Part shown: positions 1 through 64,000 of the stretch, in pieces
Position numbering within the stretch: the first letter of the stretch is position 1
Layout of the letters: the number at the start of each line of letters is the position of its first letter
Assembly (NCBI GenBank): GCA_000004985.1
Contig: GG738872.1
Origin: Naegleria gruberi
Taxonomy: Eukaryota
Length of the DNA: 64,000 nucleotides
Direction: 5' to 3' (one strand)
The notes under the pieces: model-generated
Database searches by the model: none
Told to the model about the DNA's origin: nothing
The model's input: the letters and a program-made list of their open reading frames with translations, nothing else
Program-made: the position numbers and the translations under genes

Positions 1-1266
1 AACTCTCCACATTCCAGCAAGGTTCTACTTGGTATGGAAAGATCTCTACAGCTTGGGATGGCTGTGAGTGTGGAGGTACTCTCAAATTCGTCAGTTCCAA
101 GCTGTCCATTATTATTCTCTCCTGATACATACATTTTTCCAGATTCTCCAAGACAAATATAAAATTGCCAACCTGCTCCAATTGCTGTATTTTACGATTA
201 CATAAAAATGTTAATTAAACAGAAAGTTCAAATAATATATAATAAATGTGAAATTATTAATACTTACCACAAACTGGTTCATTAATGTTTAGCTTGGAAA
301 ATTCATGTGTAATGTATTTTCCTGTTCCCCAAACTTCATTATTTTCTAATTGTACAAGTGTGTGAAATCCTCCACAAACTACATTTCTAATTCTCTGTCC
401 AGAAAATGGAGTTGTGATTTGAGTAAATATTTCAGATCCACCATTATATGCCGTTGAAAGTTGCAAATCTCCATTTGTTCCACATCCAAATAATTGAGTT
501 TCTGTGGCAAGAACAGAGAATTGAGCACCAGTAGAAATACAATCGATTTGACGAGCATCAAAAGGTACGAGTGAAAGAGTTCCATATGAATCACTTCTAC
601 TTCCTATACCTAATTGTCCATTAGAATTCCATCCTATTAAAGTATTATACAATCATTCGGAAGGTCAAAGTTAATCAGCCACATGTTAACATTGTCAACA
701 ATAAATACATCATTTAGATCACCATTAAAACCATAATTTAGATTGATCTACTACTTACCTGTACCATAAATCTTTGATCCACAAATTACAAAACAATGGA
801 CTGCATTTGAATTGGTAACAAATCGATCAATTCTCAAAGAAGAGATATTATTTGGAGCATGCATTTTAAGATAGGTCTTATCAGCAGTCGTATTTTCCCA
901 TCCTGACCAATAAATGTGTCCATGTGCTGTCACAACATAGGTATTAATCTGTGTGCAAAATACATCAACAATCTTATCTCCATATTCAACAAATGATGGA
1001 ATTAAATAGAAGGATGTAAAAGTAGACTCCTTTCCATAGATTTGACCATGTTGATTATGTCCAATACCAAACAATCTTCCATCATTTAGCAATATCATGG
1101 TATGCTCTCTTCCACAAGCAACCTTCTTTACTCTTGACAAGTTCGAAACACTATCGGGTAAAATTGTGATCGGAGAGAAAGTGCTACTCTTATCAACTTT
1201 TTTACATGATTGACGATAATTGTTAGCTCCCGTTGATAATATGTATCCTGAGGCTGAATATCCCAT
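1..1266 (-). CDS. RCC1-like repeat protein, 5' part; the gene continues beyond the window start. Exons on the minus strand: 759..1266, 268..633 and 1..184.
   Basis: Repeated RCC1-type blades are visible (GWNSNGQLGIG, GIGHNQHGQ, ENNNGQLGT, CGGFHT). The start ATG at 1266 follows an AT-rich flank. The first intron (634..758) has a GTAAGT donor and an AATAG acceptor. The second intron (185..267) has a GTAAGT donor and a TACAG acceptor. The frame is preserved across both junctions. Confidence 0.6.
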
Positions 1267-1807
1267 TTTCTCTTTCTCTTGTCTTTATTCTCTCTATATA
1301 ATAATAATTATAATAAATTGATTTAAATTGTCTCTTGTTATTTACAATAAAATTGATCGGAATGTGTAGTGAGTATCAAAATATCATAAAATCCACAATG
1401 TTCTTCTATTCCTACTTTGTTATTGCTCTGTGATCACAAAAGTTTTGCTTTTTTCGCTGTTGATCAAAAACAAATAACAATTCCTATTGTCTGTGTCTTG
1501 TTATTTTTTTCTATTTTTAAACTTGGAGATGGAATTTTCCTAAGTTCGTATGATTACTACTTGGTATTGTTGAATTTAAATTATTAAATAACGTTAACTT
1601 TGAAAAATTAGTAATAATGTATGTTTAACATTCCGATAATTTAGTGTTTCATCTTTCTATCAGGAATATAGAAATCTTGCAATGGTGGCTCCAATCTTTT
1701 TCCGTGTTGCCTGATGATAAGTTTTATTTTAGATTGGATCCACTTTTAATTATTTAAAAAAAAATAGCTTAACACCTCAATCAGTCAATCTCAACCGTTT
1801 CTTGAAA
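1267..1807. promoter_or_regulatory. Divergent intergenic region shared by the RCC1-like gene (minus) and the UvrD-like helicase gene (plus).
   Basis: A 540-bp AT-rich non-coding stretch lies between two divergently oriented start codons (1266 minus, 1808 plus). No ORF or RNA gene was recognised in it. Confidence 0.3.
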
Positions 1808-3778
1808 ATGGAGAGTAAAATACCTCTTCACTACCTTCCCGAGGAAGAGAATGATCAAAGCTTAAGGTATATGAAAACAAGCTCTTCCACTTCTCCACTC
1901 GTCAAGAGGGAACGTGCCACTCCACTCAATGCTGAACACTCTAAAAAGGTCAAATTTATTGTACCCAATCTTTCTAATCCCGATCAATCAAAGGAAACTA
2001 ATGTGAGTATTAAAGTAGATGATGATGATGAGAATGATGTAATTGTCAATGTTGATATGGTTGATGGAAACATGTTGGATAAATATCAACAACGAGTGGT
2101 TGATGCTGATGATTCTTCACTGATGGTTTGTGCTTCACCTGGAAGTGGAAAGACCTTCACCATGACAATGAAAGCAAAGAGAATTATCAATATGGATAAA
2201 AGTGCACGTCTCTTGATTTTGACCTTCTCAAAGGATGCATCTGTTGAGGCAGATAAACGTCTACAAAAGTATGAAGTTCCACACAATTACAATGTCATGA
2301 CTATTCATGCATTTGCATTGAGTGTCTGCAGAATGTTTGGAACCAAAACACAAATTGCAAAGAGGGACTTTCTTTTGGAAAAGTTAAAGGAAAAGAAGAA
2401 GGAAATGAAATGGAAATTTGGAGAATTCAAAGAGGAACATGAATTATTGAAATGGCTGGAAAAGGAATATGGAAAGGGAAATCGTTCTGATTCTGGCTAT
2501 GGATCATTCTATAAGGAAGCATTTGAGTATTATGAGAGTATTATTAAGGATTTCCTTGTACTACCTTCATTGGTTTATGAAGCAGAAAAGATATTGAAGG
2601 AAAATGAAAGAGCTAGAGAATTCTATCATACTCATTTCACTCATATTTTGGTGGATGAGTTCCAGGACACCTCAGATCATCAGTACAATCTAATTAATTT
2701 AGTGAAAGGGCCAAATACTAAGATAATTGTCTTTGGTGATAAGAACCAGGCAATTTATGGTTTTATTGGATCCAATCCAAAGATTTTCGACAAGTTTCAA
2801 CACGATTATCCAAGTGCTAGGGTTTTGGAGCTGTTGATAAATTATAGAAGTAGTAGTGAGATTGTGGATATTGCTAACAAATTCTTCAATACGAAAGCTA
2901 AGGCTTTCAATACAGAGAGCAAGGGTGGAGCAATTCGAAAGGAGAGATGTTCTGGTGAAGGAGATGAGCTAGATTTTATAGTGAAAGAAATTTCCAAACT
3001 CTTGGAAGAAGGAGTACAACATAAGGATATTGCTGTACTATTGAGAAGACAACGACTTCGATTTGAGCTCATGAAGAGAATGAACGAAAAGAGAATCAAA
3101 ATTGCAGGAGAGACACTATTCCATTACTTGGCAGTTGCTCAAATGTTGAAAATTATTTATTGTAAATATGAAGATAAGGCTGATATGAAAGATTGCTTGC
3201 CAATTATTGTAGAACATTTGAAACCATTCTTTGCTGGAATAGGTGACAAGTTTTGCGCACGTTTCATATCAGGAAAACTAGGAAAGAAAACTATTGCGGG
3301 AAAGACATTTGAAGTTTTCATGGATAACATGAAAGAATTGAGGGAATTCTACGAAACCCATAAGGTGGTAAAGGATTTACTTGAAAAGATTTGTCAATTA
3401 TTTGATTTGGATAAGGTGGATATTTCTCTCAATTTCACAGATATTTTAGATCAAGAATTATCTGATGAGAATATTACACAATTCATAGAAATGATGTCAT
3501 TTGAGGAGAATACTAGTTTGGAATCAGACGGTATCCAAGTCACAACCATCCACAAGGCCAAAGGCAGAGAATGGGAATATGTATTTATTCCAGAAATACA
3601 AGAAGGTGTTATTCCACTAAAAATTAAAGCAACAAAGAATAAGGAAAAACCATCAGAAATTGTAGATATGAGCGAGGAGGAAAGAATATTCTATGTTGCC
3701 TTAACAAGAGCCAAGAAGAGCATTTACTTGTCGTGCAATACAGGAGCATTCTCTCACTTTCTCAATAGACTTAAATAA
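1808..3778 (+). CDS. UvrD/Rep/PcrA-family superfamily-1 DNA helicase, single exon, about 656 aa.
   Basis: All SF1 helicase motifs are in order: I ASPGSGKT (Walker A), Ia ILTFS, II VDEFQDTS, III GDKNQAIYGF, IV NYRSS, V TTIHKAKGREWEYVFI, VI FYVALTRAKKS. The track start at 1802 is a TTG; the first ATG is at 1808. There is an N-terminal acidic low-complexity leader. Stop is TAA at 3776-3778. Confidence 0.8.
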   Translation: MESKIPLHYLPEEENDQSLRYMKTSSSTSPLVKRERATPLNAEHSKKVKFIVPNLSNPDQSKETNVSIKVDDDDENDVIVNVDMVDGNMLDKYQQRVVDADDSSLMVCASPGSGKTFTMTMKAKRIINMDKSARLLILTFSKDASVEADKRLQKYEVPHNYNVMTIHAFALSVCRMFGTKTQIAKRDFLLEKLKEKKKEMKWKFGEFKEEHELLKWLEKEYGKGNRSDSGYGSFYKEAFEYYESIIKDFLVLPSLVYEAEKILKENERAREFYHTHFTHILVDEFQDTSDHQYNLINLVKGPNTKIIVFGDKNQAIYGFIGSNPKIFDKFQHDYPSARVLELLINYRSSSEIVDIANKFFNTKAKAFNTESKGGAIRKERCSGEGDELDFIVKEISKLLEEGVQHKDIAVLLRRQRLRFELMKRMNEKRIKIAGETLFHYLAVAQMLKIIYCKYEDKADMKDCLPIIVEHLKPFFAGIGDKFCARFISGKLGKKTIAGKTFEVFMDNMKELREFYETHKVVKDLLEKICQLFDLDKVDISLNFTDILDQELSDENITQFIEMMSFEENTSLESDGIQVTTIHKAKGREWEYVFIPEIQEGVIPLKIKATKNKEKPSEIVDMSEEERIFYVALTRAKKSIYLSCNTGAFSHFLNRLK

Positions 3779-3799
3779 GGCTTTGTGTTTGAACTGTGT

Positions 3800-5748
3800 T
3801 TACAAATATCTTTTAAATCTGCTCTTCATCGCACAACATCTTAGAGTGGTTTGGGATGGTAGTCCATAAATTATACTCTTAAATTCTTGAATGTTTCCTT
3901 TGAAAAGCAGTTTCAAATGAGAGAGAATATATTTGGCTCCAGTTTTCGTAAACTTACTGGAACAAACAGTGAGACTATTCAAATACTTCATAGTGGGATT
4001 CAAAACTATCCATCCAAGTGTGAAATCTGTCAATTTGTTATTCCTTCCAATATTTAGACGAGTTAATTGTATGAAATTACATGAGCAAATGTGTGAAATT
4101 CCAATATCTGTTATGCTGTAATTACAAACTCCCAAATATTTGAGGTTGAGAGTCTTATTTTCCAAAGATGCAAGACTCTTATCGCTAATATTGTTACCAT
4201 TCAAATTTAAATGCTCCAGTTTAGCAAAGAAAGGGCATTGTACCAGAAATATCAATCCATTATCAATATTATTTTTAGCTAAATTGAGAGAAGTGAGATT
4301 ATTCAAATTTTCACAATTCTCAAATGCAACCATATCCCTATCATATAATCTGCAACTAGAGAGACACAACTCTCTCAAAGAATACATACTCGGATTTCTT
4401 GTAATACAGCGAATATCAAAATGAGTTAAATTTAAATACAAAGTGTTCAAATTTTCCATATATTCACTCTGGAGCATTTCTATTGCATTTTCACCAGAAC
4501 TGAAATGAATTTTCCTCAAGCTTTTCATTTTCTTGTTTGGAATTAATTTTTGGTTGAATGTGGATTTCAGATTTGTGAGATTAGTCAAGTATGGACTTTC
4601 GAATAGAGGATTTAAATCTTTCACTTGTCCTAAATCTAGATCTGTCAAACAAGAAAGGCCTTCACAGTTGGCTATAGATTCACTAATATCTTCTGAATTG
4701 ACGTTAAGTGAGAGAGTCCTCAATTTTTTCAATTTAAACAATTTACAATCAAATAAAACCTTTGAATCTATTGCAATATCAAAAATAAAACCTATGTTTA
4801 AAAGGGTTAGATTCATTAAACAAGAGCTATGGAAAATATGTTTCATCCCAGGATAACCAATTCCTGATCCACTTATGTTCAAACTCTCTAAATTGGAAAG
4901 ATGTGGACAATTTGCTATCAATGCAGCATCGTTAAAATCTAAAGCACAACTTTTCAAATTTAGAATTTTCAGATTTCTAATTGTGGGATTAAGAATGGAT
5001 TCAAGACGTTCTGGTGAAGCCAAGCATCCTTGGAGGTTAAGTTCAGTTAAATTTTTGCAATTAATAGAATAATAGTAGATTTCTATTGGTGATTCATAAA
5101 TAAATCTATTTCTGAAATTGACTTTTCTTAAATTGGGTAACGCTCCAATCACAGCAAGTATGTAGTAATCAGTTTCATCATAGCAATTGGATTGAAAAGC
5201 TCTAATATCCAATTCTAATAGATGTTTTAAATTTTGAGAACATGATCGAATAGATTCTGAGTTTACATGGGTTCCTCGCAGATTTAAAACTTTCAAATTT
5301 CTAACTATTTCACTCTCCAATAGGACATCAATACTTCTCTCGTCAATGCATAATTATTCCTCAAATTTAAATGTTCCAAATTAGTCAAAGTCTTACATTG
5401 GGAAAGTATTATCAATTGCTCATCTCTTAATGCATTGAATGCCAGACTTAGTTGAGTAATATTTCTAGGAACATTCGAAGCATTGAAGAAACTTTCAAAA
5501 TACCTTGGATGTATCTTTTTAATGGAAAAATCAAGTTTCATCCGAAATAAACAACTGGCATAAAACCAAGTCTTGGAAATTAAACAATAACTTGACAATA
5601 TTTCCAAATGATCATTACAATATTCCATAATTTCTATCATCATATCTTGTACTAATGCATCACCAAAGTAATTGTTCCAAATAAAATTGTCTTTTATCGG
5701 AGTATCGTTAGAAGAAGGTTGAATCTTGTGTTGCCTTGGTGAAATCAT
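3800..5748 (-). CDS. F-box / leucine-rich-repeat protein (FBXL-like). Two ORFs (5305..5748 F-box plus first LRRs; 3800..5320 LRR array) are joined by a frame discontinuity near 5300..5320.
   Basis: The N-terminal ORF has an F-box-like helix-loop (IEIMEYCNDHLEILSSYCLISKTWF) followed by LRRs (LTNLEHLNLRNNYALT). The downstream ORF is about 500 aa of LxxLxLxxN/C LRR repeats. A real ATG is at 5748. The frames overlap by about 50 nt with no acceptable intron. It is either an indel in the draft sequence or a pseudogene. Confidence 0.55.
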
Positions 5749-5805
5749 TTTTTTTGAAGCATTTCAGAAAATCTTCTGACTCCGAATGCATATGGATATC
5801 AACAT

Positions 5806-6195
5806 CTAGAGACGTTCATTGTGATATCCATCATGAACCTGTAGTCTTTCCTTTCTTGCCTTATTAAACAGCACTACAGAAACAATTAACAATATCAAAG
5901 CGCCAAATAGTGAAATACCTGTCAAAACAATGTAAATTTGCTGAGCTTCCGAATAGATCCAATACGAAACAAACAAATGATCAACATGATTAGAATAACA
6001 AGTAGTATTAGTACCAACTTGGTATCCATAATATTCAGATAGTTCTGTAAATGGAAAGGTCGTTCTGGTCAACTCTTTAGGACACGATTTAAATTGATTC
6101 GAATCCAAACAAACCAATGCACTACAATGCTTTCTCATCTTTTTCGAATAGCTAGTTTCACATAATGTTTTCGGCTCAATCACTGTACAATTCAT
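5806..6195 (-). CDS. Small cysteine-rich single-pass membrane protein (hypothetical).
   Basis: The ORF has a C-terminal hydrophobic helix (IVLTGISLFGALILLIVSVVLF) and a basic tail. The first in-frame ATG is at 6195 (the track start at 6237 is TTG). No recognisable domain. A missing upstream exon carrying a signal peptide is possible. Confidence 0.3.
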   Translation of the reverse strand: MNCTVIEPKTLCETSYSKKMRKHCSALVCLDSNQFKSCPKELTRTTFPFTELSEYYGYQVGTNTTCYSNHVDHLFVSYWIYSEAQQIYIVLTGISLFGALILLIVSVVLFNKARKERLQVHDGYHNERL

Positions 6196-6645
6196 AGAAA
6201 TATCATAAATATTCTCATCTTGTGTTCTAATTATCAAATTATTTCATTTCCCATTCATTTACAATCATCATCACGTGATGATTTTTTAATTATTATTACA
6301 TTAATTGCGATGATGAACCTTACTTCACTATTAAATTATCTACTCACACTCCATACAAAACTCCAAATAAAACACTCAACCCCAAACTCACTACAAAACA
6401 CAACAAGGCAAAACCAGCAAGAAATATCAACAAGTGTAAGGGTTTCATTTTTTTTAAAAAGATTTCAAAGTTCATCCAAATAATTTTTACTATATTTAAA
6501 TGATGAGAATTGAATTAACTTCTTCAATCTCGATCATTTATGTAAGGTTACAAGAGAGGAAATCTTTACATTCTTTAAACCTCCATTTCCACATTTGCTT
6601 TAAGAATCTTTAAAAAAAATTTACAATAAAAAATAATTAAAAAAA

Positions 6646-7607
6646 ATGGGCGGCAATCAATCGACTAGCGAATCAAAGGAACCAATTGCTGAATTGAGTG
6701 CCGACTATCAAGAGTTGGATCTATCGACATTCAAGTTGAATATTGTCAAGACAAATACAAGCTCCGAGCTTACGATAGGAAATCGTCGAATGATTATACT
6801 TGATGGATTGGATAAAAAGTTTGAATTTACTGAAGAGTCGGGGAATGTACATCGTATACATCATGTAATGTTTGGTAGTGATGATGAGAAGAAGGAGGCC
6901 ATTTTGGTCTTGTTGAATATGATGAATTCGTTAAAGTTTTTCCAAATGCAAAACAAGGCTGGGAAATCGTTTAATACTAGGTAGGTTTTGATGGATGAAT
7001 TGTTGTTGAATTTATCATATTGATCAATTACTTTTATAATTCTTTATATTACAATATTTATCGTGATGAAATATTTGCCGGATTTTTGATTGATGTGTAA
7101 AGTGGTTCTGATGCTGGAACAACAATCACACTTCAAAACGGAAAGAAACGAGTGGAGGTCAAAATGACAGAAAGAACCGCCTTGAAAAACAAAGCTCATG
7201 AACCAAACTTTAAACAAATTGAAGAACAAGCCGAAAGATGGATCAGCAGTCAAATTAGCAAAAAGTCACAATTTCGCTCTGTAACTGTGACATTTTCTGC
7301 TGCCTTGATCAAGTACTTTTTGGATGAATTGGATAGTGGCTTGCAACTCATGTATACATTGCCAAACACTCGTGTAAATTTAAAGACTTGTATTTTAACA
7401 TCATCGACCAATATTGCGGAAACAAAAGTGGAAAATTTAACACTTCCAAACTGTGAAGTAATTTTAAGTGTTGGAAAATATTCAATGGTCTCATTTGGAG
7501 ATGATTCTGGTAAATTGACTGCTCCACAAGCTGTCAACTTGACTGGTGTTTCTAGTTTTTCTTTGGATATTTCTAGTGACAAGAAGAGTCTTGTAGTTAA
7601 CCTTTAA
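6646..7607 (+). CDS. Hypothetical protein with an N-myristoylation-type N-terminus. Two exons: 6646..6980 and 7103..7607.
   Basis: The ATG at 6646 gives MGGNQST (Gly2, Ser6 myristoylation consensus). The intron at 6981..7102 runs from a GTAGGT donor to an AAAG acceptor. Phase-2 continuity gives ...SFNT|SGSDAGTT.... Stop is TAA at 7605-7607. Confidence 0.5.
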
Positions 7608-7627
7608 TATGTACATTAAATTAGATT

Positions 7628-9405
7628 TTACTGAAAACAGCACGGTATTTTACGTTTACGTGGATTGGAACCACCCATGTGGGAATCTAGACATTTAATC
7701 ACATCCTTGTAAAGAGATTCGCTTGTAAAGTTGGTTGCTTCGTTTCGTTTCTTCTTGGCATAGTCGAGTGCCGTCTCACCAACATGATCTTTACATAATT
7801 TATCAGCTCCTGATTTTAGTAACAATGAAACAATATCTGGATGTCCTCTAAAAGCAGCTTCATGGAGTGGTGTTTGTTTGTACTGTCATTAATTATGGAA
7901 AGATAAAATGGATAATGAAATAAGGCTAAATTGGAATATTTGAAATAACTTACATCATTGAGGGCATCCACAGAGGCTTCTTTTGATAATAGATATTCAA
8001 CCAATTTCAAACTACCATTCCAACAAGCATAGTGAAGAGCTGTCTGACCATAACCCACCAAATCTTTAGTATTTACATTCAAATTCTTATCTTCGATATA
8101 TGACTTGACACTATCGAGATCAGATTCTTGACATGCCACAAAGAATTCATGGGCAATCTCTGCACTGACATCAATTCTCTTCAGTTTTTCAACCCAGCTT
8201 TGAGCCATGAATGATGTATTTGTTTGAGTTGGTGGAACATTTGCGTTTGGAAGGTATGGCTGTTTGTTGAAGGAGGTGTTTTGATTTTGGGAGGAAGACA
8301 AGATGATATCATTAAGGAAGCTATCTTCTTCATCTTCTGCTGGTGGTAATTGCTCTTTTGGAATTGGTTCAGCAATAGTTGAAGTGTTCAATTTGAATGA
8401 GGACAATTTTTCAAAAATTACTGACATGGCAGCTGACGCATTTCCTCTATCATCTGATAACATCTTTTTCTTATCACTTGTAAGTTCAAATTGATCCACA
8501 TAATCAGAATCTCCTCTCAATCGATTAGTGGCTGGTGAAAGTAGCTTTTCAACACCAGTTACTAGATTAGAGAATCGTTCTTGAATCTTCTTTGAGCTCT
8601 TCACATCCACCAATTCTACCTCCTGCAAGGAATCCTCTCTCTCAAAGACATACTCTTCCACTATATCTGTTTTAGATTTTGATGGTTTTGGAGTTTCTGA
8701 TGGAATTGTCTTGGAAATTGTGACACTGAAATTGTTGCTGGATGGTTGAATTTCTTCCTTACTTGTAGGTTTTACATCTTCATAATCCTGAATAACCTCT
8801 TCAGGAACAATAATTTCAGGAATATGAGAGAAAGGATCATCATATTCATCCTCTTCATCTACTATTCGCATCATTTTGTTCCTCTTATTCTTTTTAATTG
8901 AAACCTTTTCATTCACATCAATTCTTTCTCCTTGTTGTTGAAATAAAACCTTCTCATCATCATTCATCGAATCATTCATAGATTCGGATTCAATTACTCC
9001 CATTGCCGATTCATTTTCCTCCTTAGTAATTGGTGAAATTGGTCTTTCATTGTAGAATATTGTTCGATCCACCTCAATTTTCTCATCCACTTCCGATGAT
9101 GAAGTTGCATTCGATTCAAGTAATTCAAGTGAATTGCTATTCTTTCTATCATTCCTATCATTCACATCTTCATCAGCATTTTCCTTATCCCATATCGAAT
9201 CATTATTTGAGGAGGAAATAATAGGAGTCAGTGGTTGATCAAAGTCTGCAAAACGAATCGGACGTTGAGCATTACCACTACTTTCTGGTGTTTGAGGGAG
9301 AAAAACTAATTGAGGCGATGAATAATCATCTTGATAAATAATCTTATTCGGAGGAGGTGATTGAAACGGTAATTTTCTCCCATTATTGTTATGTTGCTTA
9401 TCCAT
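7628..9405 (-). CDS. Ankyrin-repeat protein with a long low-complexity acidic/Ser-rich N-terminal region. Exons: 7954..9405 and 7628..7882.
   Basis: The C-terminal exons carry ankyrin repeats (GQTALHYACWNGSLKLVEYLLSKEASVDALND | YKQTPLHEAAFRGHPDIVSLLLKSGADKLCKDHVGETALDYA). The intron at 7883..7953 runs from a GTAAGT donor to an AATGACAG acceptor, phase 0. ATG is at 9405. Confidence 0.65.
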
Positions 9406-9805
9406 CTTCTATTACTATTATTATTCTAGTAATACTACTATTACGACTAATTAAAATTCTTCTTATTAAAATATCAAAAAACCTTCTTCTTGTTGTATTT
9501 CCTTTATTCTTCACAAAGGACAATGTAACGTTCTTTTTTTCAACTTGGGAGCGATTTAATTTTGTTACCTTATTCCAACGGTTGGTTTCTTCCTTATTTG
9601 AAAAATTGGCGCGCCTTTTGTGTAGAATGGCTTGGTGTAGTAGCAATACCAATTTCAAATTGGTATTTTTATAGGAATGAGTACTTTGAGGGATTTCCTT
9701 TGCGAGGTGTTCTTCCTTCTTAACTGGAATCTCATTCTTTGGTAAATAACTTAATGGAATGAAATGGAAATCAGTGATTTTCAAAAGATATAATTTTCCA
9801 ATTTT

Positions 9806-11225
9806 TCAAACAAACCAATAACTGATTGAAAAACTAATCGATAGAGATTGAACATAGTGCCAATATAGTTTGGGAATGAATAACATGTCGCCCTCGCACA
9901 AGGTGCAATCCCAATAATGTGTTGCTTTTGAAATCAATGGGAATTTCTCATTCAAGATCTTTCTTTCCTCTTCCTCAAATTGTAACAAGTGTAAATTATC
10001 AATTTCACTTGTGTTGGCTTGAAGTATTCCGGATTGTCTCTTATAGAGATGAGGTGTTTCGTCTGGGTGGTAAATTCTCACAAATTTGTGGCCAACCAGT
10101 TGAACTAGAATATTATCGCATGGATCTGTATGAAGTGGTGAGATGGTTCCTTTCGGTCCATACCAAGCATTGACTCCAGACATTTCACCCAACTCTCCCA
10201 ACATGCAATATATTGGTTCCTGAATATCTTTACGAAGTGAATGAATTTGTTCAAAGAGAGGATGCTGAGCAAGGTAGCCAATTTGAGTATTTCCCTCCAT
10301 GACGTACTCTTTCACATATTGGTGGAATGGCATGATTTTTTGAGACCAATCCTCAGAGGTATAGTATTGTCCAATTTCTACTGGAACGGCTCGGTAAGCT
10401 GCCTTTTCCAATAGATAATTAACATCACTCCATTTTCTGTAAGCTTCCCAATTTTTGGAGGCATTCTTGAGGAGGCATGGAGTATGTGTATTGAAATATT
10501 TCTTTTTGAAATCCATCAGAGAGATTGCATTGGCATCTTCAATTGGAATGGCATGTGAAGGATTTGAAACAAGAGAATTTCTCAAATCATTGCTGCAATG
10601 TTCTTGTGAAAGTTTTGGTTTTTTCAAATCATTTTCTGCATCCCTATCTGAAAGTGATGGAATTCCAAATTTCCTAACAATGATTGAATGAACACTATCT
10701 GCAACCTGATGTAAATATTCTCGGTAGGTATTATCTCCCATCATTAGTCCTTCATCACACTTCCGCAGAACTAACATCCACTCAGAAATTGTCCAGCAAT
10801 TAGTTGTGTGATAATTTTAATTTAATACATGAGTAGAGCAAGCACATGAGTCCGTGTAGGCTTCTCCATTCCTGACAAACATCTGACCAATGTCCTGTAT
10901 GTAGTTGTGTCCACGATATTTCCAACATTTCATCAATTTCCTTTTCCAATAATTGATAATTCAAGGCATTGATATTTTCCTTCTCTTTCACAGAATGATA
11001 ATCCGTCAAATGATGATACAAAATTTCCATTAGAGCATGAATACTTCTACAGTGGGGAATAATCTTTTGTTTAATTTCCGATATATTAAATAGCGAATAT
11101 TCCTCATCATCATATTCATCTTTCTTTACAAACTTTTCCAAGATTTGATCCACAACTAGAAAGACTCTCCCTTCTTCTTCATATTGCATTTTTTTTAATA
11201 GTCCAGATTCAGAGAACCAGTACAT
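9806..11225 (-). CDS. JmjC-domain protein, JMJD5/KDM8-like 2-oxoglutarate/Fe(II) hydroxylase. Exons: 10829..11225 and 9806..10770.
   Basis: The JmjC core WYGPKGTISPLHTDPCDNILVQLVGHKFVRIYHPDE (HxD ... H metal ligands) closely parallels the JMJD5 core. The intron at 10771..10828 (58 nt) runs from a GTATTA donor to a TTAG acceptor, and phase-1 continuity gives ...LLYS|FLRKCDEG.... ATG is at 11225. Confidence 0.7.
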
Positions 11226-11266
11226 TGATTAATTGCTACTATTAAAGTTTTATTCTCGATCCGTAT

Positions 11267-13474
11267 TTAAGGTTTTCTTGGATTCTTGTTGAGTTGTTTT
11301 TTAACTTTCTTTGGAGTCTTGTGTTGACGTTTTTCTCTATTTTGTTCCTTGACTAGTTTTTTACGTTCCTTCTTATCGAGTTGGCTGAGAGGATCTTGTT
11401 GTTCAGAACTTGGAGTTGTGCCTTCTTCAGAGTCTTCTCTTACAGGAATACTGGCAGTCAATTCTTGTAATTCTTCCTCAGTCAATCCATATGGAATGTT
11501 GGTTGAACCAGTTAAGTTTTCATTGATGCCTGTTACACTCTTGTAGAAAAATACGTCATCAGTATCAATAGTTTCTTGGTGATCGAGTGGATCAGTAATC
11601 TCAATAAGTGATCTAGGAATGTGAACCTTTTTGAAAACTTCAGCTTGAACTTTTTCTTCCTCATTGAGGGCAATTGGTCTAGATTGAATCTTTTCAAACA
11701 TTTTGCTTAAATAAATGTCTACAATGTCCTCGGTAATATTTACATCAGTTATAAAATCAAAAAGTTCCTTAGTAGTCAAAATTTCTTTAAAGGTCAAGCC
11801 ATTTCTAATAAAATAATTCTTGATATTTTCACAATCCTTTCTCAAAAATTCCAAACCATGTGGATGGTCGAGTTCGACACTCTGAGAAACATCAATATAG
11901 TACACATAGCCATTATAGTAGAGCATATTATATTCACTAAGGTCAGCATGAATGAGTTTGGCCTTGTGATACATGGTCCACATTGTCTTGATAATATCCA
12001 GATAGACATCCTTCAATTTGGAGGGTGCAATCTTGGCATCCTTGAGTCTTGGAGCACACCATCCGTTCTTACCAATAAATTCCATGATGAGAATGTGTTT
12101 TTTGAGGGCGATAACCTTTGGTACTCTAATACCAACATTTTCCAAACGTTTGAGATTTCTCAACTCTTTTTCAGCCCAGACTGAAACCATCTTTCTAGGA
12201 TTGGTCTTACAATAACCATGCTTGAATCTACGATCTCCCGACACATATCTGTCTCTATCTCTGAAGAGCAAGGCACTGGTTTTGTAAATCTTGATAGCAA
12301 GATCCGTATTGAGAGGTTTTGTGGCTGGTATATTTTCACCATTTTCACTTGACTGTTCTACTGGCAGTGATTCACCTGTTGATGACAATAATTGAGGATT
12401 AACATCCTCAGTGGAGGAAGCTGCTACTGTAGTTGTTGTGGATTTTGTAACAGAGTGAATAACATTGCCTTCGAATGCTTCGCCTGCAGTAGCATGATAC
12501 ACATTGGCCTCCTTACCAGTACTCACACAACCATTGATACTATCCAAAGTGCCATTATTTCTAAACTTGTAGAGCATCATTATGGTATGCTTGTCTAATA
12601 CATTTTCTGCTGTAGCTCTATCAGCCATCTTATCTCCTTCCTTAATTTTCTTTTCAATTCCTTTTCTTTCACTTGTTTGAATAGCAGTTCTAACATGAGA
12701 AGGTAAATTAACTCGGGTGACATATTCTTGCTTTGGAAGTCTGACAGAATTTTCTTTTGGCTTTTCTTCTTCCATAGAAGATGAAGCAGCAGAACCAGAT
12801 GATAATTCTCTGTGTGAAAAGCTTGTAAAGAATTTAGTCATTTCCTCATCTTCCAAGTAATCATCACCTTCTTCCTCACTGTTGTAATCATCATCTTCAT
12901 CAATCATGTATGAAACATCCTCTTCCAATTCAAAATCGTCAAACAAGTTATTACTAGTATTGCGTCTTGACTTTCTTCCTTCATCATGCACCAAAACAAC
13001 CTTCAATTGATTGATCCTATTACATCTCTGTTGAAGATCATATCCAGATCCACCTCCGATTTGAATACTACCATATGTATCGGTGACAACTCTCATTGGA
13101 TGATATTGTGTCATTTCCCTCTCAGCACAGACATTGGCATACATACGATCTTCTTCCTCTTGAAGTGCAAGAGCAAGTCGCATATCATCTTCTTCCTGTT
13201 GTGAAATTGCAGCAGCAAGAATATTAGAATTATTAATTTCCAAGGATGATGACATTGGTGAAGTATCCATCATATTGTCTCTTTCATTATTATCATAATA
13301 TTCATCAGCATCGTCAACATAATCAGGAGGAGCTGATGATTCTTCAATAAAACCTTCGGAAATTAAAACATCAGTCTCATATTGCATATTACTTTGAAAT
13401 TGTGCCAAAGAGAGAGTAATCTTGTTATTCTTCTTGCCATTAGCATTACCACTAGTAGTCTTCTTCTTACCCAT
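11267..13474 (-). CDS. RIOK1: RIO-type atypical serine kinase, RIOK1-like, about 735 aa, single exon.
   Basis: RIO signatures are present: STGKEANVY, RFKHGYCKTNPRKMV, LIHADLSEYNMLY, IDVSQSVELDHPHGLEFLRKDC. These are collinear with the RIOK1 catalytic core. The N- and C-terminal extensions are acidic and Lys-rich. The first ATG is at 13474 (the track start at 13480 is TTG). Confidence 0.85.
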   Translation of the reverse strand: MGKKKTTSGNANGKKNNKITLSLAQFQSNMQYETDVLISEGFIEESSAPPDYVDDADEYYDNNERDNMMDTSPMSSSLEINNSNILAAAISQQEEDDMRLALALQEEEDRMYANVCAEREMTQYHPMRVVTDTYGSIQIGGGSGYDLQQRCNRINQLKVVLVHDEGRKSRRNTSNNLFDDFELEEDVSYMIDEDDDYNSEEEGDDYLEDEEMTKFFTSFSHRELSSGSAASSSMEEEKPKENSVRLPKQEYVTRVNLPSHVRTAIQTSERKGIEKKIKEGDKMADRATAENVLDKHTIMMLYKFRNNGTLDSINGCVSTGKEANVYHATAGEAFEGNVIHSVTKSTTTTVAASSTEDVNPQLLSSTGESLPVEQSSENGENIPATKPLNTDLAIKIYKTSALLFRDRDRYVSGDRRFKHGYCKTNPRKMVSVWAEKELRNLKRLENVGIRVPKVIALKKHILIMEFIGKNGWCAPRLKDAKIAPSKLKDVYLDIIKTMWTMYHKAKLIHADLSEYNMLYYNGYVYYIDVSQSVELDHPHGLEFLRKDCENIKNYFIRNGLTFKEILTTKELFDFITDVNITEDIVDIYLSKMFEKIQSRPIALNEEEKVQAEVFKKVHIPRSLIEITDPLDHQETIDTDDVFFYKSVTGINENLTGSTNIPYGLTEEELQELTASIPVREDSEEGTTPSSEQQDPLSQLDKKERKKLVKEQNREKRQHKTPKKVKKQLNKNPRKP

Positions 13475-14499
13475 TTTCAATAATTAAATTATTGCTATAT
13501 TACTAAATACTACAAAAACAATCTATGGATATGTTCCTCTTTTCAACTACCACTCAACTTCAATAGAACAACAATGGTTCTTTGATTCTTTTTTTGTTAT
13601 TACATACAATAAGAGTTCTCCTTGGAATTGAAGTAGGTTTTTTCACTTCCCGATACTGTGTATCTTGCTTTTGGTCAAGATTGAACTTGATTTTTATTTT
13701 TATTTTTAAAATTAAATTGTAGGATAAGCTGTAGAAAGTTAGTGAAGGAAATTTGAGATGGAGGAATGCTGTTTGGAAGGCTTGTTGAATATCTTGGCCA
13801 ACTTTTGAATTAAAAGTACAAGATGAATGTTATTGTTAGATTACATTATAGAGATGTATTTATTCATGTCTTGATGAAGAATGATAAAGTAGACGATGAA
13901 TAATTAATGTTAGGAAACATGTAGAAATTCAACTTTTCAAACTCTGGACAAAAGTTGAAAAACATGCAAGAACATCCTGTCTGATGTGGTACAATAGTAA
14001 ATCTTTGCCTTCCTCTTGAAATTGAACAAGTTTTCAAGTGTTTTTCGCTGTTGAAAATTAACCTTTCTTCTCCAATCCTTGATGGAAAGTTTTGACTTTA
14101 TGGAGTGATAATAGTGAACATTTAGAGCATGTTGATGATGTTTTTGTTGATGAAAATATTAAAATTAATAAATTGATTACCTTTTAAAATTTGTATTTCA
14201 TTGTAAAATCCAATAAAAAAATCCATATACACTCTATATGATCCAATCATGTTGTGTTGAAAATAGTTTTTCCATTCATGAAGAATTGACTTTGAAAATC
14301 ATCAATGATGTAAATTGTTAAGTGACGAAATTTTTTCTCAATATTTTTCCATTAAAAAAATAGACTAGGAATCATCATCCTATCATTATCTTCATAGTAA
14401 TTTTTGTTGGAGGACTATCATGAAATTGGAAATTATTTTTCATCAATAATTTTCCATATCAATTATTAATAACACATGTAAATTTAAACTACAAGTTTA

Positions 14500-17400
14500 T
14501 TAAATAGACAACAATTCCTTCTCATTAAGATTCTTTTGAACATGATTCTTATTTCTACTTCTCTCCTTCAACAAGTAAATTACAGCAATAACAACAGCAA
14601 CCAAAGCAAATACTGGAATGGCCAATAAAATCAATGCAACCAAATTCATATCAGGTTTTGGAGCAATGATAATATTTGATTTGGATGATTCTTTAGGGAT
14701 TGGAGTTACTATTGTTGAAGTTTCTGTTTGAGAAACAAGTTTAACAATGAATGAGCCTGTTGTTCTTGTTTGGATTGTGATTGACTTATCAGATTCTGAT
14801 AGAATTGTGCATTGAGTTGATTGAATATAAGTTCCATTTTGTAATTCGAAACATTTAGCTACTAAACCATGTAAATTTCTGGCAGATGGCAATTTTCCAA
14901 TAGAAATGGATGCAATGGTGTAATTATTGTTGAAACTCATTTGTTGATCATTGTTGAAAATGGAGAATTCAACACTCTTACTGACAGCTGATTTCATTGT
15001 TGTGGATTGAGTCTTGTAATACAACTTGACACTTTCAACTTGATCAAATTCTGGCATGGAAGTGAAATCTTTGGTGAGGTTAAAGCTAGTTGTGGAATCA
15101 ACATTTTCATTCAATCCTTCCAAAGTTGTAATACTGACAAGTCTTGCGTAAACATTCATATTACTTGTGGTGGTCTTAACAGCTGGCATATCAGCAACCA
15201 AATTCTTAATTTGAACATTGACAAGATCACTGAAAATTTGTTCAATTCTTGACATGTCATCCAATGTGAATGTTCTTCTCATTGTTCCAGAAATGTGGCT
15301 TGAGAAGGCATTAGCAGAATTTTGAGAATTTGCAATATCTTGATCATTCATCTTGATTGAGCTAGAAGTTGATGCAGTGGATGTGGTTTCTGAGAATTTA
15401 GAGACAGAGAATGAAACTGTTGAATCTGCCAAATTATTGACACAACCACCAATGGATGAAAGGACAGAAACCTTTGAGGCAACTGAATCAGATGTTTCAG
15501 CAACAACTGAACCTTGTTCATCAGCTTGTTTAAAATACTTATCAACAAAGGCAGTACCAGCAGCTTTCAATGCTTCCTTTTCTTCTGGAGTTGCTGCAGA
15601 GACGGATCCTACAACTGACAGAGCAGATGAAATTGAAGAGACAGTTACTGAACCTTGTTGAGATACAGTAAGTGCAGCAAGGGCTTCTTGTGGTGATGGT
15701 ACGGTGGTAACAATTTGAGTTGTTGTTTCAGAAGATGCACCATTAGCATCATAAACGACAACTTTAATATCCAAAGTTCCTGCTGGAAGTGATGTAGCAA
15801 TTGACTTCTTTTCAGATTTGGAAGATAAAATGCTCCATGTGCTGTCAGTGGTCAACTTGTACAAGAATTCATATGAGAGTGGAACTTGTGGATCGTACCA
15901 ACCGTTACCACACTTAATTTGGAACTCATCTTTCAAAGCAACACCTGTGGTTGGATTGACTTCAAGAATACCAACAGTTGGTGGTGCATTGACTGTGAAA
16001 GTAATATCAGCACTTCCAGATCTATCACCATCAACAATATTCAATGAAACCTTGTTAACTGCTCCAGGAACCAAAAGTGTCTTTGGAATTTGAATATATT
16101 TGAGATTTGTTGTTACAGAGCTGAGATCCAAATCTGAGGAAGACCAAGCGTAGATTCTGGCAGATGAGAGGGAATCTTGATTGGATGCTTGTAATATAAA
16201 GTCAGAGGATGGGTCAACAACTGAGGTGTCGCAACCAGTTGGTGGTACAATAGAAGCTCTAATAATCTTTGATTTTGGTTGTTCAGTGACAGTAATCTTG
16301 ACAGTTGCAGAGGAAGTTCTTGTCAATCCCTTAGAGAATATGGTAGTGAATGAATAGACACCAGCTTCCATTGATCTACTGAATTTGAATTGATCAGCAT
16401 CATCAATAATGGGATCAAAGCAAGGAACAGCTGTAAGCAAATTGACACATGACAAGGAAATTGATCCTGAGGTTTCTGATGGATTACTTGGATCTTGCTT
16501 TTCAACATTGAATGTCACAGGAGTTTCAAAGGATTGAGACATATCTCTAACACTGAATGAAACAATTAATGGCAATGCCTTGGCAGTTACCTTAAACGGA
16601 ACATTGACAGTGGCAGCTCCGCTTTGAGAAACTGTCAAAACAAAGTAATAATCACCTTCAACTGAAATCTTTGTAAAATCATTGCTGAAAACCAACAATT
16701 CCTTATTCTTTTTAACAGTCACGGTTGTGTCCACAGATTTGGCTCTGTCTAAAGAATATTCATAGGACAATGGGCCAGACCCTCCATAACAAGATGGGAA
16801 GGAAACTGTTGGTGAAATAATTGAAGTCTTTCCAATAATCATTGTACTTTCCAAACCTTCCTTAATAGAAACTGTTGGAGATGTCAAATCAGAAATTTGG
16901 AATGAAACAGAAGCTGTTGAATGTTGTTGAGAGAAAGAGCTAGTGACAGTGACTTGAACAGTATAAGAACCAATTCCCAAAGTTTGTCCACTAACCTTAA
17001 TACCAGATCCTGATTGACCAGCAAGTAAAACTTCAAGAGCATCGGCATCGTCAGTTGTTGGAGCGAGAATGGTTGACCAAGTGAAAATTAAACTTCTTCT
17101 ATCCAAAGAAACTGATCCAGAAGCATCCAAGTAAATAGAACCACATGCCTTGGAAACACTGGCCTTGTCAGCTGTCAAAGAAGCAGTTGGAGAAAGAGGA
17201 AGATAATCCTTATTCTTAATACTAACTTGAGTAGTTTCTTGACTTCCAAAGTAATTCTTGAATTGTAAAGTTCCACCAATTGAAATACTTGCAGATGGAC
17301 CTAAAGTAATTTCCATAGAACTCTTTTCAGAATTCAAAAGACATTTGGCACCAACTCCAAGAATTTCATGATTGACAATAAGATCAGAACACATGAATTT

Positions 17401-20400
17401 CTTCTTTAAGGAAGAATAAACAACTCCGTAAATGGAATCACCCAAAGTTGAAAATCCGAAAGAAGTCGAATCTACACTAAAGTCACACTTCTCACCAAAC
17501 CAACCACTTTCACAGCTTTCACATTGAGCACCAGAAGTATGAGCTTGACAAGCACAACTTCCATCCATATTACAACTTCCTCTATTATTACAATTCTTTG
17601 AAGGGGAACATTCGAATTGACAATCTGTACCAACAAATCCAGATTTACACTTGTTACAGAATTCTCCTGCCCAATTACCAGTACAACCACATTTAAATGA
17701 GTTATCACATTTACCATGTCCACTACAAGTCAACTCGTCTGAACAGATTTTTTCAGAACAATCTGAACCAGTAAAGGAAGGAGTGCATTCTGAACAGAAT
17801 TTAGAAGCATCAAATGTGGAACTGGAACAGACACAGGCATTGTGTGAGATACATTTACCTCTACCACCACAGACAAGTGCTGAGGTTCTGTCAATATCAT
17901 TACATTTAAAGTTTTGACATGATGTACCATCAAAACCAGTATTACATTTACAGACAGGAGAGTTGTTTTCGAGTACACATTTACCTTTTCCACTGCAGAC
18001 AGATCCGTCAGTTGCCTTAACACCATTACAAATTGGAATGTCACAGTTTGGACCTGTCATTCCTGTTTTACAAGAGCCACAAGAAGAGCCAGCAAAGTTT
18101 CCAGAGCAAGTACATGTATGAGAATCAGAACAAGAACCACGGAATGAACAACCACCTTCAGATTCCAACTTGCCGTTACAAGTTGACAATTGGCATTCTG
18201 GACCAGTAAATCCATTATTACATTTGCAAGTATTGACACCAACACATTGACCTCTTCCTGAACAAACTAGAGAATGAGAACTATCCTTATCATAACAAAT
18301 TGGTAATTCACATTTTGATCCTGTATAACCCTTTGAACAATCACAATTATCTTGTGATGAACATTTACCCTTTCCTGAACAAACTGATGAGGCAGTATAA
18401 GAAACACCATGACATGTGGTGTCTGATGGAAGGAAGGAGCCAAAGAAACAATTTGTAGTTGTGAAGCTATCACAAAGACCAGTAAATGAATCTGGAATAC
18501 TGGTCAACTCAGTCTTGACAACTTGTTCACAAACGCTCTTACAAACTTGAGTAGAGGTGGCGATTGAGTCACGTTTGGAGCATGATTGGAATTTCATGTA
18601 ACAAACAAATTTGGTCAATGTAGCAATACATTTTTCATCACAAGTTTTTCCTTCCTGTGAATACAAGTTAATGTAATTGTCAAATTGTTCCTTTGCCAAA
18701 GCATCAATTCTAGAAGCAGCTCTAGCAATCAATAATCTAGCATGAGATGCATTTAGAGCTCCACTGTTATAAACAGAATTCAAAACAGTGTAATCAATAC
18801 TAGATTTACAGAATGACAATGCAGTTGATGGAAGAGTGATACAATCAACAGAAGGTGTGTAAATGTCACAATTTTCACCAGAGTATTCACTTGGACAAAC
18901 TTTCTTACAAACACTATTTGAGGAAATGAAATCAGCAGCACATGATGAACATGGGACTTCGCCAAGTTTGGAAATGTATCCCTTATTACATTTACAAACA
19001 GCTTCGGTTGAAACGGCAATGTTAACAAATTGACAAACACCATTACCACATGGTGAAGAACAAGTTGGTACGGCTTCAATACATCTACCTTGTTTGTTTT
19101 CAAAGCCAACTGCACAGCTACATAATTTACCATTTTGAGTAAAACCACTTTCAGAATTACAGACACATTGACCAGTTGTTGCATTAGTCTTGAAACCCTT
19201 CAATCCATCACAAGTACATCCACTTGATCCATCATAAGCATAACCACTTGAAACATCACAGACACACTTGGAACCAGATTGAATAGTCTTGGCAGGACAT
19301 GAACTACATGGTTTGTTTTGATCAATTGTGACAAATCCATTCTTACATTTACAAACAGAGACAGTTGAACTAGCTGTTTCAAATTCACAATTTCCATTCA
19401 AACCACATTCAACATTACATTTTGGTGTGGTATTTCTAACACATTTACCTTGTTCATTCATTGTAAAATCGAGTTCAGAATTACAAACACAAACTCCATC
19501 TGAGAGAATCAATCCAAGAGTGGAATCACAATCAGAACATGGATTTGTCGAATCAGAAGAAACCCATTGGGCTTCACAAATACACTGAGTGAAAGTTGTC
19601 TTGTCGTCACGATATGCACAAACTCCGTGAGATCCACAATTGAATTCACAAACTGCTGGTTTTCTAATACATTGATTACCAGAAGATTGATAATTAGCAG
19701 CAACATTACAGGTACATTCACCATTAGAGAGAACATGACCTGAAGAAGTATTACAAATACATAATGAGTTGACTAAATCAAATCCAGTCTTACAAACTGA
19801 ACATCTGTCACCTTCAAAGTTGTCCTTACAGGTACATGATGCAATACCAGTTGAGTTTTCACAAATTCCATGAACACCACATTGGAGAGTACATGGATTT
19901 GGTGATTTTTCTTGACAAAGATCTCCGAAATAGCCTTCTAAACATTGACATTTGGCAATTCCAGTAACATTGACACAAGATCCACTATTCTTACAATTTA
20001 GAGTACATAGATTTGGTTTTTGAACAATATTTTGACATAATTCACCATTGAAACCAGATGGACAAACACACTTATCATTTTCACAAACACCACCATTCAA
20101 ACAATCAAGTTTACAACCTTGATTAACTGGAACACTACACAAAGGACCAGTATATCCTGAATTACAAATACACTTCTCTTCACCGGTCTTTGTATTGTTA
20201 TAGCAAGTACCATTCACACAACCCAATGAGCAAATAATCTCATTAACACATTGATTTCTGTACAAATCACAGAACTTTGCAGAGCCAGTTGTACAATGAG
20301 CATCACTTTCACAATCTAGTTTACAAATAGCATTTCTACAAGTAGTATAAGGAGTATGTGAAGAACATTCATCATTGGTTGTACAAGAGATGTCAATACA

Positions 20401-23400
20401 TCTTTCCTTATCTAATTGACAAACCTTATTAGCTGCTTGACATGGACGAGTTGAATTACATTCACTTTGACAAGTATTTACAAAGTCACTTGTGTAATCA
20501 GAGACACAGATACCCTTACTACATTGATAATCACCACTACATTCAGTTTGGACACAAACTTTGGACCAACATTGTTTGAATCCCTTCAAGTAACAATCAG
20601 AGTTGACTAAACATGGTTGATTGGTACATCTACCACCTCCATTGCTAACATCACAATATGGCTTATTAGAAGGACACTCAGAATCATACATGCATTCACG
20701 AGTACAGAGTCCCGATTTACATGTTGGTAAAACTGCATAACTGCAACCAGCATTTGATGTACATTTGATTGGGAATTGCACACAAGTCTTTTTAGTTCCA
20801 CTGTAAATGTTAAAATCACAAACATCAGTCAAAACACCATTTTTAACAACACCAATACAATCACGATCAGTATCACATTCAGGAACACATTTAGAATTCT
20901 TACAAGCAGTGTATCCATTTTCAGTACATTCACTTCTTAATTTACAAGATTTTGGTTCACAAGCATTGGATGTAACATTACACACTGGTTTACCAGCAAC
21001 TGAGCTACAATCAGAATCTTTCAAACATTGTGGAACACATCTTTGATAAGTAGCTTGGCCGCTCACTAAATTACATTTAGTTTTACCAAATTTAGAAGCA
21101 CATTGAGAATCACCTAAACATTCAAAGGTACAAACTCCTTGAGAACCACAGAATGAATAACCATTTTCAGAACAATCACCATCAATAGAACATGGTTTAG
21201 GAACACATTTTCCAATATCAACATCACATTTCTTTTTAGAAACAACTCCAACACAATCAGCATCTTTCACACACTCAGGAACACACAATCCCAAAGTAGC
21301 ATCTTGCTTAGTTGAACAGATAGGTCTATTAGTATATTTGGCAGCACAATAAGAATTATATGAACACTCAACGTCACAATATTTTCTGCCTCCCATATTA
21401 GATCCACAAAAAGGGTATCCTTTAATTGTACAATTGGCACTATCAGTACAAAAACGGACAGTACATGTGGCAATTGATGCATCACATGAAGAGGTAATTC
21501 CCTCACAATCGGCATCTTTCTTACAACCTTCAACACATCTATTAAGGGTCATGTCATCCTTCTTGGAACAAGTGTTCAATAATGGATTTGCACTCGATAA
21601 TTGACAGTCATTGTTGGAGCTACATTCATCTTTACAATACTTGTAATATGGATCACACTTGCTATATCCCTTATATGGACAATCAGTGTCATTGGAACAA
21701 ATCTTCTTCTCGCAAACTCCAGTAGGACCACAAACTTTTCTAAAATCTTTAGTACAATCACTGTCAGAGGTACATTCTGGTCTACAATAACAATCTCCAT
21801 TCGTACAGAGACATTCAGTATTTGTGGCATAACGACCGCACGGAGAAATTGCGGGATAACAAGGGACTTTAGAACATTTACCTCCGGAACCATTAGTTAT
21901 ACAAGATGGTCTTCCATAATAACCATTACAATCTGCATCATTGCTACATTCAGCATTACATTTTCTATATTTGGAAGTTTCATTCTTATTGGAACCACAA
22001 ACTGGGAAGTATTGATTCTTACAATCAGAGTTGGAAACACATTCATAACCACAAGTTCCATTTGAAGAACAAATTTGGAAACCCTTAGAAACACAATCAC
22101 TAGTTGTGGTACAATTGACTGCTTGACACAAACCACTTGTCAAATCACAAACTGGTTTGAGTTCATCCAAGCAATCAGAACCACTCTTACATCTCAAAAT
22201 ACAATTCATTCCATCCCATGCATAATCAGGAGCACAAACTGAACAAGTCAATCTGTCACTAGCACAAACTTCACAATTGTTTTTACCACTTTCACATGAT
22301 TCAACACATTTGTGATATTCCTTAGTATTTGAAGAGGACATTCCACAACGACTGTAACCAAAGAGCTTACAATCATCATGAACCATACAATCAACATCAC
22401 AAGTTCCATTTGAATTACAATTTGGATAACCATATGGAGCACAATCAGAAGCAGTATAACAGCTGACACCAACACATCTGAAAACACTAGTGTCACATCT
22501 TGGTTTACCACGAGATAAAATACATCCATCATTATCTAAACATTCCTTATTGTAACAACGTTGATAAGTTTGAGGATCTTTAGAGTTAGTTCCACAACTA
22601 GTTTTACCAAATTTGGTACAATCGCTGTCTACTGAACATTCAATAGAACATCTCTTATACTTGGTTGGATCACTCTTATCATTATTACAGTAAGGGAGAT
22701 TGGCTGGACAATCAGCGTTAGTCAAACATTCGAATGCACAATTTCCATCAAGTCCACATTTAAAGAAACCTTGAGCTTGACAAGATTCATTCGAAGTACA
22801 ACTAGTTCCAATACAATATCCATTAACCAAATCACAATTTGGCATGGTTTCAGTACAATTCAAATTACTGGTACATTTTTTCTTTTCGCATCTAGCTCCA
22901 AAATAGGAATCTGTGCAATTACAAACTTCTCCATTTAAGGTATACAAACATTCGCCACCATTGACACAGGTCAAGGTTGAACATTTCTTCAAATTTTCAC
23001 AGTTAGTTCCTTCATATAACTTGGTACAGTTACAAGCATCTTGTGAAATACATGATCCTCTTCCAGAACAAACATTTCCATTATTGGAAGGTGTTCCATG
23101 ACATTTTGGAATACATTTTTCATAACTGATACAAGAACCTCCATTACAAACAGCTGGATCAGTAGAATTTAATCCACCACAAGTTGGAATTTGGCATTCT
23201 TCTCCAACATATCCAGTTGTACAATTACACAAATTAGGAGAAACACATTTACCATTCAAGGAACAAGCTGAGTTGCCAGTCTTTCCAAAACAGATTGGAA
23301 TAGAACAGTTACTACCAATGTAACCTTCATTACACGTACAAACGTTTCTCTTGTTACAAGCACCATTACCTGAACAAACATTTGAACTAGTACTGTTAAT

Positions 23401-26400
23401 ACCAAAACAAGTAATAAAAGTATTTACACATTTACGGTATTGAGAAGTAACATTACGAACAGAACCACAAGTAGTTTCATAATGCTCGAGAGTTGGACAA
23501 TCTTGATCGACCAAGCATTCATAAGAACAGAAACCATTCAAACAAACTGAAAGTCCATTCGAATAACATTGAGTTTCATTCGAACAAGGAACAGCAGTAC
23601 AACTTTCTTGAACACAAAGTGGTTTTGTAACGTTATAACAATGAGAATTAGTGAGACACTCCTTTCCACATTGTTTGTAAGTGAATCCATTTGAAAATTC
23701 ATGGCAATAGGTCTTATCTTGATATAACAAGGCACAATCATCGTTAGTTTCACATTCGAAACCACAAGTACCATCATCAGAACAATTAGAATAACCAGTA
23801 ATATTCAGAGAGACACAATCAGAACTAGAAGAGCAAACATTTGGAACACAGGTGTTGTTTTGACAAGAAGTTTGATACATTTCATAAATTAATGGATTCA
23901 AACAATCACTATCTAATGCACATTGCTTAATTTCACATCGGTCTCCAGTAAATAAAGAACCACATTTACAATATTCAGTACCGTTTTTGATTCTACAAAT
24001 ACCTCCATTGTCACATGTCTTTGTGCATGGAAGAACTGTTTGACATTGCGTTCCAGTGAAGGATTCACCACATTGACACTTGTCTAAACCGATACATGCA
24101 CCATTTCCGTTACAAGCAGTATCAATTGATTTACCAAAACAGGTAAAAACTTCACAATCAGTTCCAGAGGATCCTGTAAAGCAGCTACATTTTGGATCTT
24201 CAAATTTAGAACTACTTGTCAAACCAGTTCTACAGTAACCATTTCCACTACAAACGCTACTGTCATTTGCTAGCTTTCCAGTACAATTAACTTGACATGC
24301 ACTTAAGGAATTTCCAGCTGTTTTGAAAGAATATCCAGAACAACTAATTGGATAGAGTTCATAAATATTACTTCCCATAGAGTAGAAAACAGATGATGTC
24401 TCTCCAAGAGCAAGAGCTGAAGGTGTGCCTGCTAATGATGAAGCAATTGAGTAAGGAATTGTTGACATTCCAATAGTATATAACATAATGTTCGTACCAG
24501 CGACAATGTAAAGAATACCATTTTTGGTTACTTTCATATATTCAACAGATGATGAAGTGGTGAAACTGTAATCAACTGAATTGTAACCCTTATAGGCAGA
24601 GACAGTTGTTGTGTAGGACACAAATGGTTTTCCATAAATGGCCATTCTACCACCAGGTTTTCCACTAAGAACTCCACCAACAGGACCGTCATTGAAAAGT
24701 GAATCAACATTACCATATTGCACGTCACCTTCTCCTGAAAGACGTCCGGCAACATAAACGACAGTATCATCTTCATTCAATGTTATAGAGCTGGTTCTCC
24801 AAAAACTGAATTTTCCACCTACTCTGCTCTTGGTAACCAAATCATATCTGAAAACGAAACAGGAAGTTGTAGAAAAGTCCTTCCTGACAGAATAATACAT
24901 GTATCTTCCATTCTTACTGATGGCCATATTGTAAAATGTGTAACTGGTTGTTAGAATTAAGGTTTTGGTTCCACTAGCAGTCATTGAAACAATTTCGGTA
25001 TCGAACATTATATAATAAACACCATTGACATATGCCATGTCAACAATGGTGGCACCAGCACTCAATACTTGTTTGGAGGCATAATTGTAGTAACCAGTAT
25101 GAACTGGCCAGTATGTTGGTAAAACTTGACATGTGTTAGGACCTATACATTTCAATCCATCACAAACTGAACCAATATTTGAAGAATTACTCAAGACTCC
25201 ACTGCAGGAGGTAACATCACAATTAGATCCAATCCAACCTTCCTTACATTCACAATTGTTCATTCCGACACATTTACCATTTCCAGAACAAGTATTCGAA
25301 ACTGTTTTAGGAATATTAGAACAACTATAAATATCACAAGCATCACCAAAATATCCACTCTTGCATGAACAATAAGGTTTCATAACATTAGTAATACATG
25401 TACCATTTCCACTACAGACATTGACATCTGATGCTAAAATACCATTACATTGTGGTTGGGAACAATTACTGCCTGTCCATCCTTGAGAACAGGAACAATT
25501 ATTATCAATACAAACACCATGACCAGAACAAACCAAAGTATTTGTACTAAGTAATCCATCACAGGTGTATGTACAAACTTCAGATGAATTAATGTATAAA
25601 CATTTGGCAGTTTCTGAACAGTTAGTATTGACACAAGGTTGTGAAAATTCACAATTACTTCCAGAACGACCAGTGTTACATTTACAATTATTCATTGAGG
25701 TACAAACACCTTCTCCAGAACAAACACCTTGACTAGAAGCTCCAACACCATTACAAGTGTGCTCACAAACATTTGGTCCAATACACTTGACATTAGTACC
25801 GTATTTGGCACATCCCAATGTTGATGTAGCAGAAATTCCAGAACATGTGAAATTGAGACATAATGAACCTTCATAACCATCGAAACAAGAACACTTGTCA
25901 GTTCTGACACAAGTACCATTTCCACTGCAAACACTTGGATTTGATGAGTTTTTACCATAGCAATACTTGAATTCACATTCAGAACCTGTATAACCAGAGA
26001 AACATGAGCAAGCAGAATATAAAGGAGTTGAACTAGTTGACTGTCCAAGTTCTGCATTGAAAACTGTTACAGTTGAGCCAACATTAATTGCACATGATCC
26101 TCCTCCATTACAAACATTAGAATCGGATGATATTAAACCATTACATGTAACATCACATGTTGTTTGATCCACTACAGCATTTTGTGAACATCCAGTGACT
26201 GTAAGCTTTCTTACTACATTACTAGAATCAGTAAAGTAAATATTTCCATATTCATCAAAAGTCATTTCATAAGAGTAAAGTTGAGCAGAAAGAGCTGGAC
26301 CGTTATCACCAGTATTTCCATTGGTACCTATACCTGCAATTGTCAATTCAGTGTTAGGAATATATTTTCTAATTGTATTACCGTAATAGGTAAATACTTC

Positions 26401-29353
26401 TCCTTTTGAATTGAACTTGAAGTAACTATTTTTAAATATGTAGGAAGTAACTGTGGTTGCTGTGGATGGTGTCTTGGTTACATCCCAAGATTTAAGTGTA
26501 TTCGCATTTAGATGATATATTTTACCATTATAGTAATCAATTGTGCCAGAAGTTATAGTTTTATCACATGTCTGAGTTAATGAAGGAGGGACAGTACAAA
26601 AACCTAAATTTGAAGACAGGAAGTAGTATGTGTCAGTTTCAGGGTTGTAGGCCAATGAATACATGGAATAGTAGCTTGTCATTGTTGTCAATTTTGTAGC
26701 TGTTCTACTGGCAAATGAATATCTATAAATATTGTTTGCAAAATCAGTTCCTTTACACATGAAAGCAAGATCTCCATTCTTATCAACAATTAAATTAAGC
26801 ACAGGTTCACAAGAAAGGGTAACAAGTGTGTATATTAAACCATTACTAATGGTTCTAATTCTCTTGTTGTTGCCTTCTGAAACATAAACTGAACCATTCT
26901 TGTAAACGATGCCTTGAACACCATAACCAACAGCAGAAATGGCTGGTTGACCATCTCTTGTATAAGATAAAGTACCTGTTCCCGCAATGTTTGTAACTTC
27001 TTTGGTCAATTGATTGTAGGATTTTACATAATTTCCATTGATGAAAAGGTATTCACCACTCTTATAGGATGGGGTAATAAAAGAACTTCCAGTTGGAATT
27101 GAGAAAATTGTTCTAATGATATTATCCTGGAGGGAAATTGATCGAACATTACCATTAGAATCTGAGAACATGAGACTGCTACCATCTGTTGAAGCATATA
27201 ACGTTGTAATATTTGAACAAGATGCATTAAGGGCTGGACCTTCATCTCCTAGAACTGTAGCTGTTGGATCACAGGCTAATCTTCTTACATAATTACTACC
27301 CCCAGTAGATTCCATTTTGAAAATAACTCCAAAGTTGACAAAGTAAACAGTGTTCATTATTGAGGTAATTAAGGAAGTTGCGCAAATATTAGCATTCAAA
27401 GCTAATTTATCCTGTACAGAACTAATACCACTTCCACAAGTACCAGATCCAACATAAGTTGATACACCATTGGTAGAATCATCAATTTTGAGGATCTTGT
27501 TGCCTTCAGTTACAACAAAAATCAGAGACGAATTTCTATTGGAAGCGATCATTTTGATTGTTGTACCAGAAAGCATGGTTGCATATACTTCACCTGTGGA
27601 AAAACAAGTAGCACAAGCATATTTAACGATGGACTTTGCAGGGTACGCCTTGTAAATGGTGTCTATGGTGGCCACATATGCAAGATTCTTTGAGACTGTT
27701 AAAAATTTACAACTGGAACAGGAGATTGTTTTCAATACGCCTGCTACGATTGGTTTTACATAGTTATCAGAATCGAGAATATAGGTTGCTTCAGGAGTTG
27801 CATAAGCAGCAATAACACCAGTCATTTTCACTGTCAATGGATCGCCAGTGGTTGGTTCACTGGTATATGAGAATGCAACCTTGTCAATTTTGTAATTAAA
27901 CAAGGAACCACCACACTTTCTAAAATCTATACATGTTTCACATTTTGTTCCATTGAAACCTTCATTACAAACACAAGTATTTTCACCCATACATGTTCCT
28001 TTACCAGAACAAACTTTAGCACTGGTTTCAACAATACCAAAACAAGTATTATGTTTTTGTGAACAATTGGATCCATAATGTGGAGAGGTACATTCACAAT
28101 TATCTGTTGCAATACACTTTCCATTACCAGAACAAACATTAGAGTTATTAGAAAGAATGCCATCACATCTATGAACACAAATTTCTACACCTTTAGAATA
28201 AGAACATTCATTACATGCGGAACATGGTCGAGAGAATTCACACTCATCACCAAATCTACCATTGGAACATGAACAATTATTTTCAGCAACACAAACACCT
28301 TCTCCAGAACAAACATTTGGACTAGATGCTCCTACAGCATAACATGTATGTTCACAAACATCTGGACCAATGCACTTAACTTCTGAACCGAATTCACTAC
28401 AAACATCTGGCAATGCTCCAGAAACATTGAAGCATATATAATCTGTACATTGTGGACCAGACCAACCTTCATTACAGGAACAATTATTTGAGGAAATACA
28501 TGTTCCATTTCCTCCACATACAGTTGGATCACTATCTGCCTTATTAAAACAGTGAATAGTTGTACAATCAGAACCATAAAATCCTGAATCACAATTACAT
28601 GTGGTACTAGTATTTGAAGTAATAGCACAAATACCATTACCACCACAAACAGTAGGATCTGATTCAGACAATCCATTACAGGTAATTTCACATGTTGTAC
28701 TATTGACATATGAGTTATCCATACATCCAATAACAGAGAGCTTTCTAACAACATGATTAAATCCTTCACACATGAAAATGTCACCAAATTCATTAAATGC
28801 CAATGATCTAACACCATCAACAAGAGCTTTTGTGGAAGGTCCACCATCACCTGAATAGCCATATGCATCTCCACCAACAAGTGTAAATTTTCCACCATTA
28901 GCATACTTTACAACATCACTAGAAGAATACAGAAACATTTCTCCTCTAGAGTTGAATTGAATACCAGAATAGGAGGATGAAACAATCATAATCTCTTGAG
29001 TTGAGAATGNNNNNNNNNNNNNNNNNNNNNNNNNNNNNNNNNNNNNNNNNNNNNNNNNNNNNNNNNNNNNNNNNNNNNNNNNNNNNNNNNNNNNNNNNNN
29101 NNNNNNNNNNNNNAAGAGTTCCATTTGATCCAATTGACAGAATAGATGGACCATCAGTTACATAGAGAGTCCCATTCTTGTAAACCACACCACCACCCCA
29201 TGCTGTTTTAGTTGTTGCAATGGTTGAAATATTGAACTTGAACATGGTACCACCACATTCGTAATTGTTTTCACACGCTTCTTGTGCTCTTACCTTGCAA
29301 TAGCAAAGTAAGGTTACCAAAGCAAAAAGGAGAAATTGTAGAATCCTTTTCAT
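14500..29353 (-). CDS. Giant (about 4,950 aa) single-exon type-I membrane protein. Order of regions: signal peptide, NHL beta-propeller repeats, tenascin-type EGF arrays (several clusters), a long run of about 40-aa Cys-rich modules, a REJ-like module, a Ser/Thr-rich stalk, one TM helix, and a short cytoplasmic tail.
   Basis: One uninterrupted frame runs from the ATG at 29353 to the stop at 14500; it is broken only by the 104-N gap at 29010..29113, and the frame jump across the gap is an artefact of its arbitrary length. The signal peptide is MKRILQFLLFALVTLLCYCKVRA. NHL-type repeats are visible (YGYSGDGGPSTKAL...FGDIFMCEGFNHVVRKL; GDNGPALSAQL...GNIYFTDSSNVVRKL). Dozens of 6-Cys EGF units are present (e.g. 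CSGNGKCIATDNCECTSPHYGSNCSQ). Cys-rich modules of the form CxxDxDCxxxxxxxCxxxxxxC repeat many times. The C-terminus is IIAPKPDMNLVALILLAIPVFALVAVVIAVIYLLKERSRNKNHV... (TM plus tail). Confidence 0.8.
29010..29113. other. Assembly gap of 104 N inside the 5' part of the giant gene.
   Basis: A run of N. The reading frame differs before and after the gap, so the real gap size is not 104. Confidence 0.95.
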
Positions 29354-30367
29354 CTTGTGTTGTTTTTTTTCAAATCAAAGTTGTTTTAGAGCGCGAAATA
29401 AGGTTTAATAAGGCAAACGAATCCAACACAACAATCAATAGAAAAACACATGTGCATGTTGAGTATTTCTTCTGCAACACAACAGGAGATAGATTCGCAA
29501 CGACAATTGCCTAGCATTACAATGTCAAAATACAGTGCATTTTGGTGAGAATGTTTATTTGGCACTGAAGGTTTGGAATGGAACTGAAGGATACACATGG
29601 AAATAGAGGAGCAGAAGCATTGAATGTACTCATCACTCAAAATTATTCAACAAGTAGCCAGTGTTTGAACGAGCCCTAATTTTGGACTTTATGTCCATAC
29701 TACTTTTGGACATGCCATCTCTTGTTGATTTGAAAGTTTGATTTTAATCACCTTTTTATTTCCTAATTCATCCTTCAGTTCCTCATTAACTTTTTGTTAG
29801 ATGAAGAGAGCACCTTAATACAAAACCAAAGTAGTATTGAATTCGCATCACTTTTTTATAATATATATTAATACCTCAACTAATCCTTATTCAACCTTCA
29901 GTTCCTCATTTAGGTTTGGATGTGTGGAGCGTAAGGCCAATTATTAGTAACCTTCGTGTATTCAAGTGCATTCTTCATTAATTTTGTGTGTTAAAAATAA
30001 TTTCAACAAACAAAATAATAGTGTTAACATGTTTCTGTGTGTTGTTTGAGCATGTATCACATTTCAAGAGTCAATACCTGGGATGAACTCAAATTAAGAG
30101 CTGTATGACATCAATGTACATGCTATGTGTTCAACATCTTAACAAATGAATCAAGTGTTTGGTCATTAATACAATGGACTTGCAAGTGAAATATTCCCTC
30201 ATGGCACATGTATTCTATTTTACATGGTGTGTTGCTTATTAATAAGAATCGAGAGAAATGCTCTGGTTCATGTTACGATGATCTTCCATATGGCATTTGA
30301 AACGGTGTTGATACTTGGAATAATTGTGAACATAGTATTCTGAGAATTGTAAGGAAATGAAATCAAT

Positions 30368-32436
30368 TTACTTTATACTGTTAAAAACAAACTCGATTTC
30401 AGCCATAGTTTTTGAAAGATATTCTTCTTCATATACAACTGTTTGTTTCAGCCTTCCAAAAGCCTCCAGTAAATTAAGTGTTACAATTTGAAAATGGCTT
30501 TGATTATTGGACCCATTTCCAAAGTTAGACAGTGGTGCAAAATGTTGAGGGTACTTTTCACATAGCTCCACATCATCGGATTTGGGATTTTTAGACATGA
30601 GGAGATATAATTCTAATAAATCAGCTCTAAACTCTCTTGTCAGGAACTTTTTCATTATATCAATACAGACCGTTCCATCACTGAAAGTTTTTGAGAGAAA
30701 CAAATCCATTTCTTCTTGTTGCGCCCCAAAATCTCCTACTACTGGTTGCTCTGTTTTGATAAAGGAGTAAACAATGAGAAAAACATTTTGTAGACTAAAC
30801 CCTGTTACCATTAATATTTTGGTGAAGCCATATAAAATATATCCAATGGTGTGGTTTATGTACATTCTGGATACTGGTCTAGTATAATCCAAAGCTGGTA
30901 TTGTGAAATATGAAATGTCTAATTGGGAAACAGCGTAATGAAGAAATGAAAAAAACATAGTTGGAATCAATACCAAGAATTCGACGTGGTACCCAAAAGA
31001 ATCATCATAGAGAAAGAACCATCTTAGAATTCTCCTCTTTTTCTTGAGCTTGCTCAAAAACTTTCTATTAAGGATAAAGTGAGCTATCAGCCCACTTCCT
31101 AACACTGAAAAATACACAACTGCCACAGAGATACAAATAGTGTCATAAATATAATTAACCAAAAATATGTTGGGGATAGAAGTCAATAGAAAACTGACAA
31201 TCACACCTTCACAAAGAATGACTGAAATAATAGAAATTAGAAATATGAATTTGGACATTAATACCTTTAAAATGATACTGTCCCTTTTAGAATAGTATTT
31301 AGCATAACAGTATCTACATGAATAATATCTCAAAGCTTGTAAAATAAGTAAAGATATCACTACAATAATTACAAGTTCTTCAATTAATGTATCCCACTCA
31401 GGGTCATAGTAAATTATATTCAAAATAATACTGGCCACACCCTGAGTAAGATACAATCCAGCACTAATAAATGGAATAATAAATCTACTCTTGATCATTT
31501 GATGATCTCTTTTAGCGAATAAGAGAATTAAAATAATAGAGAATTCGGCAACTCCAATGCATAATGCAGTCAATTTCCAACAATAGTATTGTGTTCTGGA
31601 ATTAAATGTAAAGGCATCACAGTCATCATGCCAATATGTGGAACCATGTTTAGTTGACAAAAGTGGAATATAATAGAACCTGTTACGTATTCAGGTAAAA
31701 AATTTTCTGGTTCAGGTGGAGAATACATGTCCACAAATACGAGATGTAATTGAACATCTGTTGTATCGGCTGGTACTACAATTGGAATTCTCATTTCCAA
31801 ACTTGTTAGGCTTGTTTCGTATTGTCTGTACTGTTGCCTGAGGGGTGTAAATTTCCATTCTGCTTTGGAAAGAAATAAATCTAATTGTTGATTTACAAAT
31901 CCATAAGAACATCCACCATTGAATTTAGCTTCGTTTCTTTTCAAGCAGAAGGCTTTTGGAAGTATTTCAAAATCCAAATCTCCAAACCTTTGATAATAAC
32001 AAAACATTCTGTACCTTACATCTTCAATCATTGAAATGGTTTTTCCATCTATAAAGGGATTCATATGAAAACTCTCATTAATTGATGGTATAAAATATTT
32101 ATCCTTATTAGAGAATAATTGAAGTGCCAAGCAAAAGTTTGGGCTCATTTTCGATGCCCTTAAATTGAGGGAAATATTTCGTATCGATGTATCCTGAATA
32201 AAATCATCAATACTCCACAGGAATCTTATCGGATCCGAATGATGCCTCACAAAACATTGTTCCTTTCCGTATACAGCATCTTGATAGGTAGCATTATTAA
32301 TATTATCTGTCATACTGCTTTCTAATTGAGTAATATTAGCTAATAAAAATCCGCAATCATTGAGGTAGGGATAAAGTACTAGTAGTACGTTCAATAAAAT
32401 CAGCCAACAAGTTTTAGGGTGCCTGTGAGATTTCAT
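30368..32436 (-). CDS. Receptor-like protein: signal peptide, a Cys-containing extracellular domain of about 290 aa, seven TM helices, and a cytoplasmic tail of about 130 aa. Two ORFs (31570..32436 and 30368..31660) are joined by an unresolved frame discontinuity.
   Basis: ATG at 32436 gives MKSHRHPKTCWLILLNVLLVLYPYL (signal peptide). The downstream ORF has 7 hydrophobic helices (LTALCIGVAEFSIILILLFA ... IGYILYGFTKILMVTGFSLQNVFLIVYSFI). The two frames overlap across 31570..31660. No GT..AG intron was found that restores the frame. Confidence 0.5.
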
Positions 32437-33402
32437 GTGATGATATTTTTATTAAGCCTCGTCGTGTTCATGCTATAAAATTCTTACTTTCTGAGTGGTG
32501 GAAGCACCGTTTGGGCTGTTGGTGGCTAAACTAGTGCGCAAGTAAGGATAAATAGCGCCTTAATATGGTTCATGAGTACACTTTTGTTCCTTGGATTTGA
32601 ACTAGAGGTACTCTTAGAACAATGGTGAATATATGATAATGTCTTGAACTCATTCAAAAACAAACCATTTAATAATTTGTAATTTACATACTTGATGTAG
32701 AACAAGGAAATGGTGTTACATGATGAAAATAATAAATTTAATTATTTGATGAACATCCTCGAATTAAAATGTTCCTAACCACTTCGCATTGTTATATTCT
32801 TGATGATTGCTCACACCTCATAAAGGTTTCCAGACATGAATCCACAAAATGCTTCCCAGTGTTGCTGTTGAAAATCAACAAAGAGAAAGGCTGTACTTTT
32901 GTTGCAGAATTTTTCTTGTTGCATATTTTTTAATATTTTTTAAAAAAATATTCAACAATAATCCCTGTATCATTACCATAGCTTAAAGATCAGGGTTTCA
33001 TGCAAACACCAACCTTTCACATCATCCCAACATTATCATCTATGTAGTAGTAATAATAGTAATTTTTATTTCTGGATTATCGTCATGAAATTTATTTTGC
33101 AAGATTGGAAACACTTTAATTTTTGCTGCTATTTCAAAATCTGCAACCTAAATTACATTCAATTACTAACACAATTACTAACAACCAGTTACATTGACTA
33201 ATGGATGAGTTGCTCGATATTACAAAACATGAACCAGGTTTGTGTCCAGAAACAAAAATCAGTTCATGCAAGAATTTAATTTCAATTGGCCACCACACGA
33301 ACTACTTTCTAAAAATATCAATCTTGCTTTAAAACAAGTATAAAAAACAAAGAAGAGGTTTGAATTCAAGAAAAACAATAAGAAAAAAAACAAGACAACA
33401 AA

Positions 33403-33861
33403 ATGCAATTATTTGTCAAGACACTCACTGGAAGAACTATCACTTTGGAAGTAGAATCTAATGATTCAATTGAAAATGTGAAAAGAAAAGTACAAGATAA
33501 GGAAGGAATTTCACCAGATCAACAAAGACTCATCTTTGCTGGAAAACAATTGGAAGATGGCAGAACTATTAATGATTACAACATTCAAAAGGATTCAACT
33601 CTTCATTTGGTGTTGAGATTAAGAGGAGGAATGCAACTTTTTGTAAAAACCTTAACTGGAAAGACCATTACAATTGAAATGGAATCGAATGATACTGTTG
33701 AGAATATGAAACAAAAGATATTTGATAAGGAAGGTATTCCTTCAGATCAACAACGATTGATTTATGCCGGTAAGCAATTGGAAGATGGAAGAACTATTGG
33801 CGATTACAATCTTCAAAAGGATTCAACTGTGCATTTAGTATTGAGATTGAGAGGTGGTTAA
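33403..33861 (+). CDS. Tandem di-ubiquitin (two head-to-tail 76-aa ubiquitin-type repeats ending in GG), strongly divergent from canonical ubiquitin.
   Basis: [18 protein letters not shown]...LRLRGG is followed directly by [18 protein letters not shown]...LRLRGG and a stop. Against canonical ubiquitin, repeat 1 differs at about 11 of 76 positions (including K11R) and repeat 2 at about 15 of 76. The Lys at positions 6, 27, 29, 33, 48 and 63 is kept in both repeats, K11 in repeat 2 only. GG is kept in both. Confidence 0.85.
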
Positions 33862-34079
33862 ATAAGCAGAGTATCATAGATTCTCTCTATTATTATAAAT
33901 AAATCATTGAAATGTTCGATAAGAATTAATGAAACCAAAATTAACATCAAGCAATAACAAAGACCGTAATGGGATTGTAATGCATTCCTGGCAGGCTTTC
34001 CGTTGAAAATAATAATTGAAAATATTCACATGTGACAAATGATGATCTGTTTATGATTATTATTTTGAAAAAAAGGAAT

Positions 34080-34199
34080 GACTACGGCCATATCACGATG
34101 AATGCACCTCATCCCGTCCGATTTGAGAAGTTAAGCATCGTCGAGCCACATCAGTACTGAGGTTGGAGACAACTTGGGAACCTGTGGTTGCTGTAGTCT
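34080..34199 (+). rRNA. 5S ribosomal RNA gene (120 nt), dispersed copy.
   Basis: GACTACGGCCATA...CCGTCCGATTTGAGAAGTTAAGC...AGTACTGAGGTTGGAGACAACTTGGGAACC...GCTGTAGTCTT. Helix I pairs the 5' and 3' ends. The GAAGTTAAGC loop and AGTACT motif match eukaryotic 5S rRNA. A T-run terminator follows. Confidence 0.8.
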
Positions 34200-34202
34200 T
34201 TT
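34199..34202 (+). terminator. Pol III T-run terminator of the 5S gene.
   Basis: TTTT lies immediately after the 3' helix of the 5S rRNA. Confidence 0.45.
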
Positions 34203-34476
34203 AAGTTTTCATTAGTTATCTACTGAAATGAGAAGAATCAATATCAACCTTATATTGGAGATGTATATCATTCTTCTCCATTACACAACTTCACAAAATT
34301 GTCAGTGATTTTAACTCGGCCTAAAATCCTGTAAATATATTAGGATTATATTGTAATTTTGTTGATCTTTAATGTGAAATTAATAAAGTACTGTTTTTAT
34401 ATTTTTGGAAAGTTGCTTAATTGGGAAAATTGTTTAGATGATTTCTTAATACGAAATGAAATAAACATTGAAAAAA

Positions 34477-35573
34477 ATGATTCGAGGCACAAAGAAGATT
34501 TTTAAACAAGCCAGTAACAAAATCAAATTCTGGTTTCAAGGAAAGACTGTGGACAATTATTTCACCCTGAAAAATCCTCATCATCATGATCAGATTAATG
34601 AAATCGAAAGATCAACTGAGGGAAATACCAAATATTGGCTCCAAATCACCTTGTACTATCTCTTGGAGTATTTAATTCCCTTTCTTTGTATAGCACTCCT
34701 ATTTTCAGTTCTATTTTCTGGAATTCCCACTTATTCAGTGCCTTACTTTCGATTGGATGATCCTGAATTGAGTTATCCGATTACTTTCGACTCGAGTGGT
34801 GGAATACATGATAGTTTGTCACTGTGGTTCGTTGCTGTGGTGTTTGTGTTTGCAATTCCAGTGTGTACATTTGTGCTTTTTCACTTGTTGTTTGTGAGGA
34901 ACTTTCCAGACTTTCATCACGCCATGCTTGGATATATTCAAACTATAGCTCTTGCTATGGCAATGGTGGCATTTGGATGGCTTTGCTACGGATCTTACAG
35001 ACCTACATTTTTACAGGAATGTCAACCAGACATGTCCAAAATTGAGTCAATAATCAAGTCATCTCTCCAAAAATTCTTAAATATTCGCAAGTATTTTAAA
35101 CCAAATCAGATTTGCAAAGATCCTTCCAGATTCACACTTGGTTCTCCTTTTGCCACTCCTAGTTTTCCCTCAGGGCAAATTGCCTCAGTAATGTCTGTTT
35201 GGGTCTACTTTCTATTATATTATGCAGCCAAAGTAAATGTAAGTTTCATTTTCAAAATATATAGAGCTTCATTCAATACAAGACATGGAACAGAAGAAGA
35301 GGGCAATTCTTCAAAGTCATCCTATTCTTCCTCCTATTTCTGGTGCCAGTTTGGGTGGGCGTGTCGAGAATTGTCACTAATAGACATACTGTAGCTCAGG
35401 TCATTGTTGGTGGTTTGATTGGTATTATTTCTGCACTATTAGTTTACAGATACAAGTATTGCTCACTGTTTGGTATTGATGCCAAAACTCCAAATTATTA
35501 TTTGTGGTATAGATTGTATCCTCAAAAGAATCCACAAGTAGAAACTTCCCTCCAACCAAATACCATTCCATAA
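34477..35573 (+). CDS. PAP2 (lipid phosphate phosphatase / type-2 phosphatidic acid phosphatase)-like multi-pass membrane protein with degenerate motifs. Exon junction near 35240..35270 is unresolved.
   Basis: About 6 hydrophobic helices. A motif-2-like SFPSGQ is present, with Gln where PAP2 enzymes have the catalytic His of PSGH. Motif 3 is SRIVTNRHTVAQVIVG. Motif 1 is poorly matched (KDPSRFTLGSP). The first ATG is at 34477. The two ORFs (..35394 and 35343..35573) can be joined in frame only by a 26- or 32-nt GTAAGT/GTAAAT...TATATAG micro-intron. The alternative is a 1-nt indel. Confidence 0.5.
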
Positions 35574-36596
35574 GATGATGAAATTCCAATAGAGAAGTTT
35601 GTTATGTTATTAATATCAATCATGTAGGTAATTGTTTTATTATTCAATTTCATTGGCTCCTCCCAACTAATGAACCTTCGGGTTGCAATTTGGGAATGAA
35701 TTTTAGAGCACCTATTGAAATGTCACGCATAAAACAACAACTTGTACATCATCAATATTGATAATAATTGAAAGTATGGTAGCAGTAGTATAAGTTTAAC
35801 GAGCAAGGAGATTGATATTACATATTGTTACATTGTCCTCAGCCTATTACAAAATCTAATTATTATTATTAAACAATTATCATTCATCATCAAATATTAA
35901 ATATTAAATATACAAAAATTATGAAACTCTACATTCTAATAGATAACACAACTTTGGAGTAGATATGCAACAATACATAATATACATATTAATATTAAAT
36001 AAACCTTGCTCTATCTTTGTCAGGTTCCGCCCTCACATTCACTACCATCTTTAACTTGATATTTGTCATCGTTACGATGATCATCCGCGTGCTCGGAATC
36101 CTTCTTCATGAACAATTCCATCACCAATTGAATAATCACAAACACGATGGCAATATAACAACTTAATCACGCCATTTTAAAGTTCTTTTTGATATTTTTT
36201 TTAAAGATATTTTGTTCAATATTTTACAAAAAATTATAAATTGGATGTTTAATACTACATTAAGGGAAATGCCAGTTGTCTATTGTTGAGAATGACCAAA
36301 GAATGAAGTCAACTGTGTAATGAGGTCAGTATGAAGAGAGGAATTGGAAACAGAGGGAAGTGAAAATTAATTGGATCTTTATTTACAAAAAGAAATGATT
36401 GTTTGATTTAGGAAGTTTTTCTGTTGATGTTCAACGTCAGCTGTCCTTCAAAAATTCACTTACCCTTCTTGTGTTTGTTGACATTTCAAAAAAAATTGCA
36501 AGTCATTTATCCTATTCACAACCTTCACCACCTTCCTCACTGAAAATCTAGTCATCATCATTATAACAACAAAATTTCACCTGCCAAACATCACAA

Positions 36597-37949
36597 ATGA
36601 CAAGTAGTATCCTCAATGATGTTCCCATCTCGGAAAGAAAACGTAAAAAAGCTTCCTGTGGCAAAATATGTTGCCGTCTCATGATCTGTCTCTTAATTTT
36701 TGCTTTAATTTTAATAGCTGTCATTGCTGCTATAATTTTAATTGCTTGGTTCACTTTGGGAAGTGTTTTATGGGACGTGGCTTTTGCTGTTGATATTAAA
36801 ACTGATTGTGATGAATTTAGAGGAAATTCACCATCCAATTTTACGATTAATTATCGTTGTCCATATTTTATTCAACCTACTTCACAGTGGACTGAAAAAT
36901 TGGCACCATATTTTGTGGATTCAGCAAATTTGGAAACTGTCGATTTTTATAGTAGAGATGCTTCGTGGATTGAAGGTGGAATTGGTAAGTTTGTTTTATT
37001 TCAATCACATAATGGAAAGATTACAATATTTTTTTCACACATTGTACAAAAAAGGAAAGGCACATATTGTTGCAACCTTGTACAAACAGGCAGTGATTAA
37101 TGAAACTTCTAAATTCATTGTAACAATTCATGGTTATAGAGTTTGTAGATATAGATATGAAACAATGTTAGCAAGTACAATGCTTTACAAAATGGGTTAC
37201 AATGTTTTACAAATTGATTTGAGAAATCATGGAGATTCTGGAGTTTTCTCTAAAATACCATATGTTACTTTTGGAAGTTTTGAACATTTGGATGCTTTGG
37301 GAGCTGTTGATTATCTTCAACAAAGATATCCATTTTTGGGAAATAATTCATTTGGATTATTTGGTACTTCAATGGTATGTTTACAAGATTGTTTACAAAA
37401 TATTTAAAAAATTTACAAAATAATGAAATATATAATTATTAGGGTGGTGCCACTTCACTTGTTGCATTTGCCAAGGATAAGAGATTTAAGGTTGCCTTTG
37501 TAGATAGTCCTCCATGTGATGTCTATCAAACAATTTATTACGGAGCTCAAGCTATTGCTGGTAATTCATTGGCAGATGTTGCTATGAATTCAATTAGGAG
37601 TGTGTTACCAGTTAAATCTCCATTAATGGGCTTCCCACCATTTTACAATGATGTAAAGGAATTATTGAATGGAGTTGACTTGTCGAATGGACGTAAAATA
37701 TTCTTCATGCATATTGAGGATGATATTGTAGTGCCAACTTTCAATTATTACACTTGTAGAAATGCTACAATGAAATCAATTACAGCCAATGGATATCCAG
37801 AAACTAATATGGAATCTTTCTTAGGAACTGTCGATTATCCATTCACTAATAGAACTAGAACTTATTGTAATAAGCATTTGGCTTATCAATTCTTGAATTT
37901 GGACTCGTTTTATAGCATGTTACAAAAGTTTTTCAAGGCCAATTTATAA
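36597..37949 (+). CDS. N-terminally membrane-anchored alpha/beta-hydrolase fold protein. Exons: 36597..36984, 37055..37374 and 37443..37949.
   Basis: A TM helix (LMICLLIFALILIAVIAAIILIAWF) precedes an HG motif (IHGYRV) and the nucleophile elbow GTSMGGATS, which spans exons 2 and 3. Introns are 36985..37054 (GTAAGT...AAAAG) and 37375..37442 (GTATGT...TTATTAG), with phases 1 and 0. Stop is TAA at 37947-37949. Confidence 0.7.
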
Positions 37950-37983
37950 ATATGGTGCTGTTGTATATTAATTTTAACTGTGC

Positions 37984-39414
37984 TTAGTTATTGTACTCAT
38001 CGTAGAATACTGATTCTCTATTGACAAGATTTAAGGTAGCCTTTGGCTCTGTCGAAATCTCTTCCAGGCAGTAATCTTCCAATACATCTTCACTGAAATA
38101 GGAAAGAATTAATTCTTCACACAATTCATCACTTTCAAATTTTTGATCCCCAGAAATGAACAAATGTTGAACTGAGGAGTTTCTAAGGAAAGATGTGTTC
38201 TTGTTTTCCTGTAAATAGTCAATCATGTGTAATGGAGTGGTACTGTCAAGTACTAAATGGGTCAAGTGATTAACAGTTCTGAGATGTTGAAAACATTCAC
38301 CACGTATGCTCGACAAATCACCAGTAATATCCAAACATTCCAAATATTCGAGTTCTTTGAATATTCTTGAAATAATATTGTCTGAGAGGTGGGACTTTAC
38401 TTCCGTATTTGCTTCCGTATTTGCTGTTTGTTGTATGTCGATAATAAGAGTTTTGAGATTTTTCATTTTGAGAATATGCTCAATAATTTCTATATCCAAA
38501 TTGGTAGATTCCCTTATTTCTAGGTATTCAATTTGTTTAGGATAGAATGATAGGAACCAATTTCCAAAAATCAAATTGCATCTCTCCATGACAACTTTTT
38601 TCAATTTCTTTGATTTAAAAAGTGTTGATTTGATTGTTTTAGGATTTGAAGTATTGGTTGTAGAAAAATCACAATATGTTAATCCAGACAAGTAAACTTC
38701 TTCCAATTGTTGAAAATGAAAATCTGTTGGGACAACATATCCTTTTGCTGGACCGCACAGCATATTTTCTGAACTATTGACAGTTAATCTCTTTAGAGTT
38801 TTGTATGTTTTCTTTTTGATTGACTCTAATTCAAGTTCTAATATTCCTGTTTGTTTGAGTGTTAATTCTTCAATGACAGGGCACATTGATAATACTTTAG
38901 AAATAACATCTGCAGAGGACGAATCAACATGATTTGCTCTCAAAATTTTCAAGTTTGGCAATTTTCTAGTTTGCAATAAATACATGTAATCAGTTACCAT
39001 AGAATCATTACCATCAAAATCAATTATCAAATTATACCAATAATCACCAGTATTTTGGATAATCTTTTTGATTCTTTCCACATCTTTCACATCATACTTT
39101 AAATTAATATCAATCACTCTTTCAACACGTCTCTTCTTTCTTCCCAAATCAACAAATGGCCTCTTGAAATGACAATATGCAACATTTCTCCAAAGCAAAT
39201 AATCATTCGGATCTTGATCTTGATTCCCCTGATGATCATCAAATGGCAAAATAATTGAATGAAAATATTTACAAACTCTTGCCAAAGGAATCAACTCGAA
39301 TAATGTAACAAACGACAATATTGATGTAATATTCTCGATCGGGAGATTCAACAAATGTACATCATGAGATGATCTTTCTGATGATGAATTTTCCCCTTCA
39401 TGTGATGCCGCCAT
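37984..39414 (-). CDS. F-box / LRR protein, single exon, 476 aa.
   Basis: ATG at 39414. The F-box-like motif is LLNLPIENITSILSFVTLFELIPLARVCKYFHSII. It is followed by LRR-like repeats (LKILRANHVDSS..., LEYLECLDITGDLSSIRGECFQHLRTVNHLTHLVLD). Confidence 0.65.
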   Translation of the reverse strand: MAASHEGENSSSERSSHDVHLLNLPIENITSILSFVTLFELIPLARVCKYFHSIILPFDDHQGNQDQDPNDYLLWRNVAYCHFKRPFVDLGRKKRRVERVIDINLKYDVKDVERIKKIIQNTGDYWYNLIIDFDGNDSMVTDYMYLLQTRKLPNLKILRANHVDSSSADVISKVLSMCPVIEELTLKQTGILELELESIKKKTYKTLKRLTVNSSENMLCGPAKGYVVPTDFHFQQLEEVYLSGLTYCDFSTTNTSNPKTIKSTLFKSKKLKKVVMERCNLIFGNWFLSFYPKQIEYLEIRESTNLDIEIIEHILKMKNLKTLIIDIQQTANTEANTEVKSHLSDNIISRIFKELEYLECLDITGDLSSIRGECFQHLRTVNHLTHLVLDSTTPLHMIDYLQENKNTSFLRNSSVQHLFISGDQKFESDELCEELILSYFSEDVLEDYCLEEISTEPKATLNLVNRESVFYDEYNN

Positions 39415-39598
39415 TTTTTTCTGTTTAAAAATCTCAATTTCTGCTATTTAGTGGAAATCAAAAAAGTGGATTTCTATCAGTAATTGTAAAGTATTGAGAC
39501 AACCTTGAACTGAACATTTGTAAATATGTTGTGTATTGAAATCTTATTGTAAAGTTGAAAAAGTTGCTGTGGTGCACTAAAGATTCTCATAAAAAAAA

Positions 39599-41351
39599 AT
39601 GCAAAAGCTCATTTCGACTTTTTTTCGATCATCTCCCGAATCAAGTGCCAGCTTTGACACTTCAGAAAAACCAAAACCAAGACTTCATAACCAAGGTGAT
39701 TCCAAGGCGATTGTATTCCTAGGAACAGGTGGTTCAGGAAAGTGTACGTAAAAAGTTTACAACAATTATTTATTCAACAATTTTTAATTTGTTTTGTAAA
39801 TGTTAAATAGCTGCAATTTTTGTACAAATGTTTATAGAGAAGGATGATTTGGAAAAGAGAAGAACCATTCTACATGAAACAATTTTGGAATATTTTGACA
39901 TGGTTTCAATTAATACTTCTTTTGGGAATGCTCAAGCTTGCACGAAAATGGATGAATTTTTCGAGGAATATTCTAGATCGGGACCAAAGACGCTATCGGC
40001 AAGCAAGTTTTGGACTCAGGATTTTGCAGATAATTTGTTCGAGTTGTTTTACGATTCTGGATTTCAAGATTTGATTCACCAAAACCGTTCGAAACTCTAT
40101 TTACACGAGAATATTGCCTATTTCATGAGGAAGAAGAATTTTGAGAGGATTAAACACTTGTCCAAACTCAACATTGAAGATTTATTGCGAATAATGATTA
40201 AAACCTCTGGCATCTCATCATTTTCTCCAATTAAAGGAATAACCCTGTGTGATACTGGTGGACAAAGAACTGAAAGAAAAAAATGGAATAAGATTATAAG
40301 TAATCATGGCAGCAATATTGTAGAATGTCTGGTTGTTTCATTGGCAGAGTTTGATGAGGTTTGCTATGAGGACGATGTCACTAACAGGTATGAGGAAAGC
40401 TTGACTTGTTTTAGGGAGGAATTTGTGAATACAAAAGACTTGACCATTCTCTTTACAAAATATGAAGTGTTGAAAAGGAAGGTTTCTGATGGTGTTCGAT
40501 TTTCGGATTATGTTTCAGAGTTTAGTGGAAATGATTCGAATGTAGAGGAAGTTAGAGATTTTATTATTGGAAAGTATGTGGAATTGGATACGGAGAAGAA
40601 GATTAGAAAGTTTATTGTGGTTAATTCTGCATTTGATCATTTGGAATTGCAACAGGTTTTTAATGAAATTACCGAAACTAATTCATTCGATTCATATTTT
40701 GATGAATATTTGAAGAAACTTGATTTGGAAAAGCAAACTGGTGGTGATGTTGGAGAAGGAATACATGAAAATATTGAGAAGTGGACAGCCAGACCATTAT
40801 TGGAAGATGAAATTCTACAAATTTCCAACTTTTTGGAACTTGATGACTTGCTTAATATGAACCAAGTTTGTAAAATGTGGAATCATGTGACTTATAGAGC
40901 ATCTCTGATATTGAGAAGACCAAATCTCGATTTGTTTATCAATTCAGGTTATGAATTTGTTAAGAGCTTGACTCTTCAATCGAGATTTGTACAGAAAAGA
41001 CACATTGAGGCTCTTACTCAACCAAAATTTGCACAATTGGAATATTTAGATTTGCGAAATAATTATCTATTGAGACAAGAAGATTTTGATAAGTTATTTG
41101 GAAAAACTGATTTTAAACATCTAAAAACGCTCTTGTTGGATTATGTTGCATTACAGGATTTGAAATTTCTTCAAAATTCTGCGTATTTGAGACTGCATGT
41201 TCTTTCTTTGAATGGAGTGAAAGGAATTAGCACAGAACAGGTTATTCAGCTCATCAAGTCTCCAAGCTGTCAAGAACTGAAGGAGGTCAACACTAAAAAT
41301 TGCCCAAACACTAATACAGAGATTCTCAAAAAAGAGTTGAAAGTTCCGTGA
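39599..41351 (+). CDS. Fusion protein: heterotrimeric G-alpha-like GTPase domain (Ras-like plus helical domain) followed by an F-box and leucine-rich repeats. Exons: 39599..39743 and 39811..41351.
   Basis: Exon 1 ends in the P-loop (KAIVFLGTGGSGK|S). The intron at 39744..39810 (67 nt, GTACGT...AAATAG) is phase 1. Exon 2 has the G-alpha helical-domain signature (YLSKLNIEDLLRIMIKTSGI), which aligns with the switch-I region of Gi-class G-alpha subunits. Switch II is DTGGQRTERKKW. Then come a canonical F-box (PLLEDEILQISNFLELDDLLNMNQVCKMWNHV) and LRRs (LEYLDLRNNYLL...LRLHVLSLNGVKGI). The NKxD and TCAT guanine-specificity motifs are not recognisable. Stop is TGA at 41349-41351. Confidence 0.7.
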
Positions 41352-41438
41352 CAAGATTTACACCATGACATACAATTACCATAAATTTTAAAGGCACCTT
41401 ATTTACAAAATAAAATTAAATTAAATTTTAGCTTTTTT

Positions 41439-41442
41439 AAAA
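41439..41442 (-). terminator. Pol III T-run terminator downstream of the tRNA gene (minus strand).
   Basis: The minus-strand sequence directly after the tRNA 3' end reads ACAGTTTTAAAAAAGC. Confidence 0.4.
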
Positions 41443-41446
41443 CTGT

Positions 41447-41519
41447 TGCTGACGGACGGGATCGAACCGGCGACCAATGGCTTATTAGACCAACGCTCTA
41501 CCGACTGAGCTACGCCAGC
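41447..41519 (-). tRNA. tRNA-Ile, anticodon AAT (read as IAU), 73 nt, no intron.
   Basis: The minus-strand sequence is GCTGGCGTAGCTCAGTCGGTAGAGCGTTGGTCTAATAAGCCATTGGTCGCCGGTTCGATCCCGTCCGTCAGCA. It is a cloverleaf with a 7-bp acceptor stem, D-arm GCTC/GAGC, anticodon loop CTAATAA and T-loop TTCGATC. It closely resembles eukaryotic tRNA-Ile(AAT). There is one mismatch in the anticodon stem (27-43) and one in the T stem (50-64). Confidence 0.7.
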
Positions 41520-42086
41520 TTCACATTGAATATTATGCTTAAATGCTCCGGCTTAAATACCACAATTTTGACAGCTCACACAAGTAAAATAGATTTTAAG
41601 ATTTAGTAAAACTTAAGTACAAGCTATAGCTTTGAAAATACATTTCAAAGGTCTGTATCTTTAGCGCTAAAGATCTTTCCCTTGTCCCTTCTTGCTCAGA
41701 CTTGTAGGAATCTAATTAAGGTGGGCTGTTAGTTGGTTGATTGGATTGTGAGTTTGATTTTGTTGTGATTGTTGAGACATTTTTGTTTGGGCAATTGATG
41801 TTGATAACATGTTCCACTACAACAGTTACACAACCAAAAGTAATTAAATATTCACCCAATCAAATAATTCCCTATTTTACAAATCTCTTCTGTTTCAATT
41901 TCCAATTGTTGCTTGGACACAACAATACAAATTTAATCACAAATTGTAAACTTGACACACGAACTGTATTCTTTTGCGTAAAAGGAACTTCCATCTCATT
42001 GAATAGTCATCGTCCTTTCATGTAAATTAGGCAGTGATCTACTATTCAAATTGCTAAAAAAAATAAAAAACAACATAACCATCAAG

Positions 42087-43991
42087 ATGGCGAAACTGTT
42101 GCAACAGCACAATCATTTCATTAGCTCATACGTGCTGATGGTCGCGATTTTATTTATTGTCGTTGTCTTGATGATGAGTGGCCAAGACATGAATCAGGTC
42201 GAGGCAAAAATACAACTTCAAACAACCTGTTGTTGTCCTGCACAATTTAATTCTACCATTGTATTGAGTGGTGGTGGTGAAAAAGATGTGCATGTTGTAA
42301 ATCCATCACACGATTTGATATTTAGCTATTCTACTTATGAAGCTCTTTCATTGCCAACTTATGAATGGAAATCCACTGATATTGATTTGAGTGGTTTGGC
42401 TTGTAATAGAAGTTTCCTTATAATTCCCAAGACTAAACTTATGCTATTTGAAAAACAATTAACTGTTCAATTGATCATTAGAGAAGGTTGCTCAAAGATC
42501 TCTAATCCTTCAATTTCCTTCACTTTGAATACACCTCCAAGTGTTGGAACCTTGTCAATTACTCCAAGCAGTGGTGTTGCTTTGGAAACTGTTTTCACCT
42601 TGACATGTAACGGTTCTTCAGTTTCTAATAATCCTCTTACCTACAGATTCTTTTACTTGGACGAATCCAATTCAGTATGGAAGCCACTAAACGAAAGAAA
42701 TCAAGATTCAACTCTCAGTTCCACTCTCCCTCTTGGATCCAATTCAAGCAGCACACAAGTTTTGAATATCAAGGTTATTGTTTATGATTCTGTACTTGTT
42801 TCCTCTGAAAAGCAAATGACTGTCATTGTCTACAAACCTTCCTCAATCAGCAATACTACACTGTCTGACATGTTACAAAAGGCCAGCTCCAAATCAGTTT
42901 CGTCCTCCTATATTTCATCCACTTTGGATGCAATTACATTTTTTATTGCATCATCCACCAATGTCCCTAGCAATATGAAACAAATTATGAGTGCAATCAA
43001 TGCAGTTGTCGTTTCCTATGTTGATACTCTTCAAAATATTGGTCAATTCACATCTGATAATGGTATTTCCACTGTTTCTGCCATCTCTTCAATCAGCTCA
43101 TGTGTGGAATATGTTCAAGATGCAGAAAGTACATCTTCTATCATTAAGAAATTGAGAAATTTGACAGAGGAAGCAGCAACTAGCAGTTCTTTCACCTTGG
43201 ATGATGATTATTTGTATCTCATACAAAAGACAGCAAACAAATTCCTTCTCCATGTAAAATCATCCAATGATTTAAAAGAAATTGAAAATATTTACCCATT
43301 AGTTGGTAAATCTTTCATGAAAAAGTCTGTTCCAGATATGCCAGCAATTACCTTTTCTAATACCATTCAAATATGTTATTGGAGAAAGGTATTGGTTTCA
43401 TCCTTGACAAGCATTGTTGGAGAATCCATTGATAATAACGGAAATAAGATTTCAATACAATCTGGATTAGCAACACACCCGTCAGTTTCACAATTGAACT
43501 ACATTACATTAGCTTTGAAAACTGAATCCCCTACCGACAGGTTAATCTTTGACTTTTCAATACTTGAATTTGATAATGTCTCATCAGATAAGAGCCTCAT
43601 ATCAGTATTCTTTGATACCACTTTTCCTTTCTACTATTGTTCCTATTGGGATAATGCATGGAATCAGACAGTGGCTGGAGGTGCTTGTAATATTAATTAC
43701 TCAGGAAAAAGTTCAATTGGCACCATCTCTGCATCAATTGAAAAGACTGGTCGATTTTCCATTATCCGTGATCCAGGAGAGGGAGGAGAGAGCTTTATCA
43801 GGAATAATTATGATTTGTTTGCCCTATTTGCATTGTTGATTATTCCAATTGTGTGCATAATTATTGTATTATTGGTGGCCATTTACTTGTTGAGAAAGAG
43901 AAAGATCAAAACCAACTTGGAAAATAATGATGTTGATATTGTGAATGTGCGTGAACCTAAACAAACACTTATCAGTAATCAACACTTTTAA
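42087..43991 (+). CDS. Single-pass type-I membrane protein with a REJ-like (polycystin / receptor-for-egg-jelly type) module, a Ser/Thr-rich stalk, a C-terminal TM helix and a short basic tail. It is a paralogue of the C-terminal part of the giant protein.
   Basis: ATG at 42087; [30 protein letters not shown] is a signal or anchor. The segment [27 protein letters not shown]...[59 protein letters not shown]...NIKVIVYD aligns residue-by-residue with the giant protein segment YAWSSSDLDLSSV...ADITFTVNAPPTVGILEVNPTTGVALKDEFQIKCGNGWYDPQVPLSYEFLYKLTTDSTW...DIKVVVYD. The C-terminus is [32 protein letters not shown]. Confidence 0.65.
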
Positions 43992-44069
43992 AAATATAAA
44001 TCAAAATCATGTAATTAACAAATCCTTAATAAAAATAAACTGTTTTAGTAAAGATCTTAATTAAAAAAT

Positions 44070-44459
44070 ATGATATCACGAATTTCTATATCAAATCATA
44101 AGTTAACATCCCTCTCTCATTGTAAGGCCTCTCTCAACTGTTCAAGATTAACCTTTCCAGCCGTAATAGTATCAATTAGTACTGACCTATCAGAAAGAGT
44201 AATGATATCTGCCTTAGTTGCCGATCTCACTTTCAGTAAGGTGGAAGGAACCCTCTCCTTGCCAATTCCAACCACTGTCAAAGCTGAAGGAAAAGCTGTA
44301 ATTGACTATGATAATGTGGTCTATATGGTTGCAGCAGGCATTCTTGCAGTCTGGTTAACTTCAACTTTGGTGGGAACTTTTTTGATTGTCTTGGTCAGCT
44401 TGATTGGTGCTTTGTGTTGCTACAGAAAGAGAAAGAGACTCTCTCCTATGAACAGTTAA
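44070..44459 (+). CDS. Small hypothetical membrane protein (129 aa) with a C-terminal TM helix and an RKRKR tail.
   Basis: ATG at 44070. The C-terminus is VVYMVAAGILAVWLTSTLVGTFLIVLVSLIGALCCYRKRKRLSPMNS. No conserved domain was recognised. The tail style resembles the tails of the REJ-like proteins. Confidence 0.3.
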   Translation: MISRISISNHKLTSLSHCKASLNCSRLTFPAVIVSISTDLSERVMISALVADLTFSKVEGTLSLPIPTTVKAEGKAVIDYDNVVYMVAAGILAVWLTSTLVGTFLIVLVSLIGALCCYRKRKRLSPMNS

Positions 44460-44460
44460 T

Positions 44461-45153
44461 TTATTTCAAATACATGCCATATTCTTCATCATATTCTGCA
44501 ATGTACTGATCTATTTCATCTTCTTCCTCATCTTCCAAATTTTCACCACTAGTTGTCTTTAGTAAGGTACTTGCTTTGGATTTTTCCAAACTGATGGATG
44601 GTTTTGAATTCTTCTTCTTTTTCTTTTTAATTTCCGCACCTTGGGATGTTTCATCAATAGGTTCTGTAGGATTTAAGTAAGAATCGATAATTGGGAAAAT
44701 TTCCTTAGAGGTGATCAGATCAATTCTCTTATTCTTATCCCAAAATACATGTTCATCTCTATAGATCAAACTCTGAATACGATGTTGAGGCAAATCTTCC
44801 TTCAATTCACTATTCTCATATTCACTGTAAGAGATGAACACATCTCCTTCAAAACGATCCTTATAGATCATGGCTAAATTTTGCATGACATCTGCCAATG
44901 ATTCATCCCAATTCAAACGATCAATCACCTCTTTGCATGTTTGAAAACGTTCCTTTTTCTGATTCATCAATTCTTCTTCCTCCTTTGAAAGTGGAGAAGA
45001 GCCACTACTTTTCTTGTAATATTCCATCATGGAAGGAGAGGAGGAGAGATGACTCGGAGAGGAAGAAATTACATCAGAATTTGCATTGGAAGATGATCTA
45101 GATCTTGACGATGAAGAAGAAGGTTGAATAAAACGAGGAATACTTTGGGACAT
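44461..45153 (-). CDS. Hypothetical conserved protein (230 aa) with a Ser-rich N-terminus and an acidic C-terminus.
   Basis: ATG at 45153. The central block (CKEVIDRLNWDESLADVMQNLAMIYKDRFEGDVFISYSEY...HRIQSLIYRDEHVFWDKNKRIDLI) looks like a conserved small domain, but no family could be assigned from memory. Confidence 0.45.
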   Translation of the reverse strand: MSQSIPRFIQPSSSSSRSRSSSNANSDVISSSPSHLSSSPSMMEYYKKSSGSSPLSKEEEELMNQKKERFQTCKEVIDRLNWDESLADVMQNLAMIYKDRFEGDVFISYSEYENSELKEDLPQHRIQSLIYRDEHVFWDKNKRIDLITSKEIFPIIDSYLNPTEPIDETSQGAEIKKKKKKNSKPSISLEKSKASTLLKTTSGENLEDEEEDEIDQYIAEYDEEYGMYLK

Positions 45154-45964
45154 TTTCTACTATTAACTTGTTGATATCGGAAGGATGAGAATTTTCTATA
45201 CAAAATACTAATACTAATAATAATACTATAAATTACAAAATATAATACACTCTAATGTTACAAAATATATTGATAACTAAAAAACAAAAAAAGTTCTTCT
45301 TTGAATATTGTACAAGAGATAAGTAGGAATTTAAAGCAAAACTAGAATGATGAAAAAATCAAGTCTATGCTTTTTTTTTGAATTTTTTATTTAAAATTAA
45401 AAATAACTTTTGTTTTTATGGATGATGTAAATCAATGAAGATCTTTCAAGGTTGTAAACGTTTGATCAAACTTGAATTTGATTCGTTGTGAGTGAAATTG
45501 AGGAAATGGAAAATTCATAACAAATATCTGATTTGCTTATTACATTTTTTGCATTATACAAAGTGAATGATTTGATTCCCTATCAATTATTAATTGGCTG
45601 AACTCATATCTTCTCCTTCAATCTCCTCTTCGAATTAATAACCTCAAAATTCCAATAAAGTATGAATTGACCGAGACATCATATTCAATAAAAGGTGATT
45701 CAATTTCCATACTAAATTTTCGCTTCATTTATAAAATAGGCAAAATTTTGCAAGCATTTATATTTTTACTGTCTAGATTTGTACCTGATTCGAACCATTT
45801 TAACTATTGACAAGAATACGAATCAAGTAATAACATACACCCATTGCTTGTATCAACCCATTTATCCCATTCTTCCTTAAATTCAACAACATCGAGCTGG
45901 AGACAGAGAGTATGATGATTCGAAACTGAAAATAGAGGATGCAATGAGGGAGGAGAATGCATCG

Positions 45965-46681
45965 TTATTGAAGATGGTGCTTTGTGTGGAAATGTTGTTC
46001 TTGTGGGTGAATTGGAGGTATTGGGGCATGTTGTTTCGTTAGGTTTAGTTTTGTTGTTGAAGAAACGTTATGGAAAGAGGTGAAAGAGTTAGTTTGGAAA
46101 GTTTCTAATAGATTAGCCTCATCTTGTTGAATAGAATTTGAGAAATTGGTGGGTGTATTGTTGGAAAGTCCACATTCAGAGGAAGTATTACATGCTCCAA
46201 CAATAGAATCATCATGATTCGAATAGCTATTAGAAAAATCAGGTGAATGTATTCTCATCTTTTTAGATTTACCAATCTTTGAATTATTGAAAGACAAGCA
46301 ATCAGGTGAGCATGCTGTATTAATAAATTCCAATGATGAAGAACAAGCAGAATGTTTCTTGACAGCTGCTTTACGTTTGACATTTTCCTTCACATCAGCT
46401 CTCTTTGCAAGAACAGATGCTCTCTTTGACGGATCTGATCCAACAAAAGCACCACTCTCTATATTTTCATCTCCACAAACTCTGTACACTGAAAATTGGC
46501 CATCATTTAAACTTGGCTTACATGTGTCATCATGTTGATGTGTGGCAGGTTGTGCAGATGATGAATTAACACTTAGCACAAAATAATTCTTCAACAGGTT
46601 TGGAATAACTAGCTGTCTTCTGATTCTAACCTTCTTGAGAGCACTGGTTGATGTCTTTTCATTTCTAACAACATTTGACAT
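45965..46681 (-). CDS. Hypothetical Ser/Cys-rich basic protein (238 aa).
   Basis: ATG at 46681. Low-complexity composition with no recognisable domain. Coding status was judged only from ORF length and local codon usage. Confidence 0.35.
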   Translation of the reverse strand: MSNVVRNEKTSTSALKKVRIRRQLVIPNLLKNYFVLSVNSSSAQPATHQHDDTCKPSLNDGQFSVYRVCGDENIESGAFVGSDPSKRASVLAKRADVKENVKRKAAVKKHSACSSSLEFINTACSPDCLSFNNSKIGKSKKMRIHSPDFSNSYSNHDDSIVGACNTSSECGLSNNTPTNFSNSIQQDEANLLETFQTNSFTSFHNVSSTTKLNLTKQHAPIPPIHPQEQHFHTKHHLQ

Positions 46682-48071
46682 TTTCTCGTATTAATTGTTT
46701 GTTGTTTTTTTGATTTTTGGAAAGTAAATAAACAGCATCTCGTTTAAATGCCAAGATATTGACGCACAAACACACAGAAAAATCCGCCAGGTGTCAACGC
46801 CAGTTGTCGTTTCAACATATTTTCAAATGGTTTGTGTTGGCTGATGCTACGGATACTAAAACTTCTTTGGGTATCAAGCATCCTCAATACGCCTCAATTA
46901 ACTGTTTGGTCATGTAACACAAAAAAGGAAAGTATGAATGTCATGTTTGTTTTGTTGGGGGAACACTTGGGTTACAATTTAAGATGGAAAAAAGGTTAGA
47001 GGTGGTTTTCTGGTATTTGAGATGTGATGCTTTGCTCAATTGAGAATGTGCTTTGTAATTTCTAACAAGATCTATTGGAACTATCATTAAAATAACTTGA
47101 GGTATTCTTCAATGCTGTTGTGTATTGAAAACAGTAGAATGTTTGGATTGGCAGTAAATTGGTTGCAGTGTTGATGAGGAGGAATTAATGATCGGATCTC
47201 TTGTTGTGAATGGAAATAAAAAAATACTAATCCATACAACTAAACATCGTATTGACCGAGAGACAAACTCTTTTAAGGGTTTCAATAATATGAATGCTAA
47301 TCTAATTGTTAATGAAATCTCTTAGGAGAAGCCTAATTAATATTTTCTGAGCCAATCAACAACAGTTAAACAAAGCGAATTTCCAATAAAGAGTCTGAAC
47401 ATGTGGGATTAATCTCCCTCCTCACAATGAATCCTAATTGTACGAGTTTGTCCTCATCAATTTTAGTTCTTGATCCCAATCCTCAAATTTGGATTAATTG
47501 GTGCACATTTTAAATTATTGTATTCGAATCTTTCACAAGTTGTCAATGTGTTGATATTTGATAAGTAGAATTGTAATAAGGACAATTTTGCAATTGGTCA
47601 TGCATTCTTTTCTCAGATATTAAATGTGAAATCTTCTATTGTAAAAGGATGACAATATCATGTCAATACCCAACAATACCGTTTCATAAATGTAAAAATA
47701 TATAATTGTAAACCGCCCAAGTTGAGATGAGTCTTTTTCACATGATGATTCCTTTAACCGGATTCCAATATTCCATTCCAATCAGCAAAATAGCTTATTC
47801 CTCTTCCATTCCATTCATTGAATAAACACTTGAATGCTAATCTACAGTTCATCATTTACAATTAAGATTGAAATCTGTACAGTTCTGTAAAACTGTCTAA
47901 TAATTAAGGTAATGAGGAATAGTTTTTTAAATTGTATTGCAATTTGAATCACTGAACCCAGAACATCTTATTATTCTAAGGCTTACAACTTTGTTTCAGA
48001 ATGGTGCAGTGCAAACTTTGGCAATAACTTAACAGAAACCTCCCACCATGATTATAATAAGAGGAATGAAC

Positions 48072-48124
48072 ATTTAGTATTATTTAATAATTATTTGCAA
48101 TTTAATTATTAAATAATACTAAAT
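48072..48124. repeat. Perfect 22-bp inverted repeat (arms 48072..48093 and 48103..48124) with a 9-bp spacer.
   Basis: The left arm is ATTTAGTATTATTTAATAATTA. The right arm, TAATTATTAAATAATACTAAAT, is its exact reverse complement. The spacer is TTTGCAATT. It lies about 550 bp upstream of the eIF2 gamma ATG, inside a gene-free interval of about 2 kb. Confidence 0.6.
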
Positions 48125-48670
48125 TAATTCACTATCGACAAGCAAAAAAGTTGCTGGTTAATAATAATATTTTCCATAGTACGGTGATGAATTGAACAAG
48201 TTATGTATCTTGTTTGAGAGTACAAAATGAAGTAAAAGAAAGCATTTGGAAATTTACCATGATAACACTGTTCGGTAATATTAAAAATTATTAATAAATT
48301 CAACCTCCAAATTGTGTTATTTTCATCATTTTCCTCCACATTCCAAGCGCAACTGGTAATTGAAAAAATCAGAGAAGTAATAATTGCCAAGGTTGCAAAT
48401 AACAAGCTTGTTCAATTTATTAATAATTTTTTAAAGCCTTTTAATACTGAGGGTCACAACATTGTAAATTTATTCTTCATTTTATTTTGTGCCTTGAAAA
48501 AAATATTCTCTCGTCGCGCAACAACAACTCACGTCGTCTTCTATTGAATTTGTGTTTTTCTTCTACTAGTAATTATTTAAAGCAGCAGAACAACAATAAC
48601 ATCATCAAACGAAGAACAATTTTTTTAAAAAACGAAGGAATATATAACAATATACAACAACAACAACAAG

Positions 48671-50266
48671 ATGGCTACTAATCTTTACGATCCTGTAATA
48701 GGAGACGAATTAAATTATAAAGGTGTGATGCTTCCACCACCATTCAGCGAAGCTAAAGTAAATTCAGAGGATGGCTTGTTGGAACAAAATCCACAAATCG
48801 ACCCAAAGAAACTTCATCCATTGACTCCAGAAGTTATTTCTCGTCAAGCTACTATTAACATTGGTACTATTGGACACGTCGCCCACGGTAAATCCACAGT
48901 CGTCAGAGCTATTTCTGGTGTTAAGACTATTCGTTTCAAGAATGAAATGGTTCGTAACATTACCATCAAGCTTGGTTATGCCAATGCCAAGATTTTCTTG
49001 TGTAGAGATCCTAAATGTCCAAGACCAGAATGTTATACATCACAAGGTTCTAACCATTGCGATCATTTCCCATGTGAAGTTGATGATTTCAAGGGTGAAT
49101 ATGAATTGGTTAGACACGTTTCTTTTGTCGATTGTCCAGGTCACGATATTCTCATGGCTACCATGTTGAACGGTGCCGCTGTCATGGATGCCGCTCTTTT
49201 ATTAATTGCTGGTAATGAACCATGTCCTCAACCACAAACATCAGAACATTTAGCTGCTGTAGAAATTATGAAATTGAAACATATTATTATTTTACAAAAT
49301 AAGATTGACTTGGTAAAGGAATCTGATGCTTTGAATCAATTTGATGAAATCAAACGTTTCGTTAAGGGAACTGTTGCTGATAATTCACCAATTATTCCAA
49401 TTTCTGCCCAATTGAAATACAATATTGACGTCGTTTGTGAACACATTGTGAAACGTATCCCAATTCCAATCCGTGATTTTACAAGCTCACCAAGATTGAT
49501 TGTCATTCGTAGTTTTGACGTTAACAAGCCAGGTGAAGCTGTTGAAAATCTTAAGGGTGGTGTTGCTGGTGGTTCTATTCTCAGAGGTGTTTTGAGGATT
49601 GGAGATGAAATTGAAGTTCGTCCAGGTATTGTGACTAAGGAAAAGGACGGTACTATCAAATGTAAACCAATTACAAGCAAAATTGTCAGTTTGTTCGCTG
49701 AAGAAAATGCTTTGCAATATGCTGTACCAGGTGGTTTGATTGGTGTTGGTACAAAGATTGATCCAACTCTTACTCGTGCCGATCGTTTGGTAGGTCAAGT
49801 TCTTGGTGAAGTTGGTAAATTACCAGAAGTTTACACTGAATTGGAAATTTCATACTTTTTACTTAGAAGACTTTTGGGTGTCAAGACTGACAATGAAAAG
49901 AAAGGAAAGATTCAAAAATTGCAAAAGGGTGAAGTCCTCATGATCAACATAGGTTCAACATCATCAGGTGGTAAAATCGTTGCTGTTAAGGCTGACTTGA
50001 CAAAGATTGTCCTTACTCAACCAGTTTGTACAGAAGTCGGTGAAAAGTTGGCTCTTTCCAGAAGAGTTGATAACCACTGGAGATTGATTGGTTGGGGTAG
50101 TATTGTCAGATTGAGCTCTGAACAAACAAAGCACGGTTTAGGTTTGGATATCAGTGGATCTGGTCTCAGAGAAAGTGGCTTGAATACTGAAGATATTAAC
50201 ACTGAAGTCGTCGAAGAAGAGCAAGCAGAAGATGAACAAGCCGACGAACAAGCTGATGAAGAGTAA
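48671..50266 (+). CDS. EIF2S3: Translation initiation factor eIF2 gamma subunit (EIF2S3/GCD11 family), single exon, 531 aa.
   Basis: The GTP-binding motifs are [14 protein letters not shown] and NKID. The zinc-ribbon Cys cluster is [25 protein letters not shown]. Domains II and III are typical of eIF2 gamma / aIF2 gamma. The C-terminus has an acidic tail ([17 protein letters not shown]). Stop is TAA at 50264-50266. Confidence 0.9.
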
Positions 50267-50419
50267 ATTAATTACCTATTTTGTATCTATTAATCCTTAA
50301 AATAAAAAATATAAAAAAATTTTCTTTAAATTCTTTTGTTGTTTCCTTATTTTGGAGCAGACCGAACATTGACAGTATTGTAATCAAAATCCAACAATTG
50401 TTGTAGAAATTCAAAAAAT

Positions 50420-53400
50420 TTATTCATCATCTTCCATTGAATCAGAGTCTTCACCTTCTTCCTCTTCATCTTCGCCTTCATCATCTTCTGCTCCTTCTGT
50501 AATTTCATCACAAGACATGTCGCTCTTTGGAGCTGATACTGTTACACCCAATTCTGTGGCAAGATATTCCTTGAGTGAGGAGTAGGTCTTTAGATATCCA
50601 ATCTTTTCCAAATCATCTTTAATTGGATATTCATTTGAAATCTTTCCTGCATTATCACAAATGAACAAGGCACCTTCATTTTCAAGGAAGAGTGGCAACA
50701 AGTATTGCTTGATAACTCTCTTCACATCGCTCACTGTTACCTTTCCGATATCTTGGAGATTTTCGTAAAAGTTTCTTGGTCCATTAAACAAGGTGTTGGT
50801 TAAGAATCGAGAGTAGGCAGCTGAAATAATAGTCTCTGCATTATTCAATTTTTCAACAACTGTGGTTGCCTTGGCAGGTTCGAGTGCAGATTCATTAAGC
50901 TTCAAGACATTTTCACTTGGTTCTTCATCAGAGCAAACAGCTTCAATAATTGCCTTTGATTCAGCATAGGCCTTGGAAACATTTCCAACACGAGACAAAT
51001 ACAGGCCTACTGATCCCTTATCTACATTACTAATGATGGAGTAACCATAACACAATCCTTTACCTCTGAGTTTGACCCAGAATGGTCCTTCTTCGCCAGT
51101 CAAAAAGTTAATGGCAACACTTAGAGAATGTCTGTCATGATAATTCAAATAATCAGTAATACCCTTATGAACTTTCAAAAGGAATGCAGAATCAGTTGAT
51201 CCCATACCTAATAAAATACCTCTATTAACATGTTCGACATATTCAGTAGTTGATCTACATAATCCATTCATTGATTGGACTCGTGCAGTAGAATCGCAGA
51301 GAGNNNNNNNNNNNNNNNNNNNNNNNNNNNNNNNNNNNNNNNNNNNNNNNNNNNNNNNNNNNNNNNNNNNNNNNNNNNNNNNNNNNNNNNNNNNNNNNNN
51401 NNNNNNNNNNNNNNNNNNNNNNNNNNNNNNNNNNNNNNNNNNNNNNNNNNNNNNNNNNNNNNNNNNNNNNNNNNNNNNNNNNNNNNNNNNNNNNNNNNNN
51501 NNNNNNNNNNNNNNNNNNNNNNNNNNNNNNNNNNNNNNNNNNNNNNNNNNNNNNNNNNNNNNNNNNNNNNNNNNNNNNNNNNNNNNNNNNNNNNNNNNNN
51601 NNNNNNNNNNNNNNNNNNNNNNNNNNNNNNNNNNNNNNNNNNNNNNNNNNNNNNNNNNNNNNNNNNNNNNNNNNNNNNNNNNNNNNNNNNNNNNNNNNNN
51701 NNNNNNNNNNNNNNNNNNNNNNNNNNNNNNNNNNNNNNNNNNNNNNNNNNNNNNNNNNNNNNNNNNNNNNNNNNNNNNNNNNNNNNNNNNNNNNNNNNNN
51801 NNNNNNNNTTGTAAATTCTTACCTCCATCACCACTATCATTATCACCTCCACAAGTGTAAGAGTTAGAAACAGATTCTCTCATGAGACTCATAATGACAT
51901 TTTCCTTCTTGATATATTGACTTGGATCCTCACCAAGTTTCATATCACATGAAAAGTTGAGAGCCAAAAACAAAGGAATGTACATTTTAAGATCGAGTGG
52001 AACATTGCTCGAGTCCATTAAACAGAACATTTCCACAAATCTCGATGCAATAGAAGTAATTTGAAGGAAGAATGGAAGTGGTGAAATGTGATCCTTCAAC
52101 TTTTCAGCAAGCACCTTATCGTATGGTGTTTGAACAAATGAAGGATTATTATCATTTCTATAGGTGGCAATGTGAATCTCCTCAATGCTGTCCAAGGTTG
52201 GGATTGGGAATTTCTCCTTGAGGAATTTTTCATCGATTGGCTTGGTATTGGCCTCTTCAGCTTGTTTGAGACGAGTTTCTAATTCTTTCAATTTGGCTTC
52301 ACCGAGTCTTGTCTTTTGTTCCTCAATTCTCTTAGTATTTTCATCGGCCATATCCTTGGCTTTTTGAGCAGAAGGAGTAGCTCTCAAGACAACATTCTCA
52401 GTGGAGAGAATGTACTTTTCAATCAAGTCCTTCCAGAATTGTTCGTCCTTCTTGGCCAACTCTTCGGAAATGAGATCAACATCGAGAACTTGTCTACAAT
52501 CTTGATTATCAGTGCTGTACAAAAAGTCCTCAATCAAGACACTAGAGAAGGTTTCATGAGGAGAGGTTTCATATGAACGCAAGCTATCCAATCTGTCTCT
52601 ATTAATGACCAACTTGAAATATTCGAGGTCAATCTTTACATTTCTCATAAAATCATAAAACTTTTCCACAATGGTATCATATCTATCTGGTTCAACATTA
52701 ATAAAACAAATCTTGTGGGTATTTTCAAAGGTTCTATCAACAGAAGCATAGACATCTCCACACCAAACATCTCCACTCTCATTCTCTATAAATTCCTTTC
52801 TAATTGGAGCAATATCACCACTAGTGAGTGCACTCCAAACAATATCCAATGCATAGGATGTTGCAAAATCCTTCCAAGGTGTTGCTCTCCAACCAATGGT
52901 AACATAAAATCCAGAATCTTCCTCATCCGATGGATAAACAATGTCTTTAGAGATTGATGAAGTCAACTTTGGAAGTGATTGCTTCCAAATATTCAAATCC
53001 AATTGTGGATTAATAGTTGGTTCTCGGTTCAATACTTTTTGTTCAATAGAATCATTAACAGAGTCAATCAATTCTTCAACAGAAGTGTTACCCACAACAA
53101 TAACATTGAAATTTTGTGGACAATAGTATTCCTTGTGGAATTGCCTAACTTTTTCAATGGTCAATTCTCTCAAATTTGAAACTCTTCCACCAAAATTATA
53201 TTGATATCCTTCACTCTTATCAAACATTAATTCATTAAATACCATATAAATTAATTCATCAGGTGCATTCTCTCTTCCGAGCATTTCATTATATACAACA
53301 CCACTATTCTGACCAGATCCATCAATGTGATGAATTTCAGTGATGAAAGCATTATCACTCAATGTAGGATATAAAATATGATCCAAATAAACTGGTAATA

Positions 53401-53710
53401 ATCTGTAAAATCCTTCCTTTCCTGCTGTTGTCAATTCATAGGTTGTATTAGTATTTTGAGTATATGCATTTGTACCTTGAGCAAAGCATCTATTTGCAAC
53501 CTTATCCAAGATACCCTTGTATGGATATTCTTCACTTCCCATGAAAATTAAATGTTCCAAAACATGAGGAATACCATCATGATCGGCAGGTCTTGTTCTC
53601 ACTGTTAAATAGGCCTTCATAATTGGTGATTGAATTTTGGCCAATGTAATCAACATGCCCGTCTTGATGGATCTATACTTGTAAATGGTACCATAATTTA
53701 AATAATCGAA
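50420..53710 (-). CDS. M16C-family zinc metallopeptidase, presequence protease (PreP/PITRM1/Cym1)-like. It is partial: the N-terminus lies in the gap at 53711..54215, and there is an internal gap at 51304..51808.
   Basis: The inverted zinc-binding motif HVLEHLIFMGSEEYP is present (HxxEH), and the following block (...GTNAYTQNTNTTYELTT) is collinear with PreP. The open frame extends upstream of the first Met (FDYLNYGTIYKYRSIKTG...) into the N-run. The ORF is about 1,100 aa and has an acidic C-terminal tail. Stop is at 50420. Confidence 0.75.
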   Translation of the reverse strand, partial: FDYLNYGTIYKYRSIKTGMLITLAKIQSPIMKAYLTVRTRPADHDGIPHVLEHLIFMGSEEYPYKGILDKVANRCFAQGTNAYTQNTNTTYELTTAGKEGFYRLLPVYLDHILYPTLSDNAFITEIHHIDGSGQNSGVVYNEMLGRENAPDELIYMVFNELMFDKSEGYQYNFGGRVSNLRELTIEKVRQFHKEYYCPQNFNVIVVGNTSVEELIDSVNDSIEQKVLNREPTINPQLDLNIWKQSLPKLTSSISKDIVYPSDEEDSGFYVTIGWRATPWKDFATSYALDIVWSALTSGDIAPIRKEFIENESGDVWCGDVYASVDRTFENTHKICFINVEPDRYDTIVEKFYDFMRNVKIDLEYFKLVINRDRLDSLRSYETSPHETFSSVLIEDFLYSTDNQDCRQVLDVDLISEELAKKDEQFWKDLIEKYILSTENVVLRATPSAQKAKDMADENTKRIEEQKTRLGEAKLKELETRLKQAEEANTKPIDEKFLKEKFPIPTLDSIEEIHIATYRNDNNPSFVQTPYDKVLAEKLKDHISPLPFFLQITSIASRFVEMFCLMDSSNVPLDLKMYIPLFLALNFSCDMKLGEDPSQYIKKENVIMSLMRESVSNSYTCGGDNDSGDGGKNLQXXXXXXXXXXXXXXXXXXXXXXXXXXXXXXXXXXXXXXXXXXXXXXXXXXXXXXXXXXXXXXXXXXXXXXXXXXXXXXXXXXXXXXXXXXXXXXXXXXXXXXXXXXXXXXXXXXXXXXXXXXXXXXXXXXXXXXXXXXXXXXXXXXXXXXXXXXXXXXXXXXXXXXXXXLCDSTARVQSMNGLCRSTTEYVEHVNRGILLGMGSTDSAFLLKVHKGITDYLNYHDRHSLSVAINFLTGEEGPFWVKLRGKGLCYGYSIISNVDKGSVGLYLSRVGNVSKAYAESKAIIEAVCSDEEPSENVLKLNESALEPAKATTVVEKLNNAETIISAAYSRFLTNTLFNGPRNFYENLQDIGKVTVSDVKRVIKQYLLPLFLENEGALFICDNAGKISNEYPIKDDLEKIGYLKTYSSLKEYLATELGVTVSAPKSDMSCDEITEGAEDDEGEDEEEEGEDSDSMEDDE
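51304..51808. other. Assembly gap (505 N) inside the M16C peptidase gene.
   Basis: A run of N. ORFs that translate as poly-X across it are artefacts. Confidence 0.95.
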
Positions 53711-54215
53711 NNNNNNNNNNNNNNNNNNNNNNNNNNNNNNNNNNNNNNNNNNNNNNNNNNNNNNNNNNNNNNNNNNNNNNNNNNNNNNNNNNNNNNNNNN
53801 NNNNNNNNNNNNNNNNNNNNNNNNNNNNNNNNNNNNNNNNNNNNNNNNNNNNNNNNNNNNNNNNNNNNNNNNNNNNNNNNNNNNNNNNNNNNNNNNNNNN
53901 NNNNNNNNNNNNNNNNNNNNNNNNNNNNNNNNNNNNNNNNNNNNNNNNNNNNNNNNNNNNNNNNNNNNNNNNNNNNNNNNNNNNNNNNNNNNNNNNNNNN
54001 NNNNNNNNNNNNNNNNNNNNNNNNNNNNNNNNNNNNNNNNNNNNNNNNNNNNNNNNNNNNNNNNNNNNNNNNNNNNNNNNNNNNNNNNNNNNNNNNNNNN
54101 NNNNNNNNNNNNNNNNNNNNNNNNNNNNNNNNNNNNNNNNNNNNNNNNNNNNNNNNNNNNNNNNNNNNNNNNNNNNNNNNNNNNNNNNNNNNNNNNNNNN
54201 NNNNNNNNNNNNNNN
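53711..54215. other. Assembly gap (505 N) between the 5' ends of the M16C peptidase gene (minus) and the cathepsin B-like gene 1 (plus).
   Basis: A run of N. Both flanking reading frames stay open into the gap. Confidence 0.95.
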
Positions 54216-55795
54216 TGGTCATTCCAAAAAACTAAACCAATCTATGATAATCAAGTTATTTACAATCAATGCAGCATTGATAAAGCCAATCTCCCACAGG
54301 AATCCCCAATTGAAACATTCAATGTTGCATTAAAAGTTCCAGATATTGCTCTTCTTAAGAAAAACAGTAAAGTTGTCCAAAAAGGAAAATGGACCTTAAT
54401 TTGGAATCAAGGAATGGAAATTCGTTTTTCAAATTTCAGATATTTTGCCTTTTTTAATTATACTATGAATGCAGAGGGAGTTTCTACTTCAAATTGTAGT
54501 AGAATTCTTATGGGTACTTATCACGATAATTCTGTGAACGCTGCCAAGTGGGGATGCTTTATTGGTGATAGGATTAAGGTGCCAAAAAGTGCTAAAAGAT
54601 TTTTGACAGATGTCAGTTTGAGTTCTGGAAATGTAGAGGGTAGATCTGAGAGAGATGATAGAAAATATGAAGATTATCAATATGTAGAAGAATTAAATAA
54701 GGTACAAAAGAGTTGGAAGGCATCAATCAATAATCAATTTAAAGGAATGACAATTGGTCAATTGAAAAGTATTTATCTCAAAAAACAAAAAAGAGTTTCT
54801 ATTGCATCCAGAGATTTTATCAACAATGAATTGAAAAAGAAAGCTACCACCCGTCATCCCTCATCTGGAGGTCAATTCATATTCAATGGTGAAATTGACA
54901 GATATGAATGGATTAGTGATGAGGAAATTTCAAAAATTCCTGAAGAATTTTCATGGGAAGATGTGAATGGTCAAGATTATTTGACCCCTGTGAGAAACCA
55001 GTACAGTTGTGGATCATGCTTTGCTTTCGGTGAGTTTCAGATTCTGTAAAACTAATATTCGAATATTATTTAATTAAGGCACCAGTGAAATGCTTGGAAT
55101 GAGAGTTAGAATTAAGAGCGGTCTTTCCAAAACCGACATATTCTCTCCACAAGCCATTGTCGATTGTAGTCCTTATTCTCAAGGGTAGGTTCAATCTTTC
55201 GAATTTCATTATTCTAAACATTTCTAATTTTGTTTTATCAAAAAACTATAGCTGCAGTGGAGGATGTGTCTATCTTGCCTCCAAATATGTACAAGATTAT
55301 GGACTCGTTCTCGATCAATGTCTCCCTTACAATGCCTCAATGAGAGTTGCCCAAACATGCACCATCAATCAACAAACTGCATGTACAAAATTGAGAGTTT
55401 CGAATTATTACAATGTTGGTGGTTATTATGGAGCTTCAAATGAATTGAACATTATGATGGATGTCTTGAAAAGAGGTCCAATTGTTGCTGGATTTATGGT
55501 TTACAATGACTTTTTCTATTACAAGAGTGGTATTTATACTCACATTCCAACAGAAAAATACGAAACTTCATCAACAGATAAGAAATTACCCAAATTTTAC
55601 TACATTAATCACACATTAATCATTTATGGATGGGGAATCGACAAGTCAACTGGTCAAAAATATTGGAATATTCAAAATTCTTGGGGATCTAAAGATTGGG
55701 GAATGAAAGGTCGTGGTCTTGTTGCTAGAGGTGATAACACTGGATTTATTGAAAGTGATGCTGAAGCTGCAATTCCAATCATTTCAAATCTTTGA
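54216..55795 (+). CDS. Cathepsin B-like papain-family cysteine peptidase, gene 1, with a long N-terminal extension. The 5' end is truncated by the gap. Exons: 54216..55029, 55079..55184 and 55252..55795.
   Basis: The reading frame is open from the gap edge. The active-site Cys block is CGSCFAFG, with F in place of the usual W. Exon 2 has the CSPYSQG|CSGGC occluding-loop region. The His and Asn blocks are HTLIIYGWG and NSWGSKDWGMKGRG. Introns are 55030..55078 (GTGAGT...TTAAG, 49 nt) and 55185..55251 (GTAGGT...CTATAG, 67 nt). Stop is TGA at 55793-55795. Confidence 0.7.
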
Positions 55796-55985
55796 AAATA
55801 AAGAAATCTTTGAAGAATTTTTTAGATTTTTCCAATTAAATTCTCATTTCTCACTCAAAATTGTAAATGAAAAAATTGTAAATTGCATTGTTAAATCTCA
55901 GTTGATAATTGAGAATCTCCATGATTCCAGTTCGCAGAACTTATAAAAAGTCAAAAGGATCTTTTATTAAAGGTAAGTAAAAAAA

Positions 55986-56462
55986 ATGTCAACGTTCAGT
56001 GAGCTGCCATCAGAGCTACAAATTGAAATATTTTCAAATCTATCGGTCATACATTTAGGAAAAATTCTATCCATCAACAAATCCACACATGATCAACTTT
56101 TGCAGTCGGAAGTCTTTTGGAAATCATTGATCAAAAATTATTCGAAACTTTCAGGAGATTCAAATCAATCCTGTGATGAATTATTCGACATTTCTGAGGT
56201 AAAGAATCAACTAATCGACATGATCCGATATAAAAATATGAAAACCCAATTTCTACGCAAGAAATGTATAGAATTCGAATACACGTTAAGAGAATTACTA
56301 GAAGTTCAAGCAGAATTACAAAGTGTACTCCAGTTCAGACCTGAAAAGAACGAATCTCAAAAAATCAATAGGGAAATTGAGAGCATCCAAGAAGAGGTTG
56401 CCAATACCAGAAAGAAAATGGATGCATTGGAAGAAAGTTTGGAGAAAATGACAATTGATTAA
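55986..56462 (+). CDS. Small F-box-like protein (158 aa) with a C-terminal coiled-coil.
   Basis: ATG at 55986. The N-terminus MSTFSELPSELQIEIFSNLSVIHLGKILSINKSTHDQLL fits the F-box pattern. The C-terminal half is heptad-like (LRELLEVQAELQSVLQ...EVANTRKKMDALEESLEKM). Confidence 0.4.
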   Translation: MSTFSELPSELQIEIFSNLSVIHLGKILSINKSTHDQLLQSEVFWKSLIKNYSKLSGDSNQSCDELFDISEVKNQLIDMIRYKNMKTQFLRKKCIEFEYTLRELLEVQAELQSVLQFRPEKNESQKINREIESIQEEVANTRKKMDALEESLEKMTID

Positions 56463-56852
56463 AGCATTATTATTTTTCATTTCATAAATGCAATTTTCTC
56501 CTTCAGGTGAATAAATTATTATTCTGCAATTTTGCAGTTAGGTCAAGAGTTCAGAAATTTTGAGAAGGAAACAAATTCAAGTTCGAAATTAATTTCGTCA
56601 TTCTGTAATCACTTTAAATATTCTAAAATCAAGAGAGTTACTAGTTCACAATCCATTGTCCGAACTGGCCAATTCATGGCTAAATTAAAGAAACAACTGG
56701 CCTTAATAAATTTTTGCAGGAGTTGTAAACTCCGTATTGGGAGTTTCTAAAGAGGAGTTTCTGGTCAAAAAGAACAACTGTAAAACAATGAGTCAAAATA
56801 CAAGACCGTCATCATCATCATTAAATTATATATAACCCTATGCATTGGAATA

Positions 56853-58022
56853 TTGCTGGCTCTCCTTGCGGTGTGGAACTGCAAAGTTGAAGCAGCTCAA
56901 ATACGCCAATTTAACAACAATTTAGAAGGAAAACAGTTGCAAAACAAGCACTCCTATGAAAGTGCACATCCTGAATCAGATATTGCTTGGGAAAATTTAC
57001 CAGTTCATGATGAAAATTTCAACAATTTTATTAACAAACATACGAGAGGTTGGTGGCAAGCAGGAAATAACAAAGTTTTCACAGGAAGAAAACTCAAAGA
57101 CATCCTAAATAGAGGTTCACATTTAAGGAGAAGAAAAGGTCAACATGTAAAAAATAACTATTCAGTAGTCAACTCAAAGATTGTGAAAATTTCAAACTAT
57201 TCCATTCCTCCAGCTTATTCCTTATTGGAAGATCCAAAATTTTCCTCATGTAAACAATTATCACTCATTAGAGATGAACAACAATGTGGATGTTGGGCCT
57301 TTGTAGTTGCTGAAGTTGTTTCTGATAGATTTTGTGTTTCATCCAAGACGAAAGTGAATGAAGTGTTATCGCCTCAATACTTAATTTCATGCGATTCCAA
57401 CAATGGTGGTTGTAGTTATGGATATTTCGATACTGCCTTTCAATTTGTTGAAAATCAAGGCATTGGTAAGTTGAAAACTCACAAATTTTCTCATGAACTT
57501 GTTTCACAGTCACTGAAAATTGCTTTCCATTCGTTTCAGGTGAAGGGAACTACATTCCCCCTTGTCCAAAAAAGTGTCTCGCCTATAATCCTTTCACCCT
57601 CTTCAAGGTCAACAACTCCCGTGCCTTCCTTCCACAGGACATCCAAGGAATGCAATTGAGCATTATGAACGGAGGTTCTCTAGCTGCCTCTCTCGATATT
57701 TACAGAGATTTTGTGCAATACAGGGGTGGTGTGTATAGACATTTGGTGGGAAATTACATGTTTACTCATTCAGTGAGGATTGTTGGGTGGGGAATTACCT
57801 CTCCTCAACAGGGAAGCATTCCATATTGTATGTACTTTTAGGAATTTTATTAACTTTGTGTATTTTTTTAAAATTGAAAAATTGAAAATTTCTAATTTAG
57901 GGATTTGTGGAAATAATTGGACAGAAGAGTGGGGTATGCAAGGTTGGTTCTGGATCCTTAGAGGTTCCAATGAATGTAATATCGAACTAGATGTGTGGGA
58001 AACTACTCCAATAATCAATTAA
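56853..58022 (+). CDS. Cathepsin B-like cysteine peptidase, gene 2; tandem paralogue of gene 1. Exons: about 56784/56853..57465, 57540..57827 and 57901..58022. The 5' start is unresolved.
   Basis: The active-site block is QQCGCWAFVVAEVVSDRFC. The occluding-loop region is CPKKCLAYNPF. The His and Asn blocks are HSVRIVGWG and NNWTEEWGMQGWFWILRGSNECNIE. Introns are 57466..57539 (GTAAGT...TTTCAG, 74 nt) and 57828..57900 (GTATGT...AATTTAG, 73 nt). The frame stays open upstream through a signal-peptide-like stretch (ITLCIGILLALLAVWNCKVEA), but the only ATG nearby (56788) is out of frame. The track M at 56853 is a TTG. Confidence 0.7.
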
Positions 58023-58163
58023 TAAATATTATTAAAAATATTTATTAATAGATAACAAAATATTTAACAAAAATTTCTTTCGTCAGGAAACAACAGTTTT
58101 AGTTTGAATCTTTGATAAAAGAAAATTGTAAGTTTAATTTTTTTAATAATTTGCAATAAAAAA

Positions 58164-59438
58164 ATGTCTGTTATCGATGATGATAATTTCTTCTTGTTGG
58201 AAAATAGACTTGATCAGGCATCGATTATTTGTATTTTGGAATTTCTCAATAGGAATGAAATTAATAATTTAGCAAGTTTGATTTATCGATCCGATTCTAC
58301 AGAAATTGAAAAGGGATTTTATAATGAAACATATTTGGATTTAAAATTTGGAAATTGTTTGATGATTTATTGTTGGAAAGATGAGTTTTGGGAGGATTAT
58401 ATGAATGAGAAAATTATGAGGATTAACAAATTATTGAGAAAATCAATAACTCCGATTGAAATATTTAATGATGATGATTGGAATGATGGTGGGAATATTA
58501 GATTGAAATTTATTAAATATATGTGGAAGAGAATTGGTTCAGAGAATTGGAGGTTAATTCAGAAAACAAGACATGACAGAAAGTTATACATTCACTCACT
58601 TTCTGATAAATTATCAAAAATTGCCAAGTTAAACAAAAGGTTCAAAACTCCAGAATGTGAAGGATTGATTAGAGAGAGAATTGAACAAGCTTGTTTTATT
58701 GAAGAAGACTCTCTTTCAAAGTATTTGAAAGAGCCAATGATTGTGGATAATTTGAATGAATCCATACAGTATGAGAAATGGGTCAGTATGGGAATGAATG
58801 TTGGTAAAACAAGTTTATTCATGACAATTAGTGGAGTAGAATTCCCTTTTGAGTATACCCCTAAAGTTTTTGATGGATACAATGCAGCTGTGCTAGTTTC
58901 ATGTATCAACAAGAAAGGAGAAGAAAGAAAAGTTAGTTTTCACTTTGGATTTTGGGACACTGGTAAGTTAACAATTTGGAAAATAATACTATTAAGTTAA
59001 ATAGTTGGAAATGAAGAGTATGATAAATTAAGACCACTTGGTTATCCTGACACAACTATATTTACTCTAAATTATGCTATTAATGATTGGTCAAGTTTAA
59101 AACAATTGGCTGAACATCTACTGTGGGAATCTACTCTTTCCGAGCCAAATGCAACTTTTGTCGTTGTTTCAACAAAGAATGATCTAAAAGAAGAATGTTA
59201 TTGGAATAGTTTATTGGATCCATTATTAATGGAAGAAGCAATTTCTCCAGAAGATGGAATCATGTTTACAAAATCAATAGGAGCAATATCATTTATTGAA
59301 ACAAGTTCTAAAACAAAGAAAGGTATAGAATATCTACTCCAGAAACTTGTTTTACTTAGATTGATACATCTTCAACATTTGAAATCAATTGAAAAGCAAA
59401 AACAGGATGACACAAAAAGGAAATGTTCAGTTCAATAA
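58164..59438 (+). CDS. Atypical Rho-family small GTPase-like protein with an N-terminal extension of about 200 aa and a C-terminal CaaX box. Exons: 58164..58962 and 59005..59438.
   Basis: The GTPase core is GMNVGKTSLF (P-loop), FPFEYTPKVFDGYNAAV (switch I, with Lys where Rho has the conserved Thr), WDTG|VGNEEYDKLRPLGYPDTTIF (switch II split by a 42-nt GTAAGT..AATAG intron; the Gln is not conserved), and VVVSTKNDL (TKxD). The protein ends in CSVQ (CaaX). Confidence 0.65.
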
Positions 59439-59572
59439 CATTTTTATCAAAAATAATGGGCAAAAGACATGAGATAGAGATTATTAGGTTTTTAAATTTA
59501 ATACTTTAGAATATCTCCCAATCTGTATATATACTGCCTCCTAATGAAAAATAGTAGTTTAATTAGAGGAAT

Positions 59573-61090
59573 CTATTTAAAGTATGGAAGTAAATGATCT
59601 CTTGGAGTGAAAAATACTCTATATTTGGTGGGATCCATATAGTACATACTCTTTTCAACTGAAAATGGTGGAAATTCATTTCCGTTGGAATGAGTCAACT
59701 TGAAATGTCTAACTAATGCTATTAAGGCAAAGTAAATTTCATTAGTGGCAACTCTTTCTCCCTATTACAATTCACGATTATATAATATAATAATTGATTA
59801 ATATTACTATTATATAATTATTAAATACTTACCGGACATTTACGAGCTCCAGTTCCAAATGGGCCAAGGTAATCCTTTGGCTCGCTTATTTCAGATCCCT
59901 TGATGTGACGTTCTGGAAGAAATTCAATTCCACGTGGAACATATTTGGATTGAACTGATGGCACATCCAAGAATAAGACCTGGGTTCCCTTTTCTAATTT
60001 GTAAGCGCCAAGAATAGTGTCTTTGGTCAATAGACGAGAGTTTCTTACTGGAATAACACTGTCCACTCTCATGAGTTCATCAATGAACAATTTACATAAT
60101 TTCAATTGTTTCATATGTTCTGGGGTGACTTGCACTTGTCAATTCATCAGCAGTTGGTTCACCAAATACTTGAGCTGTCTCTTCATATAATTTCTGAGCC
60201 CACTCCTTTTCGTGAGCAATTCTATACAACAAAGTAGTCATCATACGAGCTGTAACATCGACACCACCAATCATGAATGCAGAGAGTACAGTAGTTGTTG
60301 CTTCAGAAAGAAAACCAGCCATCTTTGCTCTTTCTTCGACCAATTCTTTGAGTCTTGGAATTTTACCATCATAACGATCAGATAAAAGATCAACAAGCTT
60401 GAATCCACGTCCAAAGGAAATATCACTCAACTCTTCAAAATCCTTATAATCCTTTGTTTTGTAGCCGTACTTGTAAAGACCTGGTTGGTATTGAAGTTTG
60501 AGGATTAGATCAGTAGTATCAACAGCATCCTTAATATACTGTCTAACTGTGAATCCTAATTTTTCAATCAATTCCTTTTCAGTCACTTTAACACCCAAGA
60601 ATACTTTGATTACTGCACTAAAGGCGAATTGACTCATAATATCATACATTGGATCAGCAAAATAATATTGTTTTGAATTTTCATCAAATTTCAAGGTATT
60701 AACAAATGATTTCAATAATTCATTGTTCAATTCAGTCAATTGTGGCAAAATGACTTCGTTGAAATATTGTGGCTTGAGGGGAATATTCAAAACTTGACGA
60801 ATATCATTCCAATTCTCATGATTGAAATAGTCCATTGTAACCCTAATCATTCCCTTTTCAAGTTTGTAATGTCTTGATGCATGAAGAGTTAATCTTCCTT
60901 CTTCCCCTCTTGCTAACTCACGAACTGCCTTTGGATCTGACAAAATGACCATCTTGTTATTCAATAATTTAATCTTTACAAAATCCCCATATTGATTGGC
61001 CAATTCGGTGAAATAAGCATTTGGATTATTGGCATTCTTGAACAAATCTAAAGCTTGTCCTATGAATGGCAATCCCTTTGGGCCCGGCAT
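59573..61090 (-). CDS. Cytochrome P450 monooxygenase. Exons: 59833..61090 and 59573..59761. There is an apparent 1-nt frameshift at a CCCC run near 60120..60127.
   Basis: The N-terminus is MPGPKGLPFIGQ. An I-helix-like block is AFMIGGVDVTARMM. The K-helix ExxR is DELMRV. The PERF motif is FLPERH. The heme-thiolate loop PFGTGARKCPG|ERVATNEIYFALIALV is split by a 71-nt intron (59762..59832, GTAAGT...GTAATAG). Reading through 60100..60135 requires a +/-1 shift inside CACCCCAG, with no intron possible. No N-terminal TM anchor is encoded upstream of the ATG (an in-frame TGA lies immediately before it). Confidence 0.7.
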
Positions 61091-61677
61091 TTCGTCAAAA
61101 CTCTTGAGAGGTTGTGTTGGACTTAACGGACGTTCTTGTGAAGATTAGGACATTGTGCCGTGCTACCTGAATGTGTTTCAACTTGCAAGGTGATATTCGA
61201 AAGAGAGAAGGAACGTTGCGTCAGTTTTGCTAATTGCTTGTTGAGAGAAAGTGTTTGAGTAGTTCTTCTTAGCATGTTTCTTTTGTTTTTTTTGAAAGTG
61301 TAATTATCAACAGTCATTATTCAACATGGTTGTATCAACTTTCTAATTCCAATAAATATTTCATCTATCACAAGTACTCCTCTTTTAAGGTTCACTAGTC
61401 CTCAAAAGAATGTGTTCATTGTTGACCATGGTCTTCATCCTTGGCCAGAAGTGAAGCCAAATCCCTTCCAGAATTTTCATATCACCTTCACCATCCTTAT
61501 CTTCACTCCAGTAGTATCCTCCAGTGGTTTGGTAAGCAGATTGTTTCTTGTTGAGGGACTTTGAGCAACTTCGGTGGTACTCTTCTTTGTCTTTAATAAA
61601 TCAATAATTTCTGACACTTGTTCATCATCTTCAACATCAATGTCTTCTGTTTCCATAATTTGCAAAAAACAGAAAAA

Positions 61678-62373
61678 ATGATCAACAACCAGCATTCATC
61701 ATCTCTGTCTTCTACTCAAATTAGTAGAACACTCCAAACAATGCAACAACAACAATACACTCCCACACTAAACTCCCTGCATTCGTACCATCCACTGGGA
61801 CCTCCAACAATCTCAATGTCATCATCCGTACCTCCATCAATGTCCATATCATCTTCATCATCATCTACCAATAACAAGGAATCCTTTGATAATTTTAATA
61901 ATGTCGATCCGCAAGCAAAAAAAGCCTTTGATCACGCCAATAATATTATTGAAAATTCCAATCAGGATAAAACATTTTCTGTCTTTTCCATTCCACCACG
62001 TGAGGCTCTCTCCTATTATTTGGGTGTTGAAGAACATTATCAAAGGGAACAAATTAAACCAGTATGTCCTTTGTGTATGAGACAAGTACACTTCTCTGCA
62101 TTATCTAAACATGTAGTTTCATGTGCAGAGTATAGAAATTCATTATTGGCCATGGAAGAATCACCTCCAATTAAATCGACTACTACTTCACCATTCATGC
62201 CACCTCCATCATTATATTCATCATCAATGGATTATAATAATAGTAATTCATTATACCCTTTATTAGGTAAAAGAACGAAATTAGATAGTGATAATCTTTT
62301 AGGTGGTAGTAATAATATGACTAGTAATAATTCATTATTGATGAATAGTGGTTTGCCTCAGTACAATTTCTAA
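61678..62373 (+). CDS. Low-complexity nuclear-type protein with a single UBZ4/Rad18-type C2HC zinc finger (232 aa).
   Basis: The first ATG is at 61678 (MINNQHSSSL...). CPLCMRQVHFSALSKHVVSC fits C-x2-C-x11-H-x3-C. Gln-rich and Ser-rich flanks. Confidence 0.5.
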   Translation: MINNQHSSSLSSTQISRTLQTMQQQQYTPTLNSLHSYHPLGPPTISMSSSVPPSMSISSSSSSTNNKESFDNFNNVDPQAKKAFDHANNIIENSNQDKTFSVFSIPPREALSYYLGVEEHYQREQIKPVCPLCMRQVHFSALSKHVVSCAEYRNSLLAMEESPPIKSTTTSPFMPPPSLYSSSMDYNNSNSLYPLLGKRTKLDSDNLLGGSNNMTSNNSLLMNSGLPQYNF

Positions 62374-62738
62374 TGAGTTGAAAGCTCACTCAATGAGACT
62401 GGATTTATTATTATTTGGTAATTATTGAAATGATCCAGATCACTTGAAAATGCTTGCCAAGGAAAGTTTTGGATTCATGTCAACAATCAAGGATGCTGAT
62501 ACATTATGCTCTACCAAATTATAAAAGAAATGTGAAAATTAATTAAAAATTTATTAAAAAATATTAAAACAAAATTGCAAAATTGTTGTGTTACGGAAAA
62601 ACATGTTGCTTCTAACTCAAAGCAAGAACCACACATTCCATTCATGGTCAACGGCTAACTGTAAAAACTAGGCTTGGCCACTTCCAATACCAAACATATT
62701 CACAATGTTATCATCATACAATAACAAAGTAAAAAATA

Positions 62739-64000
62739 ATGAAGGCACCACTTCTTCATCTTGTGCTCATCATCAATGTTGTATTACTGGCGGTGAATGT
62801 CATGTGGATGATACAACAAGGTGCTACTCCCGAACAAGATCAGCCTCATCATCAAGTGCTACTCAATAATAATAATACCGAACATATTCATTATGATAAT
62901 AATACTACATCAATACAAATACAGGAAATATCACCAATTCAAAATAATCATACAATGGAGAGGGTCCAAGAATCACAAGAACAACAAGTATTGGACAATC
63001 AATTTGATGAGCAATGTCTGTTTCACATGTTGATATTGACTGTACCTAGGCTGGAAATTGAAGGATCCAGATATCACTATCTAAAATCAACGCTTAATGG
63101 CTTGTATTCACAATTGGGAAATACCATCTTTATGCCGTGTGTAACTGTGTTCAATCCAAATCCAATATGGAGAAGTGAGCTTGAGGAGGCTATTCCTGAG
63201 CAAGTTAGGGGATGGAAACGGTTTAGAATATTGGAAAATCAGTATAGGAGTGATATTTTCCAATCTCCTTCAATGAGTCAAAAGAAAAAGAATCAATCCA
63301 ACAACTTTTTTGACATGATGAAGACCTTTTTGAATGTGTCCACACTCGAGAGGAATGTAGTTTTTATGGAGGATGATTTTGTAATGTGTGAGGATGTATC
63401 ATCTCACTTTATTCACGTTCTCAATAAGGCCTCAGATCCAGAACTCTTTTCAGGAGTGAGATTCTCTTTTGGACTCAATGGAGTGCTCGTTCAAAGGAGA
63501 GACCTTCCGCAAATGATTTACATGTGTGAAGAGTATGCTTTTAAGGATTTCCCAATTGACAATCTTTTGGAAGAATTTTTAAATAAGAAAACAAAGATGG
63601 GAAAGGACTATTTCAAAAATAGAGAATTCTTTACCTACAGATATCAATTGATGGAACATATTGGAAAAATATCTTCAGTTGGTAATGATAGAGATCAGGA
63701 AATGATGGATTTGACTTTCCCTCATTGCTATGAAACTCAAATCTACTCTCAAATCATGAATCAGTACAAATTATACTGTGCTCACTCACTGTTTTCTCCA
63801 TGTGATCGACCAAAAAAGCTTCAATTTTCACACGATGTATTTGAATTTCCACTCAAACCGCCTACTTTAAAAATTACTCTCTCAGAGCTCAATAAGGTCG
63901 AAAGTGTATTGTGTGAAGAAGGAGAGGATTGTGACACTTGTTGCAAAAAGAGAGCTAAAACTTGTGATGTTTCATTCTTCCCCTACATTAACCATTGCAG
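62739..64000 (+). CDS. Type-II membrane glycosyltransferase-like protein, 5' part; the ORF runs off the window end and is absent from the supplied ORF track.
   Basis: ATG at 62739. The signal anchor is MKAPLLHLVLIINVVLLAVNVMWMI. The frame is open for more than 420 codons to position 64000 with no stop. The block NVVFMEDDFVMCEDVSSHFIHVLNKA resembles the acidic DxD/EDD catalytic region of Golgi GlcNAc-transferases of the MGAT4 type (weak call from memory). The listed 62821..63033 ORF is out of frame to it. Confidence 0.5.
   Translation, partial: MKAPLLHLVLIINVVLLAVNVMWMIQQGATPEQDQPHHQVLLNNNNTEHIHYDNNTTSIQIQEISPIQNNHTMERVQESQEQQVLDNQFDEQCLFHMLILTVPRLEIEGSRYHYLKSTLNGLYSQLGNTIFMPCVTVFNPNPIWRSELEEAIPEQVRGWKRFRILENQYRSDIFQSPSMSQKKKNQSNNFFDMMKTFLNVSTLERNVVFMEDDFVMCEDVSSHFIHVLNKASDPELFSGVRFSFGLNGVLVQRRDLPQMIYMCEEYAFKDFPIDNLLEEFLNKKTKMGKDYFKNREFFTYRYQLMEHIGKISSVGNDRDQEMMDLTFPHCYETQIYSQIMNQYKLYCAHSLFSPCDRPKKLQFSHDVFEFPLKPPTLKITLSELNKVESVLCEEGEDCDTCCKKRAKTCDVSFFPYINHC

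What the first reader, a model, noticed from the sequence alone, without database searches (positions are those of the whole stretch)
1808..3778. Compact bacterial-type UvrD/Rep/PcrA helicase encoded as an intron-free gene among spliced eukaryotic genes (possible horizontal acquisition).
- All seven SF1A helicase motifs are present in a 656-aa protein. This matches bacterial UvrD/Rep/PcrA in size and organisation, rather than the larger eukaryotic Srs2/Fbh1 relatives.
- There is no F-box or other eukaryotic accessory domain.
- Base composition and codon usage match the host, and it shares a divergent promoter with an intron-containing RCC1-like gene, so it is integrated rather than contamination.
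- This pattern fits an old bacterial-to-eukaryote transfer, or an organellar-targeted repair helicase. The acidic N-terminal leader could be a targeting or regulatory add-on.
Basis: partly seen in the sequence, partly recalled or inferred. Interest (0 to 1): 0.5.

Follow-up and report, generated by a model that had tools for sequence, protein, structure and literature searches.

The report
Naegleria UvrD/Srs2-like DNA helicase paralog
This is an intact, host-integrated gene of the amoeba Naegleria gruberi for a compact UvrD/PcrA/Srs2-type DNA helicase, one copy of a small fast-evolving Naegleria-only family; it is ordinary in kind, and whether the family came from bacteria or is a shrunken eukaryotic Srs2 could not be settled.

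Summary
Window 1808-3778 (+) is an uninterrupted 656-aa ORF with the UvrD-helicase and UvrD_C domains, all ATPase residues, and a predicted four-subdomain UvrD/PcrA fold. Residues 1-85 form a disordered tail.

The window is Naegleria gruberi nuclear DNA. Codon usage matches the neighbours. One flank is an RCC1 gene with a GTAAGT...AG intron; the other is an LRR gene.

- The protein is not an equivalog of PcrA, UvrD or Rep (155-186 bits against cut-offs of 911-1144).
- It lacks the bacterial C-terminal Tudor domain.
- Its only close relatives are a second N. gruberi gene (NAEGRDRAFT_52403, 36% identity) and N. lovaniensis C9374_012276 (32%). Everything else is at or below about 28%.

NJ and ML placement do not resolve where this Naegleria clade attaches. 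It goes to an AT-rich, long-branch bacterial pair (RELL 0.42). Once that pair is removed, it goes to the plant SRS2 + Willaertia clade (RELL 0.52).

Lack of introns is uninformative here. Recent transfer and contamination are rejected; a viral origin and organellar targeting are unsupported. Most likely it is a nuclear 3'-5' repair/anti-recombination helicase. It is a new member of a known kind, of low-to-moderate interest.

The parts
1808..3778 (+). Complete single-exon CDS of a 656-aa UvrD/PcrA/Srs2-like SF1A helicase (stop TAA at 3776-3778)
   Evidence: ORF list; Pfam UvrD-helicase 1e-41 and UvrD_C 2e-34; PDB hits to UvrD, Rep and PcrA; AF2 model and Foldseek
1808..2062 (+). N-terminal tail, aa 1-85. 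It is predicted to be disordered and is rich in S/T, D/E and K/R, with an acidic run DDDDEND at aa 71-77 (nt 2018-2038).
   Evidence: pLDDT below 50 for residues 1-58 and 60-85; composition 16 D/E, 11 K/R, 14 S/T
1904..1954 (+). Bipartite-NLS-like element KR-ERATPLNAEHS-KKVK (aa 33-49). A nuclear-import role is inferred, not tested.
   Evidence: Sequence located. The match to the classical KR-x10-12-K(K/R)x(K/R) pattern rests on established knowledge; no predictor was run.
2075..2155 (+). Q motif (LDKYQQRV, aa 90-97) and motif I / Walker A (ASPGSGKT, aa 109-116)
   Evidence: Alignment columns Q94, G112, G114, K115 and T116 are invariant in 91 sequences; coordinates
2651..2674 (+). Motif II / Walker B, VDEFQDTS (aa 282-289). 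The S at 289 is shared with plant SRS2; 280 of 338 relatives have N.
2729..2773 (+). Motif III, VFGDKNQAIYGFIGS (aa 308-322). Q314 is kept. The ssDNA-contacting W-R pair of PcrA/UvrD is replaced by F-I; all three Naegleria members lack the Arg.
   Evidence: Column counts: R in 298 of 338, I in 9 of 338. The role of PcrA W259/R260 comes from established knowledge.
2840..2851 (+). Motif IV, NYRS (aa 345-348; R347 invariant)
3236..3250 (+). GIGDK (aa 477-481), the 'GIG' duplex-DNA-contact motif of subdomain 2B. It shows that a 2B subdomain is retained.
   Evidence: Alignment with E. coli UvrD 'RGIGD'; helical 2B region aa 438-568 in the model
3542..3715 (+). Motif V (TTIHKAKGREWEYVFIPE, aa 579-596) and motif VI (RIFYVALTRAK, aa 626-636; R634 is the arginine finger). 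The protein ends 20 residues after motif VI, with no Tudor or Srs2-type C-terminal extension.
1267..1807 (.). 541-bp AT-rich intergenic region between the divergently transcribed RCC1-like gene and the helicase gene (presumed bidirectional promoter). It holds no upstream helicase exon and no PIP-box coding potential.
   Evidence: Sequence; three-frame translation
257..1266 (-). Neighbouring RCC1-repeat gene (start ATG at 1266-1264) with a canonical spliceosomal intron, GTAAGT...AG, at about 756-636
   Evidence: Pfam RCC1/RCC1_2; splice sites read; start codon
3800..5748 (-). Convergent leucine-rich-repeat gene. Its stop codon lies 21 bp from the helicase stop codon.
   Evidence: Pfam LRR_4 2e-16; sequence

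Best explanation
The gene encodes a functional, nuclear, ATP-driven SF1A DNA helicase/translocase of Naegleria gruberi.

Family and history:
- It belongs to a small, rapidly diverging, Naegleria-restricted family of compact UvrD/PcrA/Srs2-like proteins.
- It is a divergent paralog of NAEGRDRAFT_52403. The duplication probably happened in the N. gruberi lineage, and the copy now sits at a new genomic location.

Inferred mechanism:
- The 1A/2A RecA-like core (motifs Q, I-VI) hydrolyses ATP and inchworms 3'-to-5' along single-stranded DNA.
- The retained 1B/2B subdomains, including the GIG motif, engage the duplex.
- The disordered N-terminal tail supplies nuclear import (KR-x11-KKVK) and partner binding.
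- In the cell it most likely acts as UvrD and Srs2 do, unwinding or stripping proteins such as Rad51 from repair and recombination intermediates.
- Its two relatives carry a PIP-type PCNA-binding box in their tails (QKTVVEFF; HKTIDSFFRKKK). This copy has lost it, so it is probably recruited differently or is sub- or neo-functionalised.

What is shown and what is inferred:
- Shown: domain content, motif integrity, predicted fold, host integration, family membership.
- Inferred: polarity, DNA substrate, nuclear location, cellular role.
- The ultimate origin of the family is left open. It is either an old bacterial transfer that predates the N. gruberi / N. lovaniensis split, or a truncated, fast-evolving eukaryotic SRS2.
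For: Protein identity and integrity:
- Domains and motifs.
- All catalytic residues are kept: Q94, K115, D283/E284, Q314, R347, R413, R634.
- AF2 model has pTM 0.76 and best matches apo UvrD and PcrA at TM about 0.7.
- The tail, aa 1-85, is disordered.

Host identity and integration:
- eIF2-gamma in the same window is 100% identical to the N. gruberi protein.
- Codon usage correlates at r = 0.87 with the other window genes.
- Flanking genes are eukaryotic, one with a canonical intron.
- No terminal or direct repeats of a mobile element flank the gene.

Family membership:
- An exhaustive phmmer search of 1.8 billion representatives gives only two strong hits: 2e-96 (the N. gruberi paralog) and 4e-80 (N. 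lovaniensis). The next hit is 1e-46.
- Pairwise identities are 36.5, 32.2 and 33.5%.
- The Naegleria clade has 100% bootstrap support.
- The N. lovaniensis gene is intronless and sits in a different gene neighbourhood.
- PIP-type motifs in the two relatives are visible in the alignment and in contig L166.
Against: - No expression, localisation or biochemical data were available.
- The protein itself could not be found in any protein collection.
- The ssDNA-contacting Arg of motif III is replaced by I/L in all three family members. It is R in 298 of 338 relatives, so DNA-binding properties may differ from those of UvrD and PcrA.
- The NLS and PIP assignments are pattern matches only.
- About 35% identity between the paralogs could also reflect relaxed constraint rather than specialisation.
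Confidence: 0.7

Rival explanations
1. Origin rival A: ancient bacterium-to-Naegleria transfer. A compact (~600-660 aa), Tudor-less PcrA-like helicase entered an ancestor of Naegleria. It then acquired an N-terminal nuclear/PCNA-binding tail and duplicated.
For: - The top non-Naegleria hits by sequence are bacterial or MAG proteins of 600-720 aa at 27-33% identity.
- NJ places the clade next to P0110/P0410. Their contigs carry bacterial genes: PilM, RuvAB, SSB, RusA.
- ML placement gives LWR 0.76 and RELL 0.42 for that stem, and about 0.8 for all bacterial edges together.
- The overall size and the missing C-terminal extension resemble the short bacterial forms.
- No equally close homolog turned up in Willaertia or Acrasis, although their eIF2-gamma proteins are in the same protein collection and Willaertia's UvrD-like protein P0354 is in the library searched.
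- HGT is reported to be frequent in Heterolobosea (PMC11589745).
Against: - Support is weak. NJ bootstrap is 14%. The KH test against the SRS2 stem gives delta lnL 10.0 +/- 12.2, z = 0.8.
- P0110/P0410 sit on the longest backbone branch (0.80). They are AT-rich like Naegleria (contig 33.5% GC, FYMINK 0.41 against 0.35-0.37), so long-branch or compositional attraction is plausible.
- Without them the best placement is the eukaryotic SRS2 clade.
- Bacterial sequences vastly outnumber eukaryotic ones in the libraries, so 'top hits are bacterial' is expected under either history.
Confidence: 0.4
2. Origin rival B: vertical descent. The family is Naegleria's highly diverged, C-terminally truncated version of eukaryotic SRS2. 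The PCNA-binding element has moved to the N-terminus, and the gene was then duplicated in N. gruberi.
For: - A profile of the three Naegleria proteins ranks plant SRS2 proteins 4th and 14th of 1,540 hits: 1.4e-61 and 1.6e-57, against 1e-63 for the best hit.
- Willaertia magna, from another heterolobosean genus, has a 948-aa protein (P0354) that clusters with plant SRS2 in the ML-optimised backbone.
- Rare-residue sharing is reciprocal.
  - The plant SRS2 sequences share 6 of 7 selected Naegleria signature residues: DTS in motif II, loss of the motif III Arg, RR after motif IV, EW in motif V, PL in Va.
  - N. gruberi proteins rank 2nd-7th of 336 for plant-SRS2-specific rare residues, z = 2.4-3.9.
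- After the long-branch bacterial pair is removed, the best ML placement is the SRS2 stem: RELL 0.36, or 0.52 for all SRS2-clade edges.
- Accepted Srs2 orthologs of plants and yeasts share only 22-24% identity (PMC2790887), so about 26% identity to plant SRS2 does not exclude membership.
- PIP-type boxes in the two relatives fit a PCNA-associated, Srs2-like role.
Against: - With all taxa included, the SRS2-clade edges get only RELL 0.13.
- BLAST ranks of Naegleria proteins against P0354 or plant SRS2 are near the bottom of the set.
- The signature positions were partly chosen post hoc. The unbiased version puts several short proteins, where named from Actinomycetota MAGs, equally high.
- The third member, N. 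lovaniensis, shows little of the signal (rank 50-72).
- The Srs2 C-terminal Rad51/PCNA/SUMO-binding region is absent.
- Only two bona fide SRS2 sequences were available.
Confidence: 0.4
3. Organelle-targeted (mitochondrial) repair helicase, analogous to yeast Hmi1.
For: UvrD-family helicases do serve mitochondria in fungi (established knowledge). The protein has a non-conserved terminal extension.
Against: - The first 30 residues hold 5 acidic and 3 basic residues, with an EEEND run at positions 12-16. Matrix presequences are essentially free of acidic residues (established knowledge).
- The tail contains a bipartite-NLS-like element.
- The two relatives carry PIP-type boxes, which point to nuclear replication and repair.
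Confidence: 0.05
4. Derived from a virus or a defence/mobile element, for example a giant-virus helicase or a Gabija GajB-like helicase.
For: - PADLOC GajB profiles give the highest profile scores: 219 bits, with full-length alignment to 590-625-position models.
- The family evolves fast.
- Giant viruses of amoebae encode UvrD-like helicases.
Against: - GajB profiles are generic for short UvrD-like helicases. No GajA/OLD-nuclease partner is present; the neighbours are RCC1 and LRR genes.
- IMG/VR relatives are about 25% identical in most cases (30% at most), no closer than cellular ones.
- Giant-virus proteins are only 13-19% identical in structure-based alignment.
- No TIRs, LTRs or other element boundaries flank the gene.
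Confidence: 0.05
5. Bacterial contamination or a chimeric contig.
For: None beyond the bacterial look of the top database hits.
Against: - Host-like GC, GC3 and codon usage.
- Eukaryotic genes within 541 bp on one side and 21 bp on the other, one with a spliceosomal intron.
- Homologs in a second N. gruberi locus and in N. lovaniensis, the latter embedded among eukaryotic genes.
- No bacterial sequence above about 28% identity.
Confidence: 0.01

Closest known systems
NAEGRDRAFT_52403 (XP_002672287 / UniProt D2VUP5, 'DNA 3'-5' helicase', N. gruberi) and C9374_012276 (XP_044542461, N. lovaniensis)
   Same: - Same family: full-length collinear helicase core, E 2e-96 and 4e-80.
- Shared family-specific features: TFS[KR] in motif Ia, DEFQDTS, F-[IL]-G in motif III, GIG[DE]K, a short loop after motif VI, no C-terminal extension, and a disordered N-terminal tail.
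   Different: - Only 36% and 32% identical.
- The window protein has the shortest tail (85 aa against about 110 and 180).
- It lacks the PIP-type box ([QH]KT[VI]xxFF) and the PLxxxFQKxK motif of the other two.
- Its genomic neighbourhood differs from that of the N. lovaniensis gene.
Bacterial UvrD / PcrA / Rep (SF1A helicases; PDB 3lfu, 2is4, 1pjr, 1uaa)
   Same: - Same four-subdomain fold (TM about 0.7).
- Same motif set and catalytic residues.
- GIG motif in 2B.
- Presumably the same 3'-5' inchworm translocation.
   Different: - 20-22% identity in structure-based alignment to the solved UvrD, PcrA and Rep structures.
- Far below the NCBIfam equivalog cut-offs.
- No C-terminal Tudor/RNAP-binding domain.
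- A shorter 1B insert and post-2B region.
- The motif III Arg is replaced.
- An N-terminal disordered tail is present.
Eukaryotic Srs2 / plant SRS2 (At4g25120 family), and the Willaertia magna protein ABK040_000607
   Same: - UvrD-like core.
- Several rare motif residues shared with plant SRS2: DTS, loss of the motif III Arg, RR, EW, PL.
- ML placement on the SRS2 stem once the long-branch bacteria are removed.
- PCNA-binding motifs in the family fit an Srs2-like role at forks.
   Different: - About half the length.
- No C-terminal Rad51/PCNA/SUMO-interaction region; the extension is N-terminal instead.
- Phylogenetic affinity is not significant.
Fbh1 (F-box DNA helicase)
   Same: A UvrD-family core in a eukaryote. 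Functionally it is related to Srs2 as an anti-recombinase (PMC4148199).
   Different: No F-box was detected by Pfam, and the protein is much shorter.
Gabija GajB and other short bacterial UvrD-like helicases
   Same: Similar length, and full-length matches to PADLOC GajB profiles at up to 219 bits. PDB GajB hits at about 1e-11.
   Different: No GajA partner, a eukaryotic nuclear context, and profiles that are generic rather than specific.

Membership tests
UvrD-like SF1A helicase superfamily (Pfam PF00580 + PF13361) | N-terminal UvrD-helicase domain and UvrD_C domain scoring above the Pfam gathering thresholds | tested here: met
   143.8 bits against cut-off 23, and 119.7 bits against cut-off 25.6
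UvrD-like SF1A helicase superfamily (Pfam PF00580 + PF13361) | Intact motifs Q, I, Ia, II, III, IV, V and VI with their catalytic Lys, Asp-Glu, Gln and Arg residues | tested here: met
   Q94, K115, D283, E284, Q314, R347 and R634 lie in columns invariant across 91 sequences. Only the non-catalytic Arg of motif III is replaced.
UvrD-like SF1A helicase superfamily (Pfam PF00580 + PF13361) | Four-subdomain 1A/1B/2A/2B architecture | tested here: met
   AF2 model against 3lfu and 1pjr, TM 0.68-0.71; GIG motif in 2B
Bacterial PcrA / UvrD / Rep orthologs (NCBIfam TIGR01073, TIGR01075, TIGR01074) | Score above the curated equivalog cut-off | tested here: not met
   186 against 911 (pcrA), 159 against 1144 (uvrD), 155.5 against 951 (rep)
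Bacterial PcrA / UvrD / Rep orthologs (NCBIfam TIGR01073, TIGR01075, TIGR01074) | C-terminal Tudor-like RNAP-binding domain (PF21196) in PcrA/UvrD | tested here: not met
   No Pfam hit. The protein ends 20 residues after motif VI, whereas E. coli UvrD and several bacterial hits continue for 60 residues or more.
Srs2 (eukaryotic anti-recombinase) | Phylogenetic grouping of the helicase core with bona fide Srs2/SRS2 | tested here: inconclusive
   RELL 0.13 with all taxa and 0.52 after removing the long-branch pair. KH delta lnL 10.0 +/- 12.2. Only two SRS2 references were available.
Srs2 (eukaryotic anti-recombinase) | C-terminal regulatory region with Rad51-binding, PIP-like and SUMO-interaction motifs | tested here: not met
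   No C-terminal extension at all. The two relatives have an N-terminal PIP-type box instead, and the window protein has none.
Fbh1 | N-terminal F-box preceding the UvrD-like core | tested here: not met
   No F-box or F-box-like hit at E <= 0.01. As a positive control, the same Pfam library did detect an F-box in another window protein, at 37984-39414.
Gabija GajB | Encoded next to a GajA (OLD-family ATPase-nuclease) partner | tested here: not met
   The neighbours are RCC1 and LRR genes. The N. lovaniensis homolog sits next to Metallophos and E1 genes.
Gabija GajB | Match to GajB profile HMMs | tested here: met
   PDLC00132, 219 bits; PDLC00117 aligns full-length. This is a generic property of short UvrD-like helicases.
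Mitochondrial UvrD-family helicase (Hmi1-like) | Mitochondrial targeting signal or mitochondrial localisation | not testable with these tools
   No targeting predictor was available. The N-terminal composition (5 D/E in the first 30 residues) argues against a presequence.
Horizontally transferred gene of bacterial origin | Nested within a bacterial clade with strong support, to the exclusion of other eukaryotes | tested here: inconclusive
   NJ 14%. ML RELL 0.42 on an LBA-prone branch, and the result reverses when that branch is removed.

The most novel reading that the evidence does not exclude
Naegleria has replaced the canonical long Srs2 with a compact, fast-evolving helicase family. The PCNA-binding PIP box of this family sits at the N-terminus instead of the C-terminus. 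The family arose either by radical remodelling of SRS2 or by capture of a bacterial PcrA-like gene. N. gruberi then spun off a PIP-less copy (this gene) with a new role, independent of PCNA recruitment.
Probability: 0.25. Interest if true: 0.45.

Novelty: new member of a known kind. Interest (0 to 1): 0.25.

Why it matters
UvrD-family helicases (Srs2, Fbh1) restrain recombination at eukaryotic replication forks. Their distribution and origins outside fungi, plants and animals are poorly mapped.

This locus shows that Naegleria carries at least two very divergent compact members. Two of the three known family proteins appear to have an N-terminal PIP box. That would be a different architectural solution to PCNA recruitment from the one Srs2 uses.

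If a well-sampled phylogeny showed a bacterial origin, it would be a case of an information-processing gene being transferred and wired into the eukaryotic replisome. If it showed SRS2 ancestry, it would document extreme remodelling of a conserved repair factor.

As it stands, this is a routine, already partly catalogued gene family rather than a surprise. The analysis also illustrates that 'intronless plus bacterial top hits' is not evidence of HGT in an intron-poor, AT-rich protist.

Tried and rejected
1. Self-identification. The window protein gave no exact or near-exact hit in the word-indexed search, the exact-sequence index or the exhaustive representative library. Attempts to reach the N. 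gruberi annotation through neighbouring ORFs or known N. gruberi proteins all returned 'not on record'. So it cannot be said whether the gene is annotated in the reference.
2. The word-indexed homolog search missed the two true family members even when they were in the query alignment. They were found only by the exhaustive search.
3. The viral-contig scan, the metagenome scan and the BFVD fold search found nothing closer than about 27% identity over the full-length match (isolated best-scoring segments reach 29-30%). A viral origin and additional environmental family members are therefore not supported.
4. The AFDB fold library was unavailable.
5. I looked for an upstream exon or PIP box for the window gene in 1267-1807. 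None is present, only a short uORF, MVAPIFFRVA.
6. I first read the difference between P0241 and P0391 as a 5' intron in the paralog. Contig L166 shows it is an indel or frameshift between strains or assemblies, not an intron, so that reading was withdrawn.
7. 'TFS' in motif Ia together with the short loop after motif VI looked like a possible Naegleria-Willaertia synapomorphy. Four non-Naegleria sequences share both features against about three expected by chance, so it is not informative.
8. P0084 and P0055 were considered as eukaryotic references. P0084 is a GC-rich bacterial PHP-domain fusion. P0055, the Chlamydoabsidia protein, is 39% identical to Chloroflexi-type PcrA. Neither is an Srs2.
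9. A repeat scan for transposon boundaries was negative.
10. Literature searches for Naegleria with UvrD or with Srs2 found nothing specific.


Full report
**1. What is there**

Window 1808-3778 (+) is an uninterrupted ORF of 656 codons from the first ATG. A TTG two codons upstream is the mechanical ORF start.

- Pfam assigns UvrD-helicase (aa 91-335, E 1e-41), UvrD_C (E 2e-34) and AAA_19. It detects no F-box or any other accessory domain.
- By sequence the closest solved structures are E. coli UvrD (2e-30), D. radiodurans UvrD, Rep and PcrA.
- All SF1A motifs are present and were located to the nucleotide.
- The catalytic residues Q94, K115, D283/E284, Q314, R347, R413 and R634 fall in columns that are invariant across a 91-sequence alignment.
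- An AlphaFold2 model built on that alignment has mean pLDDT 76.6 and pTM 0.76. Residues 1-85 are disordered, followed by a well-predicted core.
- Foldseek matches the model to apo UvrD 3lfu (TM 0.69/0.71) and apo PcrA 1pjr (0.68/0.71).
- The 'GIG' duplex-contact motif of subdomain 2B is retained (GIGDK, aa 477-481).

**2. Whose DNA it is**

- The eIF2-gamma ORF at 48671-50266 is 100% identical to the Naegleria gruberi protein, 88% to N. lovaniensis and 87% to Willaertia.
- Other ORFs in the window are plainly eukaryotic: G-alpha, RIO kinase, JmjC, an F-box protein, P450, M16 peptidase, and a 4,884-aa EGF/REJ protein.
- The helicase gene has GC 35.4% and GC3 33%. Its RSCU correlates at r = 0.87 with the rest of the window, inside the 0.74-0.97 range of the other genes.
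- Upstream, 541 bp away and divergently oriented, is an RCC1-repeat gene with a canonical GTAAGT...AG intron.
- Downstream, an LRR gene converges, with 21 bp between the stop codons.
- No terminal or direct repeats suggest a mobile element.

Contamination or chimerism is effectively excluded.

**3. Intron absence is not a signal here**

Eighteen ORFs of at least 250 aa run uninterrupted in this window, including core eukaryotic genes. The N. lovaniensis homolog is also single-exon.

**4. The family**

- The word-indexed search returned only hits at about 27% identity.
- The exhaustive phmmer search of 1.84 billion representatives found just two strong relatives, at 2e-96 and 4e-80. The next hit is 1e-46.
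- These two are N. gruberi NAEGRDRAFT_52403 (XP_002672287, UniProt D2VUP5, 705 aa) and N. lovaniensis C9374_012276 (774 aa).
- Pairwise identities are 36.5% (window against the N. gruberi paralog), 32.2% (window against N. lovaniensis) and 33.5% (paralog against N. lovaniensis). The two N. gruberi genes are slightly closer to each other, and the ML stem joining them is 0.16.
- The N. lovaniensis gene lies among aldehyde dehydrogenase, metallophosphatase, ubiquitin-E1 and kinesin genes, so it is not syntenic with this window.
- eIF2-gamma is 88% identical between the same two species. Against that, the family is evolving very fast.
- Nothing closer was found in IMG/VR, in JGI metagenomes or among viral structure models (giant-virus helicases 13-19% identical).

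**5. How 'bacterial' it is**

- Against NCBI's equivalog models the protein scores 186 bits (PcrA, cut-off 911), 159 (UvrD, 1144) and 155 (Rep, 951). It is not an ortholog of any of them.
- A focused alignment shows a shortened 1B insert and post-2B region.
- It also shows a short loop after motif VI and no C-terminal extension. The Tudor-like domain found in the ~700-750-aa hits that carry PF21196 is therefore missing.
- The Srs2-type C-terminal regulatory region is missing too.
- In all three Naegleria proteins the motif III W-R pair is F-[I/L]. The Arg is present in 298 of 338 relatives.
- PADLOC GajB profiles give the best profile scores (219 bits), but no GajA partner is nearby and these profiles are generic for short UvrD-like helicases.

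**6. Origin: transfer or descent**

I built a 338-sequence alignment (565 columns). It contained the search hits plus E. coli UvrD and Rep taken from MG1655.

NJ with 100 bootstraps:
- The Naegleria clade is recovered at 100%.
- Its sister (P0110/P0410) has only 14% support, and deeper nodes have 0%.
- P0110/P0410 lie on contigs with PilM, RuvAB, SSB and RusA, so they are bacterial.

ML placement (65-taxon backbone, 492 sites, Gonnet-derived reversible matrix with four gamma categories, alpha about 1.0, branch lengths ML-optimised):
- The best edge is the P0110/P0410 stem, with LWR 0.76.
- RELL bootstrapping gives only 0.42 for that edge and 0.13 for edges of the clade (plant SRS2 P0403/P0406 + Willaertia magna P0354 + P0080).
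- A KH comparison of the best placement with the SRS2 stem gives delta lnL 10.0 +/- 12.2.

Sensitivity to the long branch:
- The P0110/P0410 stem is the longest branch of the backbone (0.80).
- Those proteins are as AT-biased as Naegleria's (contig 33.5% GC, FYMINK 0.41).
- When they are removed and the backbone re-optimised, the best placement becomes the SRS2 stem. RELL is 0.36, or 0.52 for all SRS2-clade edges.

Other evidence pointing the same way:
- A profile of the three Naegleria proteins ranks plant SRS2 4th and 14th of 1,540 hits.
- The plant SRS2 sequences share 6 of 7 Naegleria signature residues in motifs II, III, IV-b, V and Va. These positions were chosen post hoc.
- In the reciprocal, unbiased test the N. 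gruberi proteins rank 2nd-7th of 336 for plant-SRS2-specific rare residues (z = 2.4-3.9). The N. lovaniensis protein does not.

Evidence against it:
- BLAST ranks show no special affinity.
- Several short proteins, where named from Actinomycetota MAGs, share as many rare residues.

Blanck et al. (PMC2790887) report only 22-24% identity between plant and yeast SRS2, so the identity level cannot decide the question.

My reading is that the origin is unresolved, with roughly equal weight on an ancient bacterial transfer and on a remodelled SRS2. A recent transfer is excluded.

**7. The tail and probable cellular role**

- Residues 1-85 are disordered. They hold 16 D/E, 11 K/R and 14 S/T residues, with KR-x11-KKVK at aa 33-49 and DDDDEND at aa 71-77.
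- The acidic start argues against a mitochondrial presequence.
- The KR/KKVK pattern fits a classical bipartite NLS. This is a pattern match from established knowledge, not a prediction run.
- The two relatives carry, at aligned positions in their tails, QKTVVEFF (N. gruberi paralog) and HKTIDSFFRKKK (N. lovaniensis). These fit the PIP-box consensus Qxx[ILMV]xx[FY][FY] seen at the N-termini of UNG2, MSH6 and DNA ligase I (established knowledge).
- The PIP-coding sequence is also present on an independent metagenome contig (L166).
- The window protein lacks this box, and no upstream exon could supply it.

I therefore infer the following.
- The family consists of nuclear helicases, two of whose three known members carry a PCNA-binding (PIP-type) box.
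- They act like UvrD and Srs2, translocating 3'-5' on ssDNA to unwind or clear repair and recombination intermediates.
- This copy is a PIP-less, sub- or neo-functionalised paralog.

None of this is experimentally shown.

**8. Verdict**

- The helicase identity and host integration are right.
- The 'bacterial-type, horizontally acquired or organellar' reading is not established.
- The thing itself is a new, divergent member of a known kind. Its sister gene is already catalogued as a DNA 3'-5' helicase.
- I could not determine whether this particular gene is annotated.
- Interest is low to moderate.

Noticed in passing
Proteins P0391 (N. gruberi NAEGRDRAFT_52403) and P0242 (N. lovaniensis C9374_012276); locus L166:83-240: Both relatives of the window protein have a PIP-box-like motif in their disordered N-terminal tails: KKQKTVVEFFKP and NHKTIDSFFRKKK. 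Both also share a second motif, [LG]PL[HD]xxFQKxK. The window protein keeps only a degenerate 'IPLHYL' at residues 5-10.
   Followed up: partly
Locus L166 (ENA metagenome contig ERR1078381 k127_332738), nt 83-260: This is a 2.7-kb environmental contig 99% identical to the N. gruberi paralog. It lacks the 23-codon segment STSSSPSQEQEQNPDDTQSQIEV of the reference model. As a result the PIP-box-encoding 5' part is out of frame with the helicase. The cause is either a strain indel or an assembly error.
   Followed up: partly
window:1683-1715 (+): A short upstream ORF, ATG GTG GCT CCA ATC TTT TTC CGT GTT GCC TGA (MVAPIFFRVA*), sits in the helicase 5' region, about 95 nt before the start codon.
   Followed up: no
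window:14500-29154 (-): An uninterrupted 4,884-codon ORF encodes a giant protein with EGF/teneurin-type repeats and a REJ domain. A second REJ-domain ORF lies at 42051-43991 (+).
   Followed up: partly
window:3800-5748 (-): The LRR gene next to the helicase is split into two overlapping ORFs in different frames (3800-5320 and 5305-5748). This implies a short intron or a frameshift near 5305-5320.
   Followed up: no
Protein P0354 (Willaertia magna ABK040_000607, 948 aa): This heterolobosean UvrD-like protein has a long N/S/T/P-rich C-terminal tail. It clusters with plant SRS2 in the ML-optimised backbone. Its motif III reads VLDDDQ instead of VGDDDQ.
   Followed up: partly
Loci L083/L084 (contigs carrying P0110): The bacterial helicase that attracts the Naegleria clade lies in an AT-rich (33.5% GC) genome. 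Its neighbours are a 5'-3' exonuclease, SSB, a NERD-domain protein, RuvAB and RusA, a compact DNA-repair neighbourhood.
   Followed up: no
window:6646-6984 (+): A 112-aa ORF begins MGGNQS..., an N-myristoylation-type start. No protein with exactly this sequence is on record, but the N. gruberi assembly is not covered by that index.
   Followed up: no

Follow-up and report, generated by a model that had tools for sequence, protein, structure and literature searches.

Ligand binding is proven for SpREJ1 (receptor for egg jelly 1) of sea urchin sperm, a single-pass receptor of the PKD1/REJ family built from EGF and lectin domains, a REJ module, a GPS and one transmembrane (TM) helix (PMC1934368); it is 1,450 aa long, its lectin domains are of the C type and its GPS is canonical. 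Polycystin-1 (PKD1) and PKD1-like proteins have a very large mosaic ectodomain with REJ followed by a membrane-adjacent GAIN domain, and polycystin-1 adds 11 TM helices, a PLAT domain, a channel-like C-terminus and a cleaved GPS. Teneurins join teneurin-type EGFs to NHL-type repeats in a type II protein that also has a YD shell and whose C-terminus is toxin-like. Among protists, the protein of Mantamonas plastica transcript EP00003_P018528 (P0090), grouped here with protist or metagenome REJ-GPS proteins as close systems, contains EGF, REJ and GAIN domains and one TM helix.

A 64,000-nt window of Naegleria gruberi DNA (contig GG738872.1) holds what we interpret as one intron-free gene for a type I cell-surface membrane glycoprotein of ~5,000 residues; we favour this explanation with moderate confidence, a judgement that covers gene, architecture and inferred mechanism jointly. 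The protein is ~3.4 times longer than SpREJ1, has no lectin domain, adds NHL blocks, a Frizzled-type cysteine-rich domain (Fz CRD) and a novel four-cysteine array, and has a GPS without HL|T. It shares the mosaic ectodomain and the REJ-GAIN order of polycystin-1, but has one TM helix and a 22-aa tail and lacks both PLAT domain and cleavage triad; its anchor is the animal REJ plus GAIN module (polycystin-1, adhesion GPCRs) minus the self-cleavage site. Compared with adhesion GPCR GAIN domains (BAI3 4DLO, CELSR1 8VY2, GPR110 8HC0, CD97 and GPR126), its GAIN shows ~10% sequence identity, is not followed by a 7TM domain, and lacks one of the two GPS disulfides as well as the HL|T site. Teneurin-type EGFs (EGF_TEN 113 bits, EGF_Teneurin 91 bits) and NHL-type repeats recall teneurins, whereas no YD/RHS domain was found by Pfam, the blades have their nearest counterparts in NHL-repeat proteins of bacteria, and a type I topology is supported by the predicted N-terminal signal peptide, C-terminal TM helix and short tail. 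Unlike the CRDs of MuSK, ROR2, Frizzled, sFRP and Smoothened, the Fz-type CRD lies inside a giant single-pass discoban protein without 7TM or kinase, and its Pfam Fz score falls under the curated cut-off. An alignment of P0090 with the REJ-to-TM profile from Naegleria runs from end to end, but P0090 keeps a canonical CDCNHLTEF GPS (Pfam GPS 33.9 bits) and is merely 1,256 aa long.

The gene is read from the minus strand (Table 1), with 4,835 codons free of stops from 29007 down to 14503 and a stop codon at 14500-14502; the chance of such a run, calculated from the window composition, is ~1e-160. An N. gruberi protein is a 100% match. A run of 104 N interrupts the 5' part of the gene, and the upstream ATG, from which MKRILQFLLFALVTLLCYCKVRAQ and 56 further residues are read before the gap, lies in a different frame because 104 is not a multiple of three. 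This ATG and the signal peptide argue that the limits 14500-29353, proposed by an earlier sequence-only reading, are correct, and ORF statistics agree with its single-exon, uninterrupted coding region; its length of 4,950 aa, however, presumes an arbitrary gap size, since the frame change means that the N count gives no true gap length. The protein has at least 4,915 residues and, with several propeller blades probably hidden in the gap, would probably exceed 5,000 after gap closure. A DNA repeat links the pre-gap segment to NHL-type block 2 (29151-29185 versus 26873-26907, 74% identical).

Table 1. Features of the giant gene in coding order, followed by a paralog in the same window; aa numbers are post-gap, starting at 29007.
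Feature	Position	Strand	Evidence
Start codon (29353) and predicted signal peptide MKRILQFLLFALVTLLCYCKVRAQ	29282..29353	-	frame translation; hydrophobic core, then small-residue site; read by eye
Propeller-like block 1, opening 56 aa before gap	29114..29281	-	GGGVVYKNGTLYVTDG like block-2 blades
Assembly gap, 104 N	29010..29113	.	frame shift between its two sides
NHL-type block 1 end, aa 1-95, canonical blade aa 42-91	28723..29007	-	bacterial-blade HMM, E=6e-12
EGF block A, aa 96-370	27898..28722	-	EGF_2 2e-20, EGF_Teneurin 9e-20 (Pfam); five motifs
NHL-type block 2, aa 371-955, three blades	26143..27897	-	homologs and blade HMM
EGF block B, aa 956-1295	25123..26142	-	EGF_Teneurin 2e-23, EGF_2 7e-22 (Pfam); six motifs
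Cys-poor 260-aa domain, aa 1296-1555	24343..25122	-	no family match
EGF block C, aa 1556-1695	23923..24342	-	three motifs; Pfam EGF families
Four-cysteine array 1, aa 1696-1866, two 82-aa super-repeats	23410..23922	-	repeat analysis
EGF block D, aa 1867-2044	22876..23409	-	four motifs; Pfam EGF_TEN, EGF_Teneurin
Four-cysteine array 2, aa 2045-2925, ~30 units	20233..22875	-	repeat analysis
EGF block E and EGF-like CxC repeats matching DUF5874, aa 2926-3370	18898..20232	-	Pfam
Frizzled-type cysteine-rich domain, aa 3371-3530	18418..18897	-	
EGF block F with laminin-type EGF, aa 3531-3850	17458..18417	-	six motifs; EGF_laminin 8e-4
REJ module, aa 3851-4439	15691..17457	-	Pfam PF02010, E=1e-38
GAIN domain, aa 4440-4760, degenerate GPS aa 4718-4757	14728..15690	-	
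Ser/Thr/Pro-rich linker, 28 aa	14644..14727	-	pLDDT ~50
Transmembrane helix LVALILLAIPVFALVAVVIAVIYLL	14569..14643	-	read from sequence; paralogs have aligned TM segments
Basic cytoplasmic tail, 22 aa, KERSRNKNHVQKNLNEKELLSI, and stop codon	14500..14568	-	
Small paralog, 634 aa	42087..43991	+	Pfam REJ 6e-24

From the N-terminus, the signal peptide is followed by an NHL-type block and an EGF array, twice over, and then by the 260-aa domain, behind which lies the third EGF array; two four-cysteine arrays with EGFs between them and a stretch of EGF and CxC repeats form the middle, and the Frizzled-type CRD, an EGF array, REJ, GAIN, the single TM helix and the tail complete the protein. NHL-type blades were detected in two blocks (aa 42-91; aa 581-629, 669-723 and 889-939), all four recovered by an independent HMM made from bacterial NHL blades; Pfam NHL itself scored 13.2 bits, below its cut-off of 20. 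Block 2 has 24 homologs, all of them NHL-repeat proteins (best E=2e-40; bacterial where named, the others metagenomic), and matches the SOQ1 NHL domain in the PDB at E=0.018. The sequence-only reading had counted three NHL blocks, but aa 1296-1555 has no Pfam match, no NHL blade by HMM and no informative PDB match, nor do the fetched proteins include a homolog. Its four blocks of EGFs become six when motifs are counted (CxCxxGxxGxxC; ~32 in all), with block E reaching 120 bits for EGF_TEN and 33 bits for DUF5874 (cut-off 27). Its tandem Cys-rich array is real, although the units are not of ~40 aa: ~35 four-cysteine units of 23-33 aa (C-x5-C-x6-8-C-x3-13-C in array 2) build an 82-aa, 12-Cys super-repeat in which all 12 Cys are invariant over 8 super-repeats. 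This repeat array is novel; array 2 has no Pfam family and no homolog in a search of 5.8 billion proteins, the giant protein has no furin or GCC2_GCC3 match, and the PDB gave one weak lead (eggshell protein CREMP, 9pgb, E=0.017). The REJ-like module is a genuine REJ domain (PF02010, 133 bits versus a cut-off of 25) that is kept in all family members, and the single C-terminal TM helix was also called correctly; the Frizzled-type CRD and GAIN domain had been overlooked, a supposed O-glycosylated Ser/Thr stalk gives way to the folded GAIN and its short linker, and the tail measures 22 rather than 18 aa. Both the GAIN and the Fz CRD fold were predicted by AlphaFold with shallow alignments (21 and 10 sequences) as input.

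Searches returned 23 proteins at E<=1e-30, and all those looked up by name belong to Naegleria, save the metagenome protein P0046. The last third of the giant (EGF/CxC repeats, Fz CRD, EGF, REJ, GAIN and TM) is a cassette that recurs across a multigene family of three Naegleria species (N. gruberi, N. fowleri and N. lovaniensis) and has relatives among the REJ-GPS proteins of other protists. Within the N-terminal two thirds, relatives could be detected only for the NHL-type blades, whose resemblance is to NHL-repeat proteins of bacteria; the suggestion that the protein is lineage-specific thus holds for this part but not for the last third. Other members combine the cassette's modules with enzymes: P0044 carries NHL, EGF, REJ and a protein kinase domain (the family kinase being cytoplasmic), and P0037 carries Peptidase_S8, EGF and REJ (the family subtilase being N-terminal). 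Annotators gave P0043 the name 'basal body protein NBP family', a hint that the context may be the flagellum or basal body instead of amoeboid adhesion.

Judged by its architecture, the protein is most likely an adhesion or recognition receptor, and it may plausibly serve in the recognition of other cells or of prey. It would form a long disulfide-stiffened rod on the amoeba surface, with NHL propellers and the Fz CRD as putative heads whose ligand would be a glycan, lipid or protein presented by a substrate, by prey or by another cell, EGF and four-Cys arrays as spacers, REJ as an extensible beta-sandwich stack and GAIN, 28 residues from the TM helix, as a rigid base close to the membrane; since the tail is so short, any signal would have to go through lateral partners, for example a kinase-bearing paralog or a channel. 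An alternative interpretation is that the protein is real but a structural, flagellar/basal-body-associated or cyst-wall/matrix component, as the name of P0043, the ciliary or flagellar nature of animal REJ/PKD1 proteins (PMC1934368) and the likeness of the four-Cys repeat to a structural eggshell-membrane protein might suggest. We consider this rather unlikely because the name is an annotators' label for which a literature search found no paper, the CREMP match is weak, and a huge ectodomain with a signal peptide and a TM helix suits a plasma-membrane protein, although the two readings overlap because the plasma membrane includes that of the flagellum.

The GAIN domain of the giant protein is predicted to be non-cleaving. 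The GPS has TTG (aa 4749-4751) where HL|T is expected, aligned with the HLT of the Mantamonas protein that passes Pfam's GPS threshold, and the family consensus triad is Ser-Thr-Gly; the P1' nucleophile (Thr/Ser/Cys) has become Gly, the general base His has become Thr and the second disulfide is gone. Cleavage of latrophilin is impaired by each of the substitutions H836S, L837A and T838G, the last of which folds nonetheless (PMC3321182). With His-Leu|Thr replaced by Thr-Thr-Gly, the domain is therefore predicted to fold without cutting itself, which would keep the ectodomain covalently tethered. Processing away from the canonical site, or by a different protease, with the ectodomain shed or held non-covalently as in polycystin-1, might be imagined given the subtilase-bearing paralogs in the REJ-GAIN-TM family, but the combined loss of nucleophile, base and disulfide, and the effect of equivalent single substitutions in latrophilin, make it improbable.

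Strong repetitiveness at the domain level, together with a scaffold gap and frame change in the 5' end, could also indicate smaller tandem genes collapsed or chimerically fused into one frame by the assembler. We regard this as very unlikely because internal DNA repeats (longest 81 nt, 60-83% identical) are too diverged to fool an assembler, the ORF is free of internal signal peptides, TM segments and stops, and the C-terminal 1,700 aa recur in the same order at independent loci (P0002, P0027). Colinearity of the N-terminal two thirds, where the NHL blades alone have homologs, is suggested by ORF statistics and repeat grammar.

The public model of the gene (P0001; NCBI 'predicted protein, partial', 1,706 aa) removes three in-frame 'introns' of 1,818, 2,757 and 1,167 nt (5.7 kb in total) from the continuous frame and ends 70 aa ahead of the true stop, losing the TM helix; the skipped segments encode regular repeats with 12 invariant cysteines, in DNA merely 60-83% identical. 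That a multi-exon gene yields an mRNA minus these segments and a ~1,700-aa product, the open frame being incidental, is hardly credible despite GT...AG boundaries at all three junctions, because each 'intron' is a multiple of three, their 5,742 nt lack an in-frame stop while the other two minus-strand frames across the ORF hold 153 and 634 stops, they code for well-formed EGF motifs, the 12-Cys super-repeat and the 260-aa domain, and the early end is typical of an automated partial model. The splicing is almost certainly an annotation artefact, and this giant surface protein gene is under-annotated in public databases. The 634-aa paralog, 29% identical to the giant protein in alignment, consists of a signal anchor, the C-terminal REJ part, a GAIN-like domain, a TM segment and a tail.

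The giant, as we refer to the minus-strand gene for a mosaic surface protein ending in REJ, GAIN and one transmembrane (TM) helix, is open without a stop for 4,835 codons downstream of an assembly gap of 104 N, while the remaining two frames of its strand hold 153 and 634 stops. At the base composition of the window, 7.3% of codons should be stops, and the probability of such a run by chance is about 1e-160, which bears out the single uninterrupted ORF proposed by the sequence-only reading; the limits it gave the gene are likewise correct. The start ATG lies upstream of the gap in a frame different from that of the main ORF, but as three does not divide 104, this frame change says only that the length given to the gap was estimated, and the proposed 4,950 aa is for the same reason a nominal figure. 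The ATG opens MKRILQFLLFALVTLLCYCKVRAQ, which, with its hydrophobic core and a cleavage site of small residues, looks like a signal peptide, and 56 more residues follow it before the gap, which hides part of the first of three proposed propeller stretches (blocks 1 to 3). Several hundred additional bases are expected there, coding for missing NHL blades and joining the frames of the two flanks. No DNA repeat inside the ORF exceeds 81 nt, and identities are 60-83%; being so short and diverged, the repeats give no indication in the sequence itself of a collapsed tandem array. Residues are numbered here from the first codon after the gap.

The C-terminal 985 aa of the giant are 100% identical to a public 1,706-aa model, 'predicted protein, partial [Naegleria gruberi]' (P0001), carried by a 413-kb contig, and a second N. 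gruberi protein matches at 50%. Mapped onto the ORF, the public model omits three stretches of 1,818, 2,757 and 1,167 nt (23350-25167, 20116-22872 and 18898-20064) and terminates 70 residues short of the true stop, so that the membrane anchor is lost. Because each omitted stretch is a multiple of three, contains zero in-frame stops and encodes regular protein modules, we regard the continuous ORF as the gene and the public model as an artefact of automated annotation. Exact look-ups of the gene context (an eIF2-gamma ORF, P0001 and the database relative P0002) returned no match. The public entry thus lacks two thirds of the protein as well as its anchor, and since the giant is known publicly only in this partial form, proteomic and comparative work on Naegleria, including the pathogen N. 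fowleri, will miss or mis-assign the family to which it belongs.

The membrane-proximal part of the protein is the best defined. The REJ-like module that had been proposed is confirmed by Pfam REJ (PF02010) at aa 4210-4451 (133.2 bits against a cut-off of 25, E=1.3e-38). Next in order is the GAIN region, aa 4440-4760, whose structure model (pLDDT 85.4, pTM 0.78) consists of seven helices and then a beta-sandwich, that is, the helical A and beta-sandwich B subdomains of a GAIN fold directly before the first TM helix, with the last five strands forming the GPS region. A 28-residue Ser/Thr/Pro-rich linker, the TM helix (aa 4789-4813), a 22-residue tail and the stop codon complete the protein; the Ser/Thr stalk, TM helix and 18-aa tail described from sequence are accordingly right as to the single TM helix, but the stalk resolves into GAIN plus linker and the tail is longer. 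Pfam GPS has no match on the giant. Its GPS retains just the first Cys pair (C4719 and C4733), the second pair being missing, and in place of the cleavage triad His-Leu|Thr/Ser/Cys it reads Thr-Thr-Gly (aa 4749-4751), the family consensus being Ser-Thr-Gly. Both HMM and MAFFT alignments place the giant's SITIQTRTTGSFIV opposite FTECDCNHLTEFAA, and the GPS of a Mantamonas plastica transcript (P0090), CDCNHLTEFAAL, clears the Pfam GPS threshold at exactly that position. A metagenome protein (P0046) reads CSCNHLTTF, and the canonical GPS is retained in more distant matches to a profile of the REJ-to-TM region. In latrophilin-1, H836S, L837A and T838G singly impair autoproteolysis, and T838G still folds (PMC3321182). 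Given these mutants, the Thr-Thr-Gly triad and the loss of the second Cys pair, the giant's GAIN is predicted to be folded yet non-cleaving. The aligned Naegleria members, with the GAIN fold apparently retained and the autoproteolytic triad gone, offer a natural test of GAIN without cleavage.

A further domain, overlooked in the sequence-only reading, is a predicted Frizzled-type cysteine-rich domain (CRD) at aa 3371-3530, where ten cysteines follow a pattern resembling the Frizzled CRD. Pfam Fz (PF01392) is the top family for this region of the giant, below cut-off (19-20 bits against 32.1), and for six of ten family members (best E=1.4e-5), and the UniRef title of one N. lovaniensis member is 'FZ domain-containing protein'. 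The family alignment holds 11 invariant Cys columns, ten of which (C19-C150) fit the CRD pattern; the other, C10, comes first and falls within the preceding EGF-like stretch. PDB searches with one or two sequences gave nothing useful for this region, and the assignment was settled only by a profile of the ten Naegleria copies together with structure prediction: all 38 PDB sequences matched by the profile are Fz-type CRDs (FZD1/2/4/6/7/8/10, ROR2, MuSK and sFRP3), and the AlphaFold (AF2) model (pLDDT 87.6) shows a mainly helical CRD fold, although this fold, like that of GAIN, is a prediction from a shallow alignment.

Further towards the N terminus, NHL-type repeats are supported by homology in two of the three blocks originally proposed. 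Pfam NHL itself stays below threshold on the giant scanned in pieces (13.2 bits against a cut-off of 20), whereas the paralog P0044 clears it with 27.4 bits. A homology search with block 2 (aa 371-955) returned 24 proteins, all with NHL families (PF01436 and PF25021; best E=2e-40), of which all those with names are bacterial, and the similarity is confined to individual blades. An HMM built from the bacterial blades alone finds four blades in the giant (aa 42-91, 581-629, 669-723 and 889-939; E=6e-18 to 4e-5). Only three canonical blades are thereby found in the 585 aa of block 2, and block 1 is interrupted by the gap. In block 3 (aa 1296-1555) this HMM finds no blade, Pfam gives no hit and the PDB offers nothing informative; its size (260 aa) and its place between EGF arrays are the sole hints of a YWTD- or NHL-type propeller. 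The EGF-like domains combine above-cut-off Pfam matches (EGF_TEN 112.7 bits, EGF_Teneurin 91, EGF_2 67, and EGF, which with REJ make up the five families found on the whole giant) with the six-Cys motif. The EGF arrays themselves are thus upheld, but 32 CxCxxGxxGxxC motifs fall into six blocks rather than the four first counted. Scanning in pieces added DUF5874 (33 bits against a cut-off of 27).

The tandem Cys-rich modules noted earlier also exist as an array, but not as units of about 40 aa: about 35 units of 23-33 aa, with the pattern C-x5-C-x6-8-C-x3-13-C, span about 1,050 residues and are organised in a super-repeat of about 82 aa, in which 12 cysteines are invariant over eight copies. 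One super-repeat occupies aa 2579-2660. The furin-like or GCC2_GCC3 modules that had been suggested are absent from the Pfam results, and profile searches assign the array to no Pfam family. A word-indexed search with aa 2045-2920 gave zero hits among 5.8 billion proteins, and the same segment has no relatives among about 180 fetched proteins. The resemblances to the cysteine-rich eggshell-membrane protein CREMP in the PDB (9pgb, E=0.017) and to Pfam Dumpy_DPY (E=0.04) are weak and are best treated as leads, not assignments. By these comparisons, the 12-cysteine super-repeat is apparently an orphan.

An exhaustive search with the REJ-to-TM profile, made from a trimmed alignment, matched 1,531 proteins at E<=1e-3 and 23 at E<=1e-30; among the latter, every protein that spans the full profile and has a named source is a Naegleria protein. 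The family has members in N. gruberi, N. lovaniensis and N. fowleri. Within this family the REJ-GAIN-TM cassette is coupled to varying N-terminal or cytoplasmic parts, such as an N-terminal subtilase in an N. lovaniensis member. P0044 (XP_002678784) carries NHL, EGF arrays, REJ, a GAIN-like region and a TM helix followed by a cytoplasmic kinase (Pkinase E=8e-43), and P0043 (XP_002680062) is built of EGF, REJ, a GAIN-like region and TM. The window itself contains a 634-aa paralog with a signal anchor, the C-terminal part of REJ (Pfam REJ 85 bits), a GAIN-like domain, a TM helix and a 45-aa tail, its GPS degenerate in the same way as that of the giant; the public version (P0041) is a 224-aa fragment with two residues different. 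Apart from the NHL blades, nothing in the N-terminal two thirds of the giant has a counterpart among the fetched proteins, and we found no relevant literature on Naegleria REJ, GAIN domain, polycystin or EGF-like adhesion proteins. That a single protein of a discoban amoeboflagellate brings together REJ, GAIN and a putative Frizzled-type CRD, and has paralogs bearing a kinase or protease, implies that 'metazoan receptor' modules were available, and underwent recombination, well beyond animals and their relatives.

By profile and predicted fold, the giant is a member of the REJ-domain superfamily with a GAIN fold and a Fz-type CRD fold. The EGF_TEN and NHL matches raised the possibility of a teneurin, which is ruled out by orientation and by the missing YD shell: teneurins are type II, whereas an N-terminal signal peptide and a C-terminal TM helix make the giant type I, Pfam finds no YD, RHS or Tox domain on it, and the likeness at profile level is solely to the EGF_TEN and EGF_Teneurin models. 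Nor is it an adhesion GPCR, as GAIN is followed by one TM helix and a stop codon and not by a seven-TM domain. It shares with polycystin-1 (PKD1) the order REJ, GPS/GAIN region, first TM helix, but membership of that family, whose proteins have eleven TM helices and a PLAT domain after TM1, is excluded by its one TM helix and by Pfam results without a PLAT or PKD_channel hit. In its working we infer a likeness to a REJ/GPS single-pass receptor, for which SpREJ1 (EGF, lectin domains, REJ, GPS and one TM helix) is the nearest precedent in function, a protein that binds a polysaccharide of egg jelly and sets off the acrosome reaction of sperm (PMC1934368). REJ and GAIN were already known beyond animals, in Tetrahymena and Dictyostelium (PMC3321182) and in Ectocarpus (PMC4700764), and a giant mosaic REJ/GPS surface protein is a kind already known. 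The corrected gene model is new, as are the occurrence of NHL, Fz CRD, REJ and GAIN together in a single protein, a three-species Naegleria family with a GPS predicted to be cleavage-dead, and the apparently orphan super-repeat.

The ectodomain comprises binding-type modules (NHL blades and the Fz CRD), spacer-type modules (EGF and four-Cys arrays) and a REJ-GAIN base, from which we infer that the giant would extend outward from the cell surface and serve as a receptor in adhesion or recognition. Since its GAIN is predicted to be unable to cut itself, the ectodomain would stay covalently attached, and any signalling would have to pass through partners. The predicted architecture of the kinase-bearing paralog shows the same ectodomain cassette serving transmembrane signalling in N. 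gruberi. A flagellum-related role is a live alternative, prompted by the name 'basal body protein NBP family' that annotators gave to P0043, although we found no paper explaining this name in Naegleria. Carrying the receptor interpretation to its full extent, the Naegleria REJ-GAIN-TM proteins would be a surface receptor system specific to their lineage, which arose independently of animals out of the same ancient parts as polycystins, adhesion GPCRs and Frizzled/MuSK/ROR receptors; the cleavage-dead GAIN would be a fixed mechanical base, the giant short-tailed members, this one included, would be ligand-capturing or force-bearing co-receptors of kinase-bearing paralogs or of a TRPP-type channel, and in the 82-aa, 12-cysteine super-repeat there would be a disulfide-rod fold of a new kind. 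We consider this reading improbable.

Features of the window and N. gruberi members of the REJ-GAIN-TM family
Feature	Position	Strand	Description
Giant gene	14500-29353	-	Start ATG 29353; stop codon 14500-14502; 23% of the window
Main ORF of giant	29007 to 14503	-	Stop-free after the gap
Assembly gap in giant	29010-29113		104 N
Four-Cys super-repeat region	20233-23922	-	aa 1696-2925
Window paralog, 634 aa	42087-43991	+	Pfam REJ E=6e-24 (C-terminal REJ part)
N. gruberi family members			XP_002683274, XP_002670540, XP_002677046, XP_002672407, XP_002678784, XP_002680115, XP_002680062
Helicase ORF, UvrD/REP type	1802-3778	+	No introns; PF00580 1e-41, UvrD_C 3e-34
Two overlapping ORFs	30368-32436	-	Different frames; no Pfam match
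Ubiquitin-like ORF	33403-33861	+	Two tandem units ending RGG
G-protein alpha-subunit ORF	39828-41351	+	PF00503, E=2e-42, profile positions 59-333
Long ORF	50420-53656	-	Contains first 505-N gap
Assembly gaps	51304-51808, 53711-54215		505 N each

Other features of the window were recorded alongside the giant. The two overlapping ORFs directly upstream of it, on the same strand, encode many hydrophobic segments, and their different frames imply an intron or a frameshift. The second 505-N gap lies just past the 5' end of the long minus-strand ORF, and the gene model there is likewise incomplete. The tandem ubiquitin-like units are diverged from canonical ubiquitin, and the G-protein alpha-subunit ORF is an unusual fusion in which the domain precedes an F-box-like motif and a leucine-rich tail.

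What the first reader, a model, noticed from the sequence alone, without database searches (positions are those of the whole stretch)
39599..41351. G-alpha-like domain fused to an F-box and leucine-rich repeats (candidate SCF adaptor with a built-in pseudo-G-alpha).
Domain content.
- A two-exon gene encodes a full heterotrimeric-G-alpha-type fold.
- It has a P-loop (GTGGSGKS), a helical insertion domain, a switch-I region (LLRIMIKTSGI) and a switch II (DTGGQRTERKKW).
- Directly after this come a textbook F-box (PLLEDEILQISNFLELDDLLNMNQVCKMWNHV) and LRRs.

Why it is unusual.
- I know of no described G-alpha-F-box-LRR architecture.
- The Arg-finger position of switch I is Met.
- The NKxD and TCAT guanine-specificity motifs are unrecognisable.
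- Gln in switch II is kept.
- This pattern suggests a nucleotide-state sensor or pseudo-GTPase, rather than a signalling G-alpha, coupled to SCF ubiquitin ligase recruitment.
- It sits among several other F-box/LRR genes, so it may have arisen by local exon or domain shuffling.
Basis: partly seen in the sequence, partly recalled or inferred. Interest (0 to 1): 0.75.

Follow-up and report, generated by a model that had tools for sequence, protein, structure and literature searches.

The report
G-alpha domain fused to F-box/LRR
A Naegleria gruberi gene really does join a G-protein alpha-subunit domain that lacks its catalytic arginine to an F-box/leucine-rich-repeat tail of the kind that recruits targets to SCF ubiquitin ligases; this combination has not been described, but other GTPases are already known fused to ubiquitin-ligase adaptors.

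Summary

- **Locus:** the window is Naegleria gruberi, and the gene is NAEGRDRAFT_49587, annotated only as "predicted protein" from a truncated model.
- **Gene model:** exon 1 (39599-39743), a 67-nt GT..AG intron and exon 2 (39811-41351) give 561 aa.
- **G-alpha:** Pfam G-alpha scores 167.7 bits (E 5e-49). The closest solved structure is N. fowleri Galpha7.
- **One reading frame:** the G-alpha, linker, F-box and LRR sit in a single uninterrupted ORF. An independent metagenome assembly shows the same arrangement, so this is neither a splice artefact nor a chimera.
- **F-box:** it is not "textbook". It scores below Pfam's cut-off and lacks the LP motif. However, all four family members hit F-box models, and the AF2 tail model (pLDDT 86) matches FBXL17, FBXL2, SKP2 and FBXL5.
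- **Family:** two dispersed N. gruberi paralogues and one environmental relative share the whole architecture. One paralogue has its intron at the same site. Both halves are under purifying selection (dN/dS about 0.15).
- **Motifs:** the arginine finger is lost in all three members that can be read. P-loop, Mg-Thr and DxxGQ are kept. NKxD reads TKYE and G5 reads NSA, so both are recognisable.
- **Origin:** local shuffling from the neighbouring F-box gene is not supported.

Best reading: an SCF substrate receptor carrying a GTPase-impaired G-alpha switch, analogous to RhoBTB, Rab40 and TbFRP. This is a new variant of a known kind.

The parts
39599..39743 (+). Exon 1: start codon, unstructured Pro/Ser-rich N-terminus (no Gly2, no Cys), strand beta-1 and most of the P-loop (GTGGSGK + first base of Ser49)
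   Evidence: In-frame TAA lies 9 nt upstream of the ATG. The splice restores the frame. Pfam G-alpha alignment starts at residue 34.
39744..39810 (+). Intron, 67 nt, GTACGT...AAATAG, phase 1 inside the Ser codon of GKS
   Evidence: Same position and phase in paralogue NAEGRDRAFT_66027. Retained at 67 nt, with donor GTATGT, in allele L003.
39811..41351 (+). Exon 2: rest of G-alpha, linker, F-box, LRRs and the TGA stop (41349-41351)
   Evidence: Uninterrupted ORF. 100% identical to the public protein P0001 / EFC43592.1 from residue 95 onward.
39698..40679 (+). G-alpha domain (residues 34-338, interrupted by the intron), including the helical domain at about 39840-40157
   Evidence: PF00503 167.7 bits, E 5e-49. 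6ne6 E 1.6e-32. AF2 model confident here, and Foldseek top hits are all G-alpha.
39722..39812 (+). P-loop GTGGSGKS (residues 42-49), spanning the intron
   Evidence: Ser49 is Thr in allele L003, so Walker A is preserved.
40179..40214 (+). Switch I DLLRIMIKTSGI. Met177 (40194-40196) sits at the arginine-finger position. The Mg-binding Thr is kept.
   Evidence: Column comparison with 54 G-alphas: Arg in 50 of 54. Family members have M, M and Y.
40251..40286 (+). Switch II DTGGQRTERKKW, with the catalytic Gln kept
40455..40466 (+). G4 motif TKYE in place of NKxD
   Evidence: The other family members read NKMD, TKFE and SKHQ.
40623..40631 (+). G5 motif NSA in place of (T)CA(T); the Ala is kept
40671..40793 (+). 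Linker from the end of helix alpha-5 to the F-box; predicted disordered around 40728-40790; contains no Met
   Evidence: AF2 pLDDT below 50 for model residues 306-326. Poorly conserved and variable in length among family members.
40794..40907 (+). F-box-like three-helix module (PLLEDEILQISNFLELDDLLNMNQVCKMWNHV...)
   Evidence: PF12937 20.2 bits, E 5e-4, below the cut-off. F-box HMM hit in 4 of 4 family members. Three helices in both AF2 models. Aligns to the SKP2 F-box.
40908..41348 (+). Short LRR solenoid (about 5-6 beta/alpha repeats) of the FBXL type

Best explanation
This is a genuine, selectively maintained N. gruberi gene: NAEGRDRAFT_49587, corrected here to 561 aa.

Shown
- One polypeptide carries a complete G-alpha fold (Ras-like plus helical domain), a flexible linker of about 40 residues, and an FBXL-type F-box plus short LRR solenoid.
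- It belongs to a small Naegleria family in which the whole architecture is conserved.
- The catalytic arginine finger is lost (Met, Met, Tyr) in all three members whose switch I can be read.

Inferred mechanism
- The F-box docks on Skp1-Cul1, so the protein acts as an SCF substrate receptor.
- The G-alpha module still binds nucleotide, because the P-loop, Mg-Thr, DxxGQ and G5 Ala are intact.
- It hydrolyses very slowly, so it sits mostly in the GTP form. If it is switched off at all, RGS-type GAPs would do it.
- It does not work as a receptor-coupled heterotrimer subunit. It has no lipidation site and no alpha-N helix, and its receptor-contacting C-terminus is buried in the fusion.
- In its active conformation the G-alpha module either recruits G-alpha-binding partners (RGS proteins, effectors) for ubiquitination, or gates access to the LRR or F-box. 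The second option resembles the way the GTPase domain of RhoBTB gates its BTB/Cul3 module.
- G4 = TKYE may also loosen guanine specificity.
For: Architecture is real
- G-alpha HMM E 5e-49.
- Single ORF across both halves.
- The same junction appears in an independent assembly, L003.
- Intron position is conserved in a paralogue.

Family
- An exhaustive search of 1.84 billion representatives finds three further proteins (P0005, P0006, P0008) aligned through G-alpha, F-box and LRR, at 168-250 bits. P0007 (171 bits) is the mis-spliced public model of the P0005 gene. Ordinary G-alphas score 107 bits or less.
- The paralogues lie on different scaffolds.

Selection
- N. gruberi paralogue against the environmental relative: pS 0.71-0.78 (saturated) against pN 0.27-0.33. 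For the F-box plus LRR part, dN/dS is about 0.15.

F-box/LRR identity
- The tail profile's best PDB hits are SKP2, FBXL2, FBXL3 and KDM2A.
- The F-box HMM hits 4 of 4 members.

Switch chemistry

Context
- N. fowleri G-alphas include self-activating ones controlled by 7TM-RGS proteins (PMC9283941).
- GTPase/E3-adaptor fusions are recurrent: TbFRP (PMC3593210), ARF-F-box and ARF-BTB (PMC8358228), and RhoBTB with autoinhibition and, in RhoBTB3, ATP use (PMC4931677).
Against: - No transcript or protein evidence was available.
- The F-box scores below Pfam's curated cut-offs, and no family member has the conserved LP motif, so Skp1 binding is unproven.
- The full-length AF2 model gives no confident inter-domain contact (linker pLDDT below 50, pTM 0.59), so gating is pure inference.
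- G4 has Glu or Gln instead of Asp in three of four members, so nucleotide binding could be weakened rather than retained.
- The within-species comparison is too shallow to show constraint on this particular copy's tail (dN/dS 0.92 from 1.5 synonymous and 5.5 non-synonymous changes).
- No ortholog from N. fowleri or N. lovaniensis was seen, although the searches could have missed one.
Confidence: 0.55

Rival explanations
1. Receptor-regulated signalling G-alpha with a built-in effector. The G-alpha domain cycles normally downstream of a 7TM receptor and G-beta-gamma, and the F-box/LRR is its covalently attached effector.
For: Switch II, which carries the G-beta-contacting and effector-contacting residues, is almost canonical, and Gln is kept. 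One paralogue keeps NKMD. Naegleria has a rich G-protein toolkit.
Against: There is no Gly2 or Cys for lipidation. The 35 residues before beta-1 are rich in Pro and Ser rather than forming an alpha-N helix. The C-terminal alpha-5 tail that inserts into receptors runs on into the linker and F-box. The arginine finger is lost in every member whose switch I is readable.
Confidence: 0.12
2. True pseudo-GTPase scaffold. The G-alpha fold no longer binds nucleotide and serves only as a static substrate-binding domain of an SCF receptor.
For: G4 is degenerate: TKYE, TKFE and SKHQ in three of four members. The Arg finger is lost. The environmental relative's contig reads LLTGGQ where DxxGQ is expected.
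Against: The P-loop GxGxSGK(S/T) is intact, and a natural Ser to Thr change preserves it. The Mg-Thr, DxxGQ and G5 Ala are kept. N to T at G4 occurs in 6 of 54 ordinary G-alphas. One paralogue has a canonical NKMD.
Confidence: 0.18
3. The F-box-like stretch does not engage Skp1. The tail is simply an LRR protein-interaction module, or the F-box only drives the protein's own turnover, as was proposed for TbFRP.
Against: All four members hit the F-box HMMs independently. Three helices are predicted in the right place, immediately before the LRRs. The longest structural alignments (177 of 190 residues) are to FBXL17 and FBXL5, F-box included. The core hydrophobic pattern and VCKxW match SKP2. From my own knowledge, COI1 also lacks LP yet binds ASK1.
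Confidence: 0.12
4. Non-functional relic or annotation artefact: a decaying fusion with no biological role.
For: The public models of all three N. gruberi copies are truncated or mis-spliced. dN/dS for this copy's tail between two strains is about 0.9, from very few changes, and a 5-nt indel alters the last residues.
Against: A 561-codon frame stays open in a 33.5% GC genome. Three dispersed paralogues and an environmental relative keep the full architecture. There is strong purifying selection on both halves between the paralogue and the environmental relative. Intron and P-loop are conserved.
Confidence: 0.03

Closest known systems
Naegleria fowleri Galpha7 (PDB 6ne6) and other heterotrimeric G-alpha subunits (Pfam PF00503)
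   Same: The fold is the same: a Ras-like domain plus a helical insertion, with P-loop, Mg-Thr and DxxGQ. It is the best sequence match (E 1.6e-32) and the best structural match.
   Different: Met replaces the arginine finger. G4 is TKYE. There is no lipidation site and no alpha-N helix. The C-terminus continues into an F-box/LRR module of about 220 residues instead of ending in the receptor-binding tail.
FBXL-class SCF substrate receptors (SKP2, FBXL2, FBXL17, FBXL5, KDM2A/B, TIR1/COI1)
   Different: The solenoid is much shorter (about 5-6 repeats). The F-box lacks LP and scores below the Pfam cut-off. The N-terminal partner domain is a G-alpha, which no described FBXL has.
RhoBTB1-3 (atypical Rho GTPase + BTB domains, Cul3 adaptors)
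   Same: An atypical GTPase domain and a cullin-RING substrate-adaptor module share one polypeptide. In RhoBTB the GTPase domain autoinhibits the adaptor, and one member uses ATP (PMC4931677). This is the closest functional analogy.
   Different: The GTPase class differs (Rho against G-alpha), the adaptor differs (BTB/Cul3 against F-box/Skp1-Cul1), and the lineage differs. The two are not homologous as fusions.
TbFRP of Euglenozoa (FYVE - F-box - Ras-like GTPase), ARF-F-box/ARF-BTB fusions, TRIM23, Rab40 (SOCS box)
   Same: GTPase domains have been recruited into ubiquitin-ligase adaptors repeatedly (PMC3593210; PMC8358228; PMC4812663). TbFRP is also from Discoba.
   Different: All of these use small Ras-superfamily GTPases. 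None uses a G-alpha with its helical domain. In TbFRP the domain order is reversed and there are no LRRs. The TbFRP authors found no N. gruberi ortholog.

Membership tests
Heterotrimeric G-protein alpha subunit (PF00503) | Family HMM score above the curated cut-off, covering the Ras-like and helical domains | tested here: met
   167.7 bits against a cut-off of 48.8; residues 34-338 cover HMM positions 18-332 of 333. AF2 and Foldseek give TM about 0.7 to G-alpha structures.
Heterotrimeric G-protein alpha subunit (PF00503) | P-loop GxGxSGKS/T | tested here: met
   GTGGSGKS, reconstituted by the splice. It reads GKT in allele L003.
Heterotrimeric G-protein alpha subunit (PF00503) | Intrinsic arginine finger in switch I (G-alpha-i1 R178) | tested here: not met
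   Met177. Arg occupies this column in 50 of 54 aligned G-alphas. The paralogues have Met and Tyr.
Heterotrimeric G-protein alpha subunit (PF00503) | Switch I Mg-binding Thr and switch II DxxGQ with catalytic Gln | tested here: met
   KTSG and DTGGQR.
Heterotrimeric G-protein alpha subunit (PF00503) | Guanine-specificity motifs NKxD (G4) and (T)CA(T) (G5) | tested here: inconclusive
   The motifs read TKYE and NSA. Lys and Ala are kept. Asn to Thr is seen in 6 of 54 G-alphas. Asp to Glu is seen in 1 of 54. The effect on binding cannot be tested here.
Heterotrimeric G-protein alpha subunit (PF00503) | N-terminal lipidation site and alpha-N helix for membrane and G-beta-gamma binding; free C-terminal alpha-5 tail for receptor coupling | tested here: not met
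   The N-terminus MQKLISTFFRSSPESS... has no Gly2 and no Cys and is rich in Pro and Ser. Helix alpha-5 runs into the linker and F-box. Actual G-beta-gamma or receptor binding cannot be tested here.
F-box protein, FBXL class (SCF substrate receptor) | F-box HMM (PF00646 or PF12937) above the curated cut-off | tested here: not met
   PF12937 scores 20.2 bits against 24.3, and PF00646 scores 10.4 against 20.5. Supporting evidence: 4 of 4 family members hit PF00646 (best E 1.6e-4), and 3 of 4 hit PF12937.
F-box protein, FBXL class (SCF substrate receptor) | Three-helix F-box fold immediately N-terminal to an LRR solenoid | tested here: met
F-box protein, FBXL class (SCF substrate receptor) | Conserved LP at the start of the F-box | tested here: not met
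   The corresponding residues are LL, LI, LK and LI in the four members. The remaining pattern (EIL..I..FL...DLL....VCK.W) matches SKP2.
F-box protein, FBXL class (SCF substrate receptor) | Binding to Skp1 and assembly with Cul1-Rbx1 | not testable with these tools
   This needs co-purification, yeast two-hybrid, or a complex prediction with N. gruberi Skp1.
GTPase / cullin-RING-adaptor fusions (RhoBTB, Rab40, TbFRP, ARF-F-box): an analogy, not a homologous family | GTPase-fold domain and a CRL adaptor motif in one polypeptide, maintained by selection | tested here: met
   Single ORF. Architecture conserved in 4 family members. dN/dS about 0.15 for the tail, with pN well below pS in the G-alpha part.

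The most novel reading that the evidence does not exclude
A heterotrimeric-type G-alpha switch has been built directly into an SCF ubiquitin-ligase receptor. It would be self-activating and GTP-locked because it lacks the arginine finger, and it would be turned off only by Naegleria's 7TM-RGS or other RGS proteins. Extracellular cues would then control degradation of specific targets through a single polypeptide, with no G-beta-gamma, no GPCR-catalysed exchange and no second messenger.
Probability: 0.25. Interest if true: 0.78.

Novelty: new variant of a known kind. Interest (0 to 1): 0.55.

Why it matters
- G-alpha subunits are treated almost universally as stand-alone switches that act through separate effectors.
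- A G-alpha fold conserved under selection inside an F-box/LRR receptor would be the first direct physical link between the G-alpha class of switch and a cullin-RING ligase.
- It would extend to G-alpha a theme known only for small GTPases: RhoBTB-Cul3, Rab40-Cul5, TRIM23, TbFRP and ARF-F-box.
- The natural loss of the arginine finger makes it a ready-made test case for how a G-alpha conformation can be read out by a ligase.
- It also corrects three faulty public gene models in N. gruberi.
- Its reach is limited. The family is small and so far restricted to Naegleria. Domain shuffling is common in this genome. No function has been shown.

Tried and rejected
The exhaustive search and the structure prediction therefore used the 512-aa exon-2 translation, which lacks beta-1 and the P-loop, so the nucleotide pocket could not be modelled.
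- Anantharaman et al. 2011 (PMC3396428), the survey most likely to list G-alpha architectures, is not held.

Searches with limited or no yield
- The word-indexed homologue searches behaved erratically. They returned 4, 4 and 3 hits and omitted members of their own query alignments. Their failure to find N. fowleri or N. lovaniensis orthologs is therefore weak evidence.
- Two JGI metagenome scans, one with the tail profile and one with the full profile, found nothing.
- Exact-protein look-ups of the 507-aa ORF and of P0006 found no contig.
- Literature searches for the architecture and for the gene and protein identifiers found nothing.

Hypotheses rejected
- Local origin from the neighbouring F-box gene: tblastn and BLASTP show no specific similarity.
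- Assembly chimera: an independent contig is collinear across the junction.
- Two separate genes: there is no stop and no Met between the domains.

Inconclusive
- The strain-level dN/dS for this copy rests on too few changes to be informative.
Full report
**Identity of the locus.** The window is AT-rich (33.5% GC). It comes from Naegleria gruberi: the translated ORF is 100% identical to "predicted protein [Naegleria gruberi]" (P0001 = EFC43592.1 / XP_002676336.1 / D2VHI5, NAEGRDRAFT_49587), on a 413-kb scaffold. That public model has 467 aa and starts at an internal Met (MDEFFEEY). It therefore lacks the first 94 residues of the model checked here, including the P-loop.

**Gene model.**
- The ATG at 39599 has an in-frame TAA 9 nt upstream.
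- Exon 1 (39599-39743) ends in GGA AAG T. It is followed by GTACGT...AAATAG (67 nt) and then CT GCA... Splicing keeps the frame and gives 561 aa, with the P-loop GTGGSGKS split in its Ser codon.
- Two independent observations support the intron.
  - Paralogue NAEGRDRAFT_66027 has an intron at the same codon and phase (GGA AAA A|GTAAGT..AAAAAG|GT). The public model of that gene uses this splice.
  - A 98.7%-identical allele on a metagenome contig (L003, ERZ929261) keeps a 67-nt intron with donor GTATGT. Its only change at the split codon turns GKS into GKT, which is still a valid Walker A.
- The fusion itself needs no splice. G-alpha, linker, F-box and LRRs all lie in the uninterrupted ORF 39828-41351.
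- There is no stop and no Met between the end of G-alpha and the F-box, so two separate genes are not possible.
- L003 is collinear across the junction, which rules out an assembly chimera.

**The G-alpha half.**
- Pfam G-alpha scores 167.7 bits (E 5e-49, cut-off 48.8) over residues 34-338, nearly the whole model.
- The best solved relative is N. fowleri Galpha7 (6ne6, E 1.6e-32), followed by G13, Gq and Gi.
- An AF2 model of residues 50-561, built from a 61-sequence alignment, reaches pLDDT 77.7. Both the Ras-like and the helical domains are confident. Every one of the 50 Foldseek hits listed is a G-alpha structure (TM about 0.7 normalised to the target).
- Motifs were compared column by column with 54 ordinary G-alphas:

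| Position | This protein | Other family members | 54 ordinary G-alphas |
|---|---|---|---|
| Arginine finger | Met177 | Met, Tyr | Arg in 50 |
| Mg-binding Thr | kept | kept where readable | Thr in 51 |
| DxxGQ | kept | kept where readable | Gln in 50 |
| G4 (NKxD) | TKYE | NKMD, TKFE, SKHQ | Asn in 48, Thr in 6; Asp in 53, Glu in 1 |
| G5 ((T)CA(T)) | NSA | ISA, ISA, DCC | Ala in 50 |

- The N-terminus has no Gly2 and no Cys and is rich in Pro and Ser. Helix alpha-5 continues into the linker. The hallmarks of membrane anchoring, G-beta-gamma docking and receptor coupling are therefore absent.

**The tail.**
- For this protein alone the F-box is only suggestive. PF12937 gives 20.2 bits (E 5e-4, cut-off 24.3). 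PF00646 gives 10.4 bits. No LRR model is significant. The LP dipeptide is missing.
- At family level the evidence is better.
  - All 4 tails hit PF00646 (best E 1.6e-4), 3 of 4 hit PF12937, and 3 of 4 hit LRR_4.
  - A profile of the four tails finds SKP2 (E 1.5e-3), FBXL2, FBXL3 and KDM2A as its best PDB matches. The alignment covers both the F-box and the LRRs.
- An AF2 model of the tail alone (190 aa) reaches pLDDT 86.1 and pTM 0.82. It shows three short helices followed by about six beta/alpha repeats.
- Foldseek returns FBXL2-SKP1, SKP2-SKP1, KDM2B, FBXL17, COI1-ASK1, TIR1 and FBXL3.
- In the full-length model the linker (about 40728-40790) is disordered. No confident inter-domain packing is predicted.

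**A conserved family.**
- The exhaustive HMMER search of 1.84 billion representatives gave the query's own public model (P0001) and four strong hits, then a drop to 107 bits or less for ordinary G-alphas.
- The strong hits are:
  - P0005, 250 bits: the F-box/LRR-containing ORF of NAEGRDRAFT_66027.
  - P0007, 171 bits: the public model of the same gene, which splices out of frame and loses the tail.
  - P0006, 246 bits: NAEGRDRAFT_73957.
  - P0008, 168 bits: an environmental fragment.
- P0005, P0006 and P0008 align through G-alpha, F-box and LRR at 35-38% identity to the query. Motifs such as RPNLDLF, LQSxF and LEYLDLSNNY are shared.
- The three N. gruberi genes lie on different scaffolds (413, 250 and 537 kb).
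- In the G-alpha part the members are, with one marginal exception, each other's closest relatives (32-39%, against 28-33% to other G-alphas). P0008 pairs with P0005 at 55% in G-alpha and 49% in the tail, so it is probably an ortholog from another Naegleria-like organism (33% GC).
- Between P0005 and P0008, synonymous sites are saturated (pS 0.71-0.78) while pN is 0.27-0.33. For the F-box plus LRR part dN/dS is about 0.15, and the G-alpha part is likewise constrained.
- For the window gene itself, the only comparison available is with a 98.7%-identical strain. It gives dN/dS 0.42 overall, 0.29 for G-alpha and 0.92 for the tail, from 20 changes in all. That is too few to be informative.

**Origin.**
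- The divergent neighbour at 37984-39414 (-) is a bona fide F-box/LRR gene (PF00646 25.4 bits). Another LRR gene sits at 3800-5320.
- Neither tblastn nor BLASTP shows specific similarity between them and the tail (best E 0.026 over a 40-residue LRR stretch).
- The tails of the dispersed paralogues are homologous to each other, so the fusion predates their duplication. It was not made locally.

**Mechanism (inferred).**
- Arginine-finger loss in G-alpha subunits is known to cripple GTP hydrolysis. By my own knowledge, examples are Gs R201 and Gq R183, and Gq R183C stays RGS-responsive; PDB 4ekc/4ekd are RGS2-Gq(R183C) complexes.
- N. fowleri G-alphas include self-activating members regulated by 7TM-RGS proteins (PMC9283941).
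- The most economical model is a soluble SCF substrate receptor whose G-alpha module sits mainly in the GTP conformation. In that state it either recruits G-alpha-binding proteins for ubiquitination or gates the F-box/LRR.
- The second option parallels RhoBTB. There the GTPase domain autoinhibits the Cul3-binding BTB domain, and one paralogue uses ATP (PMC4931677).
- The Asp to Glu change in G4 could relax base specificity. By my own knowledge, YchF/OLA1 with NxxE prefers ATP.
- Skp1 binding, nucleotide binding and the substrates are all untested.

**Novelty.**
- No paper in the library describes a G-alpha/F-box protein or mentions these genes. The key 2011 survey could not be read.
- GTPase/E3-adaptor fusions are a known, recurrent theme: TbFRP, ARF-F-box and ARF-BTB and TRIM23, and RhoBTB and Rab40.
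- Other G-alpha fusions exist in databases, such as G-alpha-TPR, Kelch-G-alpha and LRR-G-alpha.
- I therefore rate this a new variant of a known kind. It is real and moderately interesting, but lineage-restricted and without functional data.

Noticed in passing
L004 3579-4538 (JGI metagenome 3300073937; proteins P0004 and P0155): An unrelated G-alpha from an unknown AT-rich eukaryote carries an F-box-like stretch (PF12937 22.6 bits, E 9e-5, below the cut-off) inserted between NKQD and the G5 motif. This may be a second, independent G-alpha/F-box association. A neighbouring gene has DUF4116.
   Followed up: partly
Public N. gruberi models P0001, P0006, P0007 (NAEGRDRAFT_49587, _73957, _66027): All three public models of this family are faulty. 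P0001 starts at an internal Met and lacks the P-loop. P0006 lacks the N-terminal half of G-alpha. P0007 splices out of frame after G-alpha and loses the F-box/LRR that the continuous ORF (P0005, L001 699-2195) encodes.
   Followed up: partly
window 37984-39414 (-): This is a divergently transcribed F-box (PF00646 25.4 bits) plus LRR gene. Its start codon lies 184 bp from the start codon of the G-alpha/F-box gene. It is not specifically related to the fusion's tail.
   Followed up: yes
window 41447-41519 (-): A tRNA-Ile (anticodon AAT) gene lies 95 nt downstream of the stop codon.
   Followed up: no
window 14500-29154 (-): A single uninterrupted ORF of 4884 aa. It was not examined.
   Followed up: no
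window 42051-43991 (+): A REJ-domain protein (PF02010, E 5.9e-24) with a C-terminal hydrophobic segment, so it looks like a membrane protein of the polycystin/REJ type.
   Followed up: no
L005 1-150 (environmental relative P0008): Upstream of the called gene the same frame reads LLTGGQRNERKWW, so the Asp of DxxGQ is replaced. Stop codons lie further upstream. This is either an intron or decay of the G-alpha half in that organism.
   Followed up: no
Representative-search hits P0046, P0059, P0090, P0099, P0022, P0083: Other multidomain G-alpha predictions exist in public data: G-alpha-TPR, Kelch-G-alpha, LRR-G-alpha, Hint-G-alpha and G-alpha-C2H2 zinc finger. Their organisms were not identified and the gene models were not verified.
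   Followed up: partly
L003 near its stop (aligned to window 41341): The near-identical allele has a 5-nt insertion just before the stop. It replaces the last residue and extends the protein by 15 residues, so the extreme C-terminus is not constrained.
   Followed up: yes

Follow-up and report, generated by a model that had tools for sequence, protein, structure and literature searches.

What kind of unit holds two very different proteins of Naegleria gruberi at the membrane, and how the two genes that encode it are related, are the questions raised by the 64,000-nucleotide stretch of contig GG738872.1 (assembly GCA_000004985.1) analysed here, referred to below as the window. An earlier note, made from the letters of the sequence, had aligned by eye a cassette of REJ-like module, stalk and transmembrane (TM) helix in a small protein and at the C-terminus of a giant one. 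The genes around them are ordinary eukaryotic ones (G-alpha, eIF2-gamma, RIO kinase, JmjC, F-box and LRR), and three open reading frames (ORFs) of the window match the GenBank proteins EFC43687, EFC43688 and EFC43689 exactly.

Both genes of interest have poor database models, which are corrected here at the N-terminus of the small gene and, for the giant, by an uninterrupted ORF and a signal peptide lying across an assembly gap. The small-gene ORF (42051..43991, +) opens with a TTG at 42051, from which a length of 646 aa had been counted, whereas the ATG at 42087 is the eukaryotic start and gives the 634 aa used throughout. GenBank EFC43593.1 represents the same protein with 600 aa, beginning at M35, and so misses the hydrophobic N-terminus, whose residues 12-32 presumably form a putative signal peptide or signal anchor. 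From there the protein runs through half a REJ domain, a GAIN domain and a TM helix to a tail of 33 aa in which a Pfam scan recognises no domain. The giant ORF (14500..29154, -) comprises 4884 codons without interruption, of which GenBank EFC43684.1 takes in only four blocks, annotated as a 1706-aa partial protein. A run of Ns occupies 29010..29113, and on its far side, in an exon or ORF ending at 29353, a clear candidate signal peptide, MKRILQFLLFALVTLLCYCKVRAQ, precedes the giant ORF. The order of parts in the giant is NHL-like regions, many teneurin-type EGF repeats, Cys-rich repeats, a full REJ domain, GAIN and TM helix. The features of both genes are collected in Table 1.

Table 1. Position, strand and basis of the features assigned to the small and giant genes in the window.
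Feature	Coordinates	Strand	Description or basis
Small gene	42087..43991	+	634-aa type I membrane protein (predicted); N. gruberi NAEGRDRAFT_68340 / D2VHI6
N-terminal hydrophobic segment, residues 12-32	42120..42182	+	Sequence; comparison with GenBank model
REJ C-terminal half, residues ~58-250	42258..42836	+	Pfam PF02010, model strands 58-249, Foldseek
GAIN subdomain A (predicted), residues 256-411	42852..43319	+	Bundle of seven predicted helices
GAIN subdomain B (predicted), residues 421-561	43347..43769	+	Beta-sandwich
Degenerate GPS motif, residues 518-561	43638..43769	+	End of subdomain B
TM helix of small protein, residues 577-601	43815..43889	+	Sequence, model helix 571-613, family alignment, tail shuffle z=7.4
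Short basic cytoplasmic tail of small protein, LRKRKIKTN..., 33 aa	43890..43988	+	Sequence
Giant gene, about 4,950 aa	14500..29353	-	ORF plus upstream signal-peptide exon or ORF
Cassette copy of giant, aa 4274-4867	14554..16335	-	Family profile E=1.2e-219, model positions 2-605; BLASTP E=1e-37
REJ region of giant, aa ~3893-4483	15706..17478	-	Pfam REJ; starts where last EGF block ends
TM helix of giant, LVALILLAIPVFALVAVVIAVIYLL, then 22-aa basic tail	14569..14643	-	Sequence, family profile

The two C-termini were compared by BLASTP under compositional adjustment, with the small protein (42087..43988) as query and the last 1000 aa of the giant ORF as subject. One high-scoring segment pair of 587 columns joins residues 67-614 of the small protein to residues 425-991 of that C-terminal region, at 28% identity and 48% positives (E=1e-37). 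Smith-Waterman scores for segments of the small protein, set against 200 composition-preserving shuffles, are 476 observed versus 57 ± 8.6 for the whole protein (z=48.6), 279 versus 47 ± 6.7 for the REJ part at residues 67-260 (z=34.9), 196 versus 55 ± 8.0 for the stalk at 261-570 (z=17.7) and 62 versus 31 ± 4.2 for the TM helix and tail at 571-634 (z=7.4). The two cassettes are homologous over their full length, every segment being significant by itself, and the cassette proposed in the earlier note accordingly scores far better than its shuffled controls, by z=7.4-48.6 depending on the segment. The motifs quoted for it, TxCxG, PLxYxF and VxVYD together with the LxxLIIPIV...IYLLxKR tail, occur in both proteins. 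The similarity stands as proposed, whereas its extent, put at about 250 aa and 15100..16300 in the giant gene, was underestimated: the homology runs for about 570 aa, over twice as long, and covers 14530..16230 on the giant side by BLAST, or the cassette span of Table 1 by family profile. A similar tail had also been ascribed to the 129-aa ORF at 44070..44459, which is not supported, its local alignments scoring 35 and 37 where shuffles average 37.7 and 38.8 (z=-0.4); all that it has in common with the cassette tails is a hydrophobic run with basic residues after it, a generic feature. By tblastn, the whole window holds only these two copies of the cassette. The copy in the giant is made up of the final pair of REJ sandwiches, a GAIN domain extending from about 15705 toward lower coordinates, the degenerate GPS with its TTGSF near 14763, and the TM helix; the giant's REJ region is longer than that of the small protein and includes, further upstream, a weak repeat with a PLSYEY motif.

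For the N-terminal part of the cassette, the REJ reading drawn from motif spacing is borne out by the Pfam REJ model (PF02010; profile length 452, gathering score 25 bits), which both proteins exceed by a wide margin. Residues 71-269 of the small protein score 85 bits (E=5.7e-24) over profile positions 218-433 and the giant scores 133 bits (E=1.3e-38) over positions 167-422, as two stretches in a separate scan; the model is matched in 17 of 17 aligned family members. Because the match in the small protein covers only that later portion of the profile, the protein carries the C-terminal REJ half only, which the AlphaFold model renders as two beta-sandwiches. Their nearest solved relatives in a Foldseek search are tandem domains of Ig/FnIII/PKD type, e.g. 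SorCS2 (6fg9), while sequence searches of the PDB with two-sequence and 17-sequence profiles returned nothing significant, the best match being an Ig-like domain protein at E=0.072.

The identity of the stalk depends chiefly on structure prediction. The GAIN fold is described as an alpha-helical subdomain A of six helices joined to a twisted beta-sandwich, subdomain B, lying directly before the first TM helix (PMC3321182). Modelled with AlphaFold on a 17-sequence cassette alignment (mean pLDDT 76.6, pTM 0.72), the small protein is predicted to pass from the REJ strands through seven helices to a beta-sandwich and the TM helix within the limits given in Table 1, a layout in which both GAIN subdomains can be recognised; this fold assignment rests on a predicted model built from only 17 related sequences. 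The final strand runs to residue 561 and the membrane helix starts at about 577, with the same layout in the giant, which is the position that a GAIN domain would occupy. The best Foldseek match is the uncleaved BAI2 HormR-GAIN structure 8oek (E=8.6e-9), and structure comparison with further GAIN structures gives values of 14.5 for BAI3 (4dlo_B), 14.1 for GPR126 (6v55), 12.6 for GPR110 (8hc0), 12.3 for Latrophilin-3 (8vti) and 12.1 for CELSR1 (8vy2). The stalk had been correctly singled out as a shared element; going beyond that description, the model points to a GAIN domain whose GPS is degenerate, in place of an anonymous spacer.

Were the resemblance beyond the REJ part compositional, the two proteins would share a Ser/Thr-rich, mucin-like disordered spacer and a generic TM helix with no homologous fold. 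Serine and threonine do make up 25-30% of the stalk region; a first AlphaFold model, built on a two-sequence alignment, was of low confidence (pLDDT 36.9), and word-indexed protein searches with the small protein or the 17-sequence alignment gave no matches, probably through low-complexity Ser/Thr-rich words. Yet the stalk alone reaches z=17.7 against shuffles of the same composition, the BLASTP match was obtained under compositional adjustment, pLDDT is 70-92 over residues 256-561 once the deeper, 17-sequence alignment is used, and the stalk holds an invariant Cys, Cys and Gly. We regard the compositional explanation as almost certainly wrong and retain the GAIN assignment.

A bridge at the level of sequence was obtained by searching a profile of the Naegleria cassette against multi-pass proteins. 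P0032 matches through REJ and GAIN to the membrane (E=3e-48) and continues with at least six TM-like segments; in P0138 (E=9e-39) six such segments and an RGS domain follow; P0139 and P0109 are further matches across REJ and GAIN, and the four E-values range from 3e-48 to 4e-32. Neither the Pfam GPS nor the Pfam GAIN model matches any of the 17 Naegleria sequences, even at E<=10. In the bridging proteins the Pfam GPS model scores 25.8-42.9 bits against a threshold of 22.5, exactly over the strands aligned with those of Naegleria. The matches to proteins with a canonical GPS thus lend independent, sequence-level support to the putative GAIN domain. In terms of architecture and homology, we consider it highly probable that the two proteins belong to a Naegleria family in which REJ is combined with a non-canonical GAIN domain and one anchor.

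How far this GAIN domain departs from the canonical form bears directly on whether it could cleave itself. Self-cleavage of GAIN domains needs His at -2, an aliphatic residue at -1 and Thr, Ser or Cys at +1 (PMC3321182). With an arrow between -1 and +1, the bridging proteins show canonical GPS sequences, CxSxHL↓TSF in P0032, CxCxHT↓TSF in P0138 and CxCxHM↓STF in P0109; their consensus, CxCxH(L/T/M)↓(T/S)xF, aligns with xSxSxEK-T-G-RF in the small protein, the giant reading S-I-T-I-Q-T-R-T-T-G-S-F at the GPS columns. In a register anchored on the conserved aromatic residue (Phe/Tyr) at +3, the +1 nucleophile position is an invariant Gly (17/17 members), and -2 is occupied by K, S, T, R or E instead of His, as in E-K-T-G of the small protein and R-T-T-G of the giant. 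Of the four GPS cysteines, the first two (C518 and C534) are invariant, whereas other residues stand in place of the third and fourth; the GPS Trp is kept in some members, including the small protein (CSYWDNAW). Across the 17 members there is accordingly no GPS motif in the sense of four cysteines with conserved tryptophans detectable by PF01825, and no autoproteolysis site of His at -2, aliphatic residue at -1 and Thr/Ser/Cys at +1 at the aligned positions.

It might nonetheless be argued that the stalk is a functional self-cleaving GAIN domain using non-canonical residues and, like those of adhesion GPCRs and polycystin-1, exposing a tethered peptide: the fold and its place directly before the TM helix are conserved, a Thr stands ahead of the invariant Gly in most members, and the paralog P0019 even reads HRTG. 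Against this, the nucleophile position is that same Gly and -2 is not His, both cysteines flanking the cleavage strand are absent, cleavage calls for His, an aliphatic residue and Thr/Ser/Cys (PMC3321182), and a single TM helix or a GPI-like end offers no 7TM or 11TM bundle on which a tethered agonist could act. We judge a cleaving stalk very unlikely. Since the required His, aliphatic residue and Thr/Ser/Cys nucleophile are missing, self-cleavage is improbable, and we infer from these residues that the GAIN domains of the Naegleria cassette do not self-cleave.

The wider family was sought by an exhaustive HMMER search over 1.84 billion representatives, which recovers about 19 proteins, counted as 50%-identity clusters, with the full cassette at the C-terminus; wherever the source is named, all of them are from Naegleria. 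The proposal of a family built around one membrane-anchoring cassette is thereby confirmed. N. gruberi contributes at least 13 genes, namely D2VHI6 (the small protein), EFC43684 (the giant), D2W4W5, D2UYS4, D2VZI2, D2VG77, D2V7F9, D2VB49, D2VUB5, EFC49938, D2VI32, D2VB11 and D2V765, and the cassette is also present in N. lovaniensis and N. fowleri proteins. Teneurin-type EGF arrays precede it in the nine paralogs scanned with Pfam; the small gene is the only member without N-terminal EGF modules, one N. lovaniensis protein has an extra subtilase domain, and D2VB11 has NHL repeats. Three kinds of anchor follow the GAIN domain: a TM helix bearing the motif I-(I/V)-P-(I/V)-(V/F), with a basic tail, in the small protein, the giant and six others, the motif common to the TM-type paralogs reading IIPIV in the small protein; a terminal, GPI-signal-like hydrophobic stretch with no tail; and, in D2VB11, a TM helix with a protein kinase behind it. 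Two paralogs carry the source name 'basal body protein (NBP family)', for which a literature search found no supporting paper; if based on data, the name would point to another cellular context. Literature searches on the REJ domain and polycystin in Naegleria, and on NBP proteins of the basal body, found no paper on a Naegleria REJ–GAIN family. We see in the family an ordinary expansion, within one lineage, of an ectodomain architecture already known; it is poorly annotated and is not a new kind of system.

Within this family, the relationship of the two window genes was addressed with a neighbour-joining tree on 549 columns of the trimmed alignment, considered together with BLAST rankings. 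D2W4W5 and D2UYS4 join the giant in a clade with 99% bootstrap support (46-49% identity in the alignment); by BLAST, the last 1000 aa of the giant are 53% identical to D2UYS4 and 50% to D2W4W5. The small protein forms a long isolated branch with 20-28% identity to every member, its best sister grouping having 38% support, and its best non-self BLAST match is P0012 (31.6% identity, E=2e-52), with the giant ninth. That the small gene might be a duplicate of the 3' end of the giant gene, a possibility for which a phylogeny had been suggested, is not what the tree returns, as the 99% clade of the giant excludes the small protein. A recent segmental duplication producing a local paralogous pair would account for a full cassette common to two genes within 27 kb on one scaffold, but the identity is only 28%, the genes lie on opposite strands with unrelated genes such as F-box and G-alpha between them, the cassette of the giant has closer kin on other scaffolds (D2UYS4 and D2W4W5, 46-53% identity), and the small protein prefers P0012, all of which leaves recent duplication highly improbable. 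Because tree and BLAST agree, the two are better read as old paralogs lying 27 kb apart with no local duplication, and the small gene, judged from these comparisons, is an old, fast-diverging and N-terminally minimal member of the family.

As to function, the products of both genes would be type I proteins of the cell surface belonging to a Naegleria-specific family, a surface location that we infer from their sequence features, and their common C-terminal unit would correspond to the membrane-proximal ectodomain module of the polycystin-1/receptor-for-egg-jelly lineage. In the proposed arrangement, REJ beta-sandwiches would be followed by a GAIN domain seated directly on the membrane anchor, where it would act as a rigid, disulfide-stabilised, non-cleaving stalk holding variable N-terminal recognition modules off the plasma membrane. 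These modules would be EGF arrays and NHL-like regions in most paralogs and, in the small protein, only the two REJ sandwiches. Signalling, if any, would proceed via partners associating with the TM helix and the short basic tail, or, in one paralog, via the fused cytoplasmic kinase. A role in adhesion or in the detection of particles, prey or substrate is the likeliest, because the stalk is proposed to present variable recognition modules, and it is put forward tentatively, at somewhat less than even confidence.

The value of these observations lies in annotation and in the evolutionary history of GAIN and REJ domains; they describe a family, add no new mechanism and leave the understanding of polycystins and adhesion GPCRs unchanged. 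Ancient GAIN domains have been reported in Dictyostelium and Tetrahymena, beside animals (PMC3321182), and the present analysis extends the list to Discoba, a supergroup far from all three, with a GAIN domain that is cryptic in sequence and accompanied by REJ; there the module would appear to work without self-cleavage and without a multi-pass partner domain. The presence of REJ and GAIN in Discoba supports a very early origin of the polycystin-type ectodomain. A bolder reading, which we hold to be rather doubtful, would make REJ-GAIN an old multipurpose unit next to the membrane, perhaps dating back to the LECA and in existence before 7TM and 11TM signalling bundles were joined to it, that survives in Heterolobosea as a non-cleaving stalk on interchangeable anchors (TM helix, GPI signal, or TM helix with kinase). 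If it were true, D2VB11 would be a GAIN-ectodomain receptor kinase and Naegleria would provide a simple system for studying GAIN function without cleavage or a tethered-agonist target.

Among known systems, the GAIN domains of adhesion GPCRs (BAI2/BAI3, latrophilin, GPR126, GPR110, CELSR1) share the A and B subdomain fold seated on the membrane, and that of BAI2 (8oek) is an animal GAIN domain likewise uncleaved. Sequence identity to them is 7-12%, however, the Pfam GPS goes undetected in the Naegleria family, and subdomain A of the small protein has seven predicted helices, not six. Where an adhesion GPCR has 7TM after GAIN, the Naegleria proteins have one hydrophobic segment and end 22-33 aa later, and they are therefore not members of that receptor class.

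Polycystin-1, PKDREJ and PKD1-like proteins show the same membrane-proximal order of REJ, GAIN and first TM helix; the same Pfam REJ model matches the polycystin-1 family and the Naegleria proteins, and P0072, a metazoan-type polycystin-1-like protein (CUB, EGF, REJ, GPS, PLAT, PKD_channel), is a significant match to the family profile. Compared with polycystin-1, the Naegleria proteins have one TM helix, not eleven, their GPS is without the His-Leu↓Thr triad and two of the four cysteines, and the small protein has the C-terminal REJ half only. Pfam finds no PLAT, Polycystin_dom or PKD_channel in the small protein or the giant, all three being evident in the positive control P0072. In place of the 11-TM topology, PLAT after TM1 and C-terminal channel-like domain that mark the polycystin-1 family, the Naegleria proteins have one TM helix and then a 22-33-aa tail, and they fall outside that family.

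The sea-urchin protein suREJ1 (attributed to Moy et al. 1996) is reportedly single-pass, with EGF and C-type lectin domains, a REJ module, a GPS before its one TM helix and a short tail. It is the egg-jelly fucose-sulfate receptor (PMC9265791), and members of the suREJ family generally have a GPS cleavage site (PMC4700764). Of these features the Naegleria pair show REJ, the lone TM helix and the short tail, with EGF confined to the giant, whereas their GPS is degenerate and a Pfam scan finds in the giant no C-type lectin domain of the kind present in suREJ1; in its reported domain layout, suREJ1 is the closest overall architecture to the giant and its paralogs. The closest non-Naegleria relatives by sequence are P0032, P0138 (REJ-GPS-TM bundle-RGS), P0139 (RCC1-REJ-GPS-multi-TM) and P0109 (EGF-REJ-GPS-TM). 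P0138 comes from an ENA metagenome contig, and the set as a whole consists of uncharacterised metagenomic and protist proteins. Unlike the Naegleria family, all four keep a canonical GPS, followed in most of them by 6-9 TM segments; in P0109, EGF, REJ, GAIN and TM helix succeed one another as they do in the Naegleria proteins.

The database models of both cassette-bearing genes are truncated. Of the 4884 uninterrupted codons of the giant gene's ORF, its partial GenBank model EFC43684.1 (1706 aa) takes in just four blocks; it breaks off 70 aa short of the stop codon and therefore lacks the TM helix. Beyond a 104-N assembly gap on the 5' side, and in a different frame, sits a classic signal peptide, MKRILQFLLFALVTLLCYCKVRAQ, with NHL-like sequence after it; because of this placement, the ATG at 29154 is probably not the start, and the true N-terminus is this upstream segment. 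The small gene is likewise begun at Met35 in GenBank and UniProt (EFC43593.1 / D2VHI6; 600 aa), which omits the protein's sole N-terminal hydrophobic segment. Entry of an ectodomain protein into the ER would require such a segment.

Features and assembly gaps of the window, with the metagenomic relative P0138
Feature	Position	Strand	Remarks
Small gene 5' segment missing from database model	42087..42188	+	Model begins at Met35
G-alpha ORF	39828..41351	+	G-alpha domain and weak C-terminal F-box-like match
Assembly gap, 505 N	51304..51808		Inside M16 peptidase-like ORF 50420..53656 (-)
Assembly gap, 505 N	53711..54215		Inside adjacent ORF 53698..54222 (-)
Giant gene N-terminal region	28946..29353	-	Signal peptide, then NHL-like sequence
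Assembly gap, 104 N	29010..29113		Within giant gene 5' region
Cys-rich region of giant	~20005..23907	-	aa ~1750-3050, CxxDxxC-type units
Cysteine-spaced segment of giant	~18480..18843	-	aa ~3438-3560, ~120 aa, between EGF blocks
P0138	L001 4585..7740		Metagenome contig, ENA ERZ28594990

Additionally, a separate 2282-bp N. gruberi contig (protein handles P0009 and P0005) codes for the C-terminal 224 aa of the small protein, altered at two positions (F495I and A530V), as well as for a close copy of the 230-aa neighbour protein (same 90%-identity cluster); the contig probably represents an allelic haplotig left unmerged, and not a second locus. Gene models at the two 505-N gaps are unreliable. 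The G-alpha ORF may lack an upstream exon, since its G-alpha match begins at profile position 59; its F-box-like match scores 20.5 bits, below the Pfam gathering score of 24.3, and a separate F-box gene (37984..39414) adjoins it on the opposite strand.

Within the giant protein, cysteine makes up 14-16% of about 1,300 aa, where roughly 50 CxxDxxC-type units recur with a periodicity of ~25-45 aa; this region matched no Pfam family and may represent an undescribed Cys-rich repeat. The shorter cysteine-spaced segment, also without a Pfam match, appears by eye to resemble a Frizzled-type CRD. UniProt names an N. lovaniensis paralog 'FZ domain-containing'.

Cassette paralogs elsewhere in N. gruberi (D2VB11/P0023, D2VB49/P0157 and D2V765/P0024) carry different anchors: D2VB11 runs EGF, NHL, REJ, GAIN, TM and protein kinase, and in several paralogs the C-terminus is a hydrophobic stretch resembling a GPI signal. 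For D2VB49 and D2V765 the source gives the name 'basal body protein (NBP family)', for which a literature search found no supporting paper. Outside Naegleria, the REJ-GPS relative P0138 carries half a REJ domain and a GAIN domain whose GPS is canonical, together with about 6-7 TM segments and, at its C-terminus, an RGS domain; it is an adhesion-GPCR-like receptor joined to an RGS domain, from a microbial eukaryote.
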